Origin: an uncultured virus (IMG/VR IMGVR_UViG_3300022752_006411)
Taxonomy: Duplodnaviria; Heunggongvirae; Uroviricota; Caudoviricetes
Length of the DNA: 64,000 nt
Direction: 5' to 3' (one strand)
Virus record (IMG/VR): IMGVR_UViG_3300022752_006411
This document shows, piece after piece, positions 1 to 64,000 of this stretch. Under the pieces are notes generated by a model that was not told the origin of the DNA, made no database searches, and saw only the letters and a program-made list of their open reading frames with translations. The position numbers and the translations under genes are program-made. The first letter of the stretch is position 1; each line of letters opens with the position of its first letter.

Positions 1-246
1 TGTTTTGAGTATTTCTTTGACGATATTATTAAGCAGATATTTATTTATTTTTTTGCTGATAAAGAAGTCATATATTGTGTTAAATTCATATAGGGGGCTA
101 ATTCTTTTACAAAAACCTTCTCCGTTGGCCATATCGTTTAGGTTTATGTGCCAACTATTTAAATCTTGGTCAGAAACAAGAATCCATTGTTCTTTTGAAT
201 TTTTGATATGGTTATATAAAATTTCGGTTGATTTTAGATTTGTCAT
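1..246 (-). CDS. hypothetical protein, truncated by window edge
   Basis: Open minus-strand frame from ATG at 246 (MTNLKSTEILYNHIK...) running off the window. Confidence 0.6.
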   Translation of the reverse strand, partial: MTNLKSTEILYNHIKNSKEQWILVSDQDLNSWHINLNDMANGEGFCKRISPLYEFNTIYDFFISKKINKYLLNNIVKEILKT

Positions 247-398
247 ATGTTATTATATTTTACATGTTAAATCGCTGGAAGATAATTTGGTTAGGGTGGA
301 GTTGGGACGTATTTTATTATGGCACACGGTTTAATAGTGGTGTGCCGTATACTTTTGTTCGTATTGGGCCTTTGATGTTTCGTAGATATTTGTAGGTT

Positions 399-635
399 TT
401 ATTTTACTTGCCAAGTTTCAATTTCTAGGCTGTAGTATCCGTTTTGATAATAACTTGTATCGCCGTATCGGTCTTTTTTAGTTTTTGCTAGTTTGTTTTG
501 TTTTATAAAGTTTTTGGCGTCGTTTTCGTTAGAAAATACGCTTACAATTTCCTTATTTGGGTGGGGTGTGAATGGCCCGCCTATTTCGTCTTGATAAACA
601 TTTTCTTTTTCGCCAATTACGATATAAATATTCAT
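399..635 (-). CDS. hypothetical phage protein
   Basis: ORF in a co-oriented run of small genes. Confidence 0.6.
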   Translation of the reverse strand: MNIYIVIGEKENVYQDEIGGPFTPHPNKEIVSVFSNENDAKNFIKQNKLAKTKKDRYGDTSYYQNGYYSLEIETWQVK

Positions 636-671
636 TTGTGGATTGGATATCTTGTAATGTGTTTTAGGGCA

Positions 672-974
672 TCAGTCGTACCAAAGGTATAAAGTTTTAT
701 TATCAGTCATGCCAAAGTCATCGGGTTTGTTTGCTTCTTTTAGTATTTGAACAACTTCTTGAGCGTTTGGAGGGGTTTTGAAATTAATTGTGAGTGATCC
801 GTCCCATTTACCTTTTACGGGGTCTGTATCGTCGTTTATGGTGACGTTGCCGCCGTTCTTTATAATCTCGCAGACTGATTTCTTAAGTTTGCTATTTACC
901 CAACTACTAAAGAAGGCAAATATGTAATCAAATTCTTGTTCTGTGGTTATATTTTTGTATTTTGTGGTTTTCAT
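672..974 (-). CDS. hypothetical phage protein
   Basis: 100-aa ORF, co-oriented. Confidence 0.65.
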   Translation of the reverse strand: MKTTKYKNITTEQEFDYIFAFFSSWVNSKLKKSVCEIIKNGGNVTINDDTDPVKGKWDGSLTINFKTPPNAQEVVQILKEANKPDDFGMTDNKTLYLWYD

Positions 975-1065
975 TCGTATTCTTTTCTTATTAATTTGAG
1001 TAATTTCTTGGCTTGTTATTGGGATTCATCATCTTCAGCGTAATAATGGTGGGTTTGTATTTTGT

Positions 1066-1350
1066 TTAGTTGTAAGTTTCTTTTATTTTATTTATTAGGT
1101 TATTAGGTTTTGGGCCTATGTAGAAAACGGCTTCATATTCTCCGAATTGTTTGCCTACTTGTTCAAATTCATAATGTAGTCCGACGTATTCTTTTAGGAT
1201 GCGTTGGATATATTTAAAATCGTAATAATCGTCAACTTGTGCTGAAAAGTTGCTCGGAACTTGTGCTGTTATGTTTACTACGCTCCAATTATTAATATTT
1301 TCTTGTAATTTGTCGCATATAATGATTTTATTTTTTTCTTCGTTGGTCAT
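1066..1350 (-). CDS. hypothetical phage protein
   Basis: 94-aa ORF overlapping the upstream stop. Confidence 0.6.
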   Translation of the reverse strand: MTNEEKNKIIICDKLQENINNWSVVNITAQVPSNFSAQVDDYYDFKYIQRILKEYVGLHYEFEQVGKQFGEYEAVFYIGPKPNNLINKIKETYN

Positions 1351-1640
1351 AGCTTTTTTAATAAAATTATATTTTTAATTTGTTGGTTGGTTACTTTAAC
1401 TTTATATTTCTTTTTGTGTGCTTTTAATTTTTTAATATTTGCATCTTTGGACAGTAATTTTTCTATAAAATATTCTGTATTGCAGAATGGGCAAACATTT
1501 TTTGTAGCCAGAGTGTAGGATTCGTGTTTGCAATTGTTGCAAATTTGGCTGGGCCAGTTCATTTTAACTAGTATTTCTCTTAGGATTAATTTTGTATTAA
1601 TAATATTTTGCGTATCCAATTGATTTTGTATTAATAACAC
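1347..1640 (-). CDS. small zinc-ribbon protein
   Basis: CNNC...CPFC motif pair. Confidence 0.55.
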   Translation of the reverse strand: MLLIQNQLDTQNIINTKLILREILVKMNWPSQICNNCKHESYTLATKNVCPFCNTEYFIEKLLSKDANIKKLKAHKKKYKVKVTNQQIKNIILLKKL

Positions 1641-2029
1641 TTTTCGTATCCATATTCTATTGCTATGGCAGCGAGTTTCTCCTTATGTTCTTTAGTAGCA
1701 GGATCATTTGTGCGTCCGACCAAATGTTCTTCAAAGCAATCACAAAACAAGTTTCTGGTAGATGAGTCGAAAGATCCAGAAGAAACCCATTCAATTAAAT
1801 GTGCATTTTTGCAAACAATTTCAAGCATTTGGTTAACGGTAAGTTTGTATCCGCAAGCCTCAGAAAAACATAGTAATGCTTTTTCAATATTATTGCCTGT
1901 AATTTTTACTTGGCTAATTTCTCTTTTGGTGCTATTGAAGTTACAAGATGGCAGTTCGCTGCTGGCATTTATATTTGTTTCGACTTCAACTTTGAATTCA
2001 ACATCACGATAAAAAGACTCGGTTTTCAT
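1631..2029 (-). CDS. hypothetical phage protein
   Basis: 132-aa ORF, co-oriented. Confidence 0.65.
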   Translation of the reverse strand: MKTESFYRDVEFKVEVETNINASSELPSCNFNSTKREISQVKITGNNIEKALLCFSEACGYKLTVNQMLEIVCKNAHLIEWVSSGSFDSSTRNLFCDCFEEHLVGRTNDPATKEHKEKLAAIAIEYGYEKCY

Positions 2030-2033
2030 AATT

Positions 2034-2231
2034 CTCTTTCTTTATCTGTTTAATGGTGTAGTTTCGTTTTGTTATTAGATTTAATTCTTCATTAGATTTA
2101 TTAGGAACAGTTTATATTTTAGGTCATCTGGCCTCTTTCTTTATCTGTTTAATGGTGTAGTTTCGTTTTGTTATTAGATTTAATTCTTCATTAGATTTAT
2201 TAGGAACAGTTTATATTTTAGGTCATCTGGC
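2034..2231. repeat. exact 99-bp tandem duplication
   Basis: 2034-2132 is identical to 2133-2231. Confidence 0.9.
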
Positions 2232-2467
2232 ATGGTTGTTTTGAATTTTTCTTGGAAAGAGTCGCTACATCTGTTGAGCCAGTATATTTGGTCGTTAGTG
2301 TTTCTTATAAACTGGCTGTAGATGTTTGTTTCGATATTGCCGATATGGACTTCTTTCATCCATTCAGTCCAATAATCATCGCTATGTTGGGTAATAGCCC
2401 ATTCTTTATAATCTCTGATGAAGTCTAGTATTTGTTTGGGCGTGTGTTGTGATGGATTGTATTTCAT
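2180..2467 (-). CDS. hypothetical protein
   Basis: 95-aa ORF; C-terminal MPDDLKYKLFL weakly resembles the LPExxHN cap. Confidence 0.6.
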   Translation of the reverse strand: MKYNPSQHTPKQILDFIRDYKEWAITQHSDDYWTEWMKEVHIGNIETNIYSQFIRNTNDQIYWLNRCSDSFQEKFKTTMPDDLKYKLFLINLMKN

Positions 2468-2517
2468 GTTGCATCGCTTTTTGGCGTGTGCATATGTAAT
2501 GTCTTGTTTGATTTTTG

Positions 2518-2769
2518 TTATTTATTTTTAATCAAAAATTCTTTAAATGACATTTCTGGAAAGTGGATCATACCTTTTGGGTTTTTGATTAGGTCTGGTA
2601 TTCCTTTTTTATTTTCGCCTTTTGAATGAGGCATTTTTTCTTCTATTTCTAGATCTAAAGCGGCGGTTGCACTAGAGGGTGTGCTATACAGTGGTGGATA
2701 TTGAAATCTATAATATCCATCGGGGCATCCAAACTTTAGACCTGTTCTGTTTCTATTTTCATTAAGCAT
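2518..2769 (-). CDS. small hypothetical protein (YPPxY motif, C-terminal MSFKEFL)
   Basis: ORF preceded by ATAAATA 4 nt upstream of the ATG. Confidence 0.6.
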   Translation of the reverse strand: MLNENRNRTGLKFGCPDGYYRFQYPPLYSTPSSATAALDLEIEEKMPHSKGENKKGIPDLIKNPKGMIHFPEMSFKEFLIKNK

Positions 2770-2776
2770 ACATTAT

Positions 2777-3223
2777 TTATGTATTATTTAATTTTTTACC
2801 GGCTTCGTATGCTTCTGCTACGATATTGTCTAGGTCGCAAAATAAACTATCGCTCATATCTGGTTCCCATTTCTTTTTATTATATCCTAAAATGAAAATT
2901 TCTTCGGCAATTTCATAAGTCATATTATGAGCATCGCCGTCGTGCATCATTCTATTAACGTACCAAGAGTCGCCGCCTTCTTCTTCATTTGGATCGTTTG
3001 GTTCGTTTTCTTTGATCCATTTCTTTTCAATTTTGGATACTTTCTTTTCGGCAACTTTTTCCCACCATTGTTTAAAAAGCTCGATCTGACCGAGCGACCG
3101 CCGGTGCCTCGTCATGCGCCTCGTCATGCGCCTCGTCATGCGCCTCGTCATGCGCCGCAGGCACGCCGGGCATGGGCCGCACTGCCCGCCGGCATCGTCC
3201 GCCGGATGCACGGGCAGTTCCAC
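2777..3223 (-). CDS. hypothetical phage protein whose 5' end is a GC-rich foreign insert
   Basis: AT-rich coding part (~2777-3083) is in frame with a GC-rich segment. Confidence 0.5.
   Translation of the reverse strand: MELPVHPADDAGGQCGPCPACLRRMTRRMTRRMTRRMTRHRRSLGQIELFKQWWEKVAEKKVSKIEKKWIKENEPNDPNEEEGGDSWYVNRMMHDGDAHNMTYEIAEEIFILGYNKKKWEPDMSDSLFCDLDNIVAEAYEAGKKLNNT
3106..3156. repeat. 12-bp tandem repeat GCCTCGTCATGC x4 inside the GC-rich insert
   Basis: Visible directly; encodes (AHDE)n in one minus-strand frame. Confidence 0.9.
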
Positions 3224-3280
3224 GAGGAAGTGCGTTCGCCCTTCGTCGGTAGAGAACCTAGGCGGCGTTTTTAAATATTT

Positions 3281-3544
3281 TTAGAATTCGTTTTCACGAA
3301 CTTCTCTAAAGTCGCTAGTATGTCTCATAACTTCGATTCTTCCATCGTCTAGATCAGACAATAAACAATGGCAGGGGGCATTTTTAATTTCTGTTAGGAA
3401 TACAAAAAACTTTTTTTTATCTGCGCCATATCCTAATGAGCCGTAATATTTAATCTTATCTTTTTCTGATAGTTTGTTCCAAAATTCTGGATTAAAGTTT
3501 TCTGGTTCAAAAACAACAACGGTGCCGGGTTCAAATTTACTCAT
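3281..3544 (-). CDS. hypothetical phage protein
   Basis: 87-aa ORF with purine-rich upstream sequence. Confidence 0.65.
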   Translation of the reverse strand: MSKFEPGTVVVFEPENFNPEFWNKLSEKDKIKYYGSLGYGADKKKFFVFLTEIKNAPCHCLLSDLDDGRIEVMRHTSDFREVRENEF

Positions 3545-4380
3545 TTCTTTTCATCCTCACGCAATTTTTCAAGTGTTGCGGAATTGAGTCGCTTTACCAG
3601 CCTCTTTCAAGTCTTTTGCTATACTTGCCATAGATGTCAGGGTTTGAACTAACAATATCCTTAATATTGTTTGTTATTTCTAATTTTTTACAAGCAAACT
3701 CATAAAAACCAAGTCCTTCAAATTCATTTTCTGCATAACTGCCATTTGTTCTGTCGTATTGTATAATTAGATCTTCTAATAGAAATAAAAATTCTTGTTT
3801 ATTCATAAATCTTTCCATCCGCTTCGTGCAAATTTACAAGATTGCAAGTAATTTAAAATTCTGGCTATTTCTTTCCAAGAAAGATGAAATACTGGGCCTA
3901 GTTGATTTAATTTTTCTTCCAAGTCATCAAAATATTTAATTGCATATTCTAATTCTTCGTTAGTAACTTCTTCGCCAGCGAGGCATTTTTCATAAATTTT
4001 TTTAGCATTCATTTTAAGTATCTAACCAAGTCACAAGCAATAATTCTGCCTGTGGGTATTCTTTTTTTAAGACATCGTAAATGAGTTTGCCATTTTCATT
4101 TAAATCCTCATATTTACAACGCCAGTAATCTTTGCCTCTCTTTCTTCTTTGGTGAGCATTATCTGCTCTAAAATTTCTTTACCGTGCGTTTTGATACTTG
4201 GCTTTTCAACTAATTCTAATACAGTTCCGTCTTTGAATCTAATAGTAAGACATTCATGCCAAGGCCCATTAAGATCAGTCGCATGATTTACGCCATCAAC
4301 AGGGCAACTTTTTTCGCCTAAAAGACTGATAAGATAACCAATAAGACTATTCATTTTGCATTTCCATGGGTTTTGCACAC

Positions 4381-4716
4381 TTACTGCAATCCGCCAAGTT
4401 CTTTATCGCAACTCGTTTTTCTTATATTCTCCATATTATCCAGTATTGCTTTTTTATTATTGAGTGAAGCGTGATGCAATTCTAGAAAATATTCTGCTGT
4501 TTCTTTGTCTATTGAGCCATCTGGAATTATCCATTCTATTTCTTCTATTGTTTCTTTGCCAGTAGAACTTGATATGTTTTTATATTTTATAGTCTCTACT
4601 GGCAATATAATCCTGCACCAGCAACTCTCGCCGGTATTGCAAAGAGATAGTTTCCATGGTGTATTGAAACTATGTTTAATTGCTTCGTCGTAATTGTCAA
4701 ATATACGTTCGCTCAT
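4381..4716 (-). CDS. hypothetical phage protein
   Basis: 111-aa ORF with CxxGxxCWC motif. Confidence 0.65.
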   Translation of the reverse strand: MSERIFDNYDEAIKHSFNTPWKLSLCNTGESCWCRIILPVETIKYKNISSSTGKETIEEIEWIIPDGSIDKETAEYFLELHHASLNNKKAILDNMENIRKTSCDKELGGLQ

Positions 4717-4723
4717 TTTTTTC

Positions 4724-5311
4724 TCACAAGAATTTTAGACACATAACGATAAATTGCAACATTACATCTTTGTCTTCGCTGGCTTTTGCTTCAACATAAT
4801 GATGCTTATTTCCTGTTATTGTTCTTAATCTACATTTCCATTGGTCATCATAAACATCTAAAGTTAGATCGCCCTCTACGCTAAAATGTTTAGAAAAATC
4901 AGAATAAATTAATTTTACGCTGTCTTCTTCGATCCATTCTGGCATCTTATCATAATCAAACCAAATTTTAATTACAAATTTATTTTTTGTAGGCTTTTCG
5001 TCTATAAAGGATTTGTAATCTAAGCCCGAAATTGTGCAGAGGAAAGACTCAAATGATTTTGATTTCTTAAGAAATTCAGGATTTTCACTAATCATTTTAG
5101 CAACGCATTGAACGTAGGAAGGCAATAAATTTAATTCTTCTGCTACGCTTTTATATGTTTGTTTATTAATTATTGCCGATGCAATTTTTGTGGTTAATTC
5201 TGTGGGGTCTTGTAATACTTTGTTAAAATGATCTTTATGTTTCTTGATAGTATCCGACAAGGCGGGAACAGTCAGATTTAGGCTTTTTTGAATTTTGATG
5301 ATGTCGTTCAT
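4724..5311 (-). CDS. hypothetical protein, possible HTH
   Basis: 195-aa ORF; TYKSVAEELNLLPSYV is HTH-like. Confidence 0.6.
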   Translation of the reverse strand: MNDIIKIQKSLNLTVPALSDTIKKHKDHFNKVLQDPTELTTKIASAIINKQTYKSVAEELNLLPSYVQCVAKMISENPEFLKKSKSFESFLCTISGLDYKSFIDEKPTKNKFVIKIWFDYDKMPEWIEEDSVKLIYSDFSKHFSVEGDLTLDVYDDQWKCRLRTITGNKHHYVEAKASEDKDVMLQFIVMCLKFL

Positions 5312-6228
5312 TTTATATTGTTAATGTATATTCTTTTTAGATCTATGTTTTTAACCTTACTATTACCTAAAGCGACCTCGGCCAGCACTTGATTATGATA
5401 TATTTCTGGAAGTCTAACTCTAAATTTGATACAATACTCTAATGATTTTTTCTTACCATTAAGAATAGCAGATTCGGCTTCTGCCCATCTTCCTCTTATT
5501 ACATTTTCAATATAATCATGCGAAGCGAATATAGAAGTTTTAATAAGATCTTCTGCTTCTAAAAATCTACCTTTGATGACCTTTTTTGCATATTCTAAAG
5601 AAGAGCCAATGTCTTTTTTAATAACGTCTTCTGCTTCTAAAAATCTACCTTTGATAACGTCTTTTGCATATTGGTATGCTATATGTGCATTTTTTGCAAT
5701 ATTAGGTTCTGCTTCTGAAAATCTATTTCTAAGAATGTCTTTTGCGTACAGGTAAGAAAACCTTTGATTTTTTGCAATTACATCTTCTGCTTCTGGCCAC
5801 CTACCTTTAATAACATCTCTGGCGTAGTAATAAGCATATTCTGGATTTTGAATAATTGTAGACTCTGCTTCCTGCCATCTGCCTTGCATTGGGAAGACGG
5901 CATAGCGGTAGGCATATTCTGCTTTCTGAGCGATGCAGGGTTCGGCCAATCTAAATCTTTCGCGCAGCACATTGACTGCGTACAAAACAGAATACTCTAC
6001 GCTTTCGCTTATATTGGGTTCGGCAAGTTTAAATCTAGACCCAGTATTTAGAGCATAGAGATATGAATATTCAACGTCATCCTTGATAAATTCCTCTGCT
6101 TCCAGAAACTTGCCAACTTTTTTTGAATATTCAAATGAAATTTCTGGATTTCTCTTAAAAATTTCTATAGCGTCAGACCATGAAATTTCGCCTTCGGACG
6201 CTTTTTCGTATGCTTGTTTAGGCGTCAC
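5308..6228 (-). CDS. KGRWPEAE-type ~24-aa tandem-repeat protein
   Basis: About 10 YAxxVIKGR(W/F)xEAE repeats; cap LPEIYHN. Confidence 0.85.
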   Translation of the reverse strand: MTPKQAYEKASEGEISWSDAIEIFKRNPEISFEYSKKVGKFLEAEEFIKDDVEYSYLYALNTGSRFKLAEPNISESVEYSVLYAVNVLRERFRLAEPCIAQKAEYAYRYAVFPMQGRWQEAESTIIQNPEYAYYYARDVIKGRWPEAEDVIAKNQRFSYLYAKDILRNRFSEAEPNIAKNAHIAYQYAKDVIKGRFLEAEDVIKKDIGSSLEYAKKVIKGRFLEAEDLIKTSIFASHDYIENVIRGRWAEAESAILNGKKKSLEYCIKFRVRLPEIYHNQVLAEVALGNSKVKNIDLKRIYINNIK

Positions 6229-6240
6229 AATAATTCCTTG

Positions 6241-6552
6241 CTATAAACTATAGGCAACAAATTTACTTATTACTTCGTCTGGAAGTGGCTTTTTTATTTT
6301 ATTACTTAGCCAAGTGACGTAATCCCATAATGTATTAAACTGCACGTTGTTATTAGCACTTAAGGCAGACAAAGAATAATATCTGATAAAGTGTTTATAT
6401 TTATCTTTTCGCATTACTCCCAAATTAGTTTCATCAATCCATTTGAGAAGTTCGTTAACAAATTCTACCGCCGGTATTTTATTAGAAAAACACAGTGATT
6501 CTGTGTCTTTTTTCATCCAAACAGGCAACCAATTATTTTGCGAACTTTTCAT
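6241..6552 (-). CDS. hypothetical protein
   Basis: 103-aa ORF ending LPDEVISKFVAYSL. Confidence 0.6.
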   Translation of the reverse strand: MKSSQNNWLPVWMKKDTESLCFSNKIPAVEFVNELLKWIDETNLGVMRKDKYKHFIRYYSLSALSANNNVQFNTLWDYVTWLSNKIKKPLPDEVISKFVAYSL

Positions 6553-6850
6553 TGAACTTTTGGCGAAATGTTTCTTTTTCTTGGTCGGTCAATGGAGGGT
6601 CAATTTTATTAACGCCTTGATCTGCCGAATAGTATGGTGTAATTTCTCTGATGGTGTCTATGGACTTGAAAACCGTGTCGAGTAACTTTTCTGGACTTTT
6701 TACTGCTCTTTCCAAATCGTTCTTTACAGTAGCAAGAATTTTGAAATAGGTCTGATTTCTTTCGGAAGTGGCACTATGCCTTCGTGACAAATCATCAAAT
6801 GCTTGATTTATCTTGTTAATGCCTTCAAAAAAATCTTTGTTTGTGTTCAT
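6533..6850 (-). CDS. hypothetical protein
   Basis: 105-aa ORF. Confidence 0.6.
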   Translation of the reverse strand: MNTNKDFFEGINKINQAFDDLSRRHSATSERNQTYFKILATVKNDLERAVKSPEKLLDTVFKSIDTIREITPYYSADQGVNKIDPPLTDQEKETFRQKFNEKFAK

Positions 6851-7054
6851 GATTTTATAATGAATGGGCTAGAATTTTATTCTTGATATCGGCTGCGTGT
6901 TCGTTGTTGTATTGACTGAGTAAATTAATTATCCACTTTCTATCATCTGAGAATGTTTCATAGATTTGAATAAAGACAGAATCCCAATCTTTCAATTTAT
7001 GATTTAGTCCATAAATCATAAGTCTTTTGAGTTCTTCAGAAATAAGTTTTTTAT

Positions 7055-7291
7055 TCAAAGCAAATCCTGCAAATCTTCGTCTGCAAACGTGGCTGTCTTT
7101 TCTTTACAGGCCGACACGAAATTAACAGTGTAGTCTATGCTATCGACCTCTGCTTCGTCAAATCTGTGGTCGATTTCACCGAAGTCAATTTCATTTAATT
7201 TATTTTCAAGATCTTTTTTATTGTCTGCTTCTACGGTAAAGGTAGTTGACTGATTTTGCGATCTTGTGACACTAACGGTAAAAAATGGCAT
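7055..7291 (-). CDS. small acidic hypothetical protein
   Basis: ORF with upstream AAGGAG Shine-Dalgarno. Confidence 0.7.
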   Translation of the reverse strand: MPFFTVSVTRSQNQSTTFTVEADNKKDLENKLNEIDFGEIDHRFDEAEVDSIDYTVNFVSACKEKTATFADEDLQDLL

Positions 7292-7338
7292 AGTTGGTTC
7301 TCCTTGATTGGAGAATAGTTGACTTTGGGGTTTGTTAC

Positions 7339-7439
7339 GCGGCCAAAACAGCGGCCAAAATTATTATTTAAATATCTATAAAGATATATTGGGAAATACT
7401 TTATGATAAATTTTTATGCGGTCAAATTAGCAGCCAAAA
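7339..7439. repeat. two pairs of 10-bp direct repeats (GCGGCCAAAA-like) flanking an AT-rich spacer
   Basis: Copies at 7339, 7351, 7418 and 7430; 12-bp period within each pair. Confidence 0.75.
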
Positions 7440-7445
7440 TTTTTG

Positions 7446-8519
7446 CTACAAAGTAGCGATTGTTTCTCTTACAGTTTGATTTTGGTCTAAATTCAACAGA
7501 AAGTCTTTGACTCTTGTTTTGAACTTTTTGTCTGCTTCAAAATAACTTTTTGTTTTGTCGCCATCTACCAGCGAATGAGCCAATAAATAATTCTTAACTT
7601 CTTCAATCAGATTATTATTTTTAGAATGTTTGATTACAGTTTTTATAAAACCAGAATAATCTTGATATTCTAAAACCTTTGGATCTTTTTCAATTAGTAA
7701 TTTTTTAATTTTGCTTTCTACAAGTTCATAATAATCATAAATTTTGTCAATTCCATAGTTGTCAATAACTTCATCTTTCTTGAGCCAATTGTCTATAACA
7801 TTCCACCTATCTTGCTTGACGCACTTGGCATAAGTCAAAGCAACATCAAAATAATTTGAAAATTTGCATATCGACTCGTATGATGGGTTTTTATGAACCT
7901 TAACTTTATCTAGAAACTTCTCTAATTTGGGCATCACAGATTTAGTTTCATAGATATAATCTTCAAGTTCCAAGCAAGATCCAATTTCGTCATTATTGAA
8001 ATTTATCGTCTTGATAAAATAATCTTCCATTTCCTGCCATTTTTCTATCTTAAATTCTCTGATGTATTCTAAGATAAAATGGTGAAGGTTTTCAAATTTT
8101 TTAATCAAATGATTTATTAAAACATCTTCAAATTCTTTCCATCTTCCTTTGATTACTTTTTTGGAGTAATCAAAAATACTTTCGCCAACATCGTGGTATA
8201 AAGATTTAGATTCCCAAGTAGGATATGTTCTTGTTGGGCGAAGACTTTTCAATAAATTAATAATTTCTTCTTCAAAGACTGGGTTTCTTTCTTTGAAGAA
8301 TTTTTCGTGATATTCAACATATCTGCCGCTAAAAAATATGGATTTTTCCCCAAGAGGGAATCTTTTTTTCAAAACATAAGTTGCATATTCAAATGAAGTG
8401 TCTCCATCTTTTGCAACAACTTTTTCACACCTTAATTTTTCTTTTTCTGCTAACTTTTTGTTTTTAAGTTGCAGAAAACAGTAGGTGGGATTGTTTGTTT
8501 TGGGATTTTTGGTTTTCAT
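7446..8519 (-). CDS. divergent KGRW-repeat family protein
   Basis: YATYVLKKRFPLGE and YSKKVIKGRWKEFE repeats; start chosen at ATG 8519 after AAGGAAGG. Confidence 0.75.
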   Translation of the reverse strand: MKTKNPKTNNPTYCFLQLKNKKLAEKEKLRCEKVVAKDGDTSFEYATYVLKKRFPLGEKSIFFSGRYVEYHEKFFKERNPVFEEEIINLLKSLRPTRTYPTWESKSLYHDVGESIFDYSKKVIKGRWKEFEDVLINHLIKKFENLHHFILEYIREFKIEKWQEMEDYFIKTINFNNDEIGSCLELEDYIYETKSVMPKLEKFLDKVKVHKNPSYESICKFSNYFDVALTYAKCVKQDRWNVIDNWLKKDEVIDNYGIDKIYDYYELVESKIKKLLIEKDPKVLEYQDYSGFIKTVIKHSKNNNLIEEVKNYLLAHSLVDGDKTKSYFEADKKFKTRVKDFLLNLDQNQTVRETIATL

Positions 8520-8550
8520 TGTGTCCTTCCTTGTTTTCAACACATCTTGT

Positions 8551-8570
8551 AATAGACGCTCTTAGATTTG
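8551..8570 (-). promoter_or_regulatory. recurrent upstream motif CAAA-N9-GTCTATT
   Basis: Also at 17407, 28998, 43754 and 55898; variants at 12564, 20318, 26010 and 49258. Confidence 0.6.
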
Positions 8571-8602
8571 TTTATTTAATTTAATATCAATAAATAATAC
8601 AA

Positions 8603-9196
8603 ATGTATAAAAGTCCAAATAATTTATATTCACAATTTTGCGTAGGCCCAACTTTTGGAAAATTAATATATGATTTAATGATTTCTGACTGTTTCTCTAA
8701 TGTTTTAGAAATTGGTTGCTTCGCAGGATATTCCACACATTCATTTATTTCTGCTTTGAAAGATGGGGCGAAATTTAATTTTTCTATTTGCGATATTGCA
8801 ATTCAAAATTCTGTTAGGAATTTAATAAAAGATTATGATGTTGTAGTTTATAAAAAAAAAATCAAAAGATGTAATCAGTGACAAATTTGATTTTATATTT
8901 GTTGACGGAAATCACGATTTGGCAACAGTCAGCGAAGAGTTGATCTAATTAAAAAATACAACACTAAAACAATATTGGCACATGACACTTTTATAAACCA
9001 TCCAAAGTTTAAGGGATCAGTATTTCTTCACGATACATTTGTAAAAAATTCTAAATATAAAACCTTATACTATAAAGAAAGAAAAGAAAAAGACCAGACG
9101 CATTACGGAATGAGTTTTTTTACTCAAGATGAAATAATTTATAAAAAAGCTGATCTGTTGTTCAAGAGAATTTCTAAAAAAGTAAAATTTATTTAA
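8603..9196 (+). pseudogene. class I SAM-dependent methyltransferase (Methyltransf_24-like) broken by two compensating frameshifts
   Basis: VLEIGCFAGYST motif; FDFIFVDGNH lies in an alternative frame after the A10 run (8852-8861); the frame returns near 8940 (ILAHDT). Confidence 0.7.
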
Positions 9197-9317
9197 ATGG
9201 CTTTTAACAAATCTGACTCTTGGCAAGACTGTTGTTTTTTATTTTTTCAAGTGCTTCGCTAGGAGTCATTTTAGTTTCTTCCTTGTAAAATCGACTTGGT
9301 TATTTTTATTTTTATAA

Positions 9318-9689
9318 CTACCACTCAAACAAAGAAGTATCAATTCCCTTATCTCTTTCTAAATTATACGCATAAGCAGTAAAAACTCCGTCTGTTTTTT
9401 TATCATTGATTAAAATTCTGCTACCTGTGGGAAGGTTGCATATTATTAGGTCGAATTTAAGATTGTGCAAACGAAAAAACTGTTCAATTCTTTCTTTATA
9501 TTCGCAATCTCTTGCAGTAGTAATAATTACATAATCTTCTTTTTTTATAATATTTTCAAAGAAATTCTTTGTTCCATAAAGAATAGTATCTTGTGAACTC
9601 ATGTGACTTTTTTGAGTCACAAGCGTTCCGTCAAAATCTATAAACCATGTTCTAGGCTGATCGTTTGTCATCTTTTTCCAAGCGTTCAA
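9318..9689 (-). CDS. small HAD-superfamily phosphatase
   Basis: FIDFDGT motif I, ITTAR motif II, LINDK. Confidence 0.8.
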   Translation of the reverse strand: MNAWKKMTNDQPRTWFIDFDGTLVTQKSHMSSQDTILYGTKNFFENIIKKEDYVIITTARDCEYKERIEQFFRLHNLKFDLIICNLPTGSRILINDKKTDGVFTAYAYNLERDKGIDTSLFEW

Positions 9690-10280
9690 TTGTTTCTTTT
9701 AATTTCAATATTTCTTCGCGTGCCATTTCAAGAACAGCATCGCAAGCGACTTCATAGCCGCTGGGATTTTCTATTTCTAGAAAAATCTTTCTTGTTTCAT
9801 CTATTTGATTTAATATTTTCATGTTTTGCCCTAGCATCTTGGAGAACACATCGGGCATGGGCAACTAATCATATGAATACAAGGCCCACTCCCATCTTTT
9901 TTAATACCTGTTCCTCCACAAGAAGTGCATTTTTTATGCAGGCAAGGGTCAGGAGTTGTATAGTAAATAACCGTGTCTGGTTTATAATAGCTATTTGAAC
10001 TGTTATTCATCTCAAAAATCTCCAGAAAGTATATAAAAACCATTCATGCCAAGTTCACGGCATCGACTGCCTCTTGCCCACCGTTTCGGAGGACGATATC
10101 GAGATTCTTCATGTGGGCCATCACGACCGTCCCTTCGCTCAAGAGCGACTTAAAGGTTCCACGACACCCTCTCGGCATTTCGGGCAGTAAAGGGATAAGT
10201 TTCAGTCTTACAGAAATTATCCCAATAAACTCTACGGTTGTCTATTAAACGAAATACCCGCGATTCGTTAGTCTTTCGAC

Positions 10281-10892
10281 CTAGACTTTTACATCATACG
10301 TTTCTAACTCATCCGTACAAATAAAAGTAGTTTCTCCATATTTTATTTTTTTAGACTGATGCCAATGACCAAAAATCCAAAGTTCAGGCTGGTGAATGTT
10401 GAATAACTCTTGCAAGGCCCAACTTGTTATGTTTTGATAAACTCTTGCACCGGGAGGTAGAAGAAGATAAGAGATACTTTCTGGACAGTCGTGAGTTAGA
10501 ACAATTTTTGGTTTGATTTTACGATAAAGTTCTCTGGCTTCAACGAAACTTTCAATACTTACTTGTTCGTTTTGCCACCAATCAATACCTACTGTTCTAT
10601 ACTGCTTATCAATACTATAAGCCCCTCTGTAATGAAAAAATGAAACTCCATTCAGAGTATTGTATCCAAAGTCTCCAAGGTAATGAGGAATATCTATAAT
10701 TTTATCGTAATTGTCGTGATTGCCAGCACAAATTTTAAATTTATTTGGATCTACATTTTTTAATGTTTCGTAATCAAAGCCCAAATCTCCTATTTGAACT
10801 ATGTATTCGTAACGATCTTTTTGCCGAATGACTTCATGTAGTCTTTTATACTTTCCATGAACGTCAGAAAGAACTGTTATAGTATTGGTCAC
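10281..10892 (-). CDS. calcineurin-like metallophosphoesterase
   Basis: SDVHG, GDLG, GNHD, THD and GHWH motifs. Confidence 0.9.
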   Translation of the reverse strand: MTNTITVLSDVHGKYKRLHEVIRQKDRYEYIVQIGDLGFDYETLKNVDPNKFKICAGNHDNYDKIIDIPHYLGDFGYNTLNGVSFFHYRGAYSIDKQYRTVGIDWWQNEQVSIESFVEARELYRKIKPKIVLTHDCPESISYLLLPPGARVYQNITSWALQELFNIHQPELWIFGHWHQSKKIKYGETTFICTDELETYDVKV

Positions 10893-10895
10893 AAA

Positions 10896-11318
10896 TCACT
10901 TCCTGCAATTTTCGCAAAGCGTACTTATCCAGCCGCCTTTATTTGGCTTTCCTTTGTTTCCGCAGACCTCACAAACCTTATAACTAAATGATTCGGCCAT
11001 GCTTACGAGTCCTTCAACATAATCATCGCCGCCACTAAAGTATACGCGAAGCCCACCAAACTTTTCTTTTACTTGGTCGAAGTAAACAGGAAAATATTCT
11101 TTTGCTGTTTCTGGAAAGTGTTTTTTATTATTTTCAATATTGTCTTCGTGTTGCTTTATCATCCAGCAAAGAGAAGAAATTATATCGTACCATCCTAAAT
11201 TACACTCTATGCCAAAACTCATACAACTTTCCATTGGAGTTTTGTTTCTGTTCAAGAATAGATTTGGGTACTTTTCATAAAGACTATTCCATGATTTTTC
11301 ACTTGCCTGTTGATTCAT
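10896..11318 (-). CDS. hypothetical phage protein with C-terminal zinc finger
   Basis: QVKEKFGGLRVY followed by CEVC and CENC. Confidence 0.75.
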   Translation of the reverse strand: MNQQASEKSWNSLYEKYPNLFLNRNKTPMESCMSFGIECNLGWYDIISSLCWMIKQHEDNIENNKKHFPETAKEYFPVYFDQVKEKFGGLRVYFSGGDDYVEGLVSMAESFSYKVCEVCGNKGKPNKGGWISTLCENCRK

Positions 11319-11490
11319 TTTTATTTTCTTTCATATTTTCAAGATGCTTTTCAATTGACTCAATAACAAATTTTTCAATTTCTTCTTGGGTCATATTATT
11401 AAATAAAGACCCCCAAACCAAATGGTTTCTTTCCCATTCGATTGTAAAAGAGCCATCTTTATTTTCTTCTATTTTCAATCCGTTATTCAT
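11299..11490 (-). CDS. hypothetical protein, probably leaderless mRNA
   Basis: TTGACA-16-TAGAAT-6-ATG. Confidence 0.6.
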   Translation of the reverse strand: MNNGLKIEENKDGSFTIEWERNHLVWGSLFNNMTQEEIEKFVIESIEKHLENMKENKNESTGK

Positions 11491-11526
11491 ACTTAAATTC
11501 TACCTTAATTGAAAATTATGTCAATA

Positions 11527-11907
11527 TTAAATGCTTTCTAAAACGTCTTTGAACTCTGCCGTTTCAGCAAGTTTTTTTATTAATTTATCAAATTTGTCTC
11601 TTTTGCCAAAAATTTCTTTGCACTTTTTTAAAAGAATATTTAATTCAAAAAAAATTGAATTTTTTATAGTTTGGTCATAAATCAATTCGCTTGAAATTGA
11701 ATAGGTCAATGCAAGGGAAGAAGAAGTTGCTTTTCCATTTAAGTCAATTTGGTTTGAACTAAAATTAATATCAGTATTTCTTACAATTAAAAATGCGGTT
11801 CCTGTGTAATATATGGAAACCACATCAAATGAGCCTAATTTCATAGGCCCATCATTAATAAGATCTTTAATTTCACAGATTATTTCTGAAAAATTACTGT
11901 ATTCCAT
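11527..11907 (-). CDS. hypothetical protein
   Basis: 126-aa ORF. Confidence 0.6.
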   Translation of the reverse strand: MEYSNFSEIICEIKDLINDGPMKLGSFDVVSIYYTGTAFLIVRNTDINFSSNQIDLNGKATSSSLALTYSISSELIYDQTIKNSIFFELNILLKKCKEIFGKRDKFDKLIKKLAETAEFKDVLESI

Positions 11908-12275
11908 CTATTGGTTCTTTTAAGGAAATCATCCCGAATGTATATCCCAATTCATTAGAAGTTGGAGCAAGAACTAAGTTTTGAACCAAATTTTTTGGTA
12001 TAAACTTCTTTTCGGCATCTGTTCGGGGCTGACTTCCCAACAAAACAGTGTAGCCCTCGTCAGACTCACTCAAAACCCAAACTGGCATTAGAATCATTTT
12101 TTTTATCTCCTAAATGTAATATTCAATATCTATTTTTTTCTCTAGAGTCTTAATATATTTTTGAGTTTCTTTGTCTTCTTTAGATTTTCTTTTAGTTTTT
12201 TTTTACGAGAATAAAATATTAAAAAAGCATGGATTATTATTGATGCTATTAGGATTAGTGAAAAAATTCCAAGGG

Positions 12276-12536
12276 TCATTCAGTCAGCCACTTTATAATT
12301 TCATTGCGTTCCAAGGTTACTGTAACTTTACCTGTCTTGTTCCATTCTAACCAAGCAGAGCAACAACCGCAAAGAGGTTCGTATTCTTCGCACATTTTAC
12401 CAAAAATTTCTTCGACTTCAAAAGCCGCCATGGGAACAGTCGCTTCTACATAGTTAACGTTTGTTCCAAATCTTTTCTTTAGAAACTTTGTCTGCTGTTC
12501 TTTAGTCCAAGCGGTCTTTTTGAATTTTTTAGCCAT
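12276..12536 (-). CDS. hypothetical protein
   Basis: 86-aa ORF with AAGGA Shine-Dalgarno. Confidence 0.65.
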   Translation of the reverse strand: MAKKFKKTAWTKEQQTKFLKKRFGTNVNYVEATVPMAAFEVEEIFGKMCEEYEPLCGCCSAWLEWNKTGKVTVTLERNEIIKWLTE

Positions 12537-12584
12537 TGAATTTTCCTTTTTAGTTCGATTCTATAATGACGCATATAAAGTTTG

Positions 12585-12995
12585 TTATTTTAAATCAAAG
12601 CAGATTGCTTTTGTTTCGCAACTTTTGCCCCAAACCCCATAAACGTCAGGATTGTCGTGAAACTCAAAAACTTCCACATCAATTTTATAATTGTTCTTCA
12701 TTAAATTTGCATGATTCAACATTTCTACTTTCCATCCCTTTATTTCAATCCAATCAGTTTGCAATTTAGAAATGTCATCTTCTGTAAGAATTGTTGTGCC
12801 AAACAGTTGATTTTTAGGAAGATTTCTTTTTGCAAATTCTAAAGCAATTTTTTGAGTAGGAAAGCAAGGAACTATAACATTGTCATTTTGTCTTGCTACA
12901 AGAATAGGAACCCAGCCTTGCTTTTGACACTCAGAAAGAATGTCATTTAATTTCATTTCGCCTAAAGTGGCAAAAACAAACCACGAATCATTCAT
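12585..12995 (-). CDS. hypothetical protein
   Basis: 136-aa ORF with AGGAG Shine-Dalgarno. Confidence 0.7.
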   Translation of the reverse strand: MNDSWFVFATLGEMKLNDILSECQKQGWVPILVARQNDNVIVPCFPTQKIALEFAKRNLPKNQLFGTTILTEDDISKLQTDWIEIKGWKVEMLNHANLMKNNYKIDVEVFEFHDNPDVYGVWGKSCETKAICFDLK

Positions 12996-13061
12996 TTGAG
13001 TCTCCTTTTATTGGTTGATATTTTATTTGTTACTACTATTGTAATTAAATAGGAGGCACAT

Positions 13062-13223
13062 ATGATTAATGACGATGATATGATGGAATTGAAACGTATT
13101 GCTGCAAATACATATGAGCAAGAAAAAAGTGAGCAATTGTATAGAATTATTAGTGAAATAAACAGGATGCAGAGACAAATAATTAACTTAAAAGCAGAAA
13201 ACGAAAAGCTTAAAAGTAATTAG
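13062..13223 (+). CDS. small coiled-coil protein (53 aa, not in ORF track)
   Basis: AGGAGG Shine-Dalgarno, then MINDDDMMELKRIA... Confidence 0.65.
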   Translation: MINDDDMMELKRIAANTYEQEKSEQLYRIISEINRMQRQIINLKAENEKLKSN

Positions 13224-13567
13224 TCGCTGTAGAATCCACAAATTACCCATTGGTCATTTACTTTAATAGCAATACTTGGCCCCCATTTTTCTGCGTGGCC
13301 TTGTATAAATTTACAAATTTTCATTTCTGAGTCATAATCTTTCTCAAGGCTATTTTTAGTCAAAGTCTTATAATTGGTTAATTTTATAGACAAATTTTCT
13401 TTAATTTCTAATTCATCGCTATCACTAGCCATATCGCCGCTATATCCTTCAAAATCTTCTCCGTACTTTTTATGCAATTTTTCTTTTTCTTTTTCATAAA
13501 ACTTTTGTAAGTCTTTATGGGTTTGAATTTTCTTTGGCACAATCACATAATTAAAATTAGAGCCCAT
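13220..13567 (-). CDS. hypothetical protein
   Basis: 115-aa ORF. Confidence 0.65.
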   Translation of the reverse strand: MGSNFNYVIVPKKIQTHKDLQKFYEKEKEKLHKKYGEDFEGYSGDMASDSDELEIKENLSIKLTNYKTLTKNSLEKDYDSEMKICKFIQGHAEKWGPSIAIKVNDQWVICGFYSD

Positions 13568-13811
13568 TTTCCACTCCCTTTAATTTCTTTATTACTTCTA
13601 AAAGTTCCCCAACGGTTTCAATGTCCATAATTTCATGTTCGGGAAGTCTGACTTTTAGTTTCTCTTCAATTTCAAATAACATCTCTACTTTGCCAAAACT
13701 ATCTTGACCCAATTCTGCAATATTAGTTTCAGAGTTTGGGATGATATTAAATTTTTCAGAAATTATTTTATAGATAGTTTCTTCCATGAAATCCTCTTTG
13801 GTTATCGTCAA
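13557..13811 (-). CDS. acyl carrier protein
   Basis: Acidic ~80 aa; LGQDSFGKVE phosphopantetheine Ser motif; IETVGEL. Confidence 0.8.
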   Translation of the reverse strand: MTITKEDFMEETIYKIISEKFNIIPNSETNIAELGQDSFGKVEMLFEIEEKLKVRLPEHEIMDIETVGELLEVIKKLKGVENGL

Positions 13812-13833
13812 GATATCAGTTTGGCAATATTTG

Positions 13834-14193
13834 TCAACATTCCTGTTGCAGCCAATCCATAAATTTAATGAATTCTTCTTGTCCTTTTTCTCTATCTTCT
13901 TTTATAAACAAACTCCAATAAGGTATAATGTCCATGTGTTCATTATTAATAAATCTAATTGCAAATTCAGAACCGTCTTCTCTAAGAAAGCAAAAACAAT
14001 CTTTTCCTCCTGCACGGCCTCCTTTGAAATAATTTGTAATTGATTTAGGAAACCTACTCAGAATTTTAGCGGGAGTCAGATTTGTTTCTAAAGGAGGGTT
14101 TTCATAATTTTCAATTCTATTAACCCAAGTAAAGATATAGCCACCAAAATCTGCTTCTTCAAAGTTAAATCTAGGATTAGGAATGTATTTCAA
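13834..14193 (-). CDS. hypothetical protein
   Basis: 119-aa ORF. Confidence 0.6.
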   Translation of the reverse strand: MKYIPNPRFNFEEADFGGYIFTWVNRIENYENPPLETNLTPAKILSRFPKSITNYFKGGRAGGKDCFCFLREDGSEFAIRFINNEHMDIIPYWSLFIKEDREKGQEEFIKFMDWLQQEC

Positions 14194-14701
14194 GATTTTT
14201 TAACCTTTCTTTAGCCTTGTCTATTTCTTCTTGGGTTGATTTAAGCTCAAAAATCTGCATGGGGGTTTTTTCTCTAATCTCTTCTAAAATTTCCACAAAA
14301 AGTTTTGAATTGCTAAAAATTATTAGTAGATCGCCCAAATTCAATTGATATTTTGGATGCAAATTGGCTTCTGGATATTTCCAACCAAATTGCTTTCCTT
14401 GCAACATGCAATTTAAAGAAAATCCAATCATTCCAATAACTTGCTGAAATCCAATCTGACACTTGTCCAGATTTTCTTTTTCTATGGGCATTGAGAAATC
14501 TGGAACTACTACTGAAAAAAATTTAGCAGTAAAAGGATCAATCGACTTCATGCCCCTAAAATATTCCAGAGACATTTCTGGCGTAATCATTATCCTTTCC
14601 AGATATGTCGATTCTTCAAAGCATTGGGTATATATTAAAGTTATAGGCTTGACTTCAATTTCATGCTCGTCTTTGCCGAATAAAACTTTTTCTTTTTGCA
14701 T
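14177..14701 (-). CDS. degenerate ABC-ATPase-like protein lacking Walker A/B
   Basis: IEVKPITLI, QIGFQQVI and YPEANLHPKYQLNLGDLL resemble AAA_21/OLD-type ATPase motifs. Confidence 0.55.
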   Translation of the reverse strand: MQKEKVLFGKDEHEIEVKPITLIYTQCFEESTYLERIMITPEMSLEYFRGMKSIDPFTAKFFSVVVPDFSMPIEKENLDKCQIGFQQVIGMIGFSLNCMLQGKQFGWKYPEANLHPKYQLNLGDLLIIFSNSKLFVEILEEIREKTPMQIFELKSTQEEIDKAKERLKNLEIHS

Positions 14702-14907
14702 GCTTTTTTCCTAGTGGCACAGCATGATAATTGAGCAAGTACGCATTGTTATTTTGATGAGTTCCTAAATGGGCAAATGTCAGATTTCATCTGTTTTGCA
14801 TTTGGACTCTTCTATAAATTTCGGTCGCACATTTTCTATAAAATAAGAAAAAGCAATTCCGGCGATAAGAGAAAGCAAAAATATAAATAATATTTTTTTA
14901 TTAATTT

Positions 14908-15120
14908 TCATACTATGAAAGATCTTTTTACAGTATGTTTATTATTAATTACAATAATTTCATTTTCAGACTCGAAAACTTTTATTTCATTATTTTGATT
15001 TGCAATATTTTTAAATTCTTCAAAAACTTTATACTTTGATACTTTTGCATTTTTCAGTCTAATAATATTATCACTTTCTAAAACGCTCAATAAATTCCTA
15101 GTAAGCGGTGATATGTTCAT
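14908..15120 (-). CDS. hypothetical protein
   Basis: ORF downstream of TTGTCT-16-TACAAT. Confidence 0.55.
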   Translation of the reverse strand: MNISPLTRNLLSVLESDNIIRLKNAKVSKYKVFEEFKNIANQNNEIKVFESENEIIVINNKHTVKRSFIV

Positions 15121-15186
15121 AAATATTCCTTTAATTCATTGTAGCATTTTGTTAAAAAAAGACAAATTAATTTCATAAATAATTAT

Positions 15187-15381
15187 ATGATTACATTTAT
15201 AGAGTTTTTGAAAAAACAATACGGAGAAGAAATTTTAGGAATTTATCCTCCCCAATACGGCAACATAGGAAATCTGCCTCCATTGGCAAACCAAACAGGC
15301 CCGGATAGGGTCTATGTAAAAGCAAGCCGTGAAAGTTTAGGTAAACGTAAAAAGAAAAGAAGAAGAAAAAAGCACAATTAA
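15187..15381 (+). CDS. small basic protein with MxTFxEFL N-terminus
   Basis: ATAAATA 5 nt upstream; YPPQY motif; Lys/Arg tail. Confidence 0.65.
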   Translation: MITFIEFLKKQYGEEILGIYPPQYGNIGNLPPLANQTGPDRVYVKASRESLGKRKKKRRRKKHN

Positions 15382-15653
15382 TTTCTAATTGTTAATTCTT
15401 CTCCATTCAATTTGCAAAAATAACTCTCGCAAATCTTAACTTTGTCAACGTCATAAATGTTGTCGTGATACTCACACCAAATATTTATTCTGTAGGAATT
15501 CCCATAAACATTATTGACTTTTATCATTTTGTATTTTTTTGGCCTTGATACCTTTTTGAAAAGAAGGCTAATAATTTCTTCATCTGTTTTTTTCAATTTG
15601 ACCTCTGGCTTTTCAAGCGTAATTGTCATATTATTTATCCTTTTATAAGGCAA
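15378..15653 (-). CDS. hypothetical protein
   Basis: 91-aa ORF. Confidence 0.6.
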   Translation of the reverse strand: MPYKRINNMTITLEKPEVKLKKTDEEIISLLFKKVSRPKKYKMIKVNNVYGNSYRINIWCEYHDNIYDVDKVKICESYFCKLNGEELTIRN

Positions 15654-15804
15654 TAGTGATTATTAATTTTACCATTTTCAATGGATTTTTACATACACTT
15701 TATTCTGATTTATAACCAATTTTTTGAACTTTTTACCATCAGCAATTTCGTCATCAATTCGCCAGTGAATGTCAACAATAGGATTGTATCTAATTCTCTT
15801 CAAT

Positions 15805-16062
15805 TCAGGCTTGGGTGTTTTTTGATTTTATCGCAAAAAATTCTTCGCACTCAATCCAACCAGATACATCTTTGACTTGATCTAAATAAACCTTTTTTGC
15901 TTTGCTTATTTTATTAATTAAAGTGCAATTATTTAAGACAAATTCATATTCACAAGGACTGTAATATTTTACGGCTTTATCCTTGTTAGATTTAACCTGC
16001 CATTTCATATAATTTTCACCTTTTTGAAGGTGAAAACGAACTTGATATTTCATTTTATGCAC
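15805..16062 (-). CDS. hypothetical phage protein
   Basis: VRFHLxKGENYMKWQV ORF. Confidence 0.65.
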   Translation of the reverse strand: MHKMKYQVRFHLQKGENYMKWQVKSNKDKAVKYYSPCEYEFVLNNCTLINKISKAKKVYLDQVKDVSGWIECEEFFAIKSKNTQA

Positions 16063-16471
16063 TCAAAGATTTTATAATAAGCCCTTTTTGCATTATTTCT
16101 GTAAAGTCTTGATCCAGAAAGAAAATTGGGATATGAAGTCTACACAAAGTATATTTATAAAATATGAATTTTGAAACTTTTCCTTTGTGTTCTATTGGTA
16201 AGGACAATTCAACAGGAGCGAATTTGTTTTTGTCTCTACCCAAAGCAGAGGCGGAAATTGTAATGTAATCAATTCTGCCGATTGACTTTTTTATTGGATT
16301 TTCTACAAAAATTCTTTTATAAGTCTTTTCCTCATCAAAATTCAAATCGCAATTAAAAAAATCTACAATTTTTTCTGCGGTTTTTCTTAATTTATTACTT
16401 ATATTTTTCTTCTTTTCAAAAGTTTCGTAAATCTCTTTTATTGAATCCAATGTATCAGACATAATAATCAA
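16055..16471 (-). CDS. hypothetical protein
   Basis: 138-aa ORF coupled to the upstream gene. Confidence 0.6.
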   Translation of the reverse strand: MIIMSDTLDSIKEIYETFEKKKNISNKLRKTAEKIVDFFNCDLNFDEEKTYKRIFVENPIKKSIGRIDYITISASALGRDKNKFAPVELSLPIEHKGKVSKFIFYKYTLCRLHIPIFFLDQDFTEIMQKGLIIKSLSA

Positions 16472-17370
16472 ACGCTTTCTTCATTGGTACAATAAAGTGC
16501 CAATTTTTCTTTTTCTACCTTATACTTTTTTGCTTTGAAATACTTTTTGACAAATTTATCATCTTTTCTTGTCATTGCCAAAACAATCATCTTGTTGTGA
16601 AGAATTTCTGGTAGTTTTCCGCCAACAATGTATTTTGCATAATTGAAAAGACATTCTGCATTTTCTTTTTGAAAAAGAATTTCTTCAAACTCTTTCCATC
16701 GACCTTTTAGTATTTTTTTACAATATTCAATTTTACTATTTACTTTCTTTGTCTCAAGTAATTTTTTCTCACCTTCAATCCATCTTCCCCCAACCGATTT
16801 TTCTGCATAAGCGATTATTTTATCTTCACCTGCCCCCAACAAGATATCTTCAACTTCTTGCCATCTGTTTTTTCTTGCTCCTACACAATATTCAAAAATA
16901 ATATGAGAATTGCGAGAGCCTTTAATAAGTTCTTCCGCTTCCGGCCAAGCACCTCTTATTACTTCTGAAGCATAACTTACAATTGTTGAGATTGAATTTG
17001 AAGAAGAAGAATTCAAAATAGAATCTTCTGCCTCTGGCCATCTGTTTTTAATTACATCTCTGGCGTAGACGTATGCGAACTTTGGAGTCTTAGCAATCGT
17101 ATTTTCGCCGCTCTCAAAACGATAGCCTAGTACGTCCCTAGAATAGAGATAAGACTTTTCAGCGTCTTTGGATATTGCTTCTTCACCAAGTTCAAATCTA
17201 CCTGCTGTCTTGGCGTATCCAAAAGATAAATCGCAGCTTTTAGAAATAAAATCTTTTTCTATCCTATCTTTGTTGGCAACCATGAAGTTATTCCAATCTT
17301 CACGGGCAATATAGTAGGAAGATTGCATAAAATTACAAAACTTGGCGTTAGTGTTGTTTTCGTTGCTCAT
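16468..17370 (-). CDS. KGRWPEAE-type repeat protein
   Basis: About 8 repeats; cap LPEILHNKMI. Confidence 0.85.
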   Translation of the reverse strand: MSNENNTNAKFCNFMQSSYYIAREDWNNFMVANKDRIEKDFISKSCDLSFGYAKTAGRFELGEEAISKDAEKSYLYSRDVLGYRFESGENTIAKTPKFAYVYARDVIKNRWPEAEDSILNSSSSNSISTIVSYASEVIRGAWPEAEELIKGSRNSHIIFEYCVGARKNRWQEVEDILLGAGEDKIIAYAEKSVGGRWIEGEKKLLETKKVNSKIEYCKKILKGRWKEFEEILFQKENAECLFNYAKYIVGGKLPEILHNKMIVLAMTRKDDKFVKKYFKAKKYKVEKEKLALYCTNEESV

Positions 17371-17432
17371 AAATTGCCTTTTAGAGTTTTATTGGACTAT
17401 GTGAAAAATAGACCGAATAAGAATTGTTATTT

Positions 17433-17708
17433 TCAATTGTTTTCAAACTCAGGCAAATTATTGAATAAATTTATGTCGCAGTCAATAAAAGCAGTATTGC
17501 CACATTTGTCAACAACAATTTGACAACGAACGTGCGGACTAACCGATCTTCCTGCTGCGTGTTCGTGTAGCATAGAAAAGACGATGGGAAATTTAGTCTC
17601 AGGTGGTAGAGAATAAATTCTATCTGTCAACTGCCTGTTGTAGTTTCGGATAACAGCAGTCTCATTAGCCAAAATCAAATAATCCATTGTAAAATACTTC
17701 ATTATCAA
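17433..17708 (-). CDS. hypothetical protein
   Basis: 91-aa ORF. Confidence 0.6.
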   Translation of the reverse strand: MIMKYFTMDYLILANETAVIRNYNRQLTDRIYSLPPETKFPIVFSMLHEHAAGRSVSPHVRCQIVVDKCGNTAFIDCDINLFNNLPEFENN

Positions 17709-18484
17709 CTCCTTATAGCGATAGATTCCAATAGTCTTTTCAGTTCTTTTGCTGAAAAATTACTTACTAGCCTCAACTTTTCCGCATCTTCTTTTTCTTT
17801 TATAAGACAAAAATAAGAATGGCATAATATTTTTGATTCCTGACTTGAACTCATAAACAATGAAATTATTTTATTTTTCCACTTATCGGGCAGTTCTGTG
17901 TTGATTCTTGCCATATAAATTGCGTACATGACGCACAAATGATCGTCTTCAAAAATCGAATCTTCTCCAAGTAAAAATCTTCCTTCGATGCAATACTGCG
18001 CATAATGAAAAGATAATGTTGGGTCTTTTGCGACTGATTTTTCTCCAAGTTCAAATCTTTCACCAAGCAGCAAAGAGTATTCATAAGAACTTTTGGCGCA
18101 ATTAGAGATTGCCTTTTCTCCTTTTTCAAATCTTGATCTTACTATATCCTTTGCGTAATACAGGCTGCAATTTGGACAAGTTGCTATAGCATCTTCTCCC
18201 ATTTCAAATTCATCACACAAAACTTCCTTTGCATATAACAATGAATAATTGGGGTGTTTGGCTATCGCTTTCTCTCCAAGTTCAAACCTTTTACCCAGAA
18301 TATTTTTTGCATACAGATAAGATTGAAAAGCACTTTTGCTAATTGCTTTTTCGCCCAACTCAAATCTTTCTTGTATATCTTGAGCATAAAGTCTAGAGTA
18401 TCTTGAATTTTTCGAAATAATTTCCACTTCCTCTTCGGAAAGGTCTAATTCTTTTGACTTTTCGTAAATTTCTTTTGCGTTCAT
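17705..18484 (-). CDS. RFELGEKAI-type ~24-aa repeat protein
   Basis: About 7 YAxxILxxRFELGEKAI repeats; cap LPDKWKN. Confidence 0.85.
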   Translation of the reverse strand: MNAKEIYEKSKELDLSEEEVEIISKNSRYSRLYAQDIQERFELGEKAISKSAFQSYLYAKNILGKRFELGEKAIAKHPNYSLLYAKEVLCDEFEMGEDAIATCPNCSLYYAKDIVRSRFEKGEKAISNCAKSSYEYSLLLGERFELGEKSVAKDPTLSFHYAQYCIEGRFLLGEDSIFEDDHLCVMYAIYMARINTELPDKWKNKIISLFMSSSQESKILCHSYFCLIKEKEDAEKLRLVSNFSAKELKRLLESIAIRS

Positions 18485-18649
18485 TGATTGATTCCTTGTT
18501 GGTATCAATCTTAATGTCCAAAACCATTTTTGTTTAGAATAAATTACATTGCCATAATACCTATTGTTTAATAAAAATGAACTGCTTGTTGATCACTTCC
18601 TTTAGTCGGATCATCTAAACGGCGTGTAAAATCAGACCGTCATGCATTT

Positions 18650-18970
18650 TCAAATTTGAGTATTAAATATGTCCGTGACCCATTTTTGGTCTTCTAATTT
18701 ATAATGACCACAAATTAAATTATGGGATCTTTGAACTTGATCGGCATTTCTAAGACCGTTGCCACAACTCATTTTGCCAAATAATTTTTCATCAACACTC
18801 CACAAAGAAGGAGTGTTAAATATTCTATTTTTTGGCGATGCAACAATAAAACTTTTTATTGTATAGTCTATATGAGGGCAACTAACGTCACCTATCCAGA
18901 CTTCCGTATACCCTAATTCTTTAAGTTTTTCTAAAGCCAGAATAGTGAGAGTAAAATTTTCAAAATTCAC
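18650..18970 (-). CDS. hypothetical protein
   Basis: 106-aa ORF. Confidence 0.6.
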   Translation of the reverse strand: MNFENFTLTILALEKLKELGYTEVWIGDVSCPHIDYTIKSFIVASPKNRIFNTPSLWSVDEKLFGKMSCGNGLRNADQVQRSHNLICGHYKLEDQKWVTDIFNTQI

Positions 18971-19136
18971 TTAATTTTCCTGTAAAGTGGAATTACTGTG
19001 GTTTGGTCAACGTATGGATTGTTTTGTGTTCTAAGGTCAAAAATATCCCCTCTATCATTTGTTCTTGCCCAAGCAACAATTTCATATTCTTTTTTACCAA
19101 ATAAAATTTTAAAAATTTTTACAAATAAACTTTTCA

Positions 19137-20276
19137 TCAAGCAACCTTTCTTTTTATGTTGGAAAAATAAATATTTGCATAATAATCATTATTCATAGCA
19201 TGTGCCAACATTATATTATGCAAATCTTCTGGCAATTCTATTCTTCCCAATACAACATGATAAGTATACAAAGCATTTGTGTTTTTTGAAATTGCCTCTT
19301 CTCCAAGTTCAAATCTATCTTTTAGAATATTCCTAGCGTATTCTATAGAACAATTTGCATCTTTGCTTATTGCCTCTTCTCCAATTTCAAATCTTCCTTT
19401 TATAACTTCCATCGCGTAATTAAGAGACAAGTTGCCATTTTTGGCAATTGCCGCCTCTCCATCAAAATATCTTTCTCCTAAACTTTTTGCATATTCAAGC
19501 GAAAGTTCAGCGTCCTTGGCAAGTGCTTTCTTGCTGATGCTCAATGCCGAATACAACTTGTTAAGAACAGAATTGCCCTCCTCCGTGAAATTCAAACCAG
19601 CCTCAGTTAGAGCGTCTTGGTTTTCTGGAACAAGTCCAAGATCAACAGCGTCTAACTGATTCTTGAAATCTTCGTAATTAGAAAATCCCCTGCAAGAAAT
19701 GTCGGCCAAAATTTTAAGTACGCTAAAAATATGAGAATCACCAGCAAAATCTCCACGTTTTGCATACTTGAAAGTTCTAATTAAAGAACTGATAGGGTAT
19801 TCGCTTCCAAAATACTCGGTGCTTTGACAGAGTTTGGATTCTTCGTACTTGTCGGTACAATAAATATCAATATTTGTTGGAGTTACCTTTGCTCCAACTT
19901 GAATGTGAGAAAAATCAAAAGAATTTACTAATTCTTCAAGCGAAGGGTGAAGGTAATTGCACAACTGCACAGTTACGGTTTTGCCACTAACTTCAATGTC
20001 ATTCGTTCCTTCAACTGTTTGATGGTGCAAAGTCTTATCAACATTGACCTTAACTGTAATTGCATTTTTGGTGCTACTAACGACCTTGCCAAGTTTTTCA
20101 GCAGTCTGGTGTGGGAAAAATCCGCTGATGGGAAAAATATCAATGTCGTTGGGCGGATTTCTATTCAAGGAATTGCCGCCAACATAAAATTCAGTAATGC
20201 CCGCGTCGGTCAATTCTTTTAGCGGCACTCTTTGGTAAACTCTCTGACGAATGACATTGGCAAATTTTTCGTTCAT
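19137..20276 (-). CDS. pol-beta-superfamily nucleotidyltransferase-like domain fused to RFExGE repeats
   Basis: YVGGNSL...NDIDIF and SFDF motifs; C-terminal repeats and LPEDLHN cap. Confidence 0.7.
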   Translation of the reverse strand: MNEKFANVIRQRVYQRVPLKELTDAGITEFYVGGNSLNRNPPNDIDIFPISGFFPHQTAEKLGKVVSSTKNAITVKVNVDKTLHHQTVEGTNDIEVSGKTVTVQLCNYLHPSLEELVNSFDFSHIQVGAKVTPTNIDIYCTDKYEESKLCQSTEYFGSEYPISSLIRTFKYAKRGDFAGDSHIFSVLKILADISCRGFSNYEDFKNQLDAVDLGLVPENQDALTEAGLNFTEEGNSVLNKLYSALSISKKALAKDAELSLEYAKSLGERYFDGEAAIAKNGNLSLNYAMEVIKGRFEIGEEAISKDANCSIEYARNILKDRFELGEEAISKNTNALYTYHVVLGRIELPEDLHNIMLAHAMNNDYYANIYFSNIKRKVA

Positions 20277-20568
20277 TTTATTTCTCTTTGTTTATTGTCT
20301 CCATCAACCAACAACAGAACAGACGAAATTAGACTTGCTATTGGAGTGTATCGTTTAATATTTTTCCTTTTCTATCTTCTTGCCAACAACGCCATTTTCC
20401 TTTGTTTGAAAAAAGCTTTTTAATTTTTTCAAACGATCTTTTGCCAGTCTCTAAACTGTAACTCAGCTTAATTATTCTTTTTTCATCTTTTCCATAGTCA
20501 CAATAAGTAGCAACAACCCAAAGCGAGTTTTCCTTCTCTTACATTGGATTTTTTCATTTTTATTTGAT

Positions 20569-20739
20569 TTAATTTTCTCTTATCATAATTCTTCCGTCAT
20601 TAGGACACCTTTTCGTGCCGGAAGTCCCGTATTCTTGAATCAACTTGCACTTAGGGCATCTATATCTGTACGTTTTTGCTGCGAATCCTGCGGCAAAAAC
20701 AAGAGAAATCAAACCCAAAATAAAAACTTTTCTATTCAT
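20569..20739 (-). CDS. small membrane or secreted zinc-ribbon protein (56 aa, not in ORF track)
   Basis: AAGGAG Shine-Dalgarno; hydrophobic N-terminus; CPKC...CPND. Confidence 0.6.
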   Translation of the reverse strand: MNRKVFILGLISLVFAAGFAAKTYRYRCPKCKLIQEYGTSGTKRCPNDGRIMIREN

Positions 20740-20751
20740 TTTATCTCCTTT

Positions 20752-21339
20752 TCACATACAGTCTATCAGTTCTTTGATAGTATTGCTATCACAAAGATTG
20801 TTATTTTTCATTAGTCCTTCAAGATATATTTTGAAAGACTTTTTCTGATTTTGAAATTTTTCTAAGTATTTCTTTTGCTTTCTTTCTGCCGACTTTACCT
20901 CATACCTTGCCTTCCAGTTTAAGCCATCTGTTTGAGCAGGAATAACAGTTTGCATGAGAATTTTATTATGCAGACAAGTAGGCATAGATATTTCAAATGT
21001 ATTGCAATATTCTATAGCATACTTTATTTCTTTTGGAGTTTTTACCTGTTCAAATAATGCCTTTTCAACATCTTCTGCCAATCTTGATTTCGACAAGGAC
21101 AAAGAATATCTAAATCCATATTCGCAATTGCCCAAAAAAACCTTCTGTTCTTCTGAGTTTAATTCATTGTGCAGAGCATGCCCGGTGCCATTTCTACAAC
21201 TTGGCCTGCCTGCACACTTTTTTCTATGAACTCTTTTAGTTTTATTTTCTCCGTTTACAACACGAAAGCCAGCAGCAAATTCATATGCCTTTTTTGCATT
21301 TAATTTATATTTTTCAATTTTATTTATCATAAAATTCAC
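20752..21339 (-). CDS. LPExxHN-cap family protein
   Basis: MPTCLHNKIL cap and TIKELID tail. Confidence 0.7.
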   Translation of the reverse strand: MNFMINKIEKYKLNAKKAYEFAAGFRVVNGENKTKRVHRKKCAGRPSCRNGTGHALHNELNSEEQKVFLGNCEYGFRYSLSLSKSRLAEDVEKALFEQVKTPKEIKYAIEYCNTFEISMPTCLHNKILMQTVIPAQTDGLNWKARYEVKSAERKQKKYLEKFQNQKKSFKIYLEGLMKNNNLCDSNTIKELIDCM

Positions 21340-23288
21340 TTCATTGCAATTTGACGTATGAATCTTACCATTACTCCCAAAGAAGAATCAACATCTTTCA
21401 GAATAACAAATTTATTGTCTCCGTACATGCTCTTGCCATTTTCCGCACTGAAAGCATTATCTATTCCAATTCCATAAACTTCGATTCCCTTTTTGAGACA
21501 ATCTTCGCTAACTTTCAGCATATGCTTTCTAGCACTTGGCCCGCCGTAATCATTTCCTTCTGGCAGTCCGTCGCTAATTACAAAGACAATCTTTCTATCA
21601 TATTCAGAAAAATCCTTGTTGAATAGATTGGCCGCATGAAGAATCGCAAAAGAATCATGGTTTTGTTCTCTTGCTGCCATTTCCATACAAGCCTCCATCC
21701 TAGGTTGTCTAGGAGAATAATATTCCCTAAGCGTAACGCCATCACACTCACATTCGGCAGTATGGCCATAGATCGAAACCGTCATTCCCTCCATAGACTT
21801 CAAACTTTCTCCCAAAACAATAGCGACCTTTTTTGCCGCCTCAATTCTAGACCGACTTTCAGTGTGGCACCCCATGGAGCCGCTTTCGTCAACAAGTAAA
21901 CACACAGCAATCTTTTTCTTGCTAACCGTGTCTGTCTTCTGCATAACCCTATCGTCTTTTAGTCTGATTTTGAAAAGGCTGTTCTCGTCAATATCGCCAG
22001 TCCTATGTCCATAAGACTGCATACTAGCGATGTTATTGCGAAAACAAAGGCTATTCTTAATTGTTTTTATCTGGACGCTGTTATCTCTCAGAAGATTTTT
22101 GTAAGAACTTTCGTGACTTTTTTCTGGTTCAACAGTAATAAGTTCAAATTGAGTTGAAGAACCCAAACCTTCCGCTTCGGCACTTCCTGCAATTTTATCG
22201 CCTTCGTCCGAAGATTGATCGGCCAAAGTAGAATCTGTTTGATTCTTTACTTTTTCTCCCAAAAGAGAACTATCACAAACTTTTAAGCCTGATCCACAAG
22301 AACTTTTTTCTTCGCCGCCATCGCCACTACAACTCTTAGACTTGAGAATCTTGTAGATTCTCTGAGAAATATCCATGCAAGAATCGAATCTTTCTTCTGC
22401 GGAAATTTCATTCTCCATAACTTCGCAGGCGTGTTCTATACAATCATTATAAACATCTGGAACGTCTACAGTATCGCTAGAATTCAATAAATTCCAAGCA
22501 ATAGCCAATGTGGCGGCATCAATATTTGGATTGTCTACGCTGCCATCAATAAATTCCTGAATTTTTTCTTTGGAATCAGACGATCTTTCTGCATCCGAAG
22601 CAATATAAGGCCCGAATCCAGACCAATCTTCAATAATTTTAGATCTGGCGATGGAGGTTTCCACGGCCTCCCAAAGAACAACTGCATTTCTATGCACAGA
22701 AGCATCAACGCTTTCTGTGGTTGTCTTGCAGCAATCCCTAAAGCAACGTCCAGAGTTGCATGGACAAGGCAAGGTGCTATTTATTTTCTTGGAGGCAACT
22801 CTAGAAATTTTAGCTTTATTGTAAGACTCTACGCTAGTAGTATCTCTAATAGATGAGGCAAGATAGACCTTCCCCGTCATAGAGTCTAAAATTTCTTCTG
22901 AGATTTTCTTGTCTTCAACAAGATTATCGGGAGAAAGAAATATCGTATGGGTTGCCGATTCGCTATCGGGAGGCGAATTAACATCTTCTCCATTCGACCA
23001 ACGAACAACAACTTTGCCCTTGTCTTCATCGCCAAGAATGTTGGCGGAATTTTGAAGTTGGCTCAAAAGTTCTTGGTAAACTTCGTTGACATTCTTCTTT
23101 GGCTTCCAGTAATCGCTACCGTAGCCAATTTTGCTCAACCAACCACGCGACCCGCTACCCTTTGAATAAGAATAGTCACGATAGTCGTAGTTGTAATCGT
23201 CCCACCACCACTTAGATTTATTAGACTTAGAATCTTCCCTTTTGAATTCCTTGTCCAAATCTTCCAAATAATCTTCTTTGGCTTCCAT
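21336..23288 (-). CDS. vWA-domain (CobT-like) MoxR partner with SEC-C motif
   Basis: LLVDESGSM MIDAS motif, VISDG, and CPCNSGRCFRDCC. Confidence 0.85.
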   Translation of the reverse strand: MEAKEDYLEDLDKEFKREDSKSNKSKWWWDDYNYDYRDYSYSKGSGSRGWLSKIGYGSDYWKPKKNVNEVYQELLSQLQNSANILGDEDKGKVVVRWSNGEDVNSPPDSESATHTIFLSPDNLVEDKKISEEILDSMTGKVYLASSIRDTTSVESYNKAKISRVASKKINSTLPCPCNSGRCFRDCCKTTTESVDASVHRNAVVLWEAVETSIARSKIIEDWSGFGPYIASDAERSSDSKEKIQEFIDGSVDNPNIDAATLAIAWNLLNSSDTVDVPDVYNDCIEHACEVMENEISAEERFDSCMDISQRIYKILKSKSCSGDGGEEKSSCGSGLKVCDSSLLGEKVKNQTDSTLADQSSDEGDKIAGSAEAEGLGSSTQFELITVEPEKSHESSYKNLLRDNSVQIKTIKNSLCFRNNIASMQSYGHRTGDIDENSLFKIRLKDDRVMQKTDTVSKKKIAVCLLVDESGSMGCHTESRSRIEAAKKVAIVLGESLKSMEGMTVSIYGHTAECECDGVTLREYYSPRQPRMEACMEMAAREQNHDSFAILHAANLFNKDFSEYDRKIVFVISDGLPEGNDYGGPSARKHMLKVSEDCLKKGIEVYGIGIDNAFSAENGKSMYGDNKFVILKDVDSSLGVMVRFIRQIAMK

Positions 23289-23339
23289 AATGTTTCTCCT
23301 TGAGCCTATAATGTCTCAATCTAGAACTGTTACTTATTT

Positions 23340-24257
23340 TTAGGCCGCGCCCTTGATTCTCTTGGCGGCAGCACTCATTTTGCCAGCCTTAGAATCAACA
23401 GACTCAACCGTTCCGAATTTGCCCTGAATAAGTTGAAGAACTGCGGCCCTTTCACTATTGGTGCCACCATCGGCACTAAACAAATTTGTCATAGTGAAAG
23501 TAAGCGATTCAACTCCGTCGATGACAAAATCTTCGGCAACAGCAAGCAACTGTCTAGTAGAGAAACCATCGCTAAACTGACTTCCGATCCCAACACTCTT
23601 TTTTCTAATCTGATTGGCGATATCGACTAAAGCCTTCGCCGCCTTCTCAGCAATTCCAGTGCGGGCAATCAAAATATCAACTTCCTTTTCCTTTGGAAGA
23701 TAAGAAACTTCAACAATGCGCGACCACCTATCTCTCATAGCAATATCCGTAGAAGTGGTTCCGGTATAAACGGCACCTTCGTTCATGGTTGCAAAAAATA
23801 TAGTCTTGGGGCCGATCTTTATACAATCTCCCTTTTCCTCAAGGTAAGTAAAACCACGGGCGTCGAGCAAAGGAAGAAGGGTATTCAAAATGCTGGGGTG
23901 GACGCGATTAATCTCGTCAAGAAGAACAACGTGGCCGCCAGCAGAAATAACCTTATCAAACTGAGATTCGTGCCAAACAATCTTTCCATCTTCAATGGTC
24001 TTGTAACCAAACCAATCTCTTGGCTCCTTAAGGTTGGCACAGTCCATAATAATCATTGGACGCTTATGACGAGCGGCAAACTGCATAGCCATTTCGGTCT
24101 TGCCTGCACCGTGCGGCCCTCTCAACATTACCTTTTGCGTCTTTTCCTCTGACTTGGCTTCAAGTCTCTTGAAAAGGGACTCAATATCGGGCGTGACATA
24201 ATAAGTATCATTAACTTCAGGAACAAAAACGCCATTGTTGCAATCAGAAATCTTCAT
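23340..24257 (-). CDS. MoxR/CbbQ/CobS-like AAA+ ATPase
   Basis: GPHGAGKT, LLDEINR, ATMN, DRW, FSTR. Confidence 0.9.
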   Translation of the reverse strand: MKISDCNNGVFVPEVNDTYYVTPDIESLFKRLEAKSEEKTQKVMLRGPHGAGKTEMAMQFAARHKRPMIIMDCANLKEPRDWFGYKTIEDGKIVWHESQFDKVISAGGHVVLLDEINRVHPSILNTLLPLLDARGFTYLEEKGDCIKIGPKTIFFATMNEGAVYTGTTSTDIAMRDRWSRIVEVSYLPKEKEVDILIARTGIAEKAAKALVDIANQIRKKSVGIGSQFSDGFSTRQLLAVAEDFVIDGVESLTFTMTNLFSADGGTNSERAAVLQLIQGKFGTVESVDSKAGKMSAAAKRIKGAA

Positions 24258-24332
24258 TTTGAATCCCTTTCTTGTTGGTTCTTATCGCGTTACAAAAACA
24301 CAATTGCTCATCTAGGTTTTGTTTTTCTAAAT

Positions 24333-24956
24333 TTACTGCACGGTGAAATTAAAGTTTATTAAAATTCTAGGAGTGTCTGTGGTTGGATTGCTTCCTGCAT
24401 GTATTAAATTTCCATTAAATAAAACCATTCTACCTTTTTTAGGCTTAATTCTATATCTTATTTTTAGGCTATTAAAAATTTTTTCTTTGCAAACTTTATC
24501 ATCAAAAATTATCGTGTCGCCGTCTGTGTCGTTCACATAATACACAGCAGTAATGAATTTAAAATCATTGTTAGAGAAATCAACATGAGGAACCCCAAAA
24601 TTGTTTTTTGACAATGAAGGCATCGCATAATTAAAATTGGCTTTGATTCTTAGTATCTTTCCTATTTTGTACGGAACACAATCTAGTATTTTTTTAACAT
24701 AAATGTAGGTTGGGCTTTTTTCAAATATTTCGTGAACAAACTGCGGCGTTTCAACTGAATTTTCGATTTGAGACAAACTATAAATAGCAGGATTTGTTTC
24801 TTTTATTTTACTCAAACGATCAGTAGTGTAATTAGAACTTTTTGAATAACGCCAAGGAACCTGCTCTGTTAAAAATTTTTCTATTTCATTTTGAAATTCC
24901 ACCGGAACAATGTCATCTATAACAGTGACTTCTTCGTCTAATTTTTCAATTATCAT
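24333..24956 (-). CDS. 2OG-Fe(II) oxygenase
   Basis: PHVD, YYVND.DGDT, PKKGR, HAG..P...R. Confidence 0.8.
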   Translation of the reverse strand: MIIEKLDEEVTVIDDIVPVEFQNEIEKFLTEQVPWRYSKSSNYTTDRLSKIKETNPAIYSLSQIENSVETPQFVHEIFEKSPTYIYVKKILDCVPYKIGKILRIKANFNYAMPSLSKNNFGVPHVDFSNNDFKFITAVYYVNDTDGDTIIFDDKVCKEKIFNSLKIRYRIKPKKGRMVLFNGNLIHAGSNPTTDTPRILINFNFTVQ

Positions 24957-25551
24957 CAGATTCCTTTTTAGAAAAAGAAGAAAAATTTATTTCAATTTTT
25001 ACAATTTCTTCGGCAACATTCTTGAAGTATTCAACTTCAAATTCGCCATTTCCTAAAGAAATTGATCCAACGCATCCATAAGGAAAAACGCCCCAGTTAT
25101 TTTCAGACAAACTTCTGTCGCAACAAATTGAATACCAAGGTTGTTCTTCGCAAACAATTTTGTCACTAATTCTAGAAATTTCACTTACAGATTTGTCATT
25201 TCTATAGTATTTATAGTCAAAAACTCCTGCTTGCCCTGACTCTACCTTAAAAGTCTTTTTGAAAGACTTAAGTTCATTTTCATCTTTATTGCACATCATT
25301 GCAATTACTTTTTGAAAATCAAAATTATCCATCACCCCCATATTTTCTGTTTCTTTTTTTGAATACTCCATTGTTAGTTTGTTTATGGTCGATCCATAAA
25401 CTTTTTCATCTAAATCGGCCTCGCAACTCCACTTTCCTTTTTTGATTTTCTCAAGAACAATTAACTCTTTTTGATTTTTTTCAAAACAAGGATCGCCAAC
25501 CACAACCAAACCAGAAGTTGTTTCAAAGTTTTTCATGTTCATCCTTAACAA
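24946..25551 (-). CDS. DUF4241-like protein
   Basis: SGLVVVGDPC, VESGQAGVFD, GxGxF. Confidence 0.6.
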   Translation of the reverse strand: MLRMNMKNFETTSGLVVVGDPCFEKNQKELIVLEKIKKGKWSCEADLDEKVYGSTINKLTMEYSKKETENMGVMDNFDFQKVIAMMCNKDENELKSFKKTFKVESGQAGVFDYKYYRNDKSVSEISRISDKIVCEEQPWYSICCDRSLSENNWGVFPYGCVGSISLGNGEFEVEYFKNVAEEIVKIEINFSSFSKKESDDN

Positions 25552-25973
25552 TTTTTTTCAAACTTTTCTCTCATTTCCAAAAAATGACCAATAGAAGCGG
25601 CACAACCTTCAACCGACATACTAAGAGTTGGCATATTGAAAAAATTCAACTGGCTCTTGGCATAAGTCAAACTTTGCTGATACAACTTATTTTCCATCTT
25701 TCTAATGTAATTCATAAAATCAAAGGCATAATTGCAAAAATCAGCATAATTTTCTGGAGTCAGTTTCAAATCGGTAATGTCGGGCTGTTCGCAATTGTTG
25801 AAGTCCTTACTAAAATCATTCGCTCTCTTGAAAAGAGAAGTGTTGTTATTGCCAACATTTGTAAAGAAATAACAAAAGATATTTGCGAATATCTCTCTCT
25901 GGATGCACAAGTAACCCTGAGCAAGCATTTCTGGATCATACTCCATGTTTTCGTCCATATTCTCGTCGTTCAT
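25545..25973 (-). CDS. hypothetical protein
   Basis: 142-aa ORF with GGAG Shine-Dalgarno. Confidence 0.65.
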   Translation of the reverse strand: MNDENMDENMEYDPEMLAQGYLCIQREIFANIFCYFFTNVGNNNTSLFKRANDFSKDFNNCEQPDITDLKLTPENYADFCNYAFDFMNYIRKMENKLYQQSLTYAKSQLNFFNMPTLSMSVEGCAASIGHFLEMREKFEKNC

Positions 25974-26044
25974 TTTTAGTCTCCAAAGTGAAAATCAATA
26001 CGCTTGTAGAAGTGACCGAACCTATTTTGTTTTTACTATAAAAA

Positions 26045-26079
26045 ATTAGGGAGGCGTTAATTTTTAACGCCTCCCTAAT
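26045..26079. terminator. intrinsic terminator hairpin
   Basis: ATTAGGGAGGCGTTAA-TTT-TTAACGCCTCCCTAAT with T-run on the minus strand. Confidence 0.85.
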
Positions 26080-26101
26080 AAATTGTTATTTTTTAAGTTA
26101 A

Positions 26102-26437
26102 TCAATTTTTTTCTACATCGACAGTATATGCAAATTTTTCTTGCTCTTTTTGAGTGGCTACGCCACGGTCGTAACCATCATGCCAAATCTGTTCAAAATG
26201 ATCCGGCTTTTTAAGAACAGAACCCACGCCAGAAATAAACCCTTTAAGAGTAGAATACTGGTCTTGAGTCTTCATTTGATACAACTGATATGCCAAGTCA
26301 TCAGATTGATCTTTTTCAATTTCTTTGCATTTTTCAACAATACTTAATTTTTCATATAGGCTATTAATTCTAAATTGCTGCATCAGAAAAATTTGTGCAA
26401 CCAAAAATCCACCTAAAACAATCGCTGTCTTCTTCAT
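26102..26437 (-). CDS. membrane-anchored hypothetical protein
   Basis: Hydrophobic N-terminus; WHDGYDRG. Confidence 0.65.
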   Translation of the reverse strand: MKKTAIVLGGFLVAQIFLMQQFRINSLYEKLSIVEKCKEIEKDQSDDLAYQLYQMKTQDQYSTLKGFISGVGSVLKKPDHFEQIWHDGYDRGVATQKEQEKFAYTVDVEKN

Positions 26438-26536
26438 CTTAAATCCCTTAAATTAAAGGAGTTGTTCCCACCCACACCCTTACAAGCATAATAAAATTCA
26501 CTCTGATCGTCAAGAGTCTTGCTAAATATTTATTTA

Positions 26537-26818
26537 TTAATTCCATTGAACCAAACATACACGCAAAGTAAGTCTTGACATATCGCACGACCAAACACGA
26601 TACCCTTTATATTCTAAAAAAGTAATTTTTTCAAACAAATTACTTTTTTTATTTCCCAATAATACAGAAGGAATATTATCATAAAAACAAGAGGCAACTA
26701 TGCTAAAGCCCATTTCTTTTAGATCTACTTGCAAAGCAATAATTTTCTCTTGTTCAAAAAAAACTGAACAACCACTGACAAATTTGTTTGTTTTTGTTTT
26801 TATATTTGTGCATCGCAT
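26537..26818 (-). CDS. hypothetical protein
   Basis: 93-aa ORF. Confidence 0.55.
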   Translation of the reverse strand: MRCTNIKTKTNKFVSGCSVFFEQEKIIALQVDLKEMGFSIVASCFYDNIPSVLLGNKKSNLFEKITFLEYKGYRVWSCDMSRLTLRVCLVQWN

Positions 26819-27895
26819 TTAGTCTTCGGCCTTGTATTTCAATTGAGTCTGAACGCAATCCTTCGCGTCAATATCAGTTCTCACACCTAAATAAACAGGC
26901 TGATACAAAGCACCTGACTGTTTTCTGGCATAGAGATACTTGATTTCTACTATGTCTCCAACATTTGGAATTTCAAAATTAATAGGAATGGTTACATTTC
27001 CAGCATCGACAACTTTTCTTTTTTCATACAAACTCAAAGCAACACTACGCTTGTTGTTGATTTCTTTGACGATGCAACTACAAGTGCTATAAAATTTATG
27101 TTTTAAGTAATCGCCACCACTCGCAGGGCGACCAACATAATAACCAGCAGTTTTTTTCTTGAAAACAATTCCTTCATAATTATTTTTCAAGAAATTCTTA
27201 TGTGCCTCAATTTTTTCATTTTTTGTCTGATAAATTTCTGAGTTGATTATGTTTTTGCAATTAATTTCTAAAACTAAATCTTTGAGAATTCTGTTTCTTG
27301 AAATAAATGGCAAGTCTCGCAAATTTTCTTTTTCATATTCCAAAATATCAAACACATAGAAAAATTCGCCTACGAGTTCTCCATCAATAAGGAAATCTTT
27401 ATTGATTTTTGTGCCATTCCAAATTTCAGTCGGTATATTTGCTTTCAAGCCCTTGCGATTATAGCCAATTAAGCTTTGATCTTCTTTACCTAAAAGAAAT
27501 CTATTCCCATCAAATTTCTGTTGGGCAATCCAATTGTCATCACTAATATAGTTATTAACTTCTTCCTCTCCGATAGGATTTAGCAAAACGCACTTGGACT
27601 CAATAGGAGTGTCAGGAAGATTTACAGCAACATTGATTTCATTAATGTTTGCATCAACAATATACTTGTAGCCCTTACAGACCTTTTCTTTTATCAATTT
27701 ATCAAAAATACTTTTTGCTTCAGAAAGATCAGTAGGAGAAGAAGTTTTTGATCCAGAACGCAAAGCACTCCCCCTTCTTCCGTATGAAAAATTTACAACA
27801 TATCCCTTATCTTGTTCTTCAATAGTAGCGTTATAAACTTTATCGCTACTACCGGCTTTATAATACAAACTGGCGGAATTTGTGACTTTGCTCAT
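26819..27895 (-). CDS. WGR-domain ATP-dependent DNA ligase-like protein
   Basis: N-terminal SDKVY...YGRRG...KGY (WGR-like); KFDGNR, DGELV, FDIL, EGIVFK; OB-fold tail. Confidence 0.85.
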   Translation of the reverse strand: MSKVTNSASLYYKAGSSDKVYNATIEEQDKGYVVNFSYGRRGSALRSGSKTSSPTDLSEAKSIFDKLIKEKVCKGYKYIVDANINEINVAVNLPDTPIESKCVLLNPIGEEEVNNYISDDNWIAQQKFDGNRFLLGKEDQSLIGYNRKGLKANIPTEIWNGTKINKDFLIDGELVGEFFYVFDILEYEKENLRDLPFISRNRILKDLVLEINCKNIINSEIYQTKNEKIEAHKNFLKNNYEGIVFKKKTAGYYVGRPASGGDYLKHKFYSTCSCIVKEINNKRSVALSLYEKRKVVDAGNVTIPINFEIPNVGDIVEIKYLYARKQSGALYQPVYLGVRTDIDAKDCVQTQLKYKAED

Positions 27896-27932
27896 ATTGA
27901 ATTCTCCTTTAGGCAGGAGAATTACACAAACA

Positions 27933-28957
27933 CTATTTGTTTTTTAATTTTTTGATCTCAAAATATTTATTAATATCCAACAATTTTGTTTTTGAAAATT
28001 TGCCAAAAGCACAATCGCATAGCAACTTGTTGCTTTCTTCTTCACTAAGTATGTCGATTTTAAATCTGTTGCAATATTTTATTAAATAATGAGAATCCTT
28101 CAATAAAAATTCTGCTTCTGGCCATCTTTTTTTCATTATTTTAGAAGAATACAAATAAACAAATTTTGCAATTCCTTTTGTATTGGGTGCTTTGCTAATA
28201 ACTAAATTTTCGAGGTCTTCACATCTGCCTATCATTTTTGAATAGGCATAAGCGTAAACTAAATTATTTAAAATTGCAGGTTCGCCTTCCTGCCATCTGA
28301 TTTTCAAGATATCTCTGGCGTATAAAAAAGAACTTTTGGCACTTTTTTTATTGTTTTCTCACCTTCTGGCCATCGTTCTTTAATTATATTTTGAACATAC
28401 AATAATGTATAAACAACGCTTTTTAGAATAAGCGGCTCTGCTTCTGGCCATCTGTTTTTTATACAACGAGAAGTGTAATTCCACGCTACGCGAGCGTCTG
28501 ATTTTAAGATTGCTTGTTCCGCTTCTGGCCATGTCGAAATAGCAACTTCGTTTTTATAATCGCATATAAAGTGTATGTTTGCTAATGGATTTGAAAGCAG
28601 ATTATATTCGCCATTCCTCCATCTTCCTTTTATGACATATTTGGCATAATTAATTATTAATGATATGTCTTTTAAAATATATTCTTCTGCTTCCGGCCAT
28701 CTGCCTTTTATTACATCTATAGCATATTCTACTGATTTTTTTGATTTTTTAATATTTTCTTCTGCTTCTAACCATCTGCCTTGCACAAACTCTTTTGCAT
28801 AATCAACAGCATAATTGCTATCAACTAATACTTTTTCTGCGTCTGGATATCTTTTGCCTTTAGGCAATTTCTTCAACTCTGCCCAAACATACCAAGGCTG
28901 ATCCGCAGGCAATTGAGTAGGTGCGGGAGTCGCAAAATTTCCAGAGTAAGAAACCAT
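27933..28957 (-). CDS. KGRWPEAE-type repeat protein split by a 1-nt frameshift at an A7 run
   Basis: ORFs 28304-28957 and 27933-28307 join as IKKSAKSSFLYARDILKIRWQEGE if one A is added at 28343-28349. Confidence 0.75.
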
Positions 28958-29009
28958 AATTTAATTCAAATAGTCTATTGTTATCATGCAACACAACAAT
29001 AGACCTAAC

Positions 29010-29240
29010 TCAATTTGCTATATTGCAAACTTTCTTTAGTTCTTCTATTTTAATTTTTGGTTTAATTAAATTTGTTGTAATTTTTATGTTTGCATGAGTT
29101 ACAATCAACTCAACATCTAAATCTTTTTTTTGTGCATATATTTTTTCTATATCCTCATGGGAAAAAACAATTTGAACTTTTCTTTTTTTAGACATTCTGT
29201 AGCCTGTCTGATAAGGCCATAGCAGCCTCTTCACTTTCAA
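29010..29240 (-). CDS. hypothetical protein
   Basis: Short basic ORF. Confidence 0.5.
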   Translation of the reverse strand: MKVKRLLWPYQTGYRMSKKRKVQIVFSHEDIEKIYAQKKDLDVELIVTHANIKITTNLIKPKIKIEELKKVCNIAN

Positions 29241-30000
29241 TTCCAGTCCAAATGTCCTTGCCCTTTTCCATCCTACTTTTTATTAATTTTATTCTTTCTA
29301 ATCTGAGTTTTTCTTCTAAGTTTTTAGCAGAATCTTTATTGAAAGAAACAATTTCTTTTTCTTTCTTTCTTAAATTGTTTATTTTTTGAACTTCGCCATA
29401 AGAAATTTTAATTTTTAATTTAGTTAAATAAAAAACAACTCTTTTCTTATTTGTTTGATATAAAGCGTTTTCTTTGTTCCAAAGAATCATTAAATCTTCT
29501 GGTGTTTTGCCCTTCCAATTATCTGTCAGAAACTTTCTAAATTTAAGTTTAATTGCTTCGGGAAATTTTATGAATGTTTTTATTTTTTTAGCCAAGCCTA
29601 ATCTACAAAGTTTCTTTTGTATGGCATTTGTGCTATATGGAAAAACCTTCATTCTGCTAATGTCAAGTGCGGACTTTCCTTCTTCATGCAAAGACTTTAA
29701 CAAATCTAAGTTTTTCTTAGACCAAGCGGGTCTGTATTCTCTTTTTTTACTTAATCCCAATTCAATCATTTTATTAGAAATAGAATTTTTAGATCTTCCT
29801 TTTACAAATTTATTTTTTTTCAATAATTCTATTTCTTCTTTTGTCCATCTTTTAAGAAGAGTTAATTTTAACTTTCTCATCTGTGAAATAACAGCAGATC
29901 TTTCTCTACCATTTATTTCAGGAATCTTTCCTCTTTTTATAGATTCTCTTAAGATGGCAAACTCTTCATTTGTCCATTTTTTACTTGTTCTATTAGACAT
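29188..30000 (-). CDS. basic protein with Myb/SANT-like W(T/S)xEExxxL repeats, likely DNA-binding
   Basis: KKWTNEEFAIL, RWTKEEIELL, AWSKKNLDLL; AGGAGG Shine-Dalgarno. Confidence 0.65.
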   Translation of the reverse strand: MSNRTSKKWTNEEFAILRESIKRGKIPEINGRERSAVISQMRKLKLTLLKRWTKEEIELLKKNKFVKGRSKNSISNKMIELGLSKKREYRPAWSKKNLDLLKSLHEEGKSALDISRMKVFPYSTNAIQKKLCRLGLAKKIKTFIKFPEAIKLKFRKFLTDNWKGKTPEDLMILWNKENALYQTNKKRVVFYLTKLKIKISYGEVQKINNLRKKEKEIVSFNKDSAKNLEEKLRLERIKLIKSRMEKGKDIWTGIESEEAAMALSDRLQNV

Positions 30001-30237
30001 TGTTCCTCCTTGATATTATTCTAATATTATTTTTTGAAAATCGCTTTTACTCCCAACTCTCCATCTTTTAGTATCGACTTCGTGCCTGTTATTGCAATAA
30101 GAGCAAATCCTTTTTATGTTTATATTTTTTTTAATCTCCGACTCAGTGGTATTTTTAATCCACTGTCGGCTTCCGTCTTTATATTCCACTAAAAAATGAT
30201 AACAGTGCGACATAATGCAATTGCATTATAGTATAAA

Positions 30238-30312
30238 TACGGCAGGAGGGACTTGAACCCTCAACCCCCAAATTATGAGTTTGGTGCTACTAACCAGTTG
30301 AGCTACTGCCGT
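30238..30312 (-). tRNA. tRNA with CAT anticodon, probably tRNA-Ile2 (lysidine); CCA not encoded
   Basis: Acceptor ACGGCAG/CTGCCGT+A; anticodon arm CCAAA-CTCATAA-TTTGG; T-arm GAGGG-TTCAAGT-CCCTC; overlaps tilS. Confidence 0.9.
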
Positions 30313-30962
30313 GCAATCATTATATCAGGGTCGCAAGTCTTGTCAACATCTTGTTTGATTTTTCTTATTGCATATTTTTCCAAACTTAATTTTCTACTTT
30401 TCATTTCGGGAACGATTTTGTTGCGAATCCAATTTCTTCTGCTTCCTTTTACTATCTGATTAGATTCATCTTCCACTACGTAATTAAGAAGTTTATTTCT
30501 TTCTACATATTGAACAAATTGTCTTTTGCTATTTAATAAAAAGGGATGATAAACATTGAATTCAGGAAATTTGCTAATTAAATTAAACGGATCGTGATTG
30601 GGCTGTCCCCTAAAGCAATTTAGAAGATAACTTTCAACCCAATCATTTAAATGATGAGCCGTAATAATTTCACCGCCTAGTTCAGAATAAAACTTGATTC
30701 TTTCTTTTCTACATTCTGATTCTGAATTTATAGCATTTATTTTTTTTGATATTCCATTGATTTTTAAATCTTCACACATTTCATTGAATTTGTGCTGCAT
30801 CAAATCATTCTGATCCCGCAATCCATGATTTAAATGAATCGGAGTGACAGAATATTTTTTATTTAAGAGCCAAATAAATGCAGCAACAGAATCAACACCC
30901 ATAGAAACAGCAACATAATAATGCTGTTTTTTAGACAGTATCTGCTTTATTATTTTTATCAT
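30303..30962 (-). CDS. tilS: minimal tRNA(Ile)-lysidine synthetase
   Basis: AVSMGVDS PP-loop, HLNHGLR, TAHHLND..E..L....RG, EDESN, RNWIR; C-terminal domains absent. Confidence 0.85.
   Translation of the reverse strand: MIKIIKQILSKKQHYYVAVSMGVDSVAAFIWLLNKKYSVTPIHLNHGLRDQNDLMQHKFNEMCEDLKINGISKKINAINSESECRKERIKFYSELGGEIITAHHLNDWVESYLLNCFRGQPNHDPFNLISKFPEFNVYHPFLLNSKRQFVQYVERNKLLNYVVEDESNQIVKGSRRNWIRNKIVPEMKSRKLSLEKYAIRKIKQDVDKTCDPDIMIARQ
30319..30346 (-). promoter_or_regulatory. sigma70-type promoter for the tRNA, embedded in tilS
   Basis: TTGACA-16-TATAAT with extended TG. Confidence 0.75.
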
Positions 30963-31150
30963 CTAAAATTTCTAAATACTTATAAAGAGCATCGACTGCC
31001 TTTTCAATGCTTTCGTACTTTATTCCTATTGCTCTCATCATAAAAAGACCAACTTCCATCCTCGTCACAAAACACATATTGCTCTTTTATTGTTTTCACG
31101 CAGACCTCTTTGTGTAAAAACTAGCATTATAATTACCAAACAAGTCAATA

Positions 31151-32188
31151 TCAACAACCAACCGGCTTTCTTCTTTTAATTTCTTTTTTATATTTTTTAT
31201 ACCCTAAATATTTTTTCAAACTTTCATTTTTGGGGTCGTTAATCCCATTCATAACTACCATATTATGCATTTCTTCTGGAAGTCTTGCTTTGATAATATT
31301 TTTAGCGTACTGATATGCATAAAAAATATTCTTTGCAATAAAAAGTTCTGCTTCTGGCCATCTTCCTTTTATAATTTCTTTAGCATATTGATATGCAAAT
31401 GCTGGTTCTTTTGAAATTAATTCTTCTGCTTCTAGCCATCTGCCTTGTATTACTTTTTTTGCATATTCAAAAGAAATCTTGGGATTACTCACAATAATTT
31501 TTTCTGCTTCCGGCCATCTGCCTTTAATTATTTCTTTCGCGTAAGCAATAACAGGAAAATCCGTATTGTAGTATTCTGGATCGTAATTGATAATATTTTC
31601 TTCTGCTTCTGGCCACCTTCCTTTTATATAATCTTTGGCATATTCAAATGCGTTTCTTGGATTTTTCATAATAATATGCTCTGCTTCTGGCCATCTTGAC
31701 TTCTTAAAGTCTTGAACATACCTAAAAGCAACTTCTTCTGGCGATTCGTAGTTGTTATTGCCAGGATTTTTTTCTAAACACAAAACAATATTATTTTCTA
31801 TTCCTTCACTTGAAATTTTCTTGTTTTTCAAAAACTCTAAATACGAATGTATTTTGCTGTATGAGTTTAGAAAATAAGACTCTCCTTCAACCCACCTATT
31901 TTTGATAATATTTTTGTAGTATTCACTTGCCTCAAAGCTCTTTGCGATTTCAATCTCTGCTTCCGGCCATCTGCCTTTAATGACCTCAAGGCAATAATTG
32001 GCGGCACATGATGGATCTTTAATAATAACATGTTCTGCTTCCGGCCACCTTCCTTTAATAAACTTTTCTGCATATATCAGACAAGTTTTAGGATCGTTTT
32101 GCTTTATAATTTCGCTTTCTATAAAGTCATTTCTTCCTTTAGGAATTATGGTAATTTCATATGAGTAGTGGTGAAGTTTGATTTGCAT
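31151..32188 (-). CDS. KGRWPEAE-type repeat protein
   Basis: About 9 repeats; cap LPEEMHNMVV; start at ATG 32188. Confidence 0.85.
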   Translation of the reverse strand: MQIKLHHYSYEITIIPKGRNDFIESEIIKQNDPKTCLIYAEKFIKGRWPEAEHVIIKDPSCAANYCLEVIKGRWPEAEIEIAKSFEASEYYKNIIKNRWVEGESYFLNSYSKIHSYLEFLKNKKISSEGIENNIVLCLEKNPGNNNYESPEEVAFRYVQDFKKSRWPEAEHIIMKNPRNAFEYAKDYIKGRWPEAEENIINYDPEYYNTDFPVIAYAKEIIKGRWPEAEKIIVSNPKISFEYAKKVIQGRWLEAEELISKEPAFAYQYAKEIIKGRWPEAELFIAKNIFYAYQYAKNIIKARLPEEMHNMVVMNGINDPKNESLKKYLGYKKYKKEIKRRKPVGC

Positions 32189-32189
32189 T

Positions 32190-32753
32190 TTATTTCGCCT
32201 TGCTATTTCCAAAAACAACACACCAATAAACTTCCCCAATAGAAGGAGAAGAAATTCCAATTCCTATCTCGTCATACTGAGGGGTCAGTATCGCTTTTCT
32301 ATGACCATCACTTCTCATCCATCCATCAACAATTATTTTTGTATTGTACGCTAATTTTGGAGGAGCCTTGCCAGCAGCAACTATTTCACTTCCCAAATTA
32401 AAATTTGAATTTATTTCAAATCTCTTTTGCTCTGGATAGACTTTCATTTCAAACGCTTTTTCAAAATCACAATATCCAGAATTTACAATTCTGTGTAGCG
32501 GGTGATGATTACATATTTTATATTGCTCTAAATCTTTTGGCTGCTCTCCTTCAAGGTGAGTCATAATATGATTTTTAGCCATCCAATCAGAATGGTATTG
32601 AGCGGCTTTTGCTAAATTTTTATTTAGACTAAGCTTTTGTAAATTGTTTGTTGATCTAATATTATTTAGTCTAAAAAATACTTCCGAATAAAGTTCTTTT
32701 CCAAAAGAATTTTGCGAAACAAAAAGTAATATTACCAATAAAAATTTATACAT
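32190..32753 (-). CDS. secreted CAP (SCP) domain protein
   Basis: Signal-like N-terminus; LAKAAQYHSDWMA; WMRSDGHRKAIL; EIGIG. Confidence 0.85.
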   Translation of the reverse strand: MYKFLLVILLFVSQNSFGKELYSEVFFRLNNIRSTNNLQKLSLNKNLAKAAQYHSDWMAKNHIMTHLEGEQPKDLEQYKICNHHPLHRIVNSGYCDFEKAFEMKVYPEQKRFEINSNFNLGSEIVAAGKAPPKLAYNTKIIVDGWMRSDGHRKAILTPQYDEIGIGISSPSIGEVYWCVVFGNSKAK

Positions 32754-33099
32754 GCTTGCTTACCTTTTTGCATTCTTTTATTATTTTCTTTTCATCGACT
32801 TCGATATAATCAACATTATCCCAAGCCTGTTCAAATCTAAAGCCTCTACTTTCGGACTCTTCAATATGTTTCTTTTTATATCTTGGATTTATCCAACGAA
32901 AACAATTTTTGTTTTTATAGTTGCAACAACTTATCTCATAGATTCTTTGATTATTTGAGTCATAAATTATTTGAGCACATCCATTTTTTCTGTTAGAGTT
33001 GAGAGTAAAAGCAAATTCTCCGTAACAACTCCATCCAAAGTTGGCACCATCGTTAATTTCATAGTTGATGGCCTTCATAAAATCTTCTATCTTAGGCAT
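32746..33099 (-). CDS. hypothetical phage protein
   Basis: 117-aa ORF with AGGAGG Shine-Dalgarno. Confidence 0.7.
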   Translation of the reverse strand: MPKIEDFMKAINYEINDGANFGWSCYGEFAFTLNSNRKNGCAQIIYDSNNQRIYEISCCNYKNKNCFRWINPRYKKKHIEESESRGFRFEQAWDNVDYIEVDEKKIIKECKKVSKHV

Positions 33100-33305
33100 G
33101 ATTTACCTCCTAAAAAAAATTGAAGAAAAAGATAAACCTATGGCAAATCCGCAAAGGGTCGAACTCATTATAGCACATGCGTATTCTAAACTATTGACTT
33201 CCATAAAACCTCCATGTTGATCTAAAAATGACCTAAATAAATCCTGTTATTTTTTTGTTTCTTCAAAATCTAAATTATTAATATTATTAATTATAAATAT
33301 TGCGA

Positions 33306-33689
33306 ATGATAAAAATTAATCTTGAAAAATATTACGATATTGTCTCTAATTTAGATTTTGAAGAAATAAAAAAAAATAAAAAAAAATTAATTAATTTAAT
33401 TAAAAATAAAAATTTTAAAGAAAAATTATCAAGAAATCCCAAGCATTGTTTTTATTATTGTAAATATATTTATGAAAAAAGATGCATAGATTTAGAAGAG
33501 TATTTCTTAAGAGACTCAACTGAGGCTTTAAATTATTCTGTCTATGTTTTAAATGAAGAGTTACCAGAAACTCTTCATAATTTTATGATAGCTAAAAGCT
33601 TAGAAGACGATAATTCTGCAAAACAATATTTTGTTTATTGGGGCAGTTTAAAAAATAAAAATCTTGGAGTTTGGGGCAATTACAAATAA
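33306..33689 (+). CDS. short LPExxHN-cap family protein
   Basis: One or two repeats, then LPETLHNFMIAKS; TATAAATA upstream. Confidence 0.7.
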   Translation: MIKINLEKYYDIVSNLDFEEIKKNKKKLINLIKNKNFKEKLSRNPKHCFYYCKYIYEKRCIDLEEYFLRDSTEALNYSVYVLNEELPETLHNFMIAKSLEDDNSAKQYFVYWGSLKNKNLGVWGNYK

Positions 33690-33702
33690 TCTGGTTTTCT
33701 AA

Positions 33703-34518
33703 CTAGCGTTCACAAAAACTGTCCAATATGAGCCTGTAGTCATCATATTTTTTAAACCCTGTCAAAAATCCACTGTTATGAGTAAAGTAAGACATTTCAT
33801 TGTGCTTAAATCTTAAAGAATCTGTATTTATGCTAACCATTCTAAATCCTTCTTGCCTAGAGTCTACAGTTAGAATAACTTCTGGATTTAAGCCGTTTAT
33901 TTTTGAATATATTTTTGTAGGAAGTTGATCGTACTTAATCCCCTCTGGGAGTGTGCATTTAGTGACATCAAGTATTTTTATTTCTCTATATTCAAAGAAA
34001 TTAGACTTCTCTAAAAGACCTATCATAAAATCCATATTTTCTATTTGATCGCATATTTCTCGACCAATTTCTTTCATAATAACAAGCATAGGGCCATCAA
34101 CTTTGCCTTCTATCTTTGAAAACAGACTAATCATGGCAAAGTTTAAGGGAGAAAAAACACAATCTATATTTTCTTGCGGCATAGAAACAAATTCTGCGGC
34201 TTTTATTGGCCCATAACTATCGAAAATTTCTAAAAATCTCAATTGAGGCATATATTGACGATAATTATTCGCATAGAAATAGTCTAAAATCATAGTGAAA
34301 GAACAAATCTCTTGTTCAATTTGATGATGGTCAAAATTATGAAGATTGGGTTCAAATCTTCTTCCTTGATCCAAGACCCAGCAATCCTTATCTTTTAAAT
34401 CCTCTTCAGTATAAGAAAGCCTAAACAACTCAGAGTTATCAAGTTTGTAAGCACAAACACACGCCGCCAAAAAATCATCTTGATGTGCTTTTCCATTGTG
34501 AGCAATTATTTTAATCAT
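33703..34518 (-). CDS. MYG1-like (DHH) nuclease or phosphoesterase
   Basis: HNGKAHQDD, LDQG, FDHHQ, FTHNSGF. Confidence 0.8.
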   Translation of the reverse strand: MIKIIAHNGKAHQDDFLAACVCAYKLDNSELFRLSYTEEDLKDKDCWVLDQGRRFEPNLHNFDHHQIEQEICSFTMILDYFYANNYRQYMPQLRFLEIFDSYGPIKAAEFVSMPQENIDCVFSPLNFAMISLFSKIEGKVDGPMLVIMKEIGREICDQIENMDFMIGLLEKSNFFEYREIKILDVTKCTLPEGIKYDQLPTKIYSKINGLNPEVILTVDSRQEGFRMVSINTDSLRFKHNEMSYFTHNSGFLTGFKKYDDYRLILDSFCER

Positions 34519-34527
34519 ACTTTTCTC

Positions 34528-34863
34528 CTAAGCATAGAATTGACCAATTATCTTTTGTTTTTTCAAAAAATTCATGTAGTAACTTGCAATCTCGTCTTGG
34601 ACAATTGCGTTGGAAATCATTATGTTATGAAGACTTTCTGGAATACTTCTTGTTTTTATGAAATACATCCAAATCATTGCTGGACCTGCTTGTTTTTCTA
34701 AAAACTTCTCATAAGCAAAATCTCTTCTAAATTTATATTTTTTTGCTGGTTGTCCAAAAGATCTTAATAAAGAATAAATTAAAAATAAAAATATGAAATA
34801 TGAGATAATCATAAATATAAAAAATAAACAAAATATTAAAAACATTACAATATAATTTTTCAT
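34528..34863 (-). CDS. membrane-anchored LPExxHN-cap protein
   Basis: N-terminal transmembrane helix; IPESLHNIMISNA. Confidence 0.65.
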   Translation of the reverse strand: MKNYIVMFLIFCLFFIFMIISYFIFLFLIYSLLRSFGQPAKKYKFRRDFAYEKFLEKQAGPAMIWMYFIKTRSIPESLHNIMISNAIVQDEIASYYMNFLKKQKIIGQFYA

Positions 34864-36122
34864 AATCTAAAATACTGCTTTATCTCCTCTGCTATGTTGG
34901 ATTCCGGCTTTGCAAATTTAAGATTGCTTATTTTAAATAAGTGCCCAAGTCCACAATCTTCAAATATTTTTTTCAATTTTGTGTCTTTGGATATGTCAGA
35001 ATTCAATAATATTTCTAAAGAATCTAAGCCCAAATATTCAAAGTCCTCCCTACTTCCTCTAAGAGCTTTTTTCAAATTATAGAACTCTGGCGTTCCTGAC
35101 ATCGTTATAAATTTAAAACTTCTTATTACAGCAAAGTCTTTTTCACTAGAAATTAATAAATATCCAAATTTATTTGAATAATAATTAAACTCTAGCAAAT
35201 AGGAAGGCCCAGATTTTCCAACAACTATTGGATTCATCAGAGATCTTCCTAAGCAATCAAAAATATACCCTAATGGACTTATGCCCAATCTTTCTATCAT
35301 TCTATTTACTGCATGCTCTTGAATATACACAGGCAAGGAGTTTTTATTATCAATTGTATTTTCTGAAATAAATATCGGCTTTAAGCCAGAAAAATCATAG
35401 CCATAGCACTTATAGGCTTTTCTTGAATTTCCATCTATAGTAAGAGTGGCTTCTATGGGGTTGAAATATTTTACGTTTATTATTGGGTATCTTTTGCCTT
35501 TGTTTTCTCCTGCACTAAAGGTTGGATATAAAGATTTTTCTTGAAGACTAAAATGGCCCAAAACCTCGGCGGCAGCAACAGACGCCAAATGCTCCATATA
35601 TTTTGGATTTATTATTTCTAAAGCTTTATTGAGTTCTTCAAAAATAATTTGTGAATTGTTTAGTGCAGATATTAGAACTTGTTTGTTTTTATTGCTAAAT
35701 CTTTTCTCTCTAGCAGAGATTGCTTTTTCTTTTCTTGTGGTTTCATTTAAAAAATTGTTTGTATCCAAGCAAATCCCGCCAAACGCAGCGTTTAGTGCGT
35801 GAAGACCAAACACATTTGATATCGGCAGCTTTTCTTGATTTACTGGTATGCAAGAGGTGTTTAGAGAATGTCTTATTGATTCTTGTATGTCATTTATTTC
35901 CGGATAGTCTTTGGTTTCGTCTATGTTTATAGATATTTGTGGCCAAGATAAGTTGTGAATAAATTCTTTTATGTTTACTGGAAGATTTACGAAGTATTCA
36001 AAACAGCCAATAAATTTCAAAAGGCTATTATAGAAGTCTCTTCTTTTAGATAGCGATTTTGTGTTTTGAGCAATTTTCTTTTGCTCTTTTCGCTTTTTTC
36101 GTATTTGTTTTTTACGATTCAT
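34860..36122 (-). CDS. hypothetical protein
   Basis: 420-aa ORF; PVYIQEHAVNRMIERL. Confidence 0.75.
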   Translation of the reverse strand: MNRKKQIRKKRKEQKKIAQNTKSLSKRRDFYNSLLKFIGCFEYFVNLPVNIKEFIHNLSWPQISINIDETKDYPEINDIQESIRHSLNTSCIPVNQEKLPISNVFGLHALNAAFGGICLDTNNFLNETTRKEKAISAREKRFSNKNKQVLISALNNSQIIFEELNKALEIINPKYMEHLASVAAAEVLGHFSLQEKSLYPTFSAGENKGKRYPIINVKYFNPIEATLTIDGNSRKAYKCYGYDFSGLKPIFISENTIDNKNSLPVYIQEHAVNRMIERLGISPLGYIFDCLGRSLMNPIVVGKSGPSYLLEFNYYSNKFGYLLISSEKDFAVIRSFKFITMSGTPEFYNLKKALRGSREDFEYLGLDSLEILLNSDISKDTKLKKIFEDCGLGHLFKISNLKFAKPESNIAEEIKQYFRL

Positions 36123-36148
36123 GTCCCTATGAATCCTTTGCGGTAAAA

Positions 36149-36466
36149 CTACACGGCTTTTCTTCTCGATTGCAAATCTTTTAAGAATTCCACTTTTACC
36201 CTATAGTCTCTCAACACACTGTTTAATATTTGTTTTGGCAAGAGTCTTGATGCTCTACTCACAGTTATCATAAATCTTCCAACTTTGGGATGAATTACAT
36301 AAACTTTATTTTCGTTTGTTCCTTCTTCCCAAGAGTCGAATTGGGCGACATCGCCAGAATTGTCAGTCCAATCTGCCTTCTTAAGTAGGTTTATTAATTC
36401 CTTACCGTTTCTTGCATTACCCTCATTAAGAGTTCTATTTTTAAGCCATTCAAAAAATGTTTTCAT
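36149..36466 (-). CDS. HicA-like fold protein with MKTFFEWL N-terminus
   Basis: KELINLLKKADW...HPKVG..ITV...LPKQILNSVLRD. Confidence 0.5.
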   Translation of the reverse strand: MKTFFEWLKNRTLNEGNARNGKELINLLKKADWTDNSGDVAQFDSWEEGTNENKVYVIHPKVGRFMITVSRASRLLPKQILNSVLRDYRVKVEFLKDLQSRRKAV

Positions 36467-36748
36467 ATATTTTAATCTATAAACAGTCTAAATTATATAT
36501 GCATGAAAATCACAACTGAGCGAGATTGATGTTGCATCATAGTTGCTTTGAAGAGCAAAGTAAACCAAAATTATTTAAAAAAAATGGCATTTCGTATTCT
36601 CGCACCTAAGAAATGGTGAAAATTAAGTGGTCATAGAGTTATATCACCTTTTGTCGCTGACACCATTCTTCTTCGCAATTAATTAATTAAAAAAATAAAT
36701 GACAAAAGGCAATAAAAATACCAAAATAATTTAGTGTTGTGTATAAAA

Positions 36749-36778
36749 AAAATCCTAGCGAATAATCGCTAGGATTTT
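36749..36778. terminator. intrinsic terminator hairpin
   Basis: AAAATCCTAGCGA-ATAA-TCGCTAGGATTTT. Confidence 0.85.
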
Positions 36779-36802
36779 AAAAATATTAATTTTTAATTTT
36801 TA

Positions 36803-36979
36803 TTACTTCCAACGATTTGACAAAGCAAAAAAAGTAGGAGCCCACAATCCTACAAATATTCCAAATCGCTCACCGTGTCCAACATCCGGGTCTTTACTCA
36901 AAAACCAAATTGCTATGCTGGCAGCAATGCTAACAAAACCAGCATAAAAACAAACTTTGCCAATAACTTTCTCATCCAT
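36803..36979 (-). CDS. small two-TM membrane protein (58 aa, not in ORF track)
   Basis: MDEKVIGKVCFYAGFVSIAASIAIWF...ERFGIFVGLWAPTF; own promoter TTGACA-16-TACAAT at 37020-37047. Confidence 0.75.
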   Translation of the reverse strand: MDEKVIGKVCFYAGFVSIAASIAIWFLSKDPDVGHGERFGIFVGLWAPTFFALSNRWK

Positions 36980-37048
36980 AAATAAATCCTAAAAGAAGGT
37001 AAACTGAACACTGAACTCAATTGTACTAAATTTCACAACAATGTCAAT

Positions 37049-38053
37049 TTAATTAAACCAATCTGGTCTTAATTTGCGTATTTTATTATTAAATTTTGGA
37101 CAATAACAACTGCTGTCTTTTCTTGTGTAATTTGACAACGCTCTGCCTATCTTTGTTTTTTGCGATGGCTTTTTATCTCCTTTTGTAGCAATATTAAATA
37201 ATTCTTTCTTTTTCATATTGGCAAATTCAGATCGACTAATAAACCAATTCGGAGCAAGTTTTCTAATTTGTTTATCAAATTTCGGACAATATGAAGCAGA
37301 ACCTTTATTTGTATACGCACATAATCTATAGCCTAATTTTGATTTTTTTTGATTGGGTCTATCTGCTCCTGCTTTTGCCAATTTTATCAAAGATTCTTTG
37401 TTGCCATCAGAACTTTGAGTCGGAGACACAAACCAATTCGGAGCAAGTTTTCTAATTTGCTTATCAAAAACAGGATAGTAAGAAGCATTTGATTTAGATG
37501 TGTAATTAAATAAAGCTCGGCCTAATTTTGTTTTCCAACTAGGCTTTTCTTTTTTATTTTTAGCCAATTCTAATAATTCTTTTTTTTGCTGCCCCACAGG
37601 ATCAAACCAACTAGGGGCAATTTTTCTTATTTGCTTGTTGAATTTTGGACAGTAGGTTCCTGAGCCTTTGCATGTGTAATTGGTCAATGCTTGACCCAAC
37701 TTTCTTTCAATTGAATTTTTTGATTCTTTACTTGGTCTTAATTCTTTTTTTATAGCCATAGCAAGTAAAATTTTTTGGTTTGAAATGACTGTATTTTCAA
37801 ACCAACTTGGAGCAAGTTTTCTAATTTGTTTATCAAATTTTGGACAATAACTTCCTGAGCATTTTCTTGTATAATTACATAGGGCATTTCCTAGTTTTCG
37901 CTCCGTCAAATTATTAGACTCTTTATTTGGTCTTGATTCTTTTTTTATAGCCCTATCAATTAATATTTCTTTATTGGCTTCAGCGGTATTTTCTTTGCTG
38001 AAGTTAAATAACTCGCACAAAGATTTATAGTTTGTATTTATATCACTTATCAT
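37049..38053 (-). CDS. RPDWF-repeat protein C (5 repeats of ~62 aa)
   Basis: Starts MISDINTNYKSLCELFNFSK; ATGA overlap with the upstream gene. Confidence 0.85.
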   Translation of the reverse strand: MISDINTNYKSLCELFNFSKENTAEANKEILIDRAIKKESRPNKESNNLTERKLGNALCNYTRKCSGSYCPKFDKQIRKLAPSWFENTVISNQKILLAMAIKKELRPSKESKNSIERKLGQALTNYTCKGSGTYCPKFNKQIRKIAPSWFDPVGQQKKELLELAKNKKEKPSWKTKLGRALFNYTSKSNASYYPVFDKQIRKLAPNWFVSPTQSSDGNKESLIKLAKAGADRPNQKKSKLGYRLCAYTNKGSASYCPKFDKQIRKLAPNWFISRSEFANMKKKELFNIATKGDKKPSQKTKIGRALSNYTRKDSSCYCPKFNNKIRKLRPDWFN

Positions 38054-38481
38054 TTCTTGAACCAATCCGGTCTGAGTTTTTTTATTTGTTCGGTAAAAAC
38101 AGGATCATAAGTTTTATTTTTTTTACTTGTGTAAGTTGTTAAACTTTTTGAAATTTTTAATTTCCAATGTGGTCTATCTTCTCCATTTTTTGCCATTTGT
38201 AATAATAATTTTTTATTTTTATTTGCTTTATCTGACGAGGTTATAAACCAATCTGGTCTGAGTTCTCTTATTTTTTTATCAAAAATAGCATCGTAACAAA
38301 TTTTTGATTTTAATGTATAACTGCTTAAGGCTCTTCCTAATTTTGATTTCCAATGCGGTCTATCTTCTCCATTTTTTGCCATTTGTAATAATAATTTTTT
38401 ATTAATATCAGTAGTAGTTTCTTTGCTAAAATTAAATAGTTTACAAATTGCATCATAATTTGAATCTATTTTACTTATCAT
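38050..38481 (-). CDS. RPDWF-repeat protein B (2 repeats)
   Basis: Starts MISKIDSNYDAICKLFNFSK; ATGA overlap. Confidence 0.85.
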   Translation of the reverse strand: MISKIDSNYDAICKLFNFSKETTTDINKKLLLQMAKNGEDRPHWKSKLGRALSSYTLKSKICYDAIFDKKIRELRPDWFITSSDKANKNKKLLLQMAKNGEDRPHWKLKISKSLTTYTSKKNKTYDPVFTEQIKKLRPDWFKK

Positions 38482-39767
38482 TTTTTGAACCAATCCGGTC
38501 TGAGTTTGCGAATGGTTTTAGAAAATTCAGGATCGTAAGTTCCAGAGTATTTTCCAACATAGTTACACAAGCAACTTCCTAGAGAAGAACTATAAGGTCT
38601 TTTTGCTCCGCTTTTTGCAATTTTTAATAATTCTTTCTTTTTGGCATTGGCAATCTCAGATCGACTAACAAACCAATCCGGCCTAAGTTTTTTTAAAGTC
38701 TTTTTAAATTCACAATTGCTAGGTCTTCTTATGTAGGAATAAAAAAGAATTCCCATTTTTGTTTTTTGATTTGGCCTGCTGGCTCCACTCTTGGCAAGTT
38801 CCAATAGTTTTTCTCTGTTGATTTGAGCCTTAGTTACAAACCAATCTGGCCTTAATCTTTTGATTTCCTTAGTAAAGGAATCATTTAGCATTCTTTTCTT
38901 TGTTGTTCTTTCTCCAAGAAACTTACCCAAATCTGTGTTGTATTTTGGTCTTGGCTTGCCGCTTTTTGCCAATTCTAGCAATTTATTCTTTTTCATATTA
39001 GCCCTTTCGGTCTGAGGAACAAACCAATCTGGCCTTATTTCTCTTATTTTTTTGGCGAACTCAGGATCATAAGAGCCTCTTTGACTTTTGTTTGTATAAG
39101 TTCCTAAAGAAGCCCCTAAAGGATGGCCTCCTTTATTTGGCCTAGACTCTCCATTTTTTGCCATATCCAATAACTTCTCTTTTTTTTGCTGCACTATGTC
39201 GTATTGAGTAACAAACCAATCGGGCCTGATTCTTTTTATATTTTGAGTAAAACCCTTATCGTAGCAATCAGAATTTATGTAGGTGTAACTGTAGAGTTTG
39301 CTTCCAATAGATGTCTTAATATTTGGCTTTTTATCACCCTTTTTTGCAATATCAATTAGTAATTTTTTACTTTCTTCAATAGAAACTTTCATTCCCAAAA
39401 AGTCATACCAACTGCTCCAATCTTTTTTATAAAAAATATCTGGGCAGCGGGGCCAGTTGTGCTTAATATTTTTTTTATATTGTTTCTTTGAAAGAAATTT
39501 AAAGGCCACAACTTGTTTTTTGCAATCTTCAAAAGAAAGAAACTTAGGCTCCTTCTTGCCTAAAAAATCATACCAGCCACTCCAATGTGGCTTATAAAGC
39601 CTATCTGGATCGCTGGGCCAGTTGGGCTTTTTATTTTTTCTATACTCTTTGATGCTTTTGAATTTGTATTTTCTAACTTGTTCTCTACATTCCTTAAAAG
39701 AAAGAAATTTGCCAAATTCAAATAATTTACATAGCGACTTGTAACTTGTTATTATGCTGCTTATCAT
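38478..39767 (-). CDS. RPDWF-repeat protein A (2 integrase-repeat-like units plus 5 RPDWF repeats)
   Basis: Starts MISSIITSYKSLCKLFEFGK; WPxxPDxxYKxxWxxWYDFLG x2. Confidence 0.85.
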   Translation of the reverse strand: MISSIITSYKSLCKLFEFGKFLSFKECREQVRKYKFKSIKEYRKNKKPNWPSDPDRLYKPHWSGWYDFLGKKEPKFLSFEDCKKQVVAFKFLSKKQYKKNIKHNWPRCPDIFYKKDWSSWYDFLGMKVSIEESKKLLIDIAKKGDKKPNIKTSIGSKLYSYTYINSDCYDKGFTQNIKRIRPDWFVTQYDIVQQKKEKLLDMAKNGESRPNKGGHPLGASLGTYTNKSQRGSYDPEFAKKIREIRPDWFVPQTERANMKKNKLLELAKSGKPRPKYNTDLGKFLGERTTKKRMLNDSFTKEIKRLRPDWFVTKAQINREKLLELAKSGASRPNQKTKMGILFYSYIRRPSNCEFKKTLKKLRPDWFVSRSEIANAKKKELLKIAKSGAKRPYSSSLGSCLCNYVGKYSGTYDPEFSKTIRKLRPDWFKK

Positions 39768-39775
39768 TTTAACAC

Positions 39776-41992
39776 CTACGCTGCGTAATCTATTGCAATT
39801 TTATTTGTTATCTTTGAATTTTTTGTAAAGAACGCATACCCAGAAGGAAGCAATTTGTTGAAAAAAGCGACCTTTCTATTTAGTTCAACTAAGGAAATGT
39901 CAAGTCTTTCTGCAACATCCTTTTTACTTGGAGTGCTCGCATTATTTTTCTCAGCAACTTCGTTGTAGCACTTGTGAAAATTTGCAAGATCCCCAACAGT
40001 TTTTCTAATAATTTTTTCGTGGCTTTTATTGTTTTCTTGAATACTAAATCCGACTTCTATAGGTAAAAATTTTCTAATATTATTTGCAATTTCCATTTGC
40101 TGGCTCTTGTTCCAGAATATGTTGCCAACTATTTCTTTGAATTTAGCAAACTCTCTTTTGCCTAAATTGCCGCACCAAAAATTACCTCCAAGTCCATAAT
40201 TTTCAACAAGAATATCAAATCCATTTTTTCTAATTTCAGCAACATCAATATTTTTTTGTCTCAAAGCCTCTGATCTGGCTTTCAACAAGAATATCTTAAG
40301 TCCAGCAATTATATTGTCTTTTTCTGTTAACTTTATTCCCTTGCTGGTTTCTACTTTTACTACGTCTTCAAATTCATAAGAAGTGATAACCGTATTGATG
40401 ATTCTATTTACAGTCTCCTCGTCAAAAGAAGATTCTACGGACAAAGAATCTATCATTTCTTTTTTTATCTTCTCAAAATCATCGCCAAAAACATCGGCAA
40501 GTCTAATTCCTTCTGATTTAGTTTTTTTAGAAGACTTGGATGCAGGTCTTTTGTCAGAAGAACACTTGGGCAGTTCTGGCAGTATAATTGGACACAACAA
40601 GTCATCAATTATCATCAAACTAAGCATGGCATTTACTCTGTCCATTAAAAATTCTCTTTTAGACAGAGAATCTAATAGACCTTTGAATTTTTTAATATAA
40701 TAAATTATACCAACAGTTTCTTTCTGTTCAAATTTTCTAAACAATCTGCCCAAAGTCTGCACTGCCAATGTAGGCGAGCCTAATTCAATAGAAGCGTTAT
40801 GAAGCCTGCTGCAAGGACACCAATCAGTTCCTTCCCTGCCAAGCATACAGGTTATTACAATTCTAATTTTAGAATTGTTTTCTTCGTCGTATCTCTCTTT
40901 TGGTTCTTTAAGTAAGATTGATTTATTTTTATCTTGAGTACTTTCTGGCACTAAGTCCAAGATTGTTTCATCGGGATTCAAACCTTCTTCTTCGACCATT
41001 CTACTCAATTTTCTCATTAATTTTTCCAGCGTTGGGTCTTGATTTTTTCTCCATTTTCCAACAACTGTAGGTACAACAACCAAATGACGCTCTGATCGTA
41101 GTTCTTTTCTTATATTCTCGACAATTTGATGTATGGGATCGTCGTCATATTCTTCAAAATTAATAAATACCTCTTCAATTCCTAAAGTTTCAAAATGCTT
41201 TAAGAATTCAAGTTCGTACCTATCAAACTTATCTAAATACTCACTTTTTACAATAATTCCTTGATCGCCTCTAAAAAATGTGGCTGTTGTCAAACCAACC
41301 CTACTATTGTTCTTGTCGGCCTTATCAATAATTTTGTATAAAACTTCGCCTAACTGGTTGTAGTCTTTAATTACTTCATCTTCTTTGGCATCAATTTCTC
41401 CACCCTTAATATGATGGGCTTCATCAACATAAAAAGCAGTATTCTTTACTGCTAAGTCAAACTTTCCATCCGCAATAATTCTTCTCATTGCAGTATTAAA
41501 TGCTTGGTGTGTGCAAACCACCATGCCTTGAGAGCCGTCTACAACATATTCATCTTCATGCTTGAAATCAGAAAAATTTGCTTTTCTAAGCATGAAGTTT
41601 ATCAACATATCAACTTTACTAGGAGAATTTTCGCAAAAATTATTAGCAGAACATAAGTTCACAGTTCCCAAGTTAGGAACACAAAATTTTCCGCTAATTG
41701 CAAATCCATCGCCAATATGCGATTGAGGAACAATAAAGATTGTTTTTCTAGAATTTTTAATTGTATCGTAAAGAGCCAAGACTATAGAAAGAGTAGTTTT
41801 TCCACTGCCACAAAAAGCTTTTATTAGAAATAAATTAGAATTATAAAGTTTTTCAAAAGCTTTAGTTTGCCAGTATCTTAGAATTCTTTCTGTAACTGGT
41901 CGCTTTGTTCTCTTGAGCTTAACGGACTTTGATTTCTCTGGTCTTTTGCCAAGCCTTCTAGAAGGAAACTTGTAAGATGTGTGACTAAACAT
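39776..41992 (-). CDS. superfamily 2 (DEAH-type, ResIII-like) helicase with C-terminal HTH-like segment
   Basis: LRYWQ, GSGKT, DEAHH, TAT, EGTDW, QTLGRLFR; PSKKDVAERLDIS. Confidence 0.9.
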   Translation of the reverse strand: MFSHTSYKFPSRRLGKRPEKSKSVKLKRTKRPVTERILRYWQTKAFEKLYNSNLFLIKAFCGSGKTTLSIVLALYDTIKNSRKTIFIVPQSHIGDGFAISGKFCVPNLGTVNLCSANNFCENSPSKVDMLINFMLRKANFSDFKHEDEYVVDGSQGMVVCTHQAFNTAMRRIIADGKFDLAVKNTAFYVDEAHHIKGGEIDAKEDEVIKDYNQLGEVLYKIIDKADKNNSRVGLTTATFFRGDQGIIVKSEYLDKFDRYELEFLKHFETLGIEEVFINFEEYDDDPIHQIVENIRKELRSERHLVVVPTVVGKWRKNQDPTLEKLMRKLSRMVEEEGLNPDETILDLVPESTQDKNKSILLKEPKERYDEENNSKIRIVITCMLGREGTDWCPCSRLHNASIELGSPTLAVQTLGRLFRKFEQKETVGIIYYIKKFKGLLDSLSKREFLMDRVNAMLSLMIIDDLLCPIILPELPKCSSDKRPASKSSKKTKSEGIRLADVFGDDFEKIKKEMIDSLSVESSFDEETVNRIINTVITSYEFEDVVKVETSKGIKLTEKDNIIAGLKIFLLKARSEALRQKNIDVAEIRKNGFDILVENYGLGGNFWCGNLGKREFAKFKEIVGNIFWNKSQQMEIANNIRKFLPIEVGFSIQENNKSHEKIIRKTVGDLANFHKCYNEVAEKNNASTPSKKDVAERLDISLVELNRKVAFFNKLLPSGYAFFTKNSKITNKIAIDYAA

Positions 41993-42009
41993 AGAGTTCG
42001 ATTCCCTTC

Positions 42010-42762
42010 TTATAATGATGTTTCTTCAAAATCATCACACCAAATTTCAAAATCAGCAAATAACTTATCTAATTTGTGTTCCGGCGGAAGAAAGCCCTTG
42101 TAGAAGATATAACTCTTCATAAGGGTCTTGGCGGTTTGATATCCATAACTTGGAATTACAATATCAGAATTTTCAATCTCTTTCCAAGACTTTGTTTCTT
42201 TGCTTTTGTTCCAATCTTTGTATTTCGCCGGTATCTCTTTGTACAAAAGGCCTTCCAACAAAACTGTAGTGTCTAAGAACTCTCCAAGTCCCGATCTTGG
42301 ATTTGTTTCCATAACATTACAAATAACTAAAGTATCTTGAACACAAGCGTCCAATGTGTTTTTTAAAGTCTTTAAGGCCGGTAACTTATCTCCAAAATGA
42401 GTCGAATCTAAATAAACCAGTGCGGGATCGAATTGTCTAGTTGATAAAAGAACATTCCAATCTCCATCGTGCCATAAAGCGTTTGGATGATTTTTTTTAT
42501 TGGCCTTAATGTAAGTTTTGCTATTGTCTATTCCAACAAATTGATAGGGACTAAGCAAATCAGCAATAACCATTTGGTTAATTTCGCTACTAGGGCTTTT
42601 ATCTTGAATGTTGGCAAGAGTAAGATATTGTTTATTATCTGGTATCCTCTTGTTTCCAGTTATCAATCTATACAGCCTAATATTCAATTCTCTAGCCATA
42701 AACTTATGGATAGATTCAGAATATTTTGGCTGATGAGATACTGTCATGTTTGCCATGAGCAT
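42010..42762 (-). CDS. divergent SAM-dependent methyltransferase-fold protein
   Basis: YLTLA, FVGID, GDW and LVYLD spaced like class I MTase strands. Confidence 0.5.
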   Translation of the reverse strand: MLMANMTVSHQPKYSESIHKFMARELNIRLYRLITGNKRIPDNKQYLTLANIQDKSPSSEINQMVIADLLSPYQFVGIDNSKTYIKANKKNHPNALWHDGDWNVLLSTRQFDPALVYLDSTHFGDKLPALKTLKNTLDACVQDTLVICNVMETNPRSGLGEFLDTTVLLEGLLYKEIPAKYKDWNKSKETKSWKEIENSDIVIPSYGYQTAKTLMKSYIFYKGFLPPEHKLDKLFADFEIWCDDFEETSL

Positions 42763-42784
42763 CCCTGCTCTTTCTATGGTTTAG

Positions 42785-42973
42785 TCAGTCACTCTTTTTA
42801 CGCTTAGTTGCCGCCGCTCTCACACCGGCAATAACTCTATCCGGCGTAGATCTAATTTCTAAAGCCCTCGTAACGGCATAAGTTTTAAGAGCTCGGGTCG
42901 CATTCGCTTTGTGGGCAGGGGTTTTTGCATTCAAAATTCTGCCTACAACTTCATTCAAAGTATAAATTTTCAT
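42785..42973 (-). CDS. small basic protein at the head of the helicase operon
   Basis: AAGGAG Shine-Dalgarno; MKIYTLNEVVGRIL... Confidence 0.7.
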   Translation of the reverse strand: MKIYTLNEVVGRILNAKTPAHKANATRALKTYAVTRALEIRSTPDRVIAGVRAAATKRKKSD

Positions 42974-43047
42974 GGCTTCTCCTTTTTTTGTTGCCGGTTC
43001 ATCCCACAAAGACTATAGATTCACAACAATAGAATGTAAAGCGTAAT

Positions 43048-43722
43048 TTAATTTTTATTTATTAGTTCTTTTATATTCGCTACAGTCATAGAGTCATCAA
43101 ACATTTCTAACATATTCCTAAATACCACTTCTAACTTTTTAACATAAGTAAAATATTCTTCAACTACGCACTTGGCATCATAAGAATAAGGCTCCAGATC
43201 AGACATCCCAAAAACAATCATTCTGTTGTGAAGTTCTTCTGGAAGTTTTCTATTTATAATTGCTGCGTACTGCATTAAATAAAGGGGCTCTTTTTTAAAT
43301 TCTTCTTCTGCCTCTTCCCATCTTTCTTTGGGCAAAAAGCGCTCCATATATTTTAATGCTATTTTTGGATCTTTTGCAATAAAACCTTCTGCTTCTTTCC
43401 ATCTTGCCCCCAGCACAGATGTGGCATACTTCAAGGCAAAAAAGGGTTCTTGCATAATGTTTGATTCTGCTTCCTCCCACCTTTTTTTAAGAACACTAAT
43501 CGCATAGTCTGTGGCAGCAGAAGCGTTTTGTAAAATCACTTTTTCTGCTTCTGGCCATCTGCTCATTAAGAAGGAGTTCGCGTAAACAAAACAACACTTT
43601 GGATTTTCCAGTATTAGAGCCTCAAGCTCAGGCACTCTTCTTTTCTTTCTAAGTCTTTGAGCCGCCCTCAATGCGGCAATTGGAGTTTTAATTCCTTTTT
43701 CTTTTAGATTATATCTAGCCAT
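43048..43722 (-). CDS. KGRWPEAE-type repeat protein
   Basis: 4-5 repeats; LPEELHNRMI. Confidence 0.85.
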   Translation of the reverse strand: MARYNLKEKGIKTPIAALRAAQRLRKKRRVPELEALILENPKCCFVYANSFLMSRWPEAEKVILQNASAATDYAISVLKKRWEEAESNIMQEPFFALKYATSVLGARWKEAEGFIAKDPKIALKYMERFLPKERWEEAEEEFKKEPLYLMQYAAIINRKLPEELHNRMIVFGMSDLEPYSYDAKCVVEEYFTYVKKLEVVFRNMLEMFDDSMTVANIKELINKN

Positions 43723-43764
43723 ATTAATCCCTTTAAAATCGCATCAGAATTATAATAGACCAAC

Positions 43765-44370
43765 TTAGTTTTGTTTTATAAAACTAAAGTACTTTTTTAC
43801 AAATTTATCATTTGGATTTTCAATTGCAAAAGATAGCATTTTATTATGTAGATTTTCCGGGAGTTTGTCTTTTATCACATTTTGTGCATAATAGAATAAA
43901 AATTCTATATTTTTTGAAATCTCTTTTTCTCCAAGTTCAAATCTTTCTCTTAAAATCATTTCTGCGTATTTATAGGCGTGGTAATAATCTTTTGCAATAC
44001 AAGATTCTGCTTCTGGCCATCTATTTCCTAGAATGTCTCGGGCATAATAGTATGCATATTGCGGATCTTTAGAAATAAGCTTTTCTGCTTCTAAAAATCT
44101 GCCTTTTAGTATCGTCAAGGCGTATCTCAAAGAATATTCGCAATCTTTTGAAATTACATGCTCTGCTTCTGGCCATCTTTCTTTTATGATATTGAGTGCA
44201 TATTCATATGCCCATCTAGAATCAGACAGCACCATTTTCTCGCCAGCGAAAAATCTTTTATTTGTATTTTTTGCATAAGTGTAGCAAGACTCAGGACTCC
44301 TTAGAGCCAATTTCAATGTTTGTTTTTCGATTCCTTCCGAATTTAAAATTGAATTATTTTTTTTATTCAT
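43765..44370 (-). CDS. KGRWPEAE-type repeat protein
   Basis: 5-6 repeats; LPENLHNKML. Confidence 0.85.
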   Translation of the reverse strand: MNKKNNSILNSEGIEKQTLKLALRSPESCYTYAKNTNKRFFAGEKMVLSDSRWAYEYALNIIKERWPEAEHVISKDCEYSLRYALTILKGRFLEAEKLISKDPQYAYYYARDILGNRWPEAESCIAKDYYHAYKYAEMILRERFELGEKEISKNIEFLFYYAQNVIKDKLPENLHNKMLSFAIENPNDKFVKKYFSFIKQN

Positions 44371-45058
44371 TTTTAAAATTCTTGACAATTTCGGTTATTT
44401 TTTTATTTTTACTAAATCTTTTTAGTATGTTGTATACAATTTGATCACACTCCGATAATTCTTCTAATTTTTTATACTCTAAGTATTCCACTTCTACAGT
44501 AAGGCTGTTCGGGCATCCTTCGTATCTCACAATAAATATATCTTCAAATTCTTTGCATAATTTAAAATATTTGGATGCGCTTTTCTGATTTGTTGGATTT
44601 TTAATAGCTTCGGCAATTATCATGTTATGAATTTTTTCTGGAAACTTTCGCTTTGATATGTTTTTTGCGTATAAGTAAGCATAGGCTAAATCTTTTATAA
44701 AAATTATCTCTAGATAATCCGGTATTCTTCCTGTTATTTCTCCGTATTCATAAAGACTTTCTGGGTTGGATATTAATCTTTCTATTTTTTTAGGCAAATC
44801 AATGTCTAAGGCATACAAATGCCCAGCATATCTAACAATAAAATCTTGTTTGATTTCATAAGAAACATCATCGCACTTTACAATGGCACTTTCTACGTTT
44901 TTTGGAAGTCTAGACCCCAATAAAGAAGCGTAATCCAAAGCGGCATCAAAGCTTTTCCCAAAAACTTTTTCGTATTTTTTAGGAAAAGCTTTCATCGCCT
45001 TTGCGTATTTTAAAGCCTCAACAGGATCAGTTGCTATTTTAGGCAATTCTTTAGTCAT
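44363..45058 (-). CDS. divergent repeat/LPExxHN-cap protein
   Basis: DPVEALKYA, RLP units; FPEKIHNMII. Confidence 0.75.
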   Translation of the reverse strand: MTKELPKIATDPVEALKYAKAMKAFPKKYEKVFGKSFDAALDYASLLGSRLPKNVESAIVKCDDVSYEIKQDFIVRYAGHLYALDIDLPKKIERLISNPESLYEYGEITGRIPDYLEIIFIKDLAYAYLYAKNISKRKFPEKIHNMIIAEAIKNPTNQKSASKYFKLCKEFEDIFIVRYEGCPNSLTVEVEYLEYKKLEELSECDQIVYNILKRFSKNKKITEIVKNFKNE

Positions 45059-45061
45059 AAT

Positions 45062-45706
45062 TTACTTCAATTTTTCAAAATACATTTTTAACCAATAATT
45101 GTTAGGCTTTTCTGCATATTTCATAATCAAATAATTGTGCAATGCATCTGGGAGTTTGCCCTTTATTTTTGAAAGAGCATACTGGACAACAAATTCACCC
45201 TTCTTGTCTTTCAAGAAGACTTTTTCTTGTTCTTCTGTTAGGTCAATTTCAAACGCGCGGCAATAATCGACTAGATACCTGTAATTTTTCATAACCTTAG
45301 TTTCCAACGAAATAGGCAGACGCTTGTTGGAAACATTTATCGCGTAAACGCAAGCGAACTTTGAAGACCCAGAAAATATAAATTCTTCTAGAGTATTTCC
45401 AAGAACAACACCAGTGAATCTACAATGCTTATATGCTTCTTCGGCAGATTCAAAATGAGTTATTGGAACTTCATCCTGCCAACTCATTCTGTAGCAGCAT
45501 TCTCCCAACGCAGAATTACTTGTGTATTTAATGCGTAATTCTATTAGGTCTTCGGACTTGGAGTACGAATCCAAATAAACTCTTGTGTTTTTGGCGAGTT
45601 CAAAATTACTATCGCCCTTGGATACATATATGTTTTTATACAGAATCAATGGCTTTCTTTTGCTAAATTTTTCGCAAAAGGCCAGATAATTTATTGTTGG
45701 ATTCAT
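45062..45706 (-). CDS. divergent repeat/LPExxHN-cap protein
   Basis: LPDALHNYLI. Confidence 0.75.
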   Translation of the reverse strand: MNPTINYLAFCEKFSKRKPLILYKNIYVSKGDSNFELAKNTRVYLDSYSKSEDLIELRIKYTSNSALGECCYRMSWQDEVPITHFESAEEAYKHCRFTGVVLGNTLEEFIFSGSSKFACVYAINVSNKRLPISLETKVMKNYRYLVDYCRAFEIDLTEEQEKVFLKDKKGEFVVQYALSKIKGKLPDALHNYLIMKYAEKPNNYWLKMYFEKLK

Positions 45707-45750
45707 ATTTATCTCCTATACGATGGAGATAAGATCCAAAAGACAGACTG

Positions 45751-46383
45751 TTACAGTTGATCTATAACTTCTTTTATTGTTGATTTCTCGCCATAAAAAA
45801 CCGCTATCTTAGCCAACTGTTTTTTAATGATTTTCAGGTAATTAAAATAACTTTTGAAGACCAGTTCATCTTTTTTATTTAGATAATTAGCTAAAATGAA
45901 ATTATGCATTTCTTCTGGGAGTCTGCATCCTATTGCATGAGCGTATTCGACCAAAGAGCCAAATTTTTTATTTTCAAAAGCATCTTGCAATAATTTTTTT
46001 TCATATTTTTCATCTAATCTTTTATCTGTTGCTGCGGCATATAGCACAAGAGTGTTTGCGTGTAAATTTTCTAAAAAATTTTCTTCTAGGCTTTTAGAGA
46101 AACAACAATTATATTGTTTAATATATCTTATAAAAGAATCCAAATAGTTTCTTTGATTAGTGGGAGATAAACTCTTAATATTTGGATCGCAATATTCTTT
46201 GAATATTAATTTTTCTGTCTCGGGGAACAGTCTTTGAAATTTTAAATTAAGTGAATAATCAATCGCTATTTTTGAGTTTTTAATAAAAACTTTTTCGTGT
46301 TCTTCACTTAGAATTATTCTTTTTCTTCTTGCATATTTATAAGCATAAAAGGGGTCTGTTTTATATTTTGGTAGTTTGGGCAT
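45751..46383 (-). CDS. divergent repeat/LPExxHN-cap protein
   Basis: DPFYAYKYA; LPEEMHNFIL; TIKEVIDQL. Confidence 0.75.
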   Translation of the reverse strand: MPKLPKYKTDPFYAYKYARRKRIILSEEHEKVFIKNSKIAIDYSLNLKFQRLFPETEKLIFKEYCDPNIKSLSPTNQRNYLDSFIRYIKQYNCCFSKSLEENFLENLHANTLVLYAAATDKRLDEKYEKKLLQDAFENKKFGSLVEYAHAIGCRLPEEMHNFILANYLNKKDELVFKSYFNYLKIIKKQLAKIAVFYGEKSTIKEVIDQL

Positions 46384-46600
46384 CTGTAATTCTTTGGGCG
46401 TTGTTGTCAAAAACCTGAGATACCTTACTTAAGGAAATTGTTAAAATATAAGATTCGGCCTCTTCTTTTGATTTAATATTATTTTCTATGAGTTTAGATA
46501 TCTCACGGATAATTTTGTCTTGTGAAATTGGATTTGATAAAGAGAAACAAATCATAAAACTCCTTATAAAATATTTAAAATAATTATACTAAAATATCTT

Positions 46601-47329
46601 ATGCTAGTCAACTGTGATTGTATTAAATATTTAAAAAAAATCAAAACAAATTCTATAGATTTAATTTTAACAGACCCTCCTTATTTCATAGGCTTTGATG
46701 GAGGAAAAGGATGGGACTCCAAGTGGAAAAATGAAAAAGAATATCTAGATTGGTGTAGAATATGGACTACAGAGTGTTTTAGAGTATTAAAAAATAATAG
46801 AATTTTTGCTGTATTTGGGACACTAAAAACAGATACTTTTCTAAGGTATAAATTAGAAATATTAAATAACATAAATAATTTTTTCAGTCAAAATGAAATT
46901 ATTTGGTCTTATAATTGGGGCGGAAGATCGAAAGAAAATTTCGCAAGAAAACATGAATATATTTGGTGCTATTCTAAGGGAAAAAAGTTCTTATTTAATT
47001 CAGACGAAATAAGAATTGAAAGAAAGCAAAAAATAAACATACGAACAGGAGAAGAATTTGAAAAAGGAACGATTCCAACTTGCGTATGGGAAAAAAATAA
47101 CCACACTTGTAGTAAAGAGTATATAAATTGGCACCCAACACAAAAGCCCCTTTCTATTTTAGAAAGAATTATAAAAGCATATACAAACAAAAATGGAAAG
47201 GTTTTAGACATTTTTAGCGGCTCTGGGTCTACTATGATTGCTTGCAAAAACACGGACAGAGAGTTCTGTGGGTGCGAACTTTCAAAAGAATATTATAAAA
47301 AATCATTGAAAAGACTAGCAGATTACTGA
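46601..47329 (+). CDS. orphan N6-adenine/N4-cytosine DNA methyltransferase (beta class)
   Basis: TDPPY precedes HPTQKP and DIFSGSGST. Confidence 0.92.
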   Translation: MLVNCDCIKYLKKIKTNSIDLILTDPPYFIGFDGGKGWDSKWKNEKEYLDWCRIWTTECFRVLKNNRIFAVFGTLKTDTFLRYKLEILNNINNFFSQNEIIWSYNWGGRSKENFARKHEYIWCYSKGKKFLFNSDEIRIERKQKINIRTGEEFEKGTIPTCVWEKNNHTCSKEYINWHPTQKPLSILERIIKAYTNKNGKVLDIFSGSGSTMIACKNTDREFCGCELSKEYYKKSLKRLADY

Positions 47330-47742
47330 TTTTCTTTTAATGGCAAAATTATTGCTTTTTCTAAACCTTTTTGATTTACAGAAAAAGTGAAATTGTTATC
47401 TTCAAATGCGCAATCTAAGTAATCTTCTAAAACCATTTTTCTCAAGGCGTTACTTAGCACTCTCGCGTTTATTGCTTCGCAAATCTTAATCATTTCCTCT
47501 CTAGAAATCTCTACCTTATCGCCAATTATTTCGGCTATTATTAGTTTAGACTCAGGAAAAGAAATAAAAGAATCAATTTTTTTCAAAACTGTTTCTTCGT
47601 CTTCTGCTACTATTTTACCAACAGGATCTTTAAATTTATTGAATACAAATGTTCTTATTGTTTCTACAAATTGATCTATATCTGTTATTTTATGCATGAA
47701 CATAGATTTACTCTTTTTTTTATACATCTCGTTCGCCTTCAT
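47323..47742 (-). CDS. hypothetical protein
   Basis: 139-aa ORF. Confidence 0.6.
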   Translation of the reverse strand: MKANEMYKKKSKSMFMHKITDIDQFVETIRTFVFNKFKDPVGKIVAEDEETVLKKIDSFISFPESKLIIAEIIGDKVEISREEMIKICEAINARVLSNALRKMVLEDYLDCAFEDNNFTFSVNQKGLEKAIILPLKENQ

Positions 47743-49006
47743 AGATATGCTTAATAACAGGAAACCTCAGACTTATTCCGCCATTCTGATTTTCTGATTC
47801 TGCGAAGTATTGAACAGTTATAATTTTTCCAATAATATCTTCTGGGTGATTGTGGAAAAATTTTCTTTGTTCAATTGTAAATCCACTGCCGACTCTGACT
47901 ATGTTGTTCTTATGTTCTATCATAACACAAGACAACATGACCTCTTCTTTTTCTTTGTTGTTGTAAACATAACGAAATGGACCCATTTCGCAATCAATTA
48001 CTTTATACTCAGCATCAAAAAAAGACTTGTACTTAATAAGATCTTTAGAACGCTTGCCTTTGTACTCAGAATTTTTTCTTAGAATCAAACCTTCCCAACC
48101 ATTATCCGAAGATTCTTTGACTAACTCCAAAAAATGGTCTTGATCTTTAATTTTTTCCTGTTTCAAGGCACCAAGAACTAAGTTTGCATTGTCTTCAAGA
48201 AGAAGCGATAGTTTTGCTAATCTTTTTTCAAGATTGTTTCCAGAATCGCCTTTCTTAGAAAAAAATTCTTTATGAGTCAAAACATCAAATATTTTATAAG
48301 AAGGATTGGGAATAGCATGATCTTTTCTTCTGAGTTCTTTCATAATTGCTTGAAAGTTTTCAGACCCATCTGGGTTGAATAGGCACAATTCACCATCCAA
48401 AACAACATCTTTTATCTTGGCTTCTTTTATTGCAGAAGCAACATTTCCTAAAGTGTCAAATGTTTTTCCGGTTCTAGAAAAAAACGTAGAATTGCCATTT
48501 GAATCAACAATTGCTATGCACCTAGCTCCATCAAGTTTTCTAGAACTAAACCAACCATCTTTGAAGTTTACAATTTTTTCTTCGTACTTTTCAGCAAGGG
48601 CAACGCTAAATTCTGGAATTAGGTCGGGAATTGCCTTGTTGACCAACTTGTCGCCAACTCTTATCTTCAAATCTTTATCAATAATGCTAAATATCAATTC
48701 TTTATAGTTTTTATTATTGTCAACAAATGCATTGACTGCGGCGATTGCATCATGCCCTGTTATGTTTCTGTCTTTAAGATCGTCAAGAAGTTCAAAGATA
48801 TTTTTATGAGAACCTCTTAAAAGAGTTTTGTTTTTCTTGCAATTAGAAGAAGAAACATAATATTGATATGTTGGGTGATAAACATAGTAAAACAAATTTT
48901 GCAACTCTGCGTTGTCTTCTAAATAATCTTTAATAATTTCAACTTTGTCATTAGAAGAAGAAGTGTTTTTCAGATCATCGACAAGAGACTGAAGTTTGTC
49001 AAGCAT
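47720..49006 (-). CDS. ATP-dependent DNA ligase
   Basis: KLDGAR, SRTGK, DGEL, FD, EGLILR, KYK, VGSGF, SLRFP. Confidence 0.93.
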   Translation of the reverse strand: MLDKLQSLVDDLKNTSSSNDKVEIIKDYLEDNAELQNLFYYVYHPTYQYYVSSSNCKKNKTLLRGSHKNIFELLDDLKDRNITGHDAIAAVNAFVDNNKNYKELIFSIIDKDLKIRVGDKLVNKAIPDLIPEFSVALAEKYEEKIVNFKDGWFSSRKLDGARCIAIVDSNGNSTFFSRTGKTFDTLGNVASAIKEAKIKDVVLDGELCLFNPDGSENFQAIMKELRRKDHAIPNPSYKIFDVLTHKEFFSKKGDSGNNLEKRLAKLSLLLEDNANLVLGALKQEKIKDQDHFLELVKESSDNGWEGLILRKNSEYKGKRSKDLIKYKSFFDAEYKVIDCEMGPFRYVYNNKEKEEVMLSCVMIEHKNNIVRVGSGFTIEQRKFFHNHPEDIIGKIITVQYFAESENQNGGISLRFPVIKHIYEGERDV

Positions 49007-49009
49007 ATA

Positions 49010-49222
49010 TCACCCTTCTTTCCTAGAAAGCCAGCCTTGATAAAAAAGAGGCTGTCGCTCGTCGCGTAAAATATTTCCAAGGTCATCCAAAATAACTCCG
49101 AAAAATATTCTAGTTCCCTTTTGAACAAACATAGTTTCGATCCAAGAATCCTCAAGATTCCACTCTACATTCTCAAAGACTGCGCGATCTTTCATGTACG
49201 CAATTAACTTTTTAGTAATCAT
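49010..49222 (-). CDS. hypothetical protein
   Basis: AAGGAG Shine-Dalgarno; MITKKLIAY. Confidence 0.6.
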   Translation of the reverse strand: MITKKLIAYMKDRAVFENVEWNLEDSWIETMFVQKGTRIFFGVILDDLGNILRDERQPLFYQGWLSRKEG

Positions 49223-49284
49223 TTTATCTCCTTGGTTTGAAAGCCTCTTGACCAAACAATAGAACGAATAGGCTTTGTTTCCAA

Positions 49285-50262
49285 TTATTCTTTATTGTTT
49301 TTTATTATTTTCCATATCTGTTTAGAATGATCTTTTTTATCAAGCATTTTAAATAAAACTTCTGGATGTTTTTGTTGCAAAAAATACTGGGCGGTTTCTT
49401 TTCTTGTTGGCATTTCTTTATAAGAAGAAATACATTCTTGTAGTATTAAATTGTATCTATTCTTATAATCTTGCTCTACAGATTTCACCCAATCATAAAA
49501 TTCGTCTGGTACTCTCTCTAAGACTATGGGATCGTTGTTTATCAAACTCTCTAAGATAGTATTTTCCGAAAGTTCGGTCACAATTTTATGAAGTCTAACG
49601 TACTCTTCGCCTTTTACTTTGATTCTAAATCCAGAATCAAAGCGAACAACAAATCCTTCTTGATCATTTCTAATTTTAGATTTTATATCTTGCAAGTCAA
49701 AAATGTCATAGGATTTAATTAATTCAAAGTTTTTATAATCATCAATTTTGTATTCTTTTCCTTTTGGATCAAACTTGGCAAGAAGCACTATTTTTTCTTG
49801 ATCGCCATAGTCGCAAACTATTCTGTTCCATTTTGCTATAAGTTCACCGGAATAGCATTTGGTTTTATCCAACTCAGAAAGATCATAAGTAGATAAAATT
49901 TTAGTTGCTGCTTGCGAGTGTTCGCTAGAAAAAGATCCTTTTGAAGCAACAACAAAATTATCTTCGTACCAAAAAAATAAAATTAAAGATCCGTCTAATT
50001 TTTCATAAACTTTAAAACTTTCTTTAGGAAGTGGAGATTTGACTTCTTCTAAGTTGAAAAACTTATCAAAGCTTTTTGCAACAACTGCGCCGTTACTATC
50101 AGTAACCAAAGCCCTGCACTTTAGAGTTATATCGTCCCACAATCTTTCGTACTGGACTTTTGGTGAATAATTCCAAATGAATAAAGGCAAATAAGGGTGC
50201 TTTTGTCTTACTAAAAGATTTTTTTCTAAATATTTCTCAAGTAAATTTATATCAAAATTCAT
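49285..50262 (-). CDS. T4 Rnl1-like RNA ligase
   Basis: CRAL, FDKFFN, EKLDGSL, EGFVV, KVKGEEY. Confidence 0.88.
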   Translation of the reverse strand: MNFDINLLEKYLEKNLLVRQKHPYLPLFIWNYSPKVQYERLWDDITLKCRALVTDSNGAVVAKSFDKFFNLEEVKSPLPKESFKVYEKLDGSLILFFWYEDNFVVASKGSFSSEHSQAATKILSTYDLSELDKTKCYSGELIAKWNRIVCDYGDQEKIVLLAKFDPKGKEYKIDDYKNFELIKSYDIFDLQDIKSKIRNDQEGFVVRFDSGFRIKVKGEEYVRLHKIVTELSENTILESLINNDPIVLERVPDEFYDWVKSVEQDYKNRYNLILQECISSYKEMPTRKETAQYFLQQKHPEVLFKMLDKKDHSKQIWKIIKNNKE

Positions 50263-51164
50263 AATTGTTCTATAAAATATTTGATTGCTTTGTCTTTCAT
50301 TTTGAATTCAAAATCTACATCAACATCAAACCCATAAGTATCAAACTTATTTTTAGGATAATCTGCATGAGCCCTTGGGTTCTTTCCCTCTCTACTTTCG
50401 CTGTAGTGGAACAAAGGCCTTGCATTTTGCCACGTTTCTTTGCACAATCCAAACGCTTCCGACTCCTTTAGGCCATCTGGATGGCATTTGTGGTGAAGGT
50501 AGTCGAACGTAATTGGAATGTTGGTTTTATTGTGAAAATTATTAATTAATCTCTTTACGCTCCAACAATTTATTTTATCATCGTTCTCTATAACCAGCCT
50601 CGCTTTACAGTTGGCATCAAGCTTATCAAAACTTGAAATAAATCTGTCGGTAATTTCACAAGAATCTCCGTCGTTATTATTTATGTGAAGATTTATTGGA
50701 GAGTTATAATCAGCAGAGCAGCCGATTCTGTCCATGAAACTTGAATAAAAATTTAATTCTCTTATTGTTTTATTTACGGCATCTGTATTCTTTGAAGCAA
50801 GAACATTAAACTCAGAAGGATGACAACTTACCCTAACCGGATTTTCTTGAATAAATAATTTAATTTGATCAAACAAATTAACAAGTCTATCATAGTCTGG
50901 AAGTTCTTCCAAACTAACATTGGCTTTATCGTAGGTTATAAGAGGGAAAAGGTCGCTAGAGAGTCTATAGCACAGATTGTTTGAGTAACAATATTTTATA
51001 GCGTGAAAAGTAACATCTATGTTGTTGTATATTCTTTCACTCAAAGTCGCAATTGCTACTTCTCTAGGTAGTTTAGAAAAATTAGAATAAGTTATTTTTT
51101 TGAATTTTTTAGGCGGGTCGTTTTCTTCTAAATTCAAAACGATACAGCAAACTCCGTACTTCAT
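50259..51164 (-). CDS. uvsE: UV-damage endonuclease
   Basis: YRLSSDLFP, SCHPSEF, IENDD, FDYLHH, HYSES, AHAD, EFKMKD. Confidence 0.92.
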   Translation of the reverse strand: MKYGVCCIVLNLEENDPPKKFKKITYSNFSKLPREVAIATLSERIYNNIDVTFHAIKYCYSNNLCYRLSSDLFPLITYDKANVSLEELPDYDRLVNLFDQIKLFIQENPVRVSCHPSEFNVLASKNTDAVNKTIRELNFYSSFMDRIGCSADYNSPINLHINNNDGDSCEITDRFISSFDKLDANCKARLVIENDDKINCWSVKRLINNFHNKTNIPITFDYLHHKCHPDGLKESEAFGLCKETWQNARPLFHYSESREGKNPRAHADYPKNKFDTYGFDVDVDFEFKMKDKAIKYFIEQL

Positions 51165-51213
51165 TTATATGCCTCCAAGTGCTTTGTAAGCACAATGGAG
51201 AATGTTAAGTTTG

Positions 51214-51660
51214 TTATTTTCTTTTTATTGTAATTTTTTTCTTTACTTCATTGGAAGAAGAAGCAACTTGAGACTGAACTTGAACAGGGTCTGTTTTAGG
51301 AATTATGGGGCCAATTTTATTTTTTGGAGGCCGACCTCTTCTTTTCTTAACTTGACCATCTTCGGTAGGCTTTTCTACAATTGGTGCAGAATTAAATTTA
51401 GTTATTAAATTTTTGATTTCATCTCCAGAATTATAATAAGAACAAATTATTTCTTTGACCTTTTTATAATCTTCACTAAAAATATTAAAAAACTGTTGGG
51501 CAAAAAAAACTAATGCTTCCGGCAAATAAGTGACATTATTTGTACGGCCAACAGAAATTACTTCTTCTGCCCACTCTATAACATCATTATGCTCAGTAGT
51601 TTTTAATTTTACTGGGCATTTTCCGGCCGGTATTGCAATTACAGGTATGCTAAAACTCAT
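51214..51660 (-). CDS. hypothetical protein with AT-hook-like motif
   Basis: KKRRGRPPK. Confidence 0.6.
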   Translation of the reverse strand: MSFSIPVIAIPAGKCPVKLKTTEHNDVIEWAEEVISVGRTNNVTYLPEALVFFAQQFFNIFSEDYKKVKEIICSYYNSGDEIKNLITKFNSAPIVEKPTEDGQVKKRRGRPPKNKIGPIIPKTDPVQVQSQVASSSNEVKKKITIKRK

Positions 51661-51902
51661 TTTTTCTCAAAACAATTAAGGCCTGCTTGGTGTTCCCAAG
51701 TTAATAATCCTGCCCTTGCTGATTTAGGGTTCGCACAAACGCCCCAATCATTTGAAAATGGTTCTTGCAATTTTATAAAATGCTTACAACCACAAGAGCA
51801 ATCCGGATAATCTTTTTCTGGGATTTCCCGTCTTTTAATTTCTCCACCATATTCTGAATAGTCTGTGGGGAGAATTCTCAAAGATTTGAATAAATTTTCC
51901 AT
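51657..51902 (-). CDS. small Cys-rich protein (DUF3027-like)
   Basis: DCSCGCKHF, DWGVCANPxS, EHQAG. Confidence 0.6.
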   Translation of the reverse strand: MENLFKSLRILPTDYSEYGGEIKRREIPEKDYPDCSCGCKHFIKLQEPFSNDWGVCANPKSARAGLLTWEHQAGLNCFEKK

Positions 51903-51945
51903 GACCTTTTCATTATATCTTTAATTTGAAAAAAATCAATATTAC

Positions 51946-52107
51946 TCAAAAATAATACTTAAGAATATTGAATATTATAACCTTCAATAAAAACACAGCT
52001 CCAATTCCCACAATTAAACCAAACATTGGAGGAAATAAAAAGCAAACAAGCAACAAGCCAAGCAATAATTTGCCCCAATTTTCATCGGGGGAAAAACTTC
52101 CAGACAT
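51946..52107 (-). CDS. small membrane protein (53 aa, not in ORF track)
   Basis: MSGSFSPDENWGKLLLGLLLVCFLFPP... Confidence 0.55.
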   Translation of the reverse strand: MSGSFSPDENWGKLLLGLLLVCFLFPPMFGLIVGIGAVFLLKVIIFNILKYYF

Positions 52108-53234
52108 TATGCACTCCTTTTTTCAAGGGCTTCAAAAGTATTTCTAACGCTAGTGGGCATTGCCTTGTAACCCCTGTTGGGGATGTTCCTCTTATCTAAT
52201 TCATCCAAGCCAGATTTAGTTATAGAGTAACCCTTAGAACAAACAGTCACAAGCGGAATTACTTGGTCAGGAGTTCTAGAAAGCAAAGGAGGCATGATGT
52301 ATTTTTGCAACTCTTCTTGCTTCACATGAACCACGAATGGCAATTGAGAAGCAGACATAGGAGATTGACCCAAAGCCTTTAGAACTTCAACTCTAGAATA
52401 CGTCATTCCAAGCTCATCAATCGAATGATCCCTAGCGACTATCTTAGCAACGCTTTTCCAATCAGAAGGACTCATTTCATATTCAACTCTCATATCCCTA
52501 GCAAAAGCTAAAGCCTCTCTAGGAACTTGCGAATTGTAATTTGCCACCAAGTCACAAACCTCACTAGGCCAGTCTTGATTATTCATTTGCACAATTCCAG
52601 ACATTTCTTTTTTAGAATACAGCCTAAGATAGATTTTCTGGAACCTTGTGTCAAAAGCATCGAACAGATCGCCTCTATCTGTAGTTGCTATCATCCAACA
52701 AATTTTGGATGTGTCCATATTGACACCATCTTCTGTAATCAAAAGTCTGTCGTTGGGCTCTGTTGCTTTTAGCAAGCCCTGAACCACAGAATTCTTAAGA
52801 TTGTGAACTTCGTCAATAAAGACAACGCACGGAGGACAAACGTATTTTTTGTCCCCGTAATCATACAAAGATAAATCGCCTTTATCAACACCATCAGTAG
52901 AGTACTCACTTAAAATCTTTTCAATTTCTAAGAAAATATCATGAGTATTTTTGGCCATCTGAGGCTCGATAACAACGAATGGCAAATCTAAACTTTTCGC
53001 AAACAGTTTGGTCAAGTGAGTCTTGCCAGTTGAAGGAGGGCCGCACAAAGCAAAAGAATAATCGGAACAATCATGGTTGTTTTTGCCGAAGGCAGAAAAA
53101 GCAGCCCTTGACAAACATCTAATTGCCTCACTGTTTCCTACAAAACTTGATAGAGGAAAATTTGGATTTTGGGGATTAGCCATCCACCTTCTGCCTTCTA
53201 CGCTACGAACTTCAAATCCGATTTGTCTTTGCAT
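52107..53234 (-). CDS. ruvB: RuvB-like Holliday junction AAA+ ATPase
   Basis: FVGN, GPPSTGKT, FIDEVH, ATTDRG, RF, PRE; C-terminal winged-helix-like region; GGAGG Shine-Dalgarno. Confidence 0.7.
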   Translation of the reverse strand: MQRQIGFEVRSVEGRRWMANPQNPNFPLSSFVGNSEAIRCLSRAAFSAFGKNNHDCSDYSFALCGPPSTGKTHLTKLFAKSLDLPFVVIEPQMAKNTHDIFLEIEKILSEYSTDGVDKGDLSLYDYGDKKYVCPPCVVFIDEVHNLKNSVVQGLLKATEPNDRLLITEDGVNMDTSKICWMIATTDRGDLFDAFDTRFQKIYLRLYSKKEMSGIVQMNNQDWPSEVCDLVANYNSQVPREALAFARDMRVEYEMSPSDWKSVAKIVARDHSIDELGMTYSRVEVLKALGQSPMSASQLPFVVHVKQEELQKYIMPPLLSRTPDQVIPLVTVCSKGYSITKSGLDELDKRNIPNRGYKAMPTSVRNTFEALEKRSA

Positions 53235-53274
53235 AGTTTTTACCTCCAGCCCAAAATGGCTCAAACCAAGAATG

Positions 53275-54294
53275 TTATGCGACTTTAGAATACTTCTTGA
53301 TTTTATCTTTGACTCTTCTCCAAGCATAAGTAATTGCCATTCTAGAATATGGCTTTCCTGTTTTTGGATTTACTAATTTTTTAGCCAAAGAGCCAATTCC
53401 CAAATTGTTGCTAGATGTCATAAACCCTTCAAGAACTATTTTCTCCAACTCAGTAAAATCCTCTAAGTTCAAAGAAATTTCATCATTTGAACACTCAACA
53501 CTTCTAATGCTAAAGTTATTTCCACTGGAAACACAACTGTATTCGATGGTTCCGTCAAGTCCAGAAAAACTTTTGCCGACAGTAGTGTAATCTAAAGATT
53601 TAGCGTCATTTTCTCCAGTCAAATCTGAGTGGTTCAAAACCTTGCTCATAGTAGAATTAAGAAGTTCAATCTCTTTCTCGTTGAACTTCAAAAATTCCAC
53701 TATTTCATCGAAGGTTTTATTTTTATCAAATTTATTTTTTGCTTCTTCGTATCTCCTTCTTATGGAGATAGCATTGGAGCCTAATGTTGAAAGTTGGCTT
53801 GTTCCATTGCAAATGTTTCTAATTTTATTAGAAACGCAACGGTACAGGTAAGTAGAGATTGCATAGTCCGTATCGGTATAACCATACATGGCCACAAGAG
53901 CAGCCTGAGTTGCCTCACTTTCTAAGTCATCAACGGAAAGGCAAACGTCATTATTAATTTTACTCCATTTATTTGCAATCTTGAAAAACATCCTAGAAAA
54001 AGACGAAATAATTTCTGCCTCTAGGCTTTTAGCAAAAACAATTTTTTCAACATCTTCTTTTTCTATCTTTACGTTTGCTATATTCAAAGAAGAGTTGGGA
54101 AACTTTTTGTTATCTTCTACAATTCTATTGATAAAAGCCATCTTGTTGAACTTTTTATTACCTACAAGTCTAAGCCCAGTCTTATCACAACCAGAAATTT
54201 TAGAATAATAACCTTCTAAAATCTTATTAGACTCAGACAGCTTGTTTTGAATAAACAGAGTTCTATCTTTTGAAATTTCAATATGCTTAATCAT
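53275..54294 (-). CDS. sigma70-family-like sigma factor
   Basis: Region 2-like DDLESEATQAALVAM...ISTYLYRCVSNKIR; region 4-like FTELEKIVL...YSRMAITYAWRRVKDKI. Confidence 0.65.
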   Translation of the reverse strand: MIKHIEISKDRTLFIQNKLSESNKILEGYYSKISGCDKTGLRLVGNKKFNKMAFINRIVEDNKKFPNSSLNIANVKIEKEDVEKIVFAKSLEAEIISSFSRMFFKIANKWSKINNDVCLSVDDLESEATQAALVAMYGYTDTDYAISTYLYRCVSNKIRNICNGTSQLSTLGSNAISIRRRYEEAKNKFDKNKTFDEIVEFLKFNEKEIELLNSTMSKVLNHSDLTGENDAKSLDYTTVGKSFSGLDGTIEYSCVSSGNNFSIRSVECSNDEISLNLEDFTELEKIVLEGFMTSSNNLGIGSLAKKLVNPKTGKPYSRMAITYAWRRVKDKIKKYSKVA

Positions 54295-54336
54295 TTTTAC
54301 GCCTTTCAATTTAGGGACGGCTTTAGAATAGCACAA

Positions 54337-55854
54337 CTAAGATCTGTTTATAAAACTTAAGAACTTCGCGGAATCTCTCGTTAGCAAATTTTTAATTTTT
54401 GCTCCAACATAACAACAAGCGTCATAATACATTCCGCTAGGCACAGCATCAGAAAATTCACGATTATGGTGACTTGAAATAAAGTGGTGGGCAAACTCAT
54501 GAATAATTAGAGAGTCAACTTCTACCGTAACGCTGTCAAACCAATCATAACCTAAAGAAGACATATTGAATTCCATTATTCCGCTACTTGGGCCTCGTCT
54601 TCCATAGCAAGCGGAAGTTCCCATTTGTTTGGCAAATCGAACAATCATTTTATTTATTCCCAAAGCCTCTTTGGCAAGATATTCAATATAACCAGCAATA
54701 TTTTTCATTCCGTCAGTCCAATCGGCAGGATCAACAAAATCAGCGGGCTTTGCATCTGGATCGTCACTCCAAGGTTTTGGGGTAGGAGATAACTTTCCAG
54801 CCGGTTTCAAGAGTTCAAACTCTTTAATATTTTCCCATTGTTCTTTTGTCAAGTTTCTCCCATGCACAATTGTTCCATCAAATTGAGCCTGCCATCTTAT
54901 GTTGGCCTCTTGATCTTTGGGGTCAAAAGAAGCCGCTTTTTTGCCAAATTTATTTTCTACAATAGTCTTTCTGACTTCTTTTGTGGAACTTGAATCAGCC
55001 AGAACATCGTTGCACCAACTGTTTGCATCTTGAGAGTTCAAAAGATCCAAAGAATTTTCCGCAACAGCGGTTCTCAATTTCTGATGGTAGGCTGGACTCA
55101 CATTGTCTCTATCTTTGTTTAGTATGACTTTTTGAAAAACTTGAACGTGCCATCTAATGTCAGTTTCAACAACTGGTATTGCCATTTCGTAAATAGTTGG
55201 CTTTTCGTTCTCTAGAGGCTCGTACAAATTAACTACAGTCTTTCGCACAGTTGATTTCATAACACCTTCTTCGTCAACAATTTTTGTTGGAAGTTGAGTT
55301 TCAAAAGTCTTAAAGGGACTTCTTGCAACCAAAGGAACATTATTAAACAAAACTTTGACTTCCTTTGGAATCAATATTTGCCCCAAAAGAACCTTGAGTT
55401 TTTCAAATTCTTCTCTGGACATCTCCATTATTCCTTTGACTTTAGTTCCAATGGATCTTTTTTGTCTTGGATTATAGTGTCTGCCTCTATCGTCAAAGAT
55501 AACAGTCCCAGTTGTAGTTTCTATCGAAGCCTCTCTACACAAAGAAAGCCAAAGTTTGCAACCGAAATTAAATTGACCACTTTGAAGAGGATTACTTCTT
55601 TTATAAGACTCGGCAAACAATGTATAAGAATGATGAAGGTATTCGCCATAACCTCTAGGGCTGTTATCTTCAACGCAAACTTCAACTAAAGATTTGTAAG
55701 GAACGGGAGTTGCTGTTATTTTTACTTCATTGACGCCAGAAAACCTTTCGTCAATTGCATTAGAAATCAACTCAATAAAAATATATTCAGGGCCACGTTC
55801 CTTGGCCTGTTTGTTCAATCCATTTTTGTCGGCTTCAAACCATTTTGTAGTCAT
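54337..55854 (-). CDS. GHKL ATPase fused to HEXXH zinc metallopeptidase-like domain
   Basis: ELISNAID, EDNSPRG, GQFNFG, GT; C-terminal IIHEFAHH. Confidence 0.75.
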   Translation of the reverse strand: MTTKWFEADKNGLNKQAKERGPEYIFIELISNAIDERFSGVNEVKITATPVPYKSLVEVCVEDNSPRGYGEYLHHSYTLFAESYKRSNPLQSGQFNFGCKLWLSLCREASIETTTGTVIFDDRGRHYNPRQKRSIGTKVKGIMEMSREEFEKLKVLLGQILIPKEVKVLFNNVPLVARSPFKTFETQLPTKIVDEEGVMKSTVRKTVVNLYEPLENEKPTIYEMAIPVVETDIRWHVQVFQKVILNKDRDNVSPAYHQKLRTAVAENSLDLLNSQDANSWCNDVLADSSSTKEVRKTIVENKFGKKAASFDPKDQEANIRWQAQFDGTIVHGRNLTKEQWENIKEFELLKPAGKLSPTPKPWSDDPDAKPADFVDPADWTDGMKNIAGYIEYLAKEALGINKMIVRFAKQMGTSACYGRRGPSSGIMEFNMSSLGYDWFDSVTVEVDSLIIHEFAHHFISSHHNREFSDAVPSGMYYDACCYVGAKIKNLLTRDSAKFLSFINRS

Positions 55855-55934
55855 AAAAAATTCCATTAAATAATTTAATTTATACTCGCACAACAAAAAT
55901 AGACCTAACAAAATTTGTTTTTTATAATTTACTG

Positions 55935-55962
55935 TTGATTTTTTATAAAATCATAATATAAT
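55935..55962 (+). promoter_or_regulatory. sigma70-type promoter for a leaderless transcript
   Basis: TTGATT-16-TATAAT-6-ATG(55969). Confidence 0.65.
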
Positions 55963-55968
55963 AAAAAT

Positions 55969-56664
55969 ATGGAAAGAGTAAGCGTTTCAAATGGCGACTT
56001 GCCTGTTTTGTTAGTTGCTCCACATGGAGCAGATGACATAAATACAGACTACATAGTAGACAGAATATCCTCGGAAATGGGGTTGTTTTCGGTCATAAAT
56101 AGAGGTTGGAAAAAATCAAAAAAAGTAGATTATTACCAAGATTTAGCCAATTGCAACAACATAAAGCACATACACGAAGAAGTTATAAAAGATGAATTTT
56201 TAGATCCAATATTAAAATCAGTCGCTAAAATTCAAAAAAAATTAGATGAACGAGTTTATGTGTTTTATCTGCATGGATGCTCAGACAATGTTCGTTTAGA
56301 AGCCAGCGATGACAATTTAGACATTATTGTCGGCTACGGAAACGGAAGTCCATCTTCGCACAGTTGTAATCTAAAATACAAAGATGCATTTATACACTTT
56401 TTACAAGAACAATCTTTTGGAGTTTATGAGGGGAAAAAAGGCGGAAATTTTTCTGGTCGTTCAAAAAACAACATAAATCAATTATTTAGATTGTGGCATA
56501 ATAATGAAAATGTTCATTCCATGCAAATTGAAATTGTGAATGAAATGAGGACTGAGGAGGAACTTATTGAAATTTGCTGTGATGGGCTAATATCAGCCAT
56601 TGATGATTTGATTATGTTTGATGACACAACTAAAATACCAAAAATAAAAGTAAGCAGTATTTAA
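55969..56664 (+). CDS. N-formylglutamate amidohydrolase-like Zn hydrolase
   Basis: LLVAPHG, LHG, DIIVGYG, MQIEI. Confidence 0.6.
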   Translation: MERVSVSNGDLPVLLVAPHGADDINTDYIVDRISSEMGLFSVINRGWKKSKKVDYYQDLANCNNIKHIHEEVIKDEFLDPILKSVAKIQKKLDERVYVFYLHGCSDNVRLEASDDNLDIIVGYGNGSPSSHSCNLKYKDAFIHFLQEQSFGVYEGKKGGNFSGRSKNNINQLFRLWHNNENVHSMQIEIVNEMRTEEELIEICCDGLISAIDDLIMFDDTTKIPKIKVSSI

Positions 56665-56665
56665 A

Positions 56666-56703
56666 TGCGTTGCAAAACCCTTTTTACAGGGTTTTGCAAC
56701 GCA
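56666..56703. terminator. bidirectional terminator between convergent genes
   Basis: 16-bp perfect inverted repeat TGCGTTGCAAAACCCT/AGGGTTTTGCAACGCA. Confidence 0.85.
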
Positions 56704-56717
56704 CTCAAAAAAATAAA

Positions 56718-57035
56718 CTACGAATTGATAATCTTGAAAACGATATCAAGGTTCTTCTTTGCGACGTTCAAATCTCCACCAACAGAATTGAGAAGATTCT
56801 TGGCAAAAACCCAAGAAGAAACATCATGGTTCTTCTTGGCCGCCTTGGCAGCATAACTACGACGATTTTTCTTCATCGAAGTCTTAACCTGATAAACCAA
56901 CTGCTTGGTTACACTTACTCCCTTGGCCTTCAAAGCCTCCATAACAGCAGCAGGCGACTTATCAGCCTCCGAAGAAGCAGTGCTAATATGTTCACGAATC
57001 ATTTCCGAACGGCTCTTTTCAGTCTTCTTTGACAT
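56718..57035 (-). CDS. small basic putative DNA-binding protein
   Basis: RSEMIR...SPAAVMEALKAKGVSVT..LVYQVK...AKNLL..VGG; paralogue of the next gene. Confidence 0.7.
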   Translation of the reverse strand: MSKKTEKSRSEMIREHISTASSEADKSPAAVMEALKAKGVSVTKQLVYQVKTSMKKNRRSYAAKAAKKNHDVSSWVFAKNLLNSVGGDLNVAKKNLDIVFKIINS

Positions 57036-57058
57036 AACTTTCTCCTTGAATAATCGAA

Positions 57059-57385
57059 CTAATTTAACAATTTAGAAACCACTTCTAAATTGATTTTTGC
57101 TAAAGAAAGATTGTTGTCGCAAGAATTAAGCAGCCTTTTGGCAAAACTTAATTTTTCTATTGCACAATCTTTCTTCTTCTTATTTCTAATGCAAATCGAC
57201 TTTTTCCTAAGTTTTAGCTTGACCATCCCTACATGATGAACAGTTACAACAACGCCCTTCTTTTTCAAGGCTTTTACAACTTGACTTGGAGAACCCTTAG
57301 AGTCAGGGTTGGACTTTACGTTCAAGTTGCATTTTATGCTTCTTAAGTATTGTCTAATTTTTTCAGACCTGTTCATAAAATTCAC
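57059..57385 (-). CDS. paralogous small basic putative DNA-binding protein
   Basis: RSEKIR...SPSQVVKALKKKGVVVT...AKRLL. Confidence 0.7.
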   Translation of the reverse strand: MNFMNRSEKIRQYLRSIKCNLNVKSNPDSKGSPSQVVKALKKKGVVVTVHHVGMVKLKLRKKSICIRNKKKKDCAIEKLSFAKRLLNSCDNNLSLAKINLEVVSKLLN

Positions 57386-58425
57386 TTTTTATAAGAACTC
57401 TCAATTTCTTCGTCGGAAGGCCCAGACCCACCAACAATAGTGGATCTGGCCTCTCCCATGAGTCTATCGTTTCTAACGTCAGGGGTGTCGGAAACAGCAA
57501 ACTTGACAGAGCGACAGAAGTGAATTGGAGAAAACATTTTCAAAATCGCGCACAATTCTTCATAGGAATCTGCGTAGTTGCAAACCCTATCGAGAAACTT
57601 GGTTCCATCAACCAATTGCGGATAAAACTTGGTGTGAGACTCAACATTTTGCTTGATTGAAACCCAACCTTCATTAGTTATTCCCTTGAGCATATCAATT
57701 TTTGCCTTATCAGACAAACTATTTCCATCTTCATCCATACCATTGATTACCTGAAAAAGAATCTCAGATGCGGAAATCTGCACATCACTCGCAGGCTCCA
57801 ACTTGCCCTCAGAAAACCTACCATAAAGAAGATCAGTAAAATTCAAACTCCACTGAGGAACAAAACTAACTTCTTTAGCAATAAGATTCTTGGAGTTTTC
57901 CAAACTAACACCAAGATCAACAAGGCCACGAAGCATTGCGTCTTCTGGGGTTTCTTCCTCAGAAGGCTGGGGCGTGTTGATCTTAATCTTAGAGCCAGAA
58001 ATAACCATGAAAAGACCTTCGGCATCAAGGCGACCTTCCGAATTCATTACCTTGATGGATGGATTCTTGGGCTGAGACTTGCTGTTCCAAAGAGCCTGCT
58101 TGTATTTTTCCATAATTGCAGAATAAATATCTTCAGTTTGAGACTTCTGGCTTGCCTCAAACATATCACATAATTCTCTTGTGGCCGCAAAAGTCACAAA
58201 CTTCTGCTGAGTCTCTTCATCAATATCAACAACAGGACGGTCAGAAGGCTTAACCTCTTTTGTAGAGGGCTTGACCTTGGACTTGAAAACATCAATCAAC
58301 TTACTCTTTTTGGTAGGAGCAGGAGCGTCACGGTCAACGGCCATAGGAATAGAGTGAACAACCTTGTCCTTCTTTTCAGAAGGGGTCTTGGAAGCCTTAG
58401 AAGTCTTGCTGGTTTCTTTACTCAT
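57382..58425 (-). CDS. hypothetical protein, probably highly expressed
   Basis: 347 aa; GGGAG Shine-Dalgarno; visibly more GC-rich codons; first gene after a ~300-bp intergenic region. Confidence 0.8.
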   Translation of the reverse strand: MSKETSKTSKASKTPSEKKDKVVHSIPMAVDRDAPAPTKKSKLIDVFKSKVKPSTKEVKPSDRPVVDIDEETQQKFVTFAATRELCDMFEASQKSQTEDIYSAIMEKYKQALWNSKSQPKNPSIKVMNSEGRLDAEGLFMVISGSKIKINTPQPSEEETPEDAMLRGLVDLGVSLENSKNLIAKEVSFVPQWSLNFTDLLYGRFSEGKLEPASDVQISASEILFQVINGMDEDGNSLSDKAKIDMLKGITNEGWVSIKQNVESHTKFYPQLVDGTKFLDRVCNYADSYEELCAILKMFSPIHFCRSVKFAVSDTPDVRNDRLMGEARSTIVGGSGPSDEEIESSYKK

Positions 58426-58725
58426 TTGTTTCTCCCTAATTTTTAGTTTTTCTTTCTTTCTTTCCTTTGTTCATTTCGACACAACTAAGAAAGATCTCAA
58501 ACAAACCTTGTTATGGGCCACCTATTTTTATTTTAGAATTATTTTTCTCCGATTCAAGATGGTAGATCAAGAAATCAAAGATGTAAAGCAGGTGCTTATT
58601 TTTTTAAATTTAATTAATTAAAATTAATTCTTTTATGCAGCCATTATAAAGACCTTGCACAAAAAATGTCTCATAAATAAATGATAATTGAAAATTAGCA
58701 TTTATTTATACTATTTTAGTTCATT

Positions 58726-58932
58726 ATGATATTGGAAACAGCATTTTTTTTAAATTTTGATTTGAAAGCCGAAATAACAAAAGACTTAAATAAAGAAAAG
58801 TACAAATTAGTCGAAGATAAATTTGTGCAAGCAGAAAAAGAAAGAGATATAGAAACAGAAAGACTTTTTTTAGAGTTATTTAAAGTTTTAGAAAAAGAAC
58901 AAAGAGAATTTATTCCAACTTTTAACAAATAA
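58726..58932 (+). CDS. small hypothetical protein
   Basis: 68-aa charged ORF. Confidence 0.5.
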   Translation: MILETAFFLNFDLKAEITKDLNKEKYKLVEDKFVQAEKERDIETERLFLELFKVLEKEQREFIPTFNK

Positions 58933-59143
58933 ATTTCATAGAAGATTTGCATTCATCTAATAATGATTCTGTATGAAAAAACATTTGAGACTTTGAGCTT
59001 TCATCATCTTTTATTTCTTCTGTACCAACTATTATAAACTTTCCAATCTCTTTATGCTTCCTGACCACCCGCATTGCCGCTTGCTTATGACTGCTGGCGT
59101 TTTGAGTTGTTACAACAGATCCTGTTTGAACATGATACAACAT
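58922..59143 (-). CDS. hypothetical protein
   Basis: GGGAG Shine-Dalgarno; promoter TTGACA-17-TACAAT at 59172-59200. Confidence 0.65.
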   Translation of the reverse strand: MLYHVQTGSVVTTQNASSHKQAAMRVVRKHKEIGKFIIVGTEEIKDDESSKSQMFFHTESLLDECKSSMKFIC

Positions 59144-59213
59144 TGTTTTTTCTCCCTTATTTTCAAGGAAGATTGTATCAAAATTTATAAATTTTGTCAA
59201 GTTTTTTTATTGC

Positions 59214-60176
59214 TCAAGTTACAATATTTTTTAAATACCAATCTATTGTCTCTGTAAATCTTTGTTCTAAATTAGAACATTCCATTTCTTCTGTTTCGTC
59301 TAAAACAGAAGTCTTATTATACCCTTCAACTTGTTCTATGTTGCAATCGAAACCTTTTTCTTTTAGTATAGATTTCCAACAACTAGACCAATGGTAATTA
59401 GAATTTATTTTTTTACATCCTATATGAATAACACATTCATATTTTTTTGGAAAACAAAGAATGTCAGCAATAATTTTTACAGTATCAACAACAGGAGTCC
59501 ATTGATAAATACTTTTGTCTATTTTTATAGTTTGATTATTTATAGACTTAAAAATAAAGTCCGGAAGCGTTTTATCTAATTGTTGTCTAGGCCCAAATTG
59601 ATCTGCGATTCGTATTATTTTTACATTTATATTATCTTTTACAGATGATAAAAACATGTCTTGACATGCTTTTGAAGCAGAAAAAGAATTTGTTGGATTG
59701 AATGGAGAATTTTTACCAAATCTAAAATTTCCTTCTTCAGAATAAAGTGCTTCTCCATAAACTTTACCAGTGGATATTTGAATAAAATTTTTTATATTTT
59801 TATAGCCTATTAATTTACATAAATTACATGCTATATTTGAATTATTATTAAATAAATCAAAATCTGTTGCGGCATTAATATCTGATGCAAAGTTTATTAT
59901 GTCTGTTTCTGTAGACCACTTTATTCCATATTGAATGTCTATGGTGTTGTTTATATCTTTTCTTAAAAAGACAAAACTTTTATTTGAATAATTTTTTATA
60001 AATGAGTTTATTAAATCATTATGAAAATTAAAATTAAATCTAGAAGAACGGTTTATTTTGTCTAAAAAATAAACCATTTTATAATCGCATAATATGTCAG
60101 GTCGCTCAAGCAAATGCTCTAAAAAATTTATGCCCACAAAACCAGCAGAGCCGGTTATTATAAGTTTTTTTGTCAT
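59214..60176 (-). CDS. NAD-dependent epimerase/dehydratase (RmlB-like) with altered catalytic residues
   Basis: ITGSAGFVG; ISTGKVYG; NSFSASK; FGPRQ. Confidence 0.8.
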   Translation of the reverse strand: MTKKLIITGSAGFVGINFLEHLLERPDILCDYKMVYFLDKINRSSRFNFNFHNDLINSFIKNYSNKSFVFLRKDINNTIDIQYGIKWSTETDIINFASDINAATDFDLFNNNSNIACNLCKLIGYKNIKNFIQISTGKVYGEALYSEEGNFRFGKNSPFNPTNSFSASKACQDMFLSSVKDNINVKIIRIADQFGPRQQLDKTLPDFIFKSINNQTIKIDKSIYQWTPVVDTVKIIADILCFPKKYECVIHIGCKKINSNYHWSSCWKSILKEKGFDCNIEQVEGYNKTSVLDETEEMECSNLEQRFTETIDWYLKNIVT

Positions 60177-61198
60177 TTCGATATTTTTTTAATAGATTCC
60201 TCAAATGTAAAACCTCTATCTTGATATTGTTTAACTGTTAAGATTTGATCTAAATTCATACCTAGCAAAGATTTGGCCTTGTCATCAGATCCGAATATAT
60301 CTAGTATTGTTTGTATATTTGGATTAGAAAATTCAATCACATACTTAAATCTGCTTGGCCTATCTTTTAGAGAGTTATCTACCTTAGAAAGATCATTGAC
60401 TGTCATTATGAAAATGACATTCTCGTAGGTGTTATAAATTCCATCTAAAGCATTTAATATTATATCAAAAGTAAATTTTACATTCTTGTTGTCTTCCCCA
60501 ATCAAACATTTTCTACAATTAAAATAATTATCAAAATCTTCAAATAAAACTATGCAATCATTAGGAATTTGAGAAAACAATAAAAGCAATTCATAATTAT
60601 TCCAATCAGGACTTAAAGTTATAATTTTTATCGGCAATCTGTATTCAAAAGCCAAATATTTTACAAAACTGGTCTTGCCATTCCCAGGATTCCCATAAAA
60701 AATTGCACTAGTTTTTATCTTGCTTTTGATTTCATTTTCAAAATCCAAACATAAATTATTAGTAATTATTGGTTTTCTTGCGCTCTTTAGTTGTCCAATT
60801 TTATCAGATTGATATGGTATTAAAGTATCAACAGGTATAGAGGTATTTTTTTCATGAAAACTTTTAAGAAACTCTTTAAATTTTTTATAACTTGTTCTAA
60901 ATAAAATTATTTTTGTAACATAATCTTTGGCTGTCCAGCCGGCAGTCATCAATCTTTCTTCATGTGTCAAATAAAAACAAGGACATCCTTTTAAGAAACA
61001 AATAGCAGTAAAAACAATTGGATATTTTTTTTCATGAGTAAACTCTTCTTCTAAAAGAATGATTTTATTATTTTTACACAAATCGTAAATTATTTTAAAT
61101 GAATTCTCATCTATTCTAACATCAATAAGAATAACATATCTAAAAAAAGTCCATGCCGTAAATGCAGAAGCAAGTACGGTGAAAATATTAGAAAACAT
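60173..61198 (-). CDS. membrane-anchored BCS1-like AAA ATPase
   Basis: N-terminal TM; GNPGNGKT, LFEDFD, LNALDG, MTVN, RPSRF. Confidence 0.8.
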   Translation of the reverse strand: MFSNIFTVLASAFTAWTFFRYVILIDVRIDENSFKIIYDLCKNNKIILLEEEFTHEKKYPIVFTAICFLKGCPCFYLTHEERLMTAGWTAKDYVTKIILFRTSYKKFKEFLKSFHEKNTSIPVDTLIPYQSDKIGQLKSARKPIITNNLCLDFENEIKSKIKTSAIFYGNPGNGKTSFVKYLAFEYRLPIKIITLSPDWNNYELLLLFSQIPNDCIVLFEDFDNYFNCRKCLIGEDNKNVKFTFDIILNALDGIYNTYENVIFIMTVNDLSKVDNSLKDRPSRFKYVIEFSNPNIQTILDIFGSDDKAKSLLGMNLDQILTVKQYQDRGFTFEESIKKISK

Positions 61199-61210
61199 TT
61201 ATTAGTTGAT

Positions 61211-61480
61211 TTAAATTGTGTTGTACTTAGAAAGAGCTTCAAAAATAGAAACTAATTGTTTTTCTCCAAAATTAGAAAAAGACAACAAAGTTTCTTTTTT
61301 TTGAGCTAAAAGATGGCCAAGATTAGTGATTCCATTCGATTCAAGAAGATTTATTAATCTTTGCTTAACTCCCAGTTGTTCCAAATTTGAAATTGAATGA
61401 TTTTCTTCAACTCCAATTTTTATTGCCTCCAAAGCTTCGTTTGAAATTTCAGGAAGCGAATTAAAACACTTGGTCTTCAT
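61211..61480 (-). CDS. stand-alone RNA polymerase alpha C-terminal-domain-like protein
   Basis: LGVKQRLINLLESNGITNLGHLL...LLSFSNFGEKQL. Confidence 0.75.
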   Translation of the reverse strand: MKTKCFNSLPEISNEALEAIKIGVEENHSISNLEQLGVKQRLINLLESNGITNLGHLLAQKKETLLSFSNFGEKQLVSIFEALSKYNTI

Positions 61481-61505
61481 TTTTATTCTCCCAGAAGGAA
61501 GAATA

Positions 61506-61533
61506 ATTATAAATCATTATAAGGATTTGTCAA
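61506..61533 (-). promoter_or_regulatory. sigma70-type promoter
   Basis: TTGACA-16-TATAAT upstream of the alpha-CTD gene. Confidence 0.75.
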
Positions 61534-61545
61534 GACCAAATTGTG

Positions 61546-61821
61546 TCAAAACCAATATTTATTGGCTTTTTCTAATATGTCTTTATTTACACAAATAACA
61601 GAGTCTCCAATTACCGAATCCACATTGCATTTTGGACACAAGGCAGTTTCGTTATTGTCAATCCAACCAACAACTTCTTTGGGCTCAAAAATACTCAAAC
61701 AATAATAGCAACCACACATTTCCGAATTTTCTAAATATATTTTATTTCTTATGCTATATTTAGAAATTAGATTCATCATGTCTTCGTTTTTATCACGCGG
61801 CACTTTTTGACTTGAAAACAC
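61546..61821 (-). CDS. small zinc-binding protein
   Basis: CGCYYC...TALCPKCNVDSVIGD. Confidence 0.7.
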   Translation of the reverse strand: MFSSQKVPRDKNEDMMNLISKYSIRNKIYLENSEMCGCYYCLSIFEPKEVVGWIDNNETALCPKCNVDSVIGDSVICVNKDILEKANKYWF

Positions 61822-63067
61822 TTTCTTCTCCCTTCACAATACTGTCGGTAATTATCATTTTCTTCAATTTGAACTCAGACAACTCAAAAGTTATTGGATT
61901 CATAATCTTGGTAACAACTCTTCTCAACGCTCTAGCTCCAGTCTTTTCTTTGATTGCCATTCTAGCAATTTCTCTAATCGCTCCGTCTGTGAACTCAAGT
62001 TCTATTCCGCTATACAAAAATTGCTTTTTATACTGCTTTAACAAGGCATTCTTGGGTTCGGTCAAAACATGAACAAGTTCATCTTCGGACAACTCCTCCA
62101 AACAAGTTTGAATTGGAAGTCTACCAATAAATTCAGGGATCATTCCAAATTCAACAAGATCTTCTGATCTTATCTGTTTCAATAGATCATTTTTGCTTAA
62201 TTCTTTTGCAGACTCAGAAGATCCAAATCCAATAGACTTTTTGCCTAGTCTTTTGCTGATTATATCTTCGACTCCAACAAAAGTTCCTCCACAAATAAAC
62301 AATATATTTGATGTGTTTACCTGTAAGAACTCTTGTTCCGGGTGCTTTCTTCCGCCAACAGGAGGAACATTACAAGTTGTCCCTTCAAGCATCTTCAACA
62401 AGGCTTGCTGAACTCCCTCGCCAGAAACATCCCTGGTTATAGAGACATTGCCGCTAGATCTGCCGATCTTATCAATTTCGTCAATATACAAAATTCCCAT
62501 TTCTGCTTTTGATATATCCATGTCAGCAGCCCTAACCAATCTAAGGAGAAGATTTTCAACGTCTTCTCCGACATATCCAGCTTCAGTGACAGTTGTGGCA
62601 TCTCCAATGGCAAAAGGAACGTCTAAAATCTTGGCTAACGTAGAGGCCAGCAAAGTTTTGCCAGAGCCAGTTGGGCCAATCATAAGAACATTACTTTTAT
62701 CAATTTGAGTGTCAGCAAGTTCTTTGTCTTCAATAGTCTTAGACAAGTCTTTGTCCATGAGCCTTACGTAATGATTGTAAACGCTAACGGCCAAGTTCTT
62801 TTTGGCCTCATCTTGACCGCAAATATACTCATCTAATTTCTTAACAATGTCTTTGGGAGAAGACAACTTAATGCCTCCAGACTTTTTTGAAGATTTTAAA
62901 GAAGAAAGTTTTCTCTCCATGATTTGGGAGGCAGTGTGGATACAATCTTCGCAAATGTAAGATTTTTCAGCAGGGCCACCTTCAATCAATGGCCCAATTT
63001 CTTTAGAAGCCTTCCCGCAAAAATTACATTTCTTTTCTTCACAACTTTTTGTGCTTTTCTTTGCCAT
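61793..63067 (-). CDS. clpX: ATP-dependent Clp protease ATP-binding subunit ClpX
   Basis: C4 zinc finger, GPTGSGKT, GYVGEDVE, DEIDK, RDVSGEGVQQALLK, RKHP, IGF loop, GARAL. Confidence 0.97.
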   Translation of the reverse strand: MAKKSTKSCEEKKCNFCGKASKEIGPLIEGGPAEKSYICEDCIHTASQIMERKLSSLKSSKKSGGIKLSSPKDIVKKLDEYICGQDEAKKNLAVSVYNHYVRLMDKDLSKTIEDKELADTQIDKSNVLMIGPTGSGKTLLASTLAKILDVPFAIGDATTVTEAGYVGEDVENLLLRLVRAADMDISKAEMGILYIDEIDKIGRSSGNVSITRDVSGEGVQQALLKMLEGTTCNVPPVGGRKHPEQEFLQVNTSNILFICGGTFVGVEDIISKRLGKKSIGFGSSESAKELSKNDLLKQIRSEDLVEFGMIPEFIGRLPIQTCLEELSEDELVHVLTEPKNALLKQYKKQFLYSGIELEFTDGAIREIARMAIKEKTGARALRRVVTKIMNPITFELSEFKLKKMIITDSIVKGEESVFKSKSAA

Positions 63068-63117
63068 AAATTACTCCTTAATTTAATTCTTGTGGGAAGC
63101 GTACAGAGCATTATAGG

Positions 63118-63900
63118 TCAAACCTGATCGTCCGTAAACTTGGCTTTTCCTTCAGCTTTATTTGATAAAAATGAACTCCATTTATTTTTTATATAATTCA
63201 TATTATTTTTAACGTGTTTTGAAAAATCATTTTCTTTCAAAACTTGAATTGTTGTTTTATTAGCAAAATGATGAACAAGATTTGAAGAATAACAAGCATA
63301 TATTTTTTTATTTTTACTTCTGACTCTCAATGCAAAATCAGCATCTTCACAATAAGCAAATTTTAAATTATCATCAAAAAGGCCAAAGTTTTCATAGGTA
63401 TCACGAGAAAAACACATGCAATAACCACACACATAATCTATTTCGTATCCTTTTCCCTTTTCAATTCCTCTTCCTTCATGATTTAATATTCCGCCATCGT
63501 AACCAACAATTGCGACATCTTTATTTTTTTCTAAAAATCCGATCATCACACTGTCCCAATACCTATCAACCATCGTATCTGAATTTAATAAAATAATATA
63601 TGGATTTTGAGTGTCCTGTATCATTTTATTATTTGGAATAATAAAGCCAACATTTTCATCACTATAATATAATTTGATATTTTTATTTTCTTTGGCAATT
63701 TTTTTTAAGTAACTTGAAGTTTCATTTTTAGAAGCATTGTCCCAAATATATAAATTAAATTTTTTAGTATTTTTATAAATTGAATCAATACAATTTTTAA
63801 TGTACTTAAATTGATCATGCACAACAATTAAAATATCTTTTTTAATTCCTTTTGTATAATCGACCAACAAAAGTTCTTCTTTTATTTTTTCAAGATTCAT
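63118..63900 (-). CDS. family 2 glycosyltransferase
   Basis: DNAS, ENVGF, LLNSD, YCEDADF. Confidence 0.88.
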   Translation of the reverse strand: MNLEKIKEELLLVDYTKGIKKDILIVVHDQFKYIKNCIDSIYKNTKKFNLYIWDNASKNETSSYLKKIAKENKNIKLYYSDENVGFIIPNNKMIQDTQNPYIILLNSDTMVDRYWDSVMIGFLEKNKDVAIVGYDGGILNHEGRGIEKGKGYEIDYVCGYCMCFSRDTYENFGLFDDNLKFAYCEDADFALRVRSKNKKIYACYSSNLVHHFANKTTIQVLKENDFSKHVKNNMNYIKNKWSSFLSNKAEGKAKFTDDQV

Positions 63901-64000
63901 TTATTATCTTTCGTACTTTGCATTAAATCACGAACATTATCTTTGCAAAATCCATGTTCGCCACGTTCAATGAACTCATAAATAACCCCTGTTAGCTGAC
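63897..64000 (-). CDS. C-terminal end of an upstream CDS (partial)
   Basis: Open frame ...GVIYEFIERGEHGFCKDNVRDLMQSTKDNK* with ATGA overlap into the glycosyltransferase. Confidence 0.55.
   Translation of the reverse strand, partial: QLTGVIYEFIERGEHGFCKDNVRDLMQSTKDNK

Follow-up and report, generated by a model that had tools for sequence, protein, structure and literature searches.

In Type I restriction-modification enzymes (HsdR/HsdM/HsdS), the HsdS specificity subunits can be swapped. Type I and Type ISP enzymes join an SF2 translocase to a methyltransferase (MTase) fold and exchangeable specificity parts, as does the phage module described here, but the latter has neither a nuclease nor an amino-methyltransferase motif, and its putative specificity parts are repeat arrays instead of TRDs. 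SF2 helicases with fused HA repeats (PF03457; unit 2KTA) likewise combine a motor with tandem basic three-helix units, and relatives of our helicase carry true HA units; in our module, however, the units are encoded as separate genes with a common leader, accompanied by a small basic protein and a partner with the MTase fold. Streptomyces TtrA and HA-bearing TniQ offer an SF2/HA comparison, where DNA binding by HA-type units is put forward as a suggestion only (10.1101/2024.11.13.623437). The predominant unit of our arrays, the PDWF unit, is at most weakly HA-like and lies below Pfam HA detection. Units of the INT_rpt type (PF14882) occur as well, two in array A of our locus and four in an array of a relative (L001), but no integrase is present here and the units stand, by themselves or together with PDWF units, behind the leader that PDWF units also have. 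The best named neighbours of the array B model were helicases with C-terminal repeats from giant eukaryotic viruses (Pithovirus, Terrestrivirus and Klosneuvirus; BFVD), which are weak matches (probabilities 0.97 and 0.80, E values 0.08 and 0.47) and differ in that their repeats are fused in cis. For the split layout itself our searches found nothing in print.

The locus lies in a window of 64,000 nucleotides, the whole stretch of DNA analysed, whose source is likely a freshwater jumbo phage. The six open reading frames of the original prediction were confirmed in place, all on the minus strand, and the region holds the following features:

43012..43040, minus strand: sigma-70-like promoter candidate (10/12), upstream of the first gene
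42973-42785, minus strand: small basic protein, 62 aa, pI 11
42762-42010, minus strand: MTase-fold protein, 250 aa, class I methyltransferase fold
41992-39776, minus strand: SF2 helicase (DEAH, ResIII-like), 738 aa
39779..40114, minus strand: helical tail of the helicase (about residues 627-738), clade-specific, candidate socket for the leader
39767-38478, minus strand: array A, 429 aa, leader, two INT_rpt units and five PDWF units
39708..39767, minus strand: leader peptide of A
38481-38050, minus strand: array B, 143 aa, leader and two PDWF units
38422..38481, minus strand: leader peptide of B
38053-37049, minus strand: array C, 334 aa, leader and five PDWF units
37994..38053, minus strand: leader peptide of C
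37020..37047, minus strand: sigma-70-like promoter candidate (11/12), immediately past the stop of C

All six frames are intact and coupled. The ATGA overlaps first described are confined to A/B and B/C; the helicase and A are separated by a gap of 8 nt. The promoter candidate behind array C likely marks the end of the six-gene unit; position is the sole argument for both candidates, because sigma-70-like sites are not in excess in the region (21 observed versus 23.4 in shuffles). Elsewhere in the window we noted a ClpX-like protein (read by eye) and, 3.6 kb upstream on the opposite strand with unrelated genes between, an N6/N4 methyltransferase gene (PF01555, E 1e-51), of which a close homolog lies 1.2 kb upstream in L001.

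We propose that the six genes would form one nuclease-free, targeted DNA motor, a reading to which, taken as a whole, we assign a probability of roughly 60%. Arrays A, B and C would be alternative, predicted DNA-reading subunits that attach to the C-terminal helicase tail through the leader they have in common and bring the helicase and its MTase-fold partner to different sites.

The motor itself is readily recognized, with GSGKT at residue 62, DEAH at 190, TAT at 236 and QTLGR at 412, a PF04851 match at E 4e-9 and a ResIII match in 23/23 homologs, which together place it in SF2. Its Foldseek rows are SF2 proteins and include LlaBIII (4XQK) and LlaGI (5FFJ), a likeness generic to SF2 (TM about 0.3), and a solved-structure profile search with the helicase alignment gave nothing credible. 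The tail is confidently modeled as helical, with weak HTH-like matches; an Atlas search, insensitive in kind, gave no usable hit for it, and an equally insensitive region search for fused long-tail forms returned the query alone. Upon building a tree of 143 helicases, we found the long-tail forms to be a single clade of 31, so that the tail, the window-type leader and the small gene may share inheritance by descent: the complete loci of this clade all have the three together (4/4), as does no other locus, the small basic protein being confined to this clade (the window, L001, L048, L049 and L052).

No nuclease had been evident in the original prediction, and indeed none of the six proteins gave a credible nuclease hit in Pfam, PHROGs or PADLOC, a crude motif scan yielding only loose matches inside the INT units and the helicase core. 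The MTase-fold protein drew Atlas structure rows from class I MTase clusters (TM 0.53-0.59 by query) and shows a class I feature, with strand 2 ending in an acidic residue (D79) in 96% of 136 homologs. The glycine-rich motif I is missing, with GxGxG in 1/136 homologs and YWTLCxxQ at its position, and the (D/N/S)PP(Y/F/W) motif is found in 0/136; the window protein itself has neither DPPY nor GxGxG. A restriction-modification system accordingly seems unlikely, no nuclease having been found in the module and DPPY being absent from all 136 homologs. Cation-dependent O-methyltransferases have a conserved Asp after strand 4 and an Asn after strand 5. In the MTase-fold family, D119 is conserved in 99% and N149 in 94% of the 136 homologs, and one Atlas row resembled the COMT type (PF01596; TM 0.53/0.66). 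The alignment had no profile hit among solved structures and no family name in Pfam, PHROGs or NCBIfam; the family, which counts 661 representatives at 50% identity and lacks a family model, may hold unknown nucleotide chemistry. An acidic extension, about 28 aa long, forms the C terminus of the protein. Neither the MTase-fold protein nor array C had a tblastn match among isolated phages.

The 5, 2 and 5 repeat copies predicted for A, B and C were borne out, with a PDWF unit of 56-65 aa modeled as three helices in array B. Of the two families suggested for the repeats, PF03457 did not match the PDWF unit in Pfam (none of the three arrays had an HA row at E ≤ 1), while PF14882 did match, in A only, as two units between the leader and the PDWF units (27.8 bits, cut-off 26.5). 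Profile comparison of PDWF with HA gave a weak match over 51 columns (probability 3.9%, score 15.5 versus a shuffled maximum of 12.9); an apparent match of 96.6% was discarded after a row among the 8 for HA proved to be a PDWF unit, and 3.9% is the value without that row. The array B model aligned with 2KTA at a level equal to unrelated rows (VIA-align; Z 4.1, rmsd 5.5, 70 aligned), and it had no PDB match at E 0.001 in Foldseek and none at Z 5 in VIA-align, nor did a solved-structure profile search with the repeat alignment return anything credible. The arrays are strongly basic (pI about 10). Surface positions 29, 30, 32, 33 and 36 of PDWF helix 2 vary about as much as any in the unit (3.3-3.8 bits), and their four commonest letters include no acidic residue but one (120/515 units).

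The common leader of about 20 aa was likewise confirmed, the three copies sharing 55-70% pairwise amino-acid identity over 20 residues, with Tyr9, Leu16 and Phe17 conserved. Its motif is absent from the rest of the window's six frames and is carried by no other window protein. Across 15 pairs of 6 window-type leaders we obtained pS 0.81 and pN 0.21, a pattern of purifying selection by which the leader is kept as peptide and not as DNA; frameshift and DNA-site readings were also tested and rejected. The window-type leader heads PDWF and INT_rpt arrays alike, independent of repeat type, and it is always N-terminal (internal in 0/5062 sequences). Leader type tracks helicase tail type across loci. 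The nearest leader belonged to the same locus in 41/45 cases, one of the four misses (an L027 array) being due to a wrong start offset, although such within-locus likeness is equally what gene duplication would yield. In the models, the leader forms a short helix with little order when alone (pLDDT 56-65 versus >90 for the repeats). Predicting a complex between helicase residues 495-738 and leader residues 1-30 of B gave a score of 0.02 (mark 0.32), evidence neither way.

Gene content in relatives supported the prediction that the gene set is kept with a varying number of arrays; the type of array varies too, and the set is found in many large phages. Two or more separate arrays were present at 17/33 distinct helicase loci, 15 of these 17 also encoding the MTase fold, and the window itself unites the MTase fold, this helicase family and several arrays with one leader. 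That the repeats were split off from a helicase agrees with relatives in which arrays are fused to it: at 9/33 distinct helicase loci the helicase carries a long fused C-terminal extension, helicase-PDWF array fusions occur in P0053, P0055 and P0056, and MTase-helicase fusions in P0307 and P0343. Overall 26/143 helicases are fused forms, with 11 changes between the fused and split states on the tree. Independent occurrence of the arrays, which would have spoken against the prediction, was largely absent, as the helicase adjoins or is fused in 8/13 array loci; of the other five, one keeps the MTase and, of the helicase, the C-terminal part only, two are at contig edges and two are isolated, leaderless fragments. 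Orphan and truncated arrays were seen in L035, where a relative holds the whole module, L036 and L046; L005, by contrast, has the helicase and MTase and no arrays. In L003, L027 and L031 the helicase has arrays upstream of it, and contact must therefore be in trans there. A single-protein locus scan found nothing.

Comparison of helicase ends with array starts pointed to a possible origin of the plug. As judged from sequence, the helicase in relatives ends in the first part of a repeat unit and the arrays begin with the missing part, a complementary split that holds in three repeat families and includes the cultured phage Tunturi_5 (with no MTase fold within 7 kb). For the NGG-type unit, the tails cover positions 1-22 and 1-19 and the leaders run from 16-19 to 50 (L020, L015); for the PDWF unit in L042, the tail covers 3-24 and the leaders 25-28 to 58; and for the HA unit, the L031 leader corresponds to positions 31-64 of 64 of Pfam HA (30.2 bits, cut-off 28.4). 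Tunturi_5 gp99, starting at its residue 4, aligns with the fused helicase P0058 from residue 639 on (E 3e-26). Two-helix leaders of relatives matched an HA profile at 94.7%; helicase tails did so only weakly (3.5% and 0.35%). An array leader is thus the C-terminal part of an HA unit in relatives, but not in the window: its leaders scored near 0 bits against the HA profile (41-79/100 shuffles equalled them; probability 0.6%), and against the PDWF profile there was no match. The window belongs to a separate, long-tail clade whose leader is not an HA fragment, which is why docking in the window module is inferred by analogy. With the leader unmatched to HA or PDWF, and with no natural fusion found showing what the window-type leader sits against, the split-domain argument extends to this clade only by that route.

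In the proposed mechanism, the window-type leader would probably fold upon binding, its most likely partner being the tail specific to this helicase clade; the small basic protein or the C-terminal helix of the MTase could serve as alternative or additional sockets. The basic three-helix units may read DNA, their variable helix-2 face setting specificity, a step we hold to be slightly better than an even bet. The helicase might then translocate on DNA and the MTase-fold enzyme modify a nucleotide at that place, not by amino-methylation but by some other chemistry, possibly O-methylation, which we advance tentatively; a role in host conflict or in conflict between competing phages is a little less tentative, though still short of even odds. 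A wider joint reading, which we regard as doubtful, would credit large phages with an undescribed type of programmable machine for DNA targeting, in which three-helix units with a helix-2 code (compare zinc fingers and TALEs) sit on an SF2 motor with a non-canonical methyltransferase, and in which the plug is a halved repeat unit that the window clade swapped for a new peptide-socket pair plus a small adaptor. If true, this would explain what three orphan repeat families are for (HA, INT_rpt and that of the PDWF unit, which has no name), would provide a natural, repeatedly evolved case of fragment complementation lending one enzyme several specificities, and might supply programmable DNA binding with a new scaffold and an orthogonal peptide tag to go with it. 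The docking claim is directly testable in cultured Tunturi_5, with its split layout gp100/gp99/gp98.

Several other explanations can be set against the docking of arrays on the helicase. The leader could be a general sorting tag, for capsid loading, recognition by a protease or chaperone, or oligomerization of the arrays, that binds no helicase and leaves the arrays as free DNA-binding regulators derived from the helicase tail. Targeting tags are N-terminal, for example the T4 internal-protein targeting sequence, as is the leader, which in the window matches no tested repeat unit as a fragment, and a ClpX-like protein is encoded in the same window; yet we consider this unlikely, given that no other window protein bears the leader, that in three repeat families leaders of relatives supply exactly what the helicase end lacks, and that leader type goes with tail type. 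Still less probable is that the arrays are duplicated, decaying pieces of formerly fused tails, with the leader a remnant of the duplicated start. Fused forms are common and orphan or truncated arrays exist, and exchange or collapse between sister repeats was evident, with 19/33 variant bases matching the sister repeat and a 186-nt unit of B missing from a contig of one run, but decay would fit poorly with leaders under purifying selection that are retained on unrelated repeat types, with every frame being intact and coupled, and with a break that recurs at complementary points.

A switch of the shufflon or frameshift kind, in which the helicase becomes covalently joined to a single array at a time through programmed frameshifting, readthrough or rearrangement of the DNA, would suit the existence of fused forms and the overlap or near contact of helicase end and first array in all 10/10 loci checked (-35 to +8 nt). 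It is nonetheless very improbable: the frame offset is 2 in the window versus 1 in L001, with a stop ahead of A, the longest shared DNA at the A junction is 10-11 nt with synonymous sites saturated, L003, L027 and L031 have arrays upstream of the helicase, and contigs of four runs held no well-supported helicase-B or helicase-C joint once joints with sides of <30 letters, stemming from other organisms or repeats, had been set aside. A restriction-type defence with its nuclease encoded elsewhere and the nearby canonical DNA methyltransferase protecting the phage is about as improbable as decay; the ResIII matches in all 23 helicases and the N6/N4 gene upstream in both the window and L001 would favor it, against which stand a module without a nuclease, the missing (D/N/S)PP(Y/F/W) motif, and the placement of the N6/N4 gene on the other strand beyond unrelated genes. 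Compared with these, the docking of interchangeable arrays on a nuclease-free motor remains our preferred reading. Run X7 (a small share) was left out of the evidence. Between array C and its counterpart in another population, 21/32 codon differences were synonymous, a distribution that does not point to diversifying selection.

The helicase, the methyltransferase (MTase)-fold protein and the separate repeat arrays constitute a real, conserved phage module that is undescribed in the literature we found, and we favor a plug-in architecture for it with a probability of about 60%; its target and role are uncertain. The module shares the motor-modifier-specificity layout of restriction enzymes but is no member of that family, and it is a variant of the known helicases with repeats of the helicase-associated (HA, PF03457) type. 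All six ORFs of the original prediction are present on the minus strand (small basic protein, 42973-42785; MTase fold, 42762-42010; helicase, 41992-39776; arrays A, B and C, 39767-38478, 38481-38050 and 38053-37049), together with the claimed 5, 2 and 5 copies of the basic ~62-aa PDWF unit and the N-terminal leader common to the three arrays. Of the ATGA overlaps proposed to join these genes, those at A/B and B/C exist, whereas the helicase and array A lie 8 nt apart. Array A additionally carries two INT_rpt (PF14882) units. Promoter-like sites at 43040 and 37047 flank the six-gene set, the number of such sites being at chance level. Behind array C, a 58-aa hydrophobic ORF was read by eye (36803-36979, minus strand); it has a promoter-like site of its own (11 of 12) and is accompanied by a strong terminator-like hairpin at 36778-36749. 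Five loci have a canonical DNA methyltransferase gene at a distance of 1-4 kb from the module:

46601-47329, plus strand, window: PF01555 match, E 1e-51
4983-5720, homologous locus L001: read by eye
1118-1876, homologous locus L059: read by eye
5392-6360, homologous locus L067: read by eye
2843-3427, homologous locus L015: read by eye

Homologous loci were collected using helicase, array, MTase and small-protein queries and labeled by profile, with some arrays labeled by eye; duplicate merging and exclusion of a weak 445-aa match (L009) left 33 distinct helicase loci, including the window. Array-gene number, on which the original prediction was to be checked, does vary among them: at least two separate arrays occur in 17 of the 33 and a single one in three, while nine have a long fused C-terminal extension on the helicase, one an adjoining HA-type ORF (L019) and one no arrays (L005), and two are cut by contig ends. 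The MTase fold is found in 15 of the 17 multi-array loci, being absent within 7 kb in the cultured phage Tunturi_5 and not seen in L020/L021. Pairwise fusions exist for all three parts, with natural helicase-PDWF array proteins (P0053, P0055 and P0056) and MTase-helicase proteins (P0307 and P0343). Starting from the arrays, we found a helicase beside or fused to them in 8 of 13 loci (that of L042 recognized by eye) and the C-terminal part of a helicase plus the MTase in another, with two loci at contig edges; arrays independent of the helicase amounted to two isolated leaderless fragments. In L041 (1139-16500), two helicases, both fused to PDWF arrays, and seven separate arrays surround a radical SAM gene, and five of the seven start mid-unit with a common MIxSEYLP-type start. 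In L026 (3770-9508) and L036 (9666-10892), the MTase-helicase pair has resolvase-like and TnpB-like genes (IS607 type, by eye) as flanking or adjoining neighbors. Two related phages with common downstream genes differ in that L039 (4293-8618) has the whole module and L035 (8019-8555) just an array of three units and no leader, a contrast suggesting that the module was lost in one of them.

In relatives with separate arrays, the helicase end is the first part of a repeat unit, and each array start is its remainder. Helicase tails sort into length classes. For what we label the NGG-type unit (L020 and L015), the helicase tails correspond to profile positions 1-22 and 1-19 and leaders run from 16 or 19 to 50; for the PDWF unit (L042), the tail covers positions 3-24 and the leaders 25 or 28 to 58. 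In L031, one leader gives a match to Pfam HA 31-64 that exceeds the cut-off; against the HA profile built here, two-helix leaders match at 94.7% and one-helix leaders align to the final 15 positions, and helicase tails match HA weakly. In Tunturi_5, whose split layout comprises gp100, gp99 and gp98, all of gp99 from residue 4 onward aligns colinearly with the last 240 residues of the fused helicase P0058. The fused/split state changes 11 times across a tree of 143 helicases, versus 24 for shuffled labels (minimum 20); therefore, fission or fusion recurred. Frameshifting as a general rule for such junctions is ruled out, because arrays lie upstream of the helicase in L003, L027 and L031 and because the frame offsets of helicase-array junctions vary. 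Leader types outside these units are a GSLPWDP-type leader on INT-type arrays (L067, 9868-13458) and, on the PDWF arrays that precede the helicase in L027 (5259-7902), a long leader.

The window's clade is a variant of this split-unit layout. Its 31 helicases form one clade on the 143-helicase tree and end in a well-modeled helical tail of ~110 residues with weak HTH-like matches. The leader of this clade matched neither the HA nor the PDWF profile, is a short helix at low confidence in the model of array B, and heads both PDWF and INT_rpt arrays (L001, array A and the homologous protein P0216). It is conserved as a peptide, with differences of 0.81 at synonymous and 0.21 at non-synonymous sites (15 pairs among six leaders of the window and L001). 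A profile of 32 leaders gave 43 matches in 5062 stored sequences, all at ORF starts and most of them training sequences or their duplicates; the informative result of that search is that no match was internal. From its position, its conservation and the related loci, we infer that the leader would dock; candidate sockets are the helicase tail, the MTase extension and the small protein. The small basic gene and the MTase C-terminal extension occur with this leader in four loci, the window, L001, L048 and L049, and are confined to them among the loci examined. Co-occurrence of leader, tail and small gene lends no independent support, since one clade represents one event.

The window helicase has intact SF2 motifs, and neither structure comparison nor a profile search of solved structures found a close solved relative. 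The predicted structure of the MTase-fold protein resembles those of class I methyltransferases; the family of this protein comprises 661 representatives. Among 136 homologs, DPPY occurs in none and GxGxG in one, and D79, D119 and N149 are kept; D119 and N149 may correspond to the metal site of catechol-type O-methyltransferases. The basic PDWF unit forms three helices in the model of array B and bears a weak likeness to HA and to the repeats found in giant-virus helicases. At its exposed positions, helix 2 varies strongly and is rich in R, S, N, C and K (120 of 515 units), in contrast to helices 1 and 3, whose surfaces are K/E-rich; this pattern would fit a recognition helix. Our literature searches listed no paper describing this module. 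The main text of a jumbo phage overview (PMC7824862) does not mention helicase-associated or HA domains, and that of the Tunturi isolates paper (PMC11924767) lacks the word "helicase". HA domains of TtrA and TniQ are suggested as possible DNA binders (10.1101/2024.11.13.623437).

The window looks like a segment of a large phage genome. It encodes ligases, a ClpX-like protein, an AAA/vWA pair and many small repeat proteins (read by eye); contigs carrying its helicase reach 210,654 bases, and the closest locus to that helicase is a 204-kb viral contig. A scan of 185,579 prokaryote species, one genome per species, found three loci, so the family is essentially viral. A GRWPEAE-type short repeat builds many separate genes scattered over the window:

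5308-6228: GRWPEAE-type repeat genes
16468-18508: GRWPEAE-type repeat genes
28304-28957: GRWPEAE-type repeat genes
31151-32260: GRWPEAE-type repeat genes
43048-44388: GRWPEAE-type repeat genes

Window DNA is present in lake and freshwater runs from three studies, in addition to the possible source. In run X4, contigs spanning the MTase, the helicase and flanks show 0 differences from the window over 4517 bases and 1 over 1729, and a contig over array C shows 53 over ~735. Among 38 of the array C differences, taken from 40 of 81 rows, the change is synonymous in 21 of 32 codons, and 19 of 33 bases are identical to the sister repeat; exchange between repeats, misassembly and a second strain are each a possible explanation. 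A contig from run X3 omits exactly one 186-nt unit of array B.
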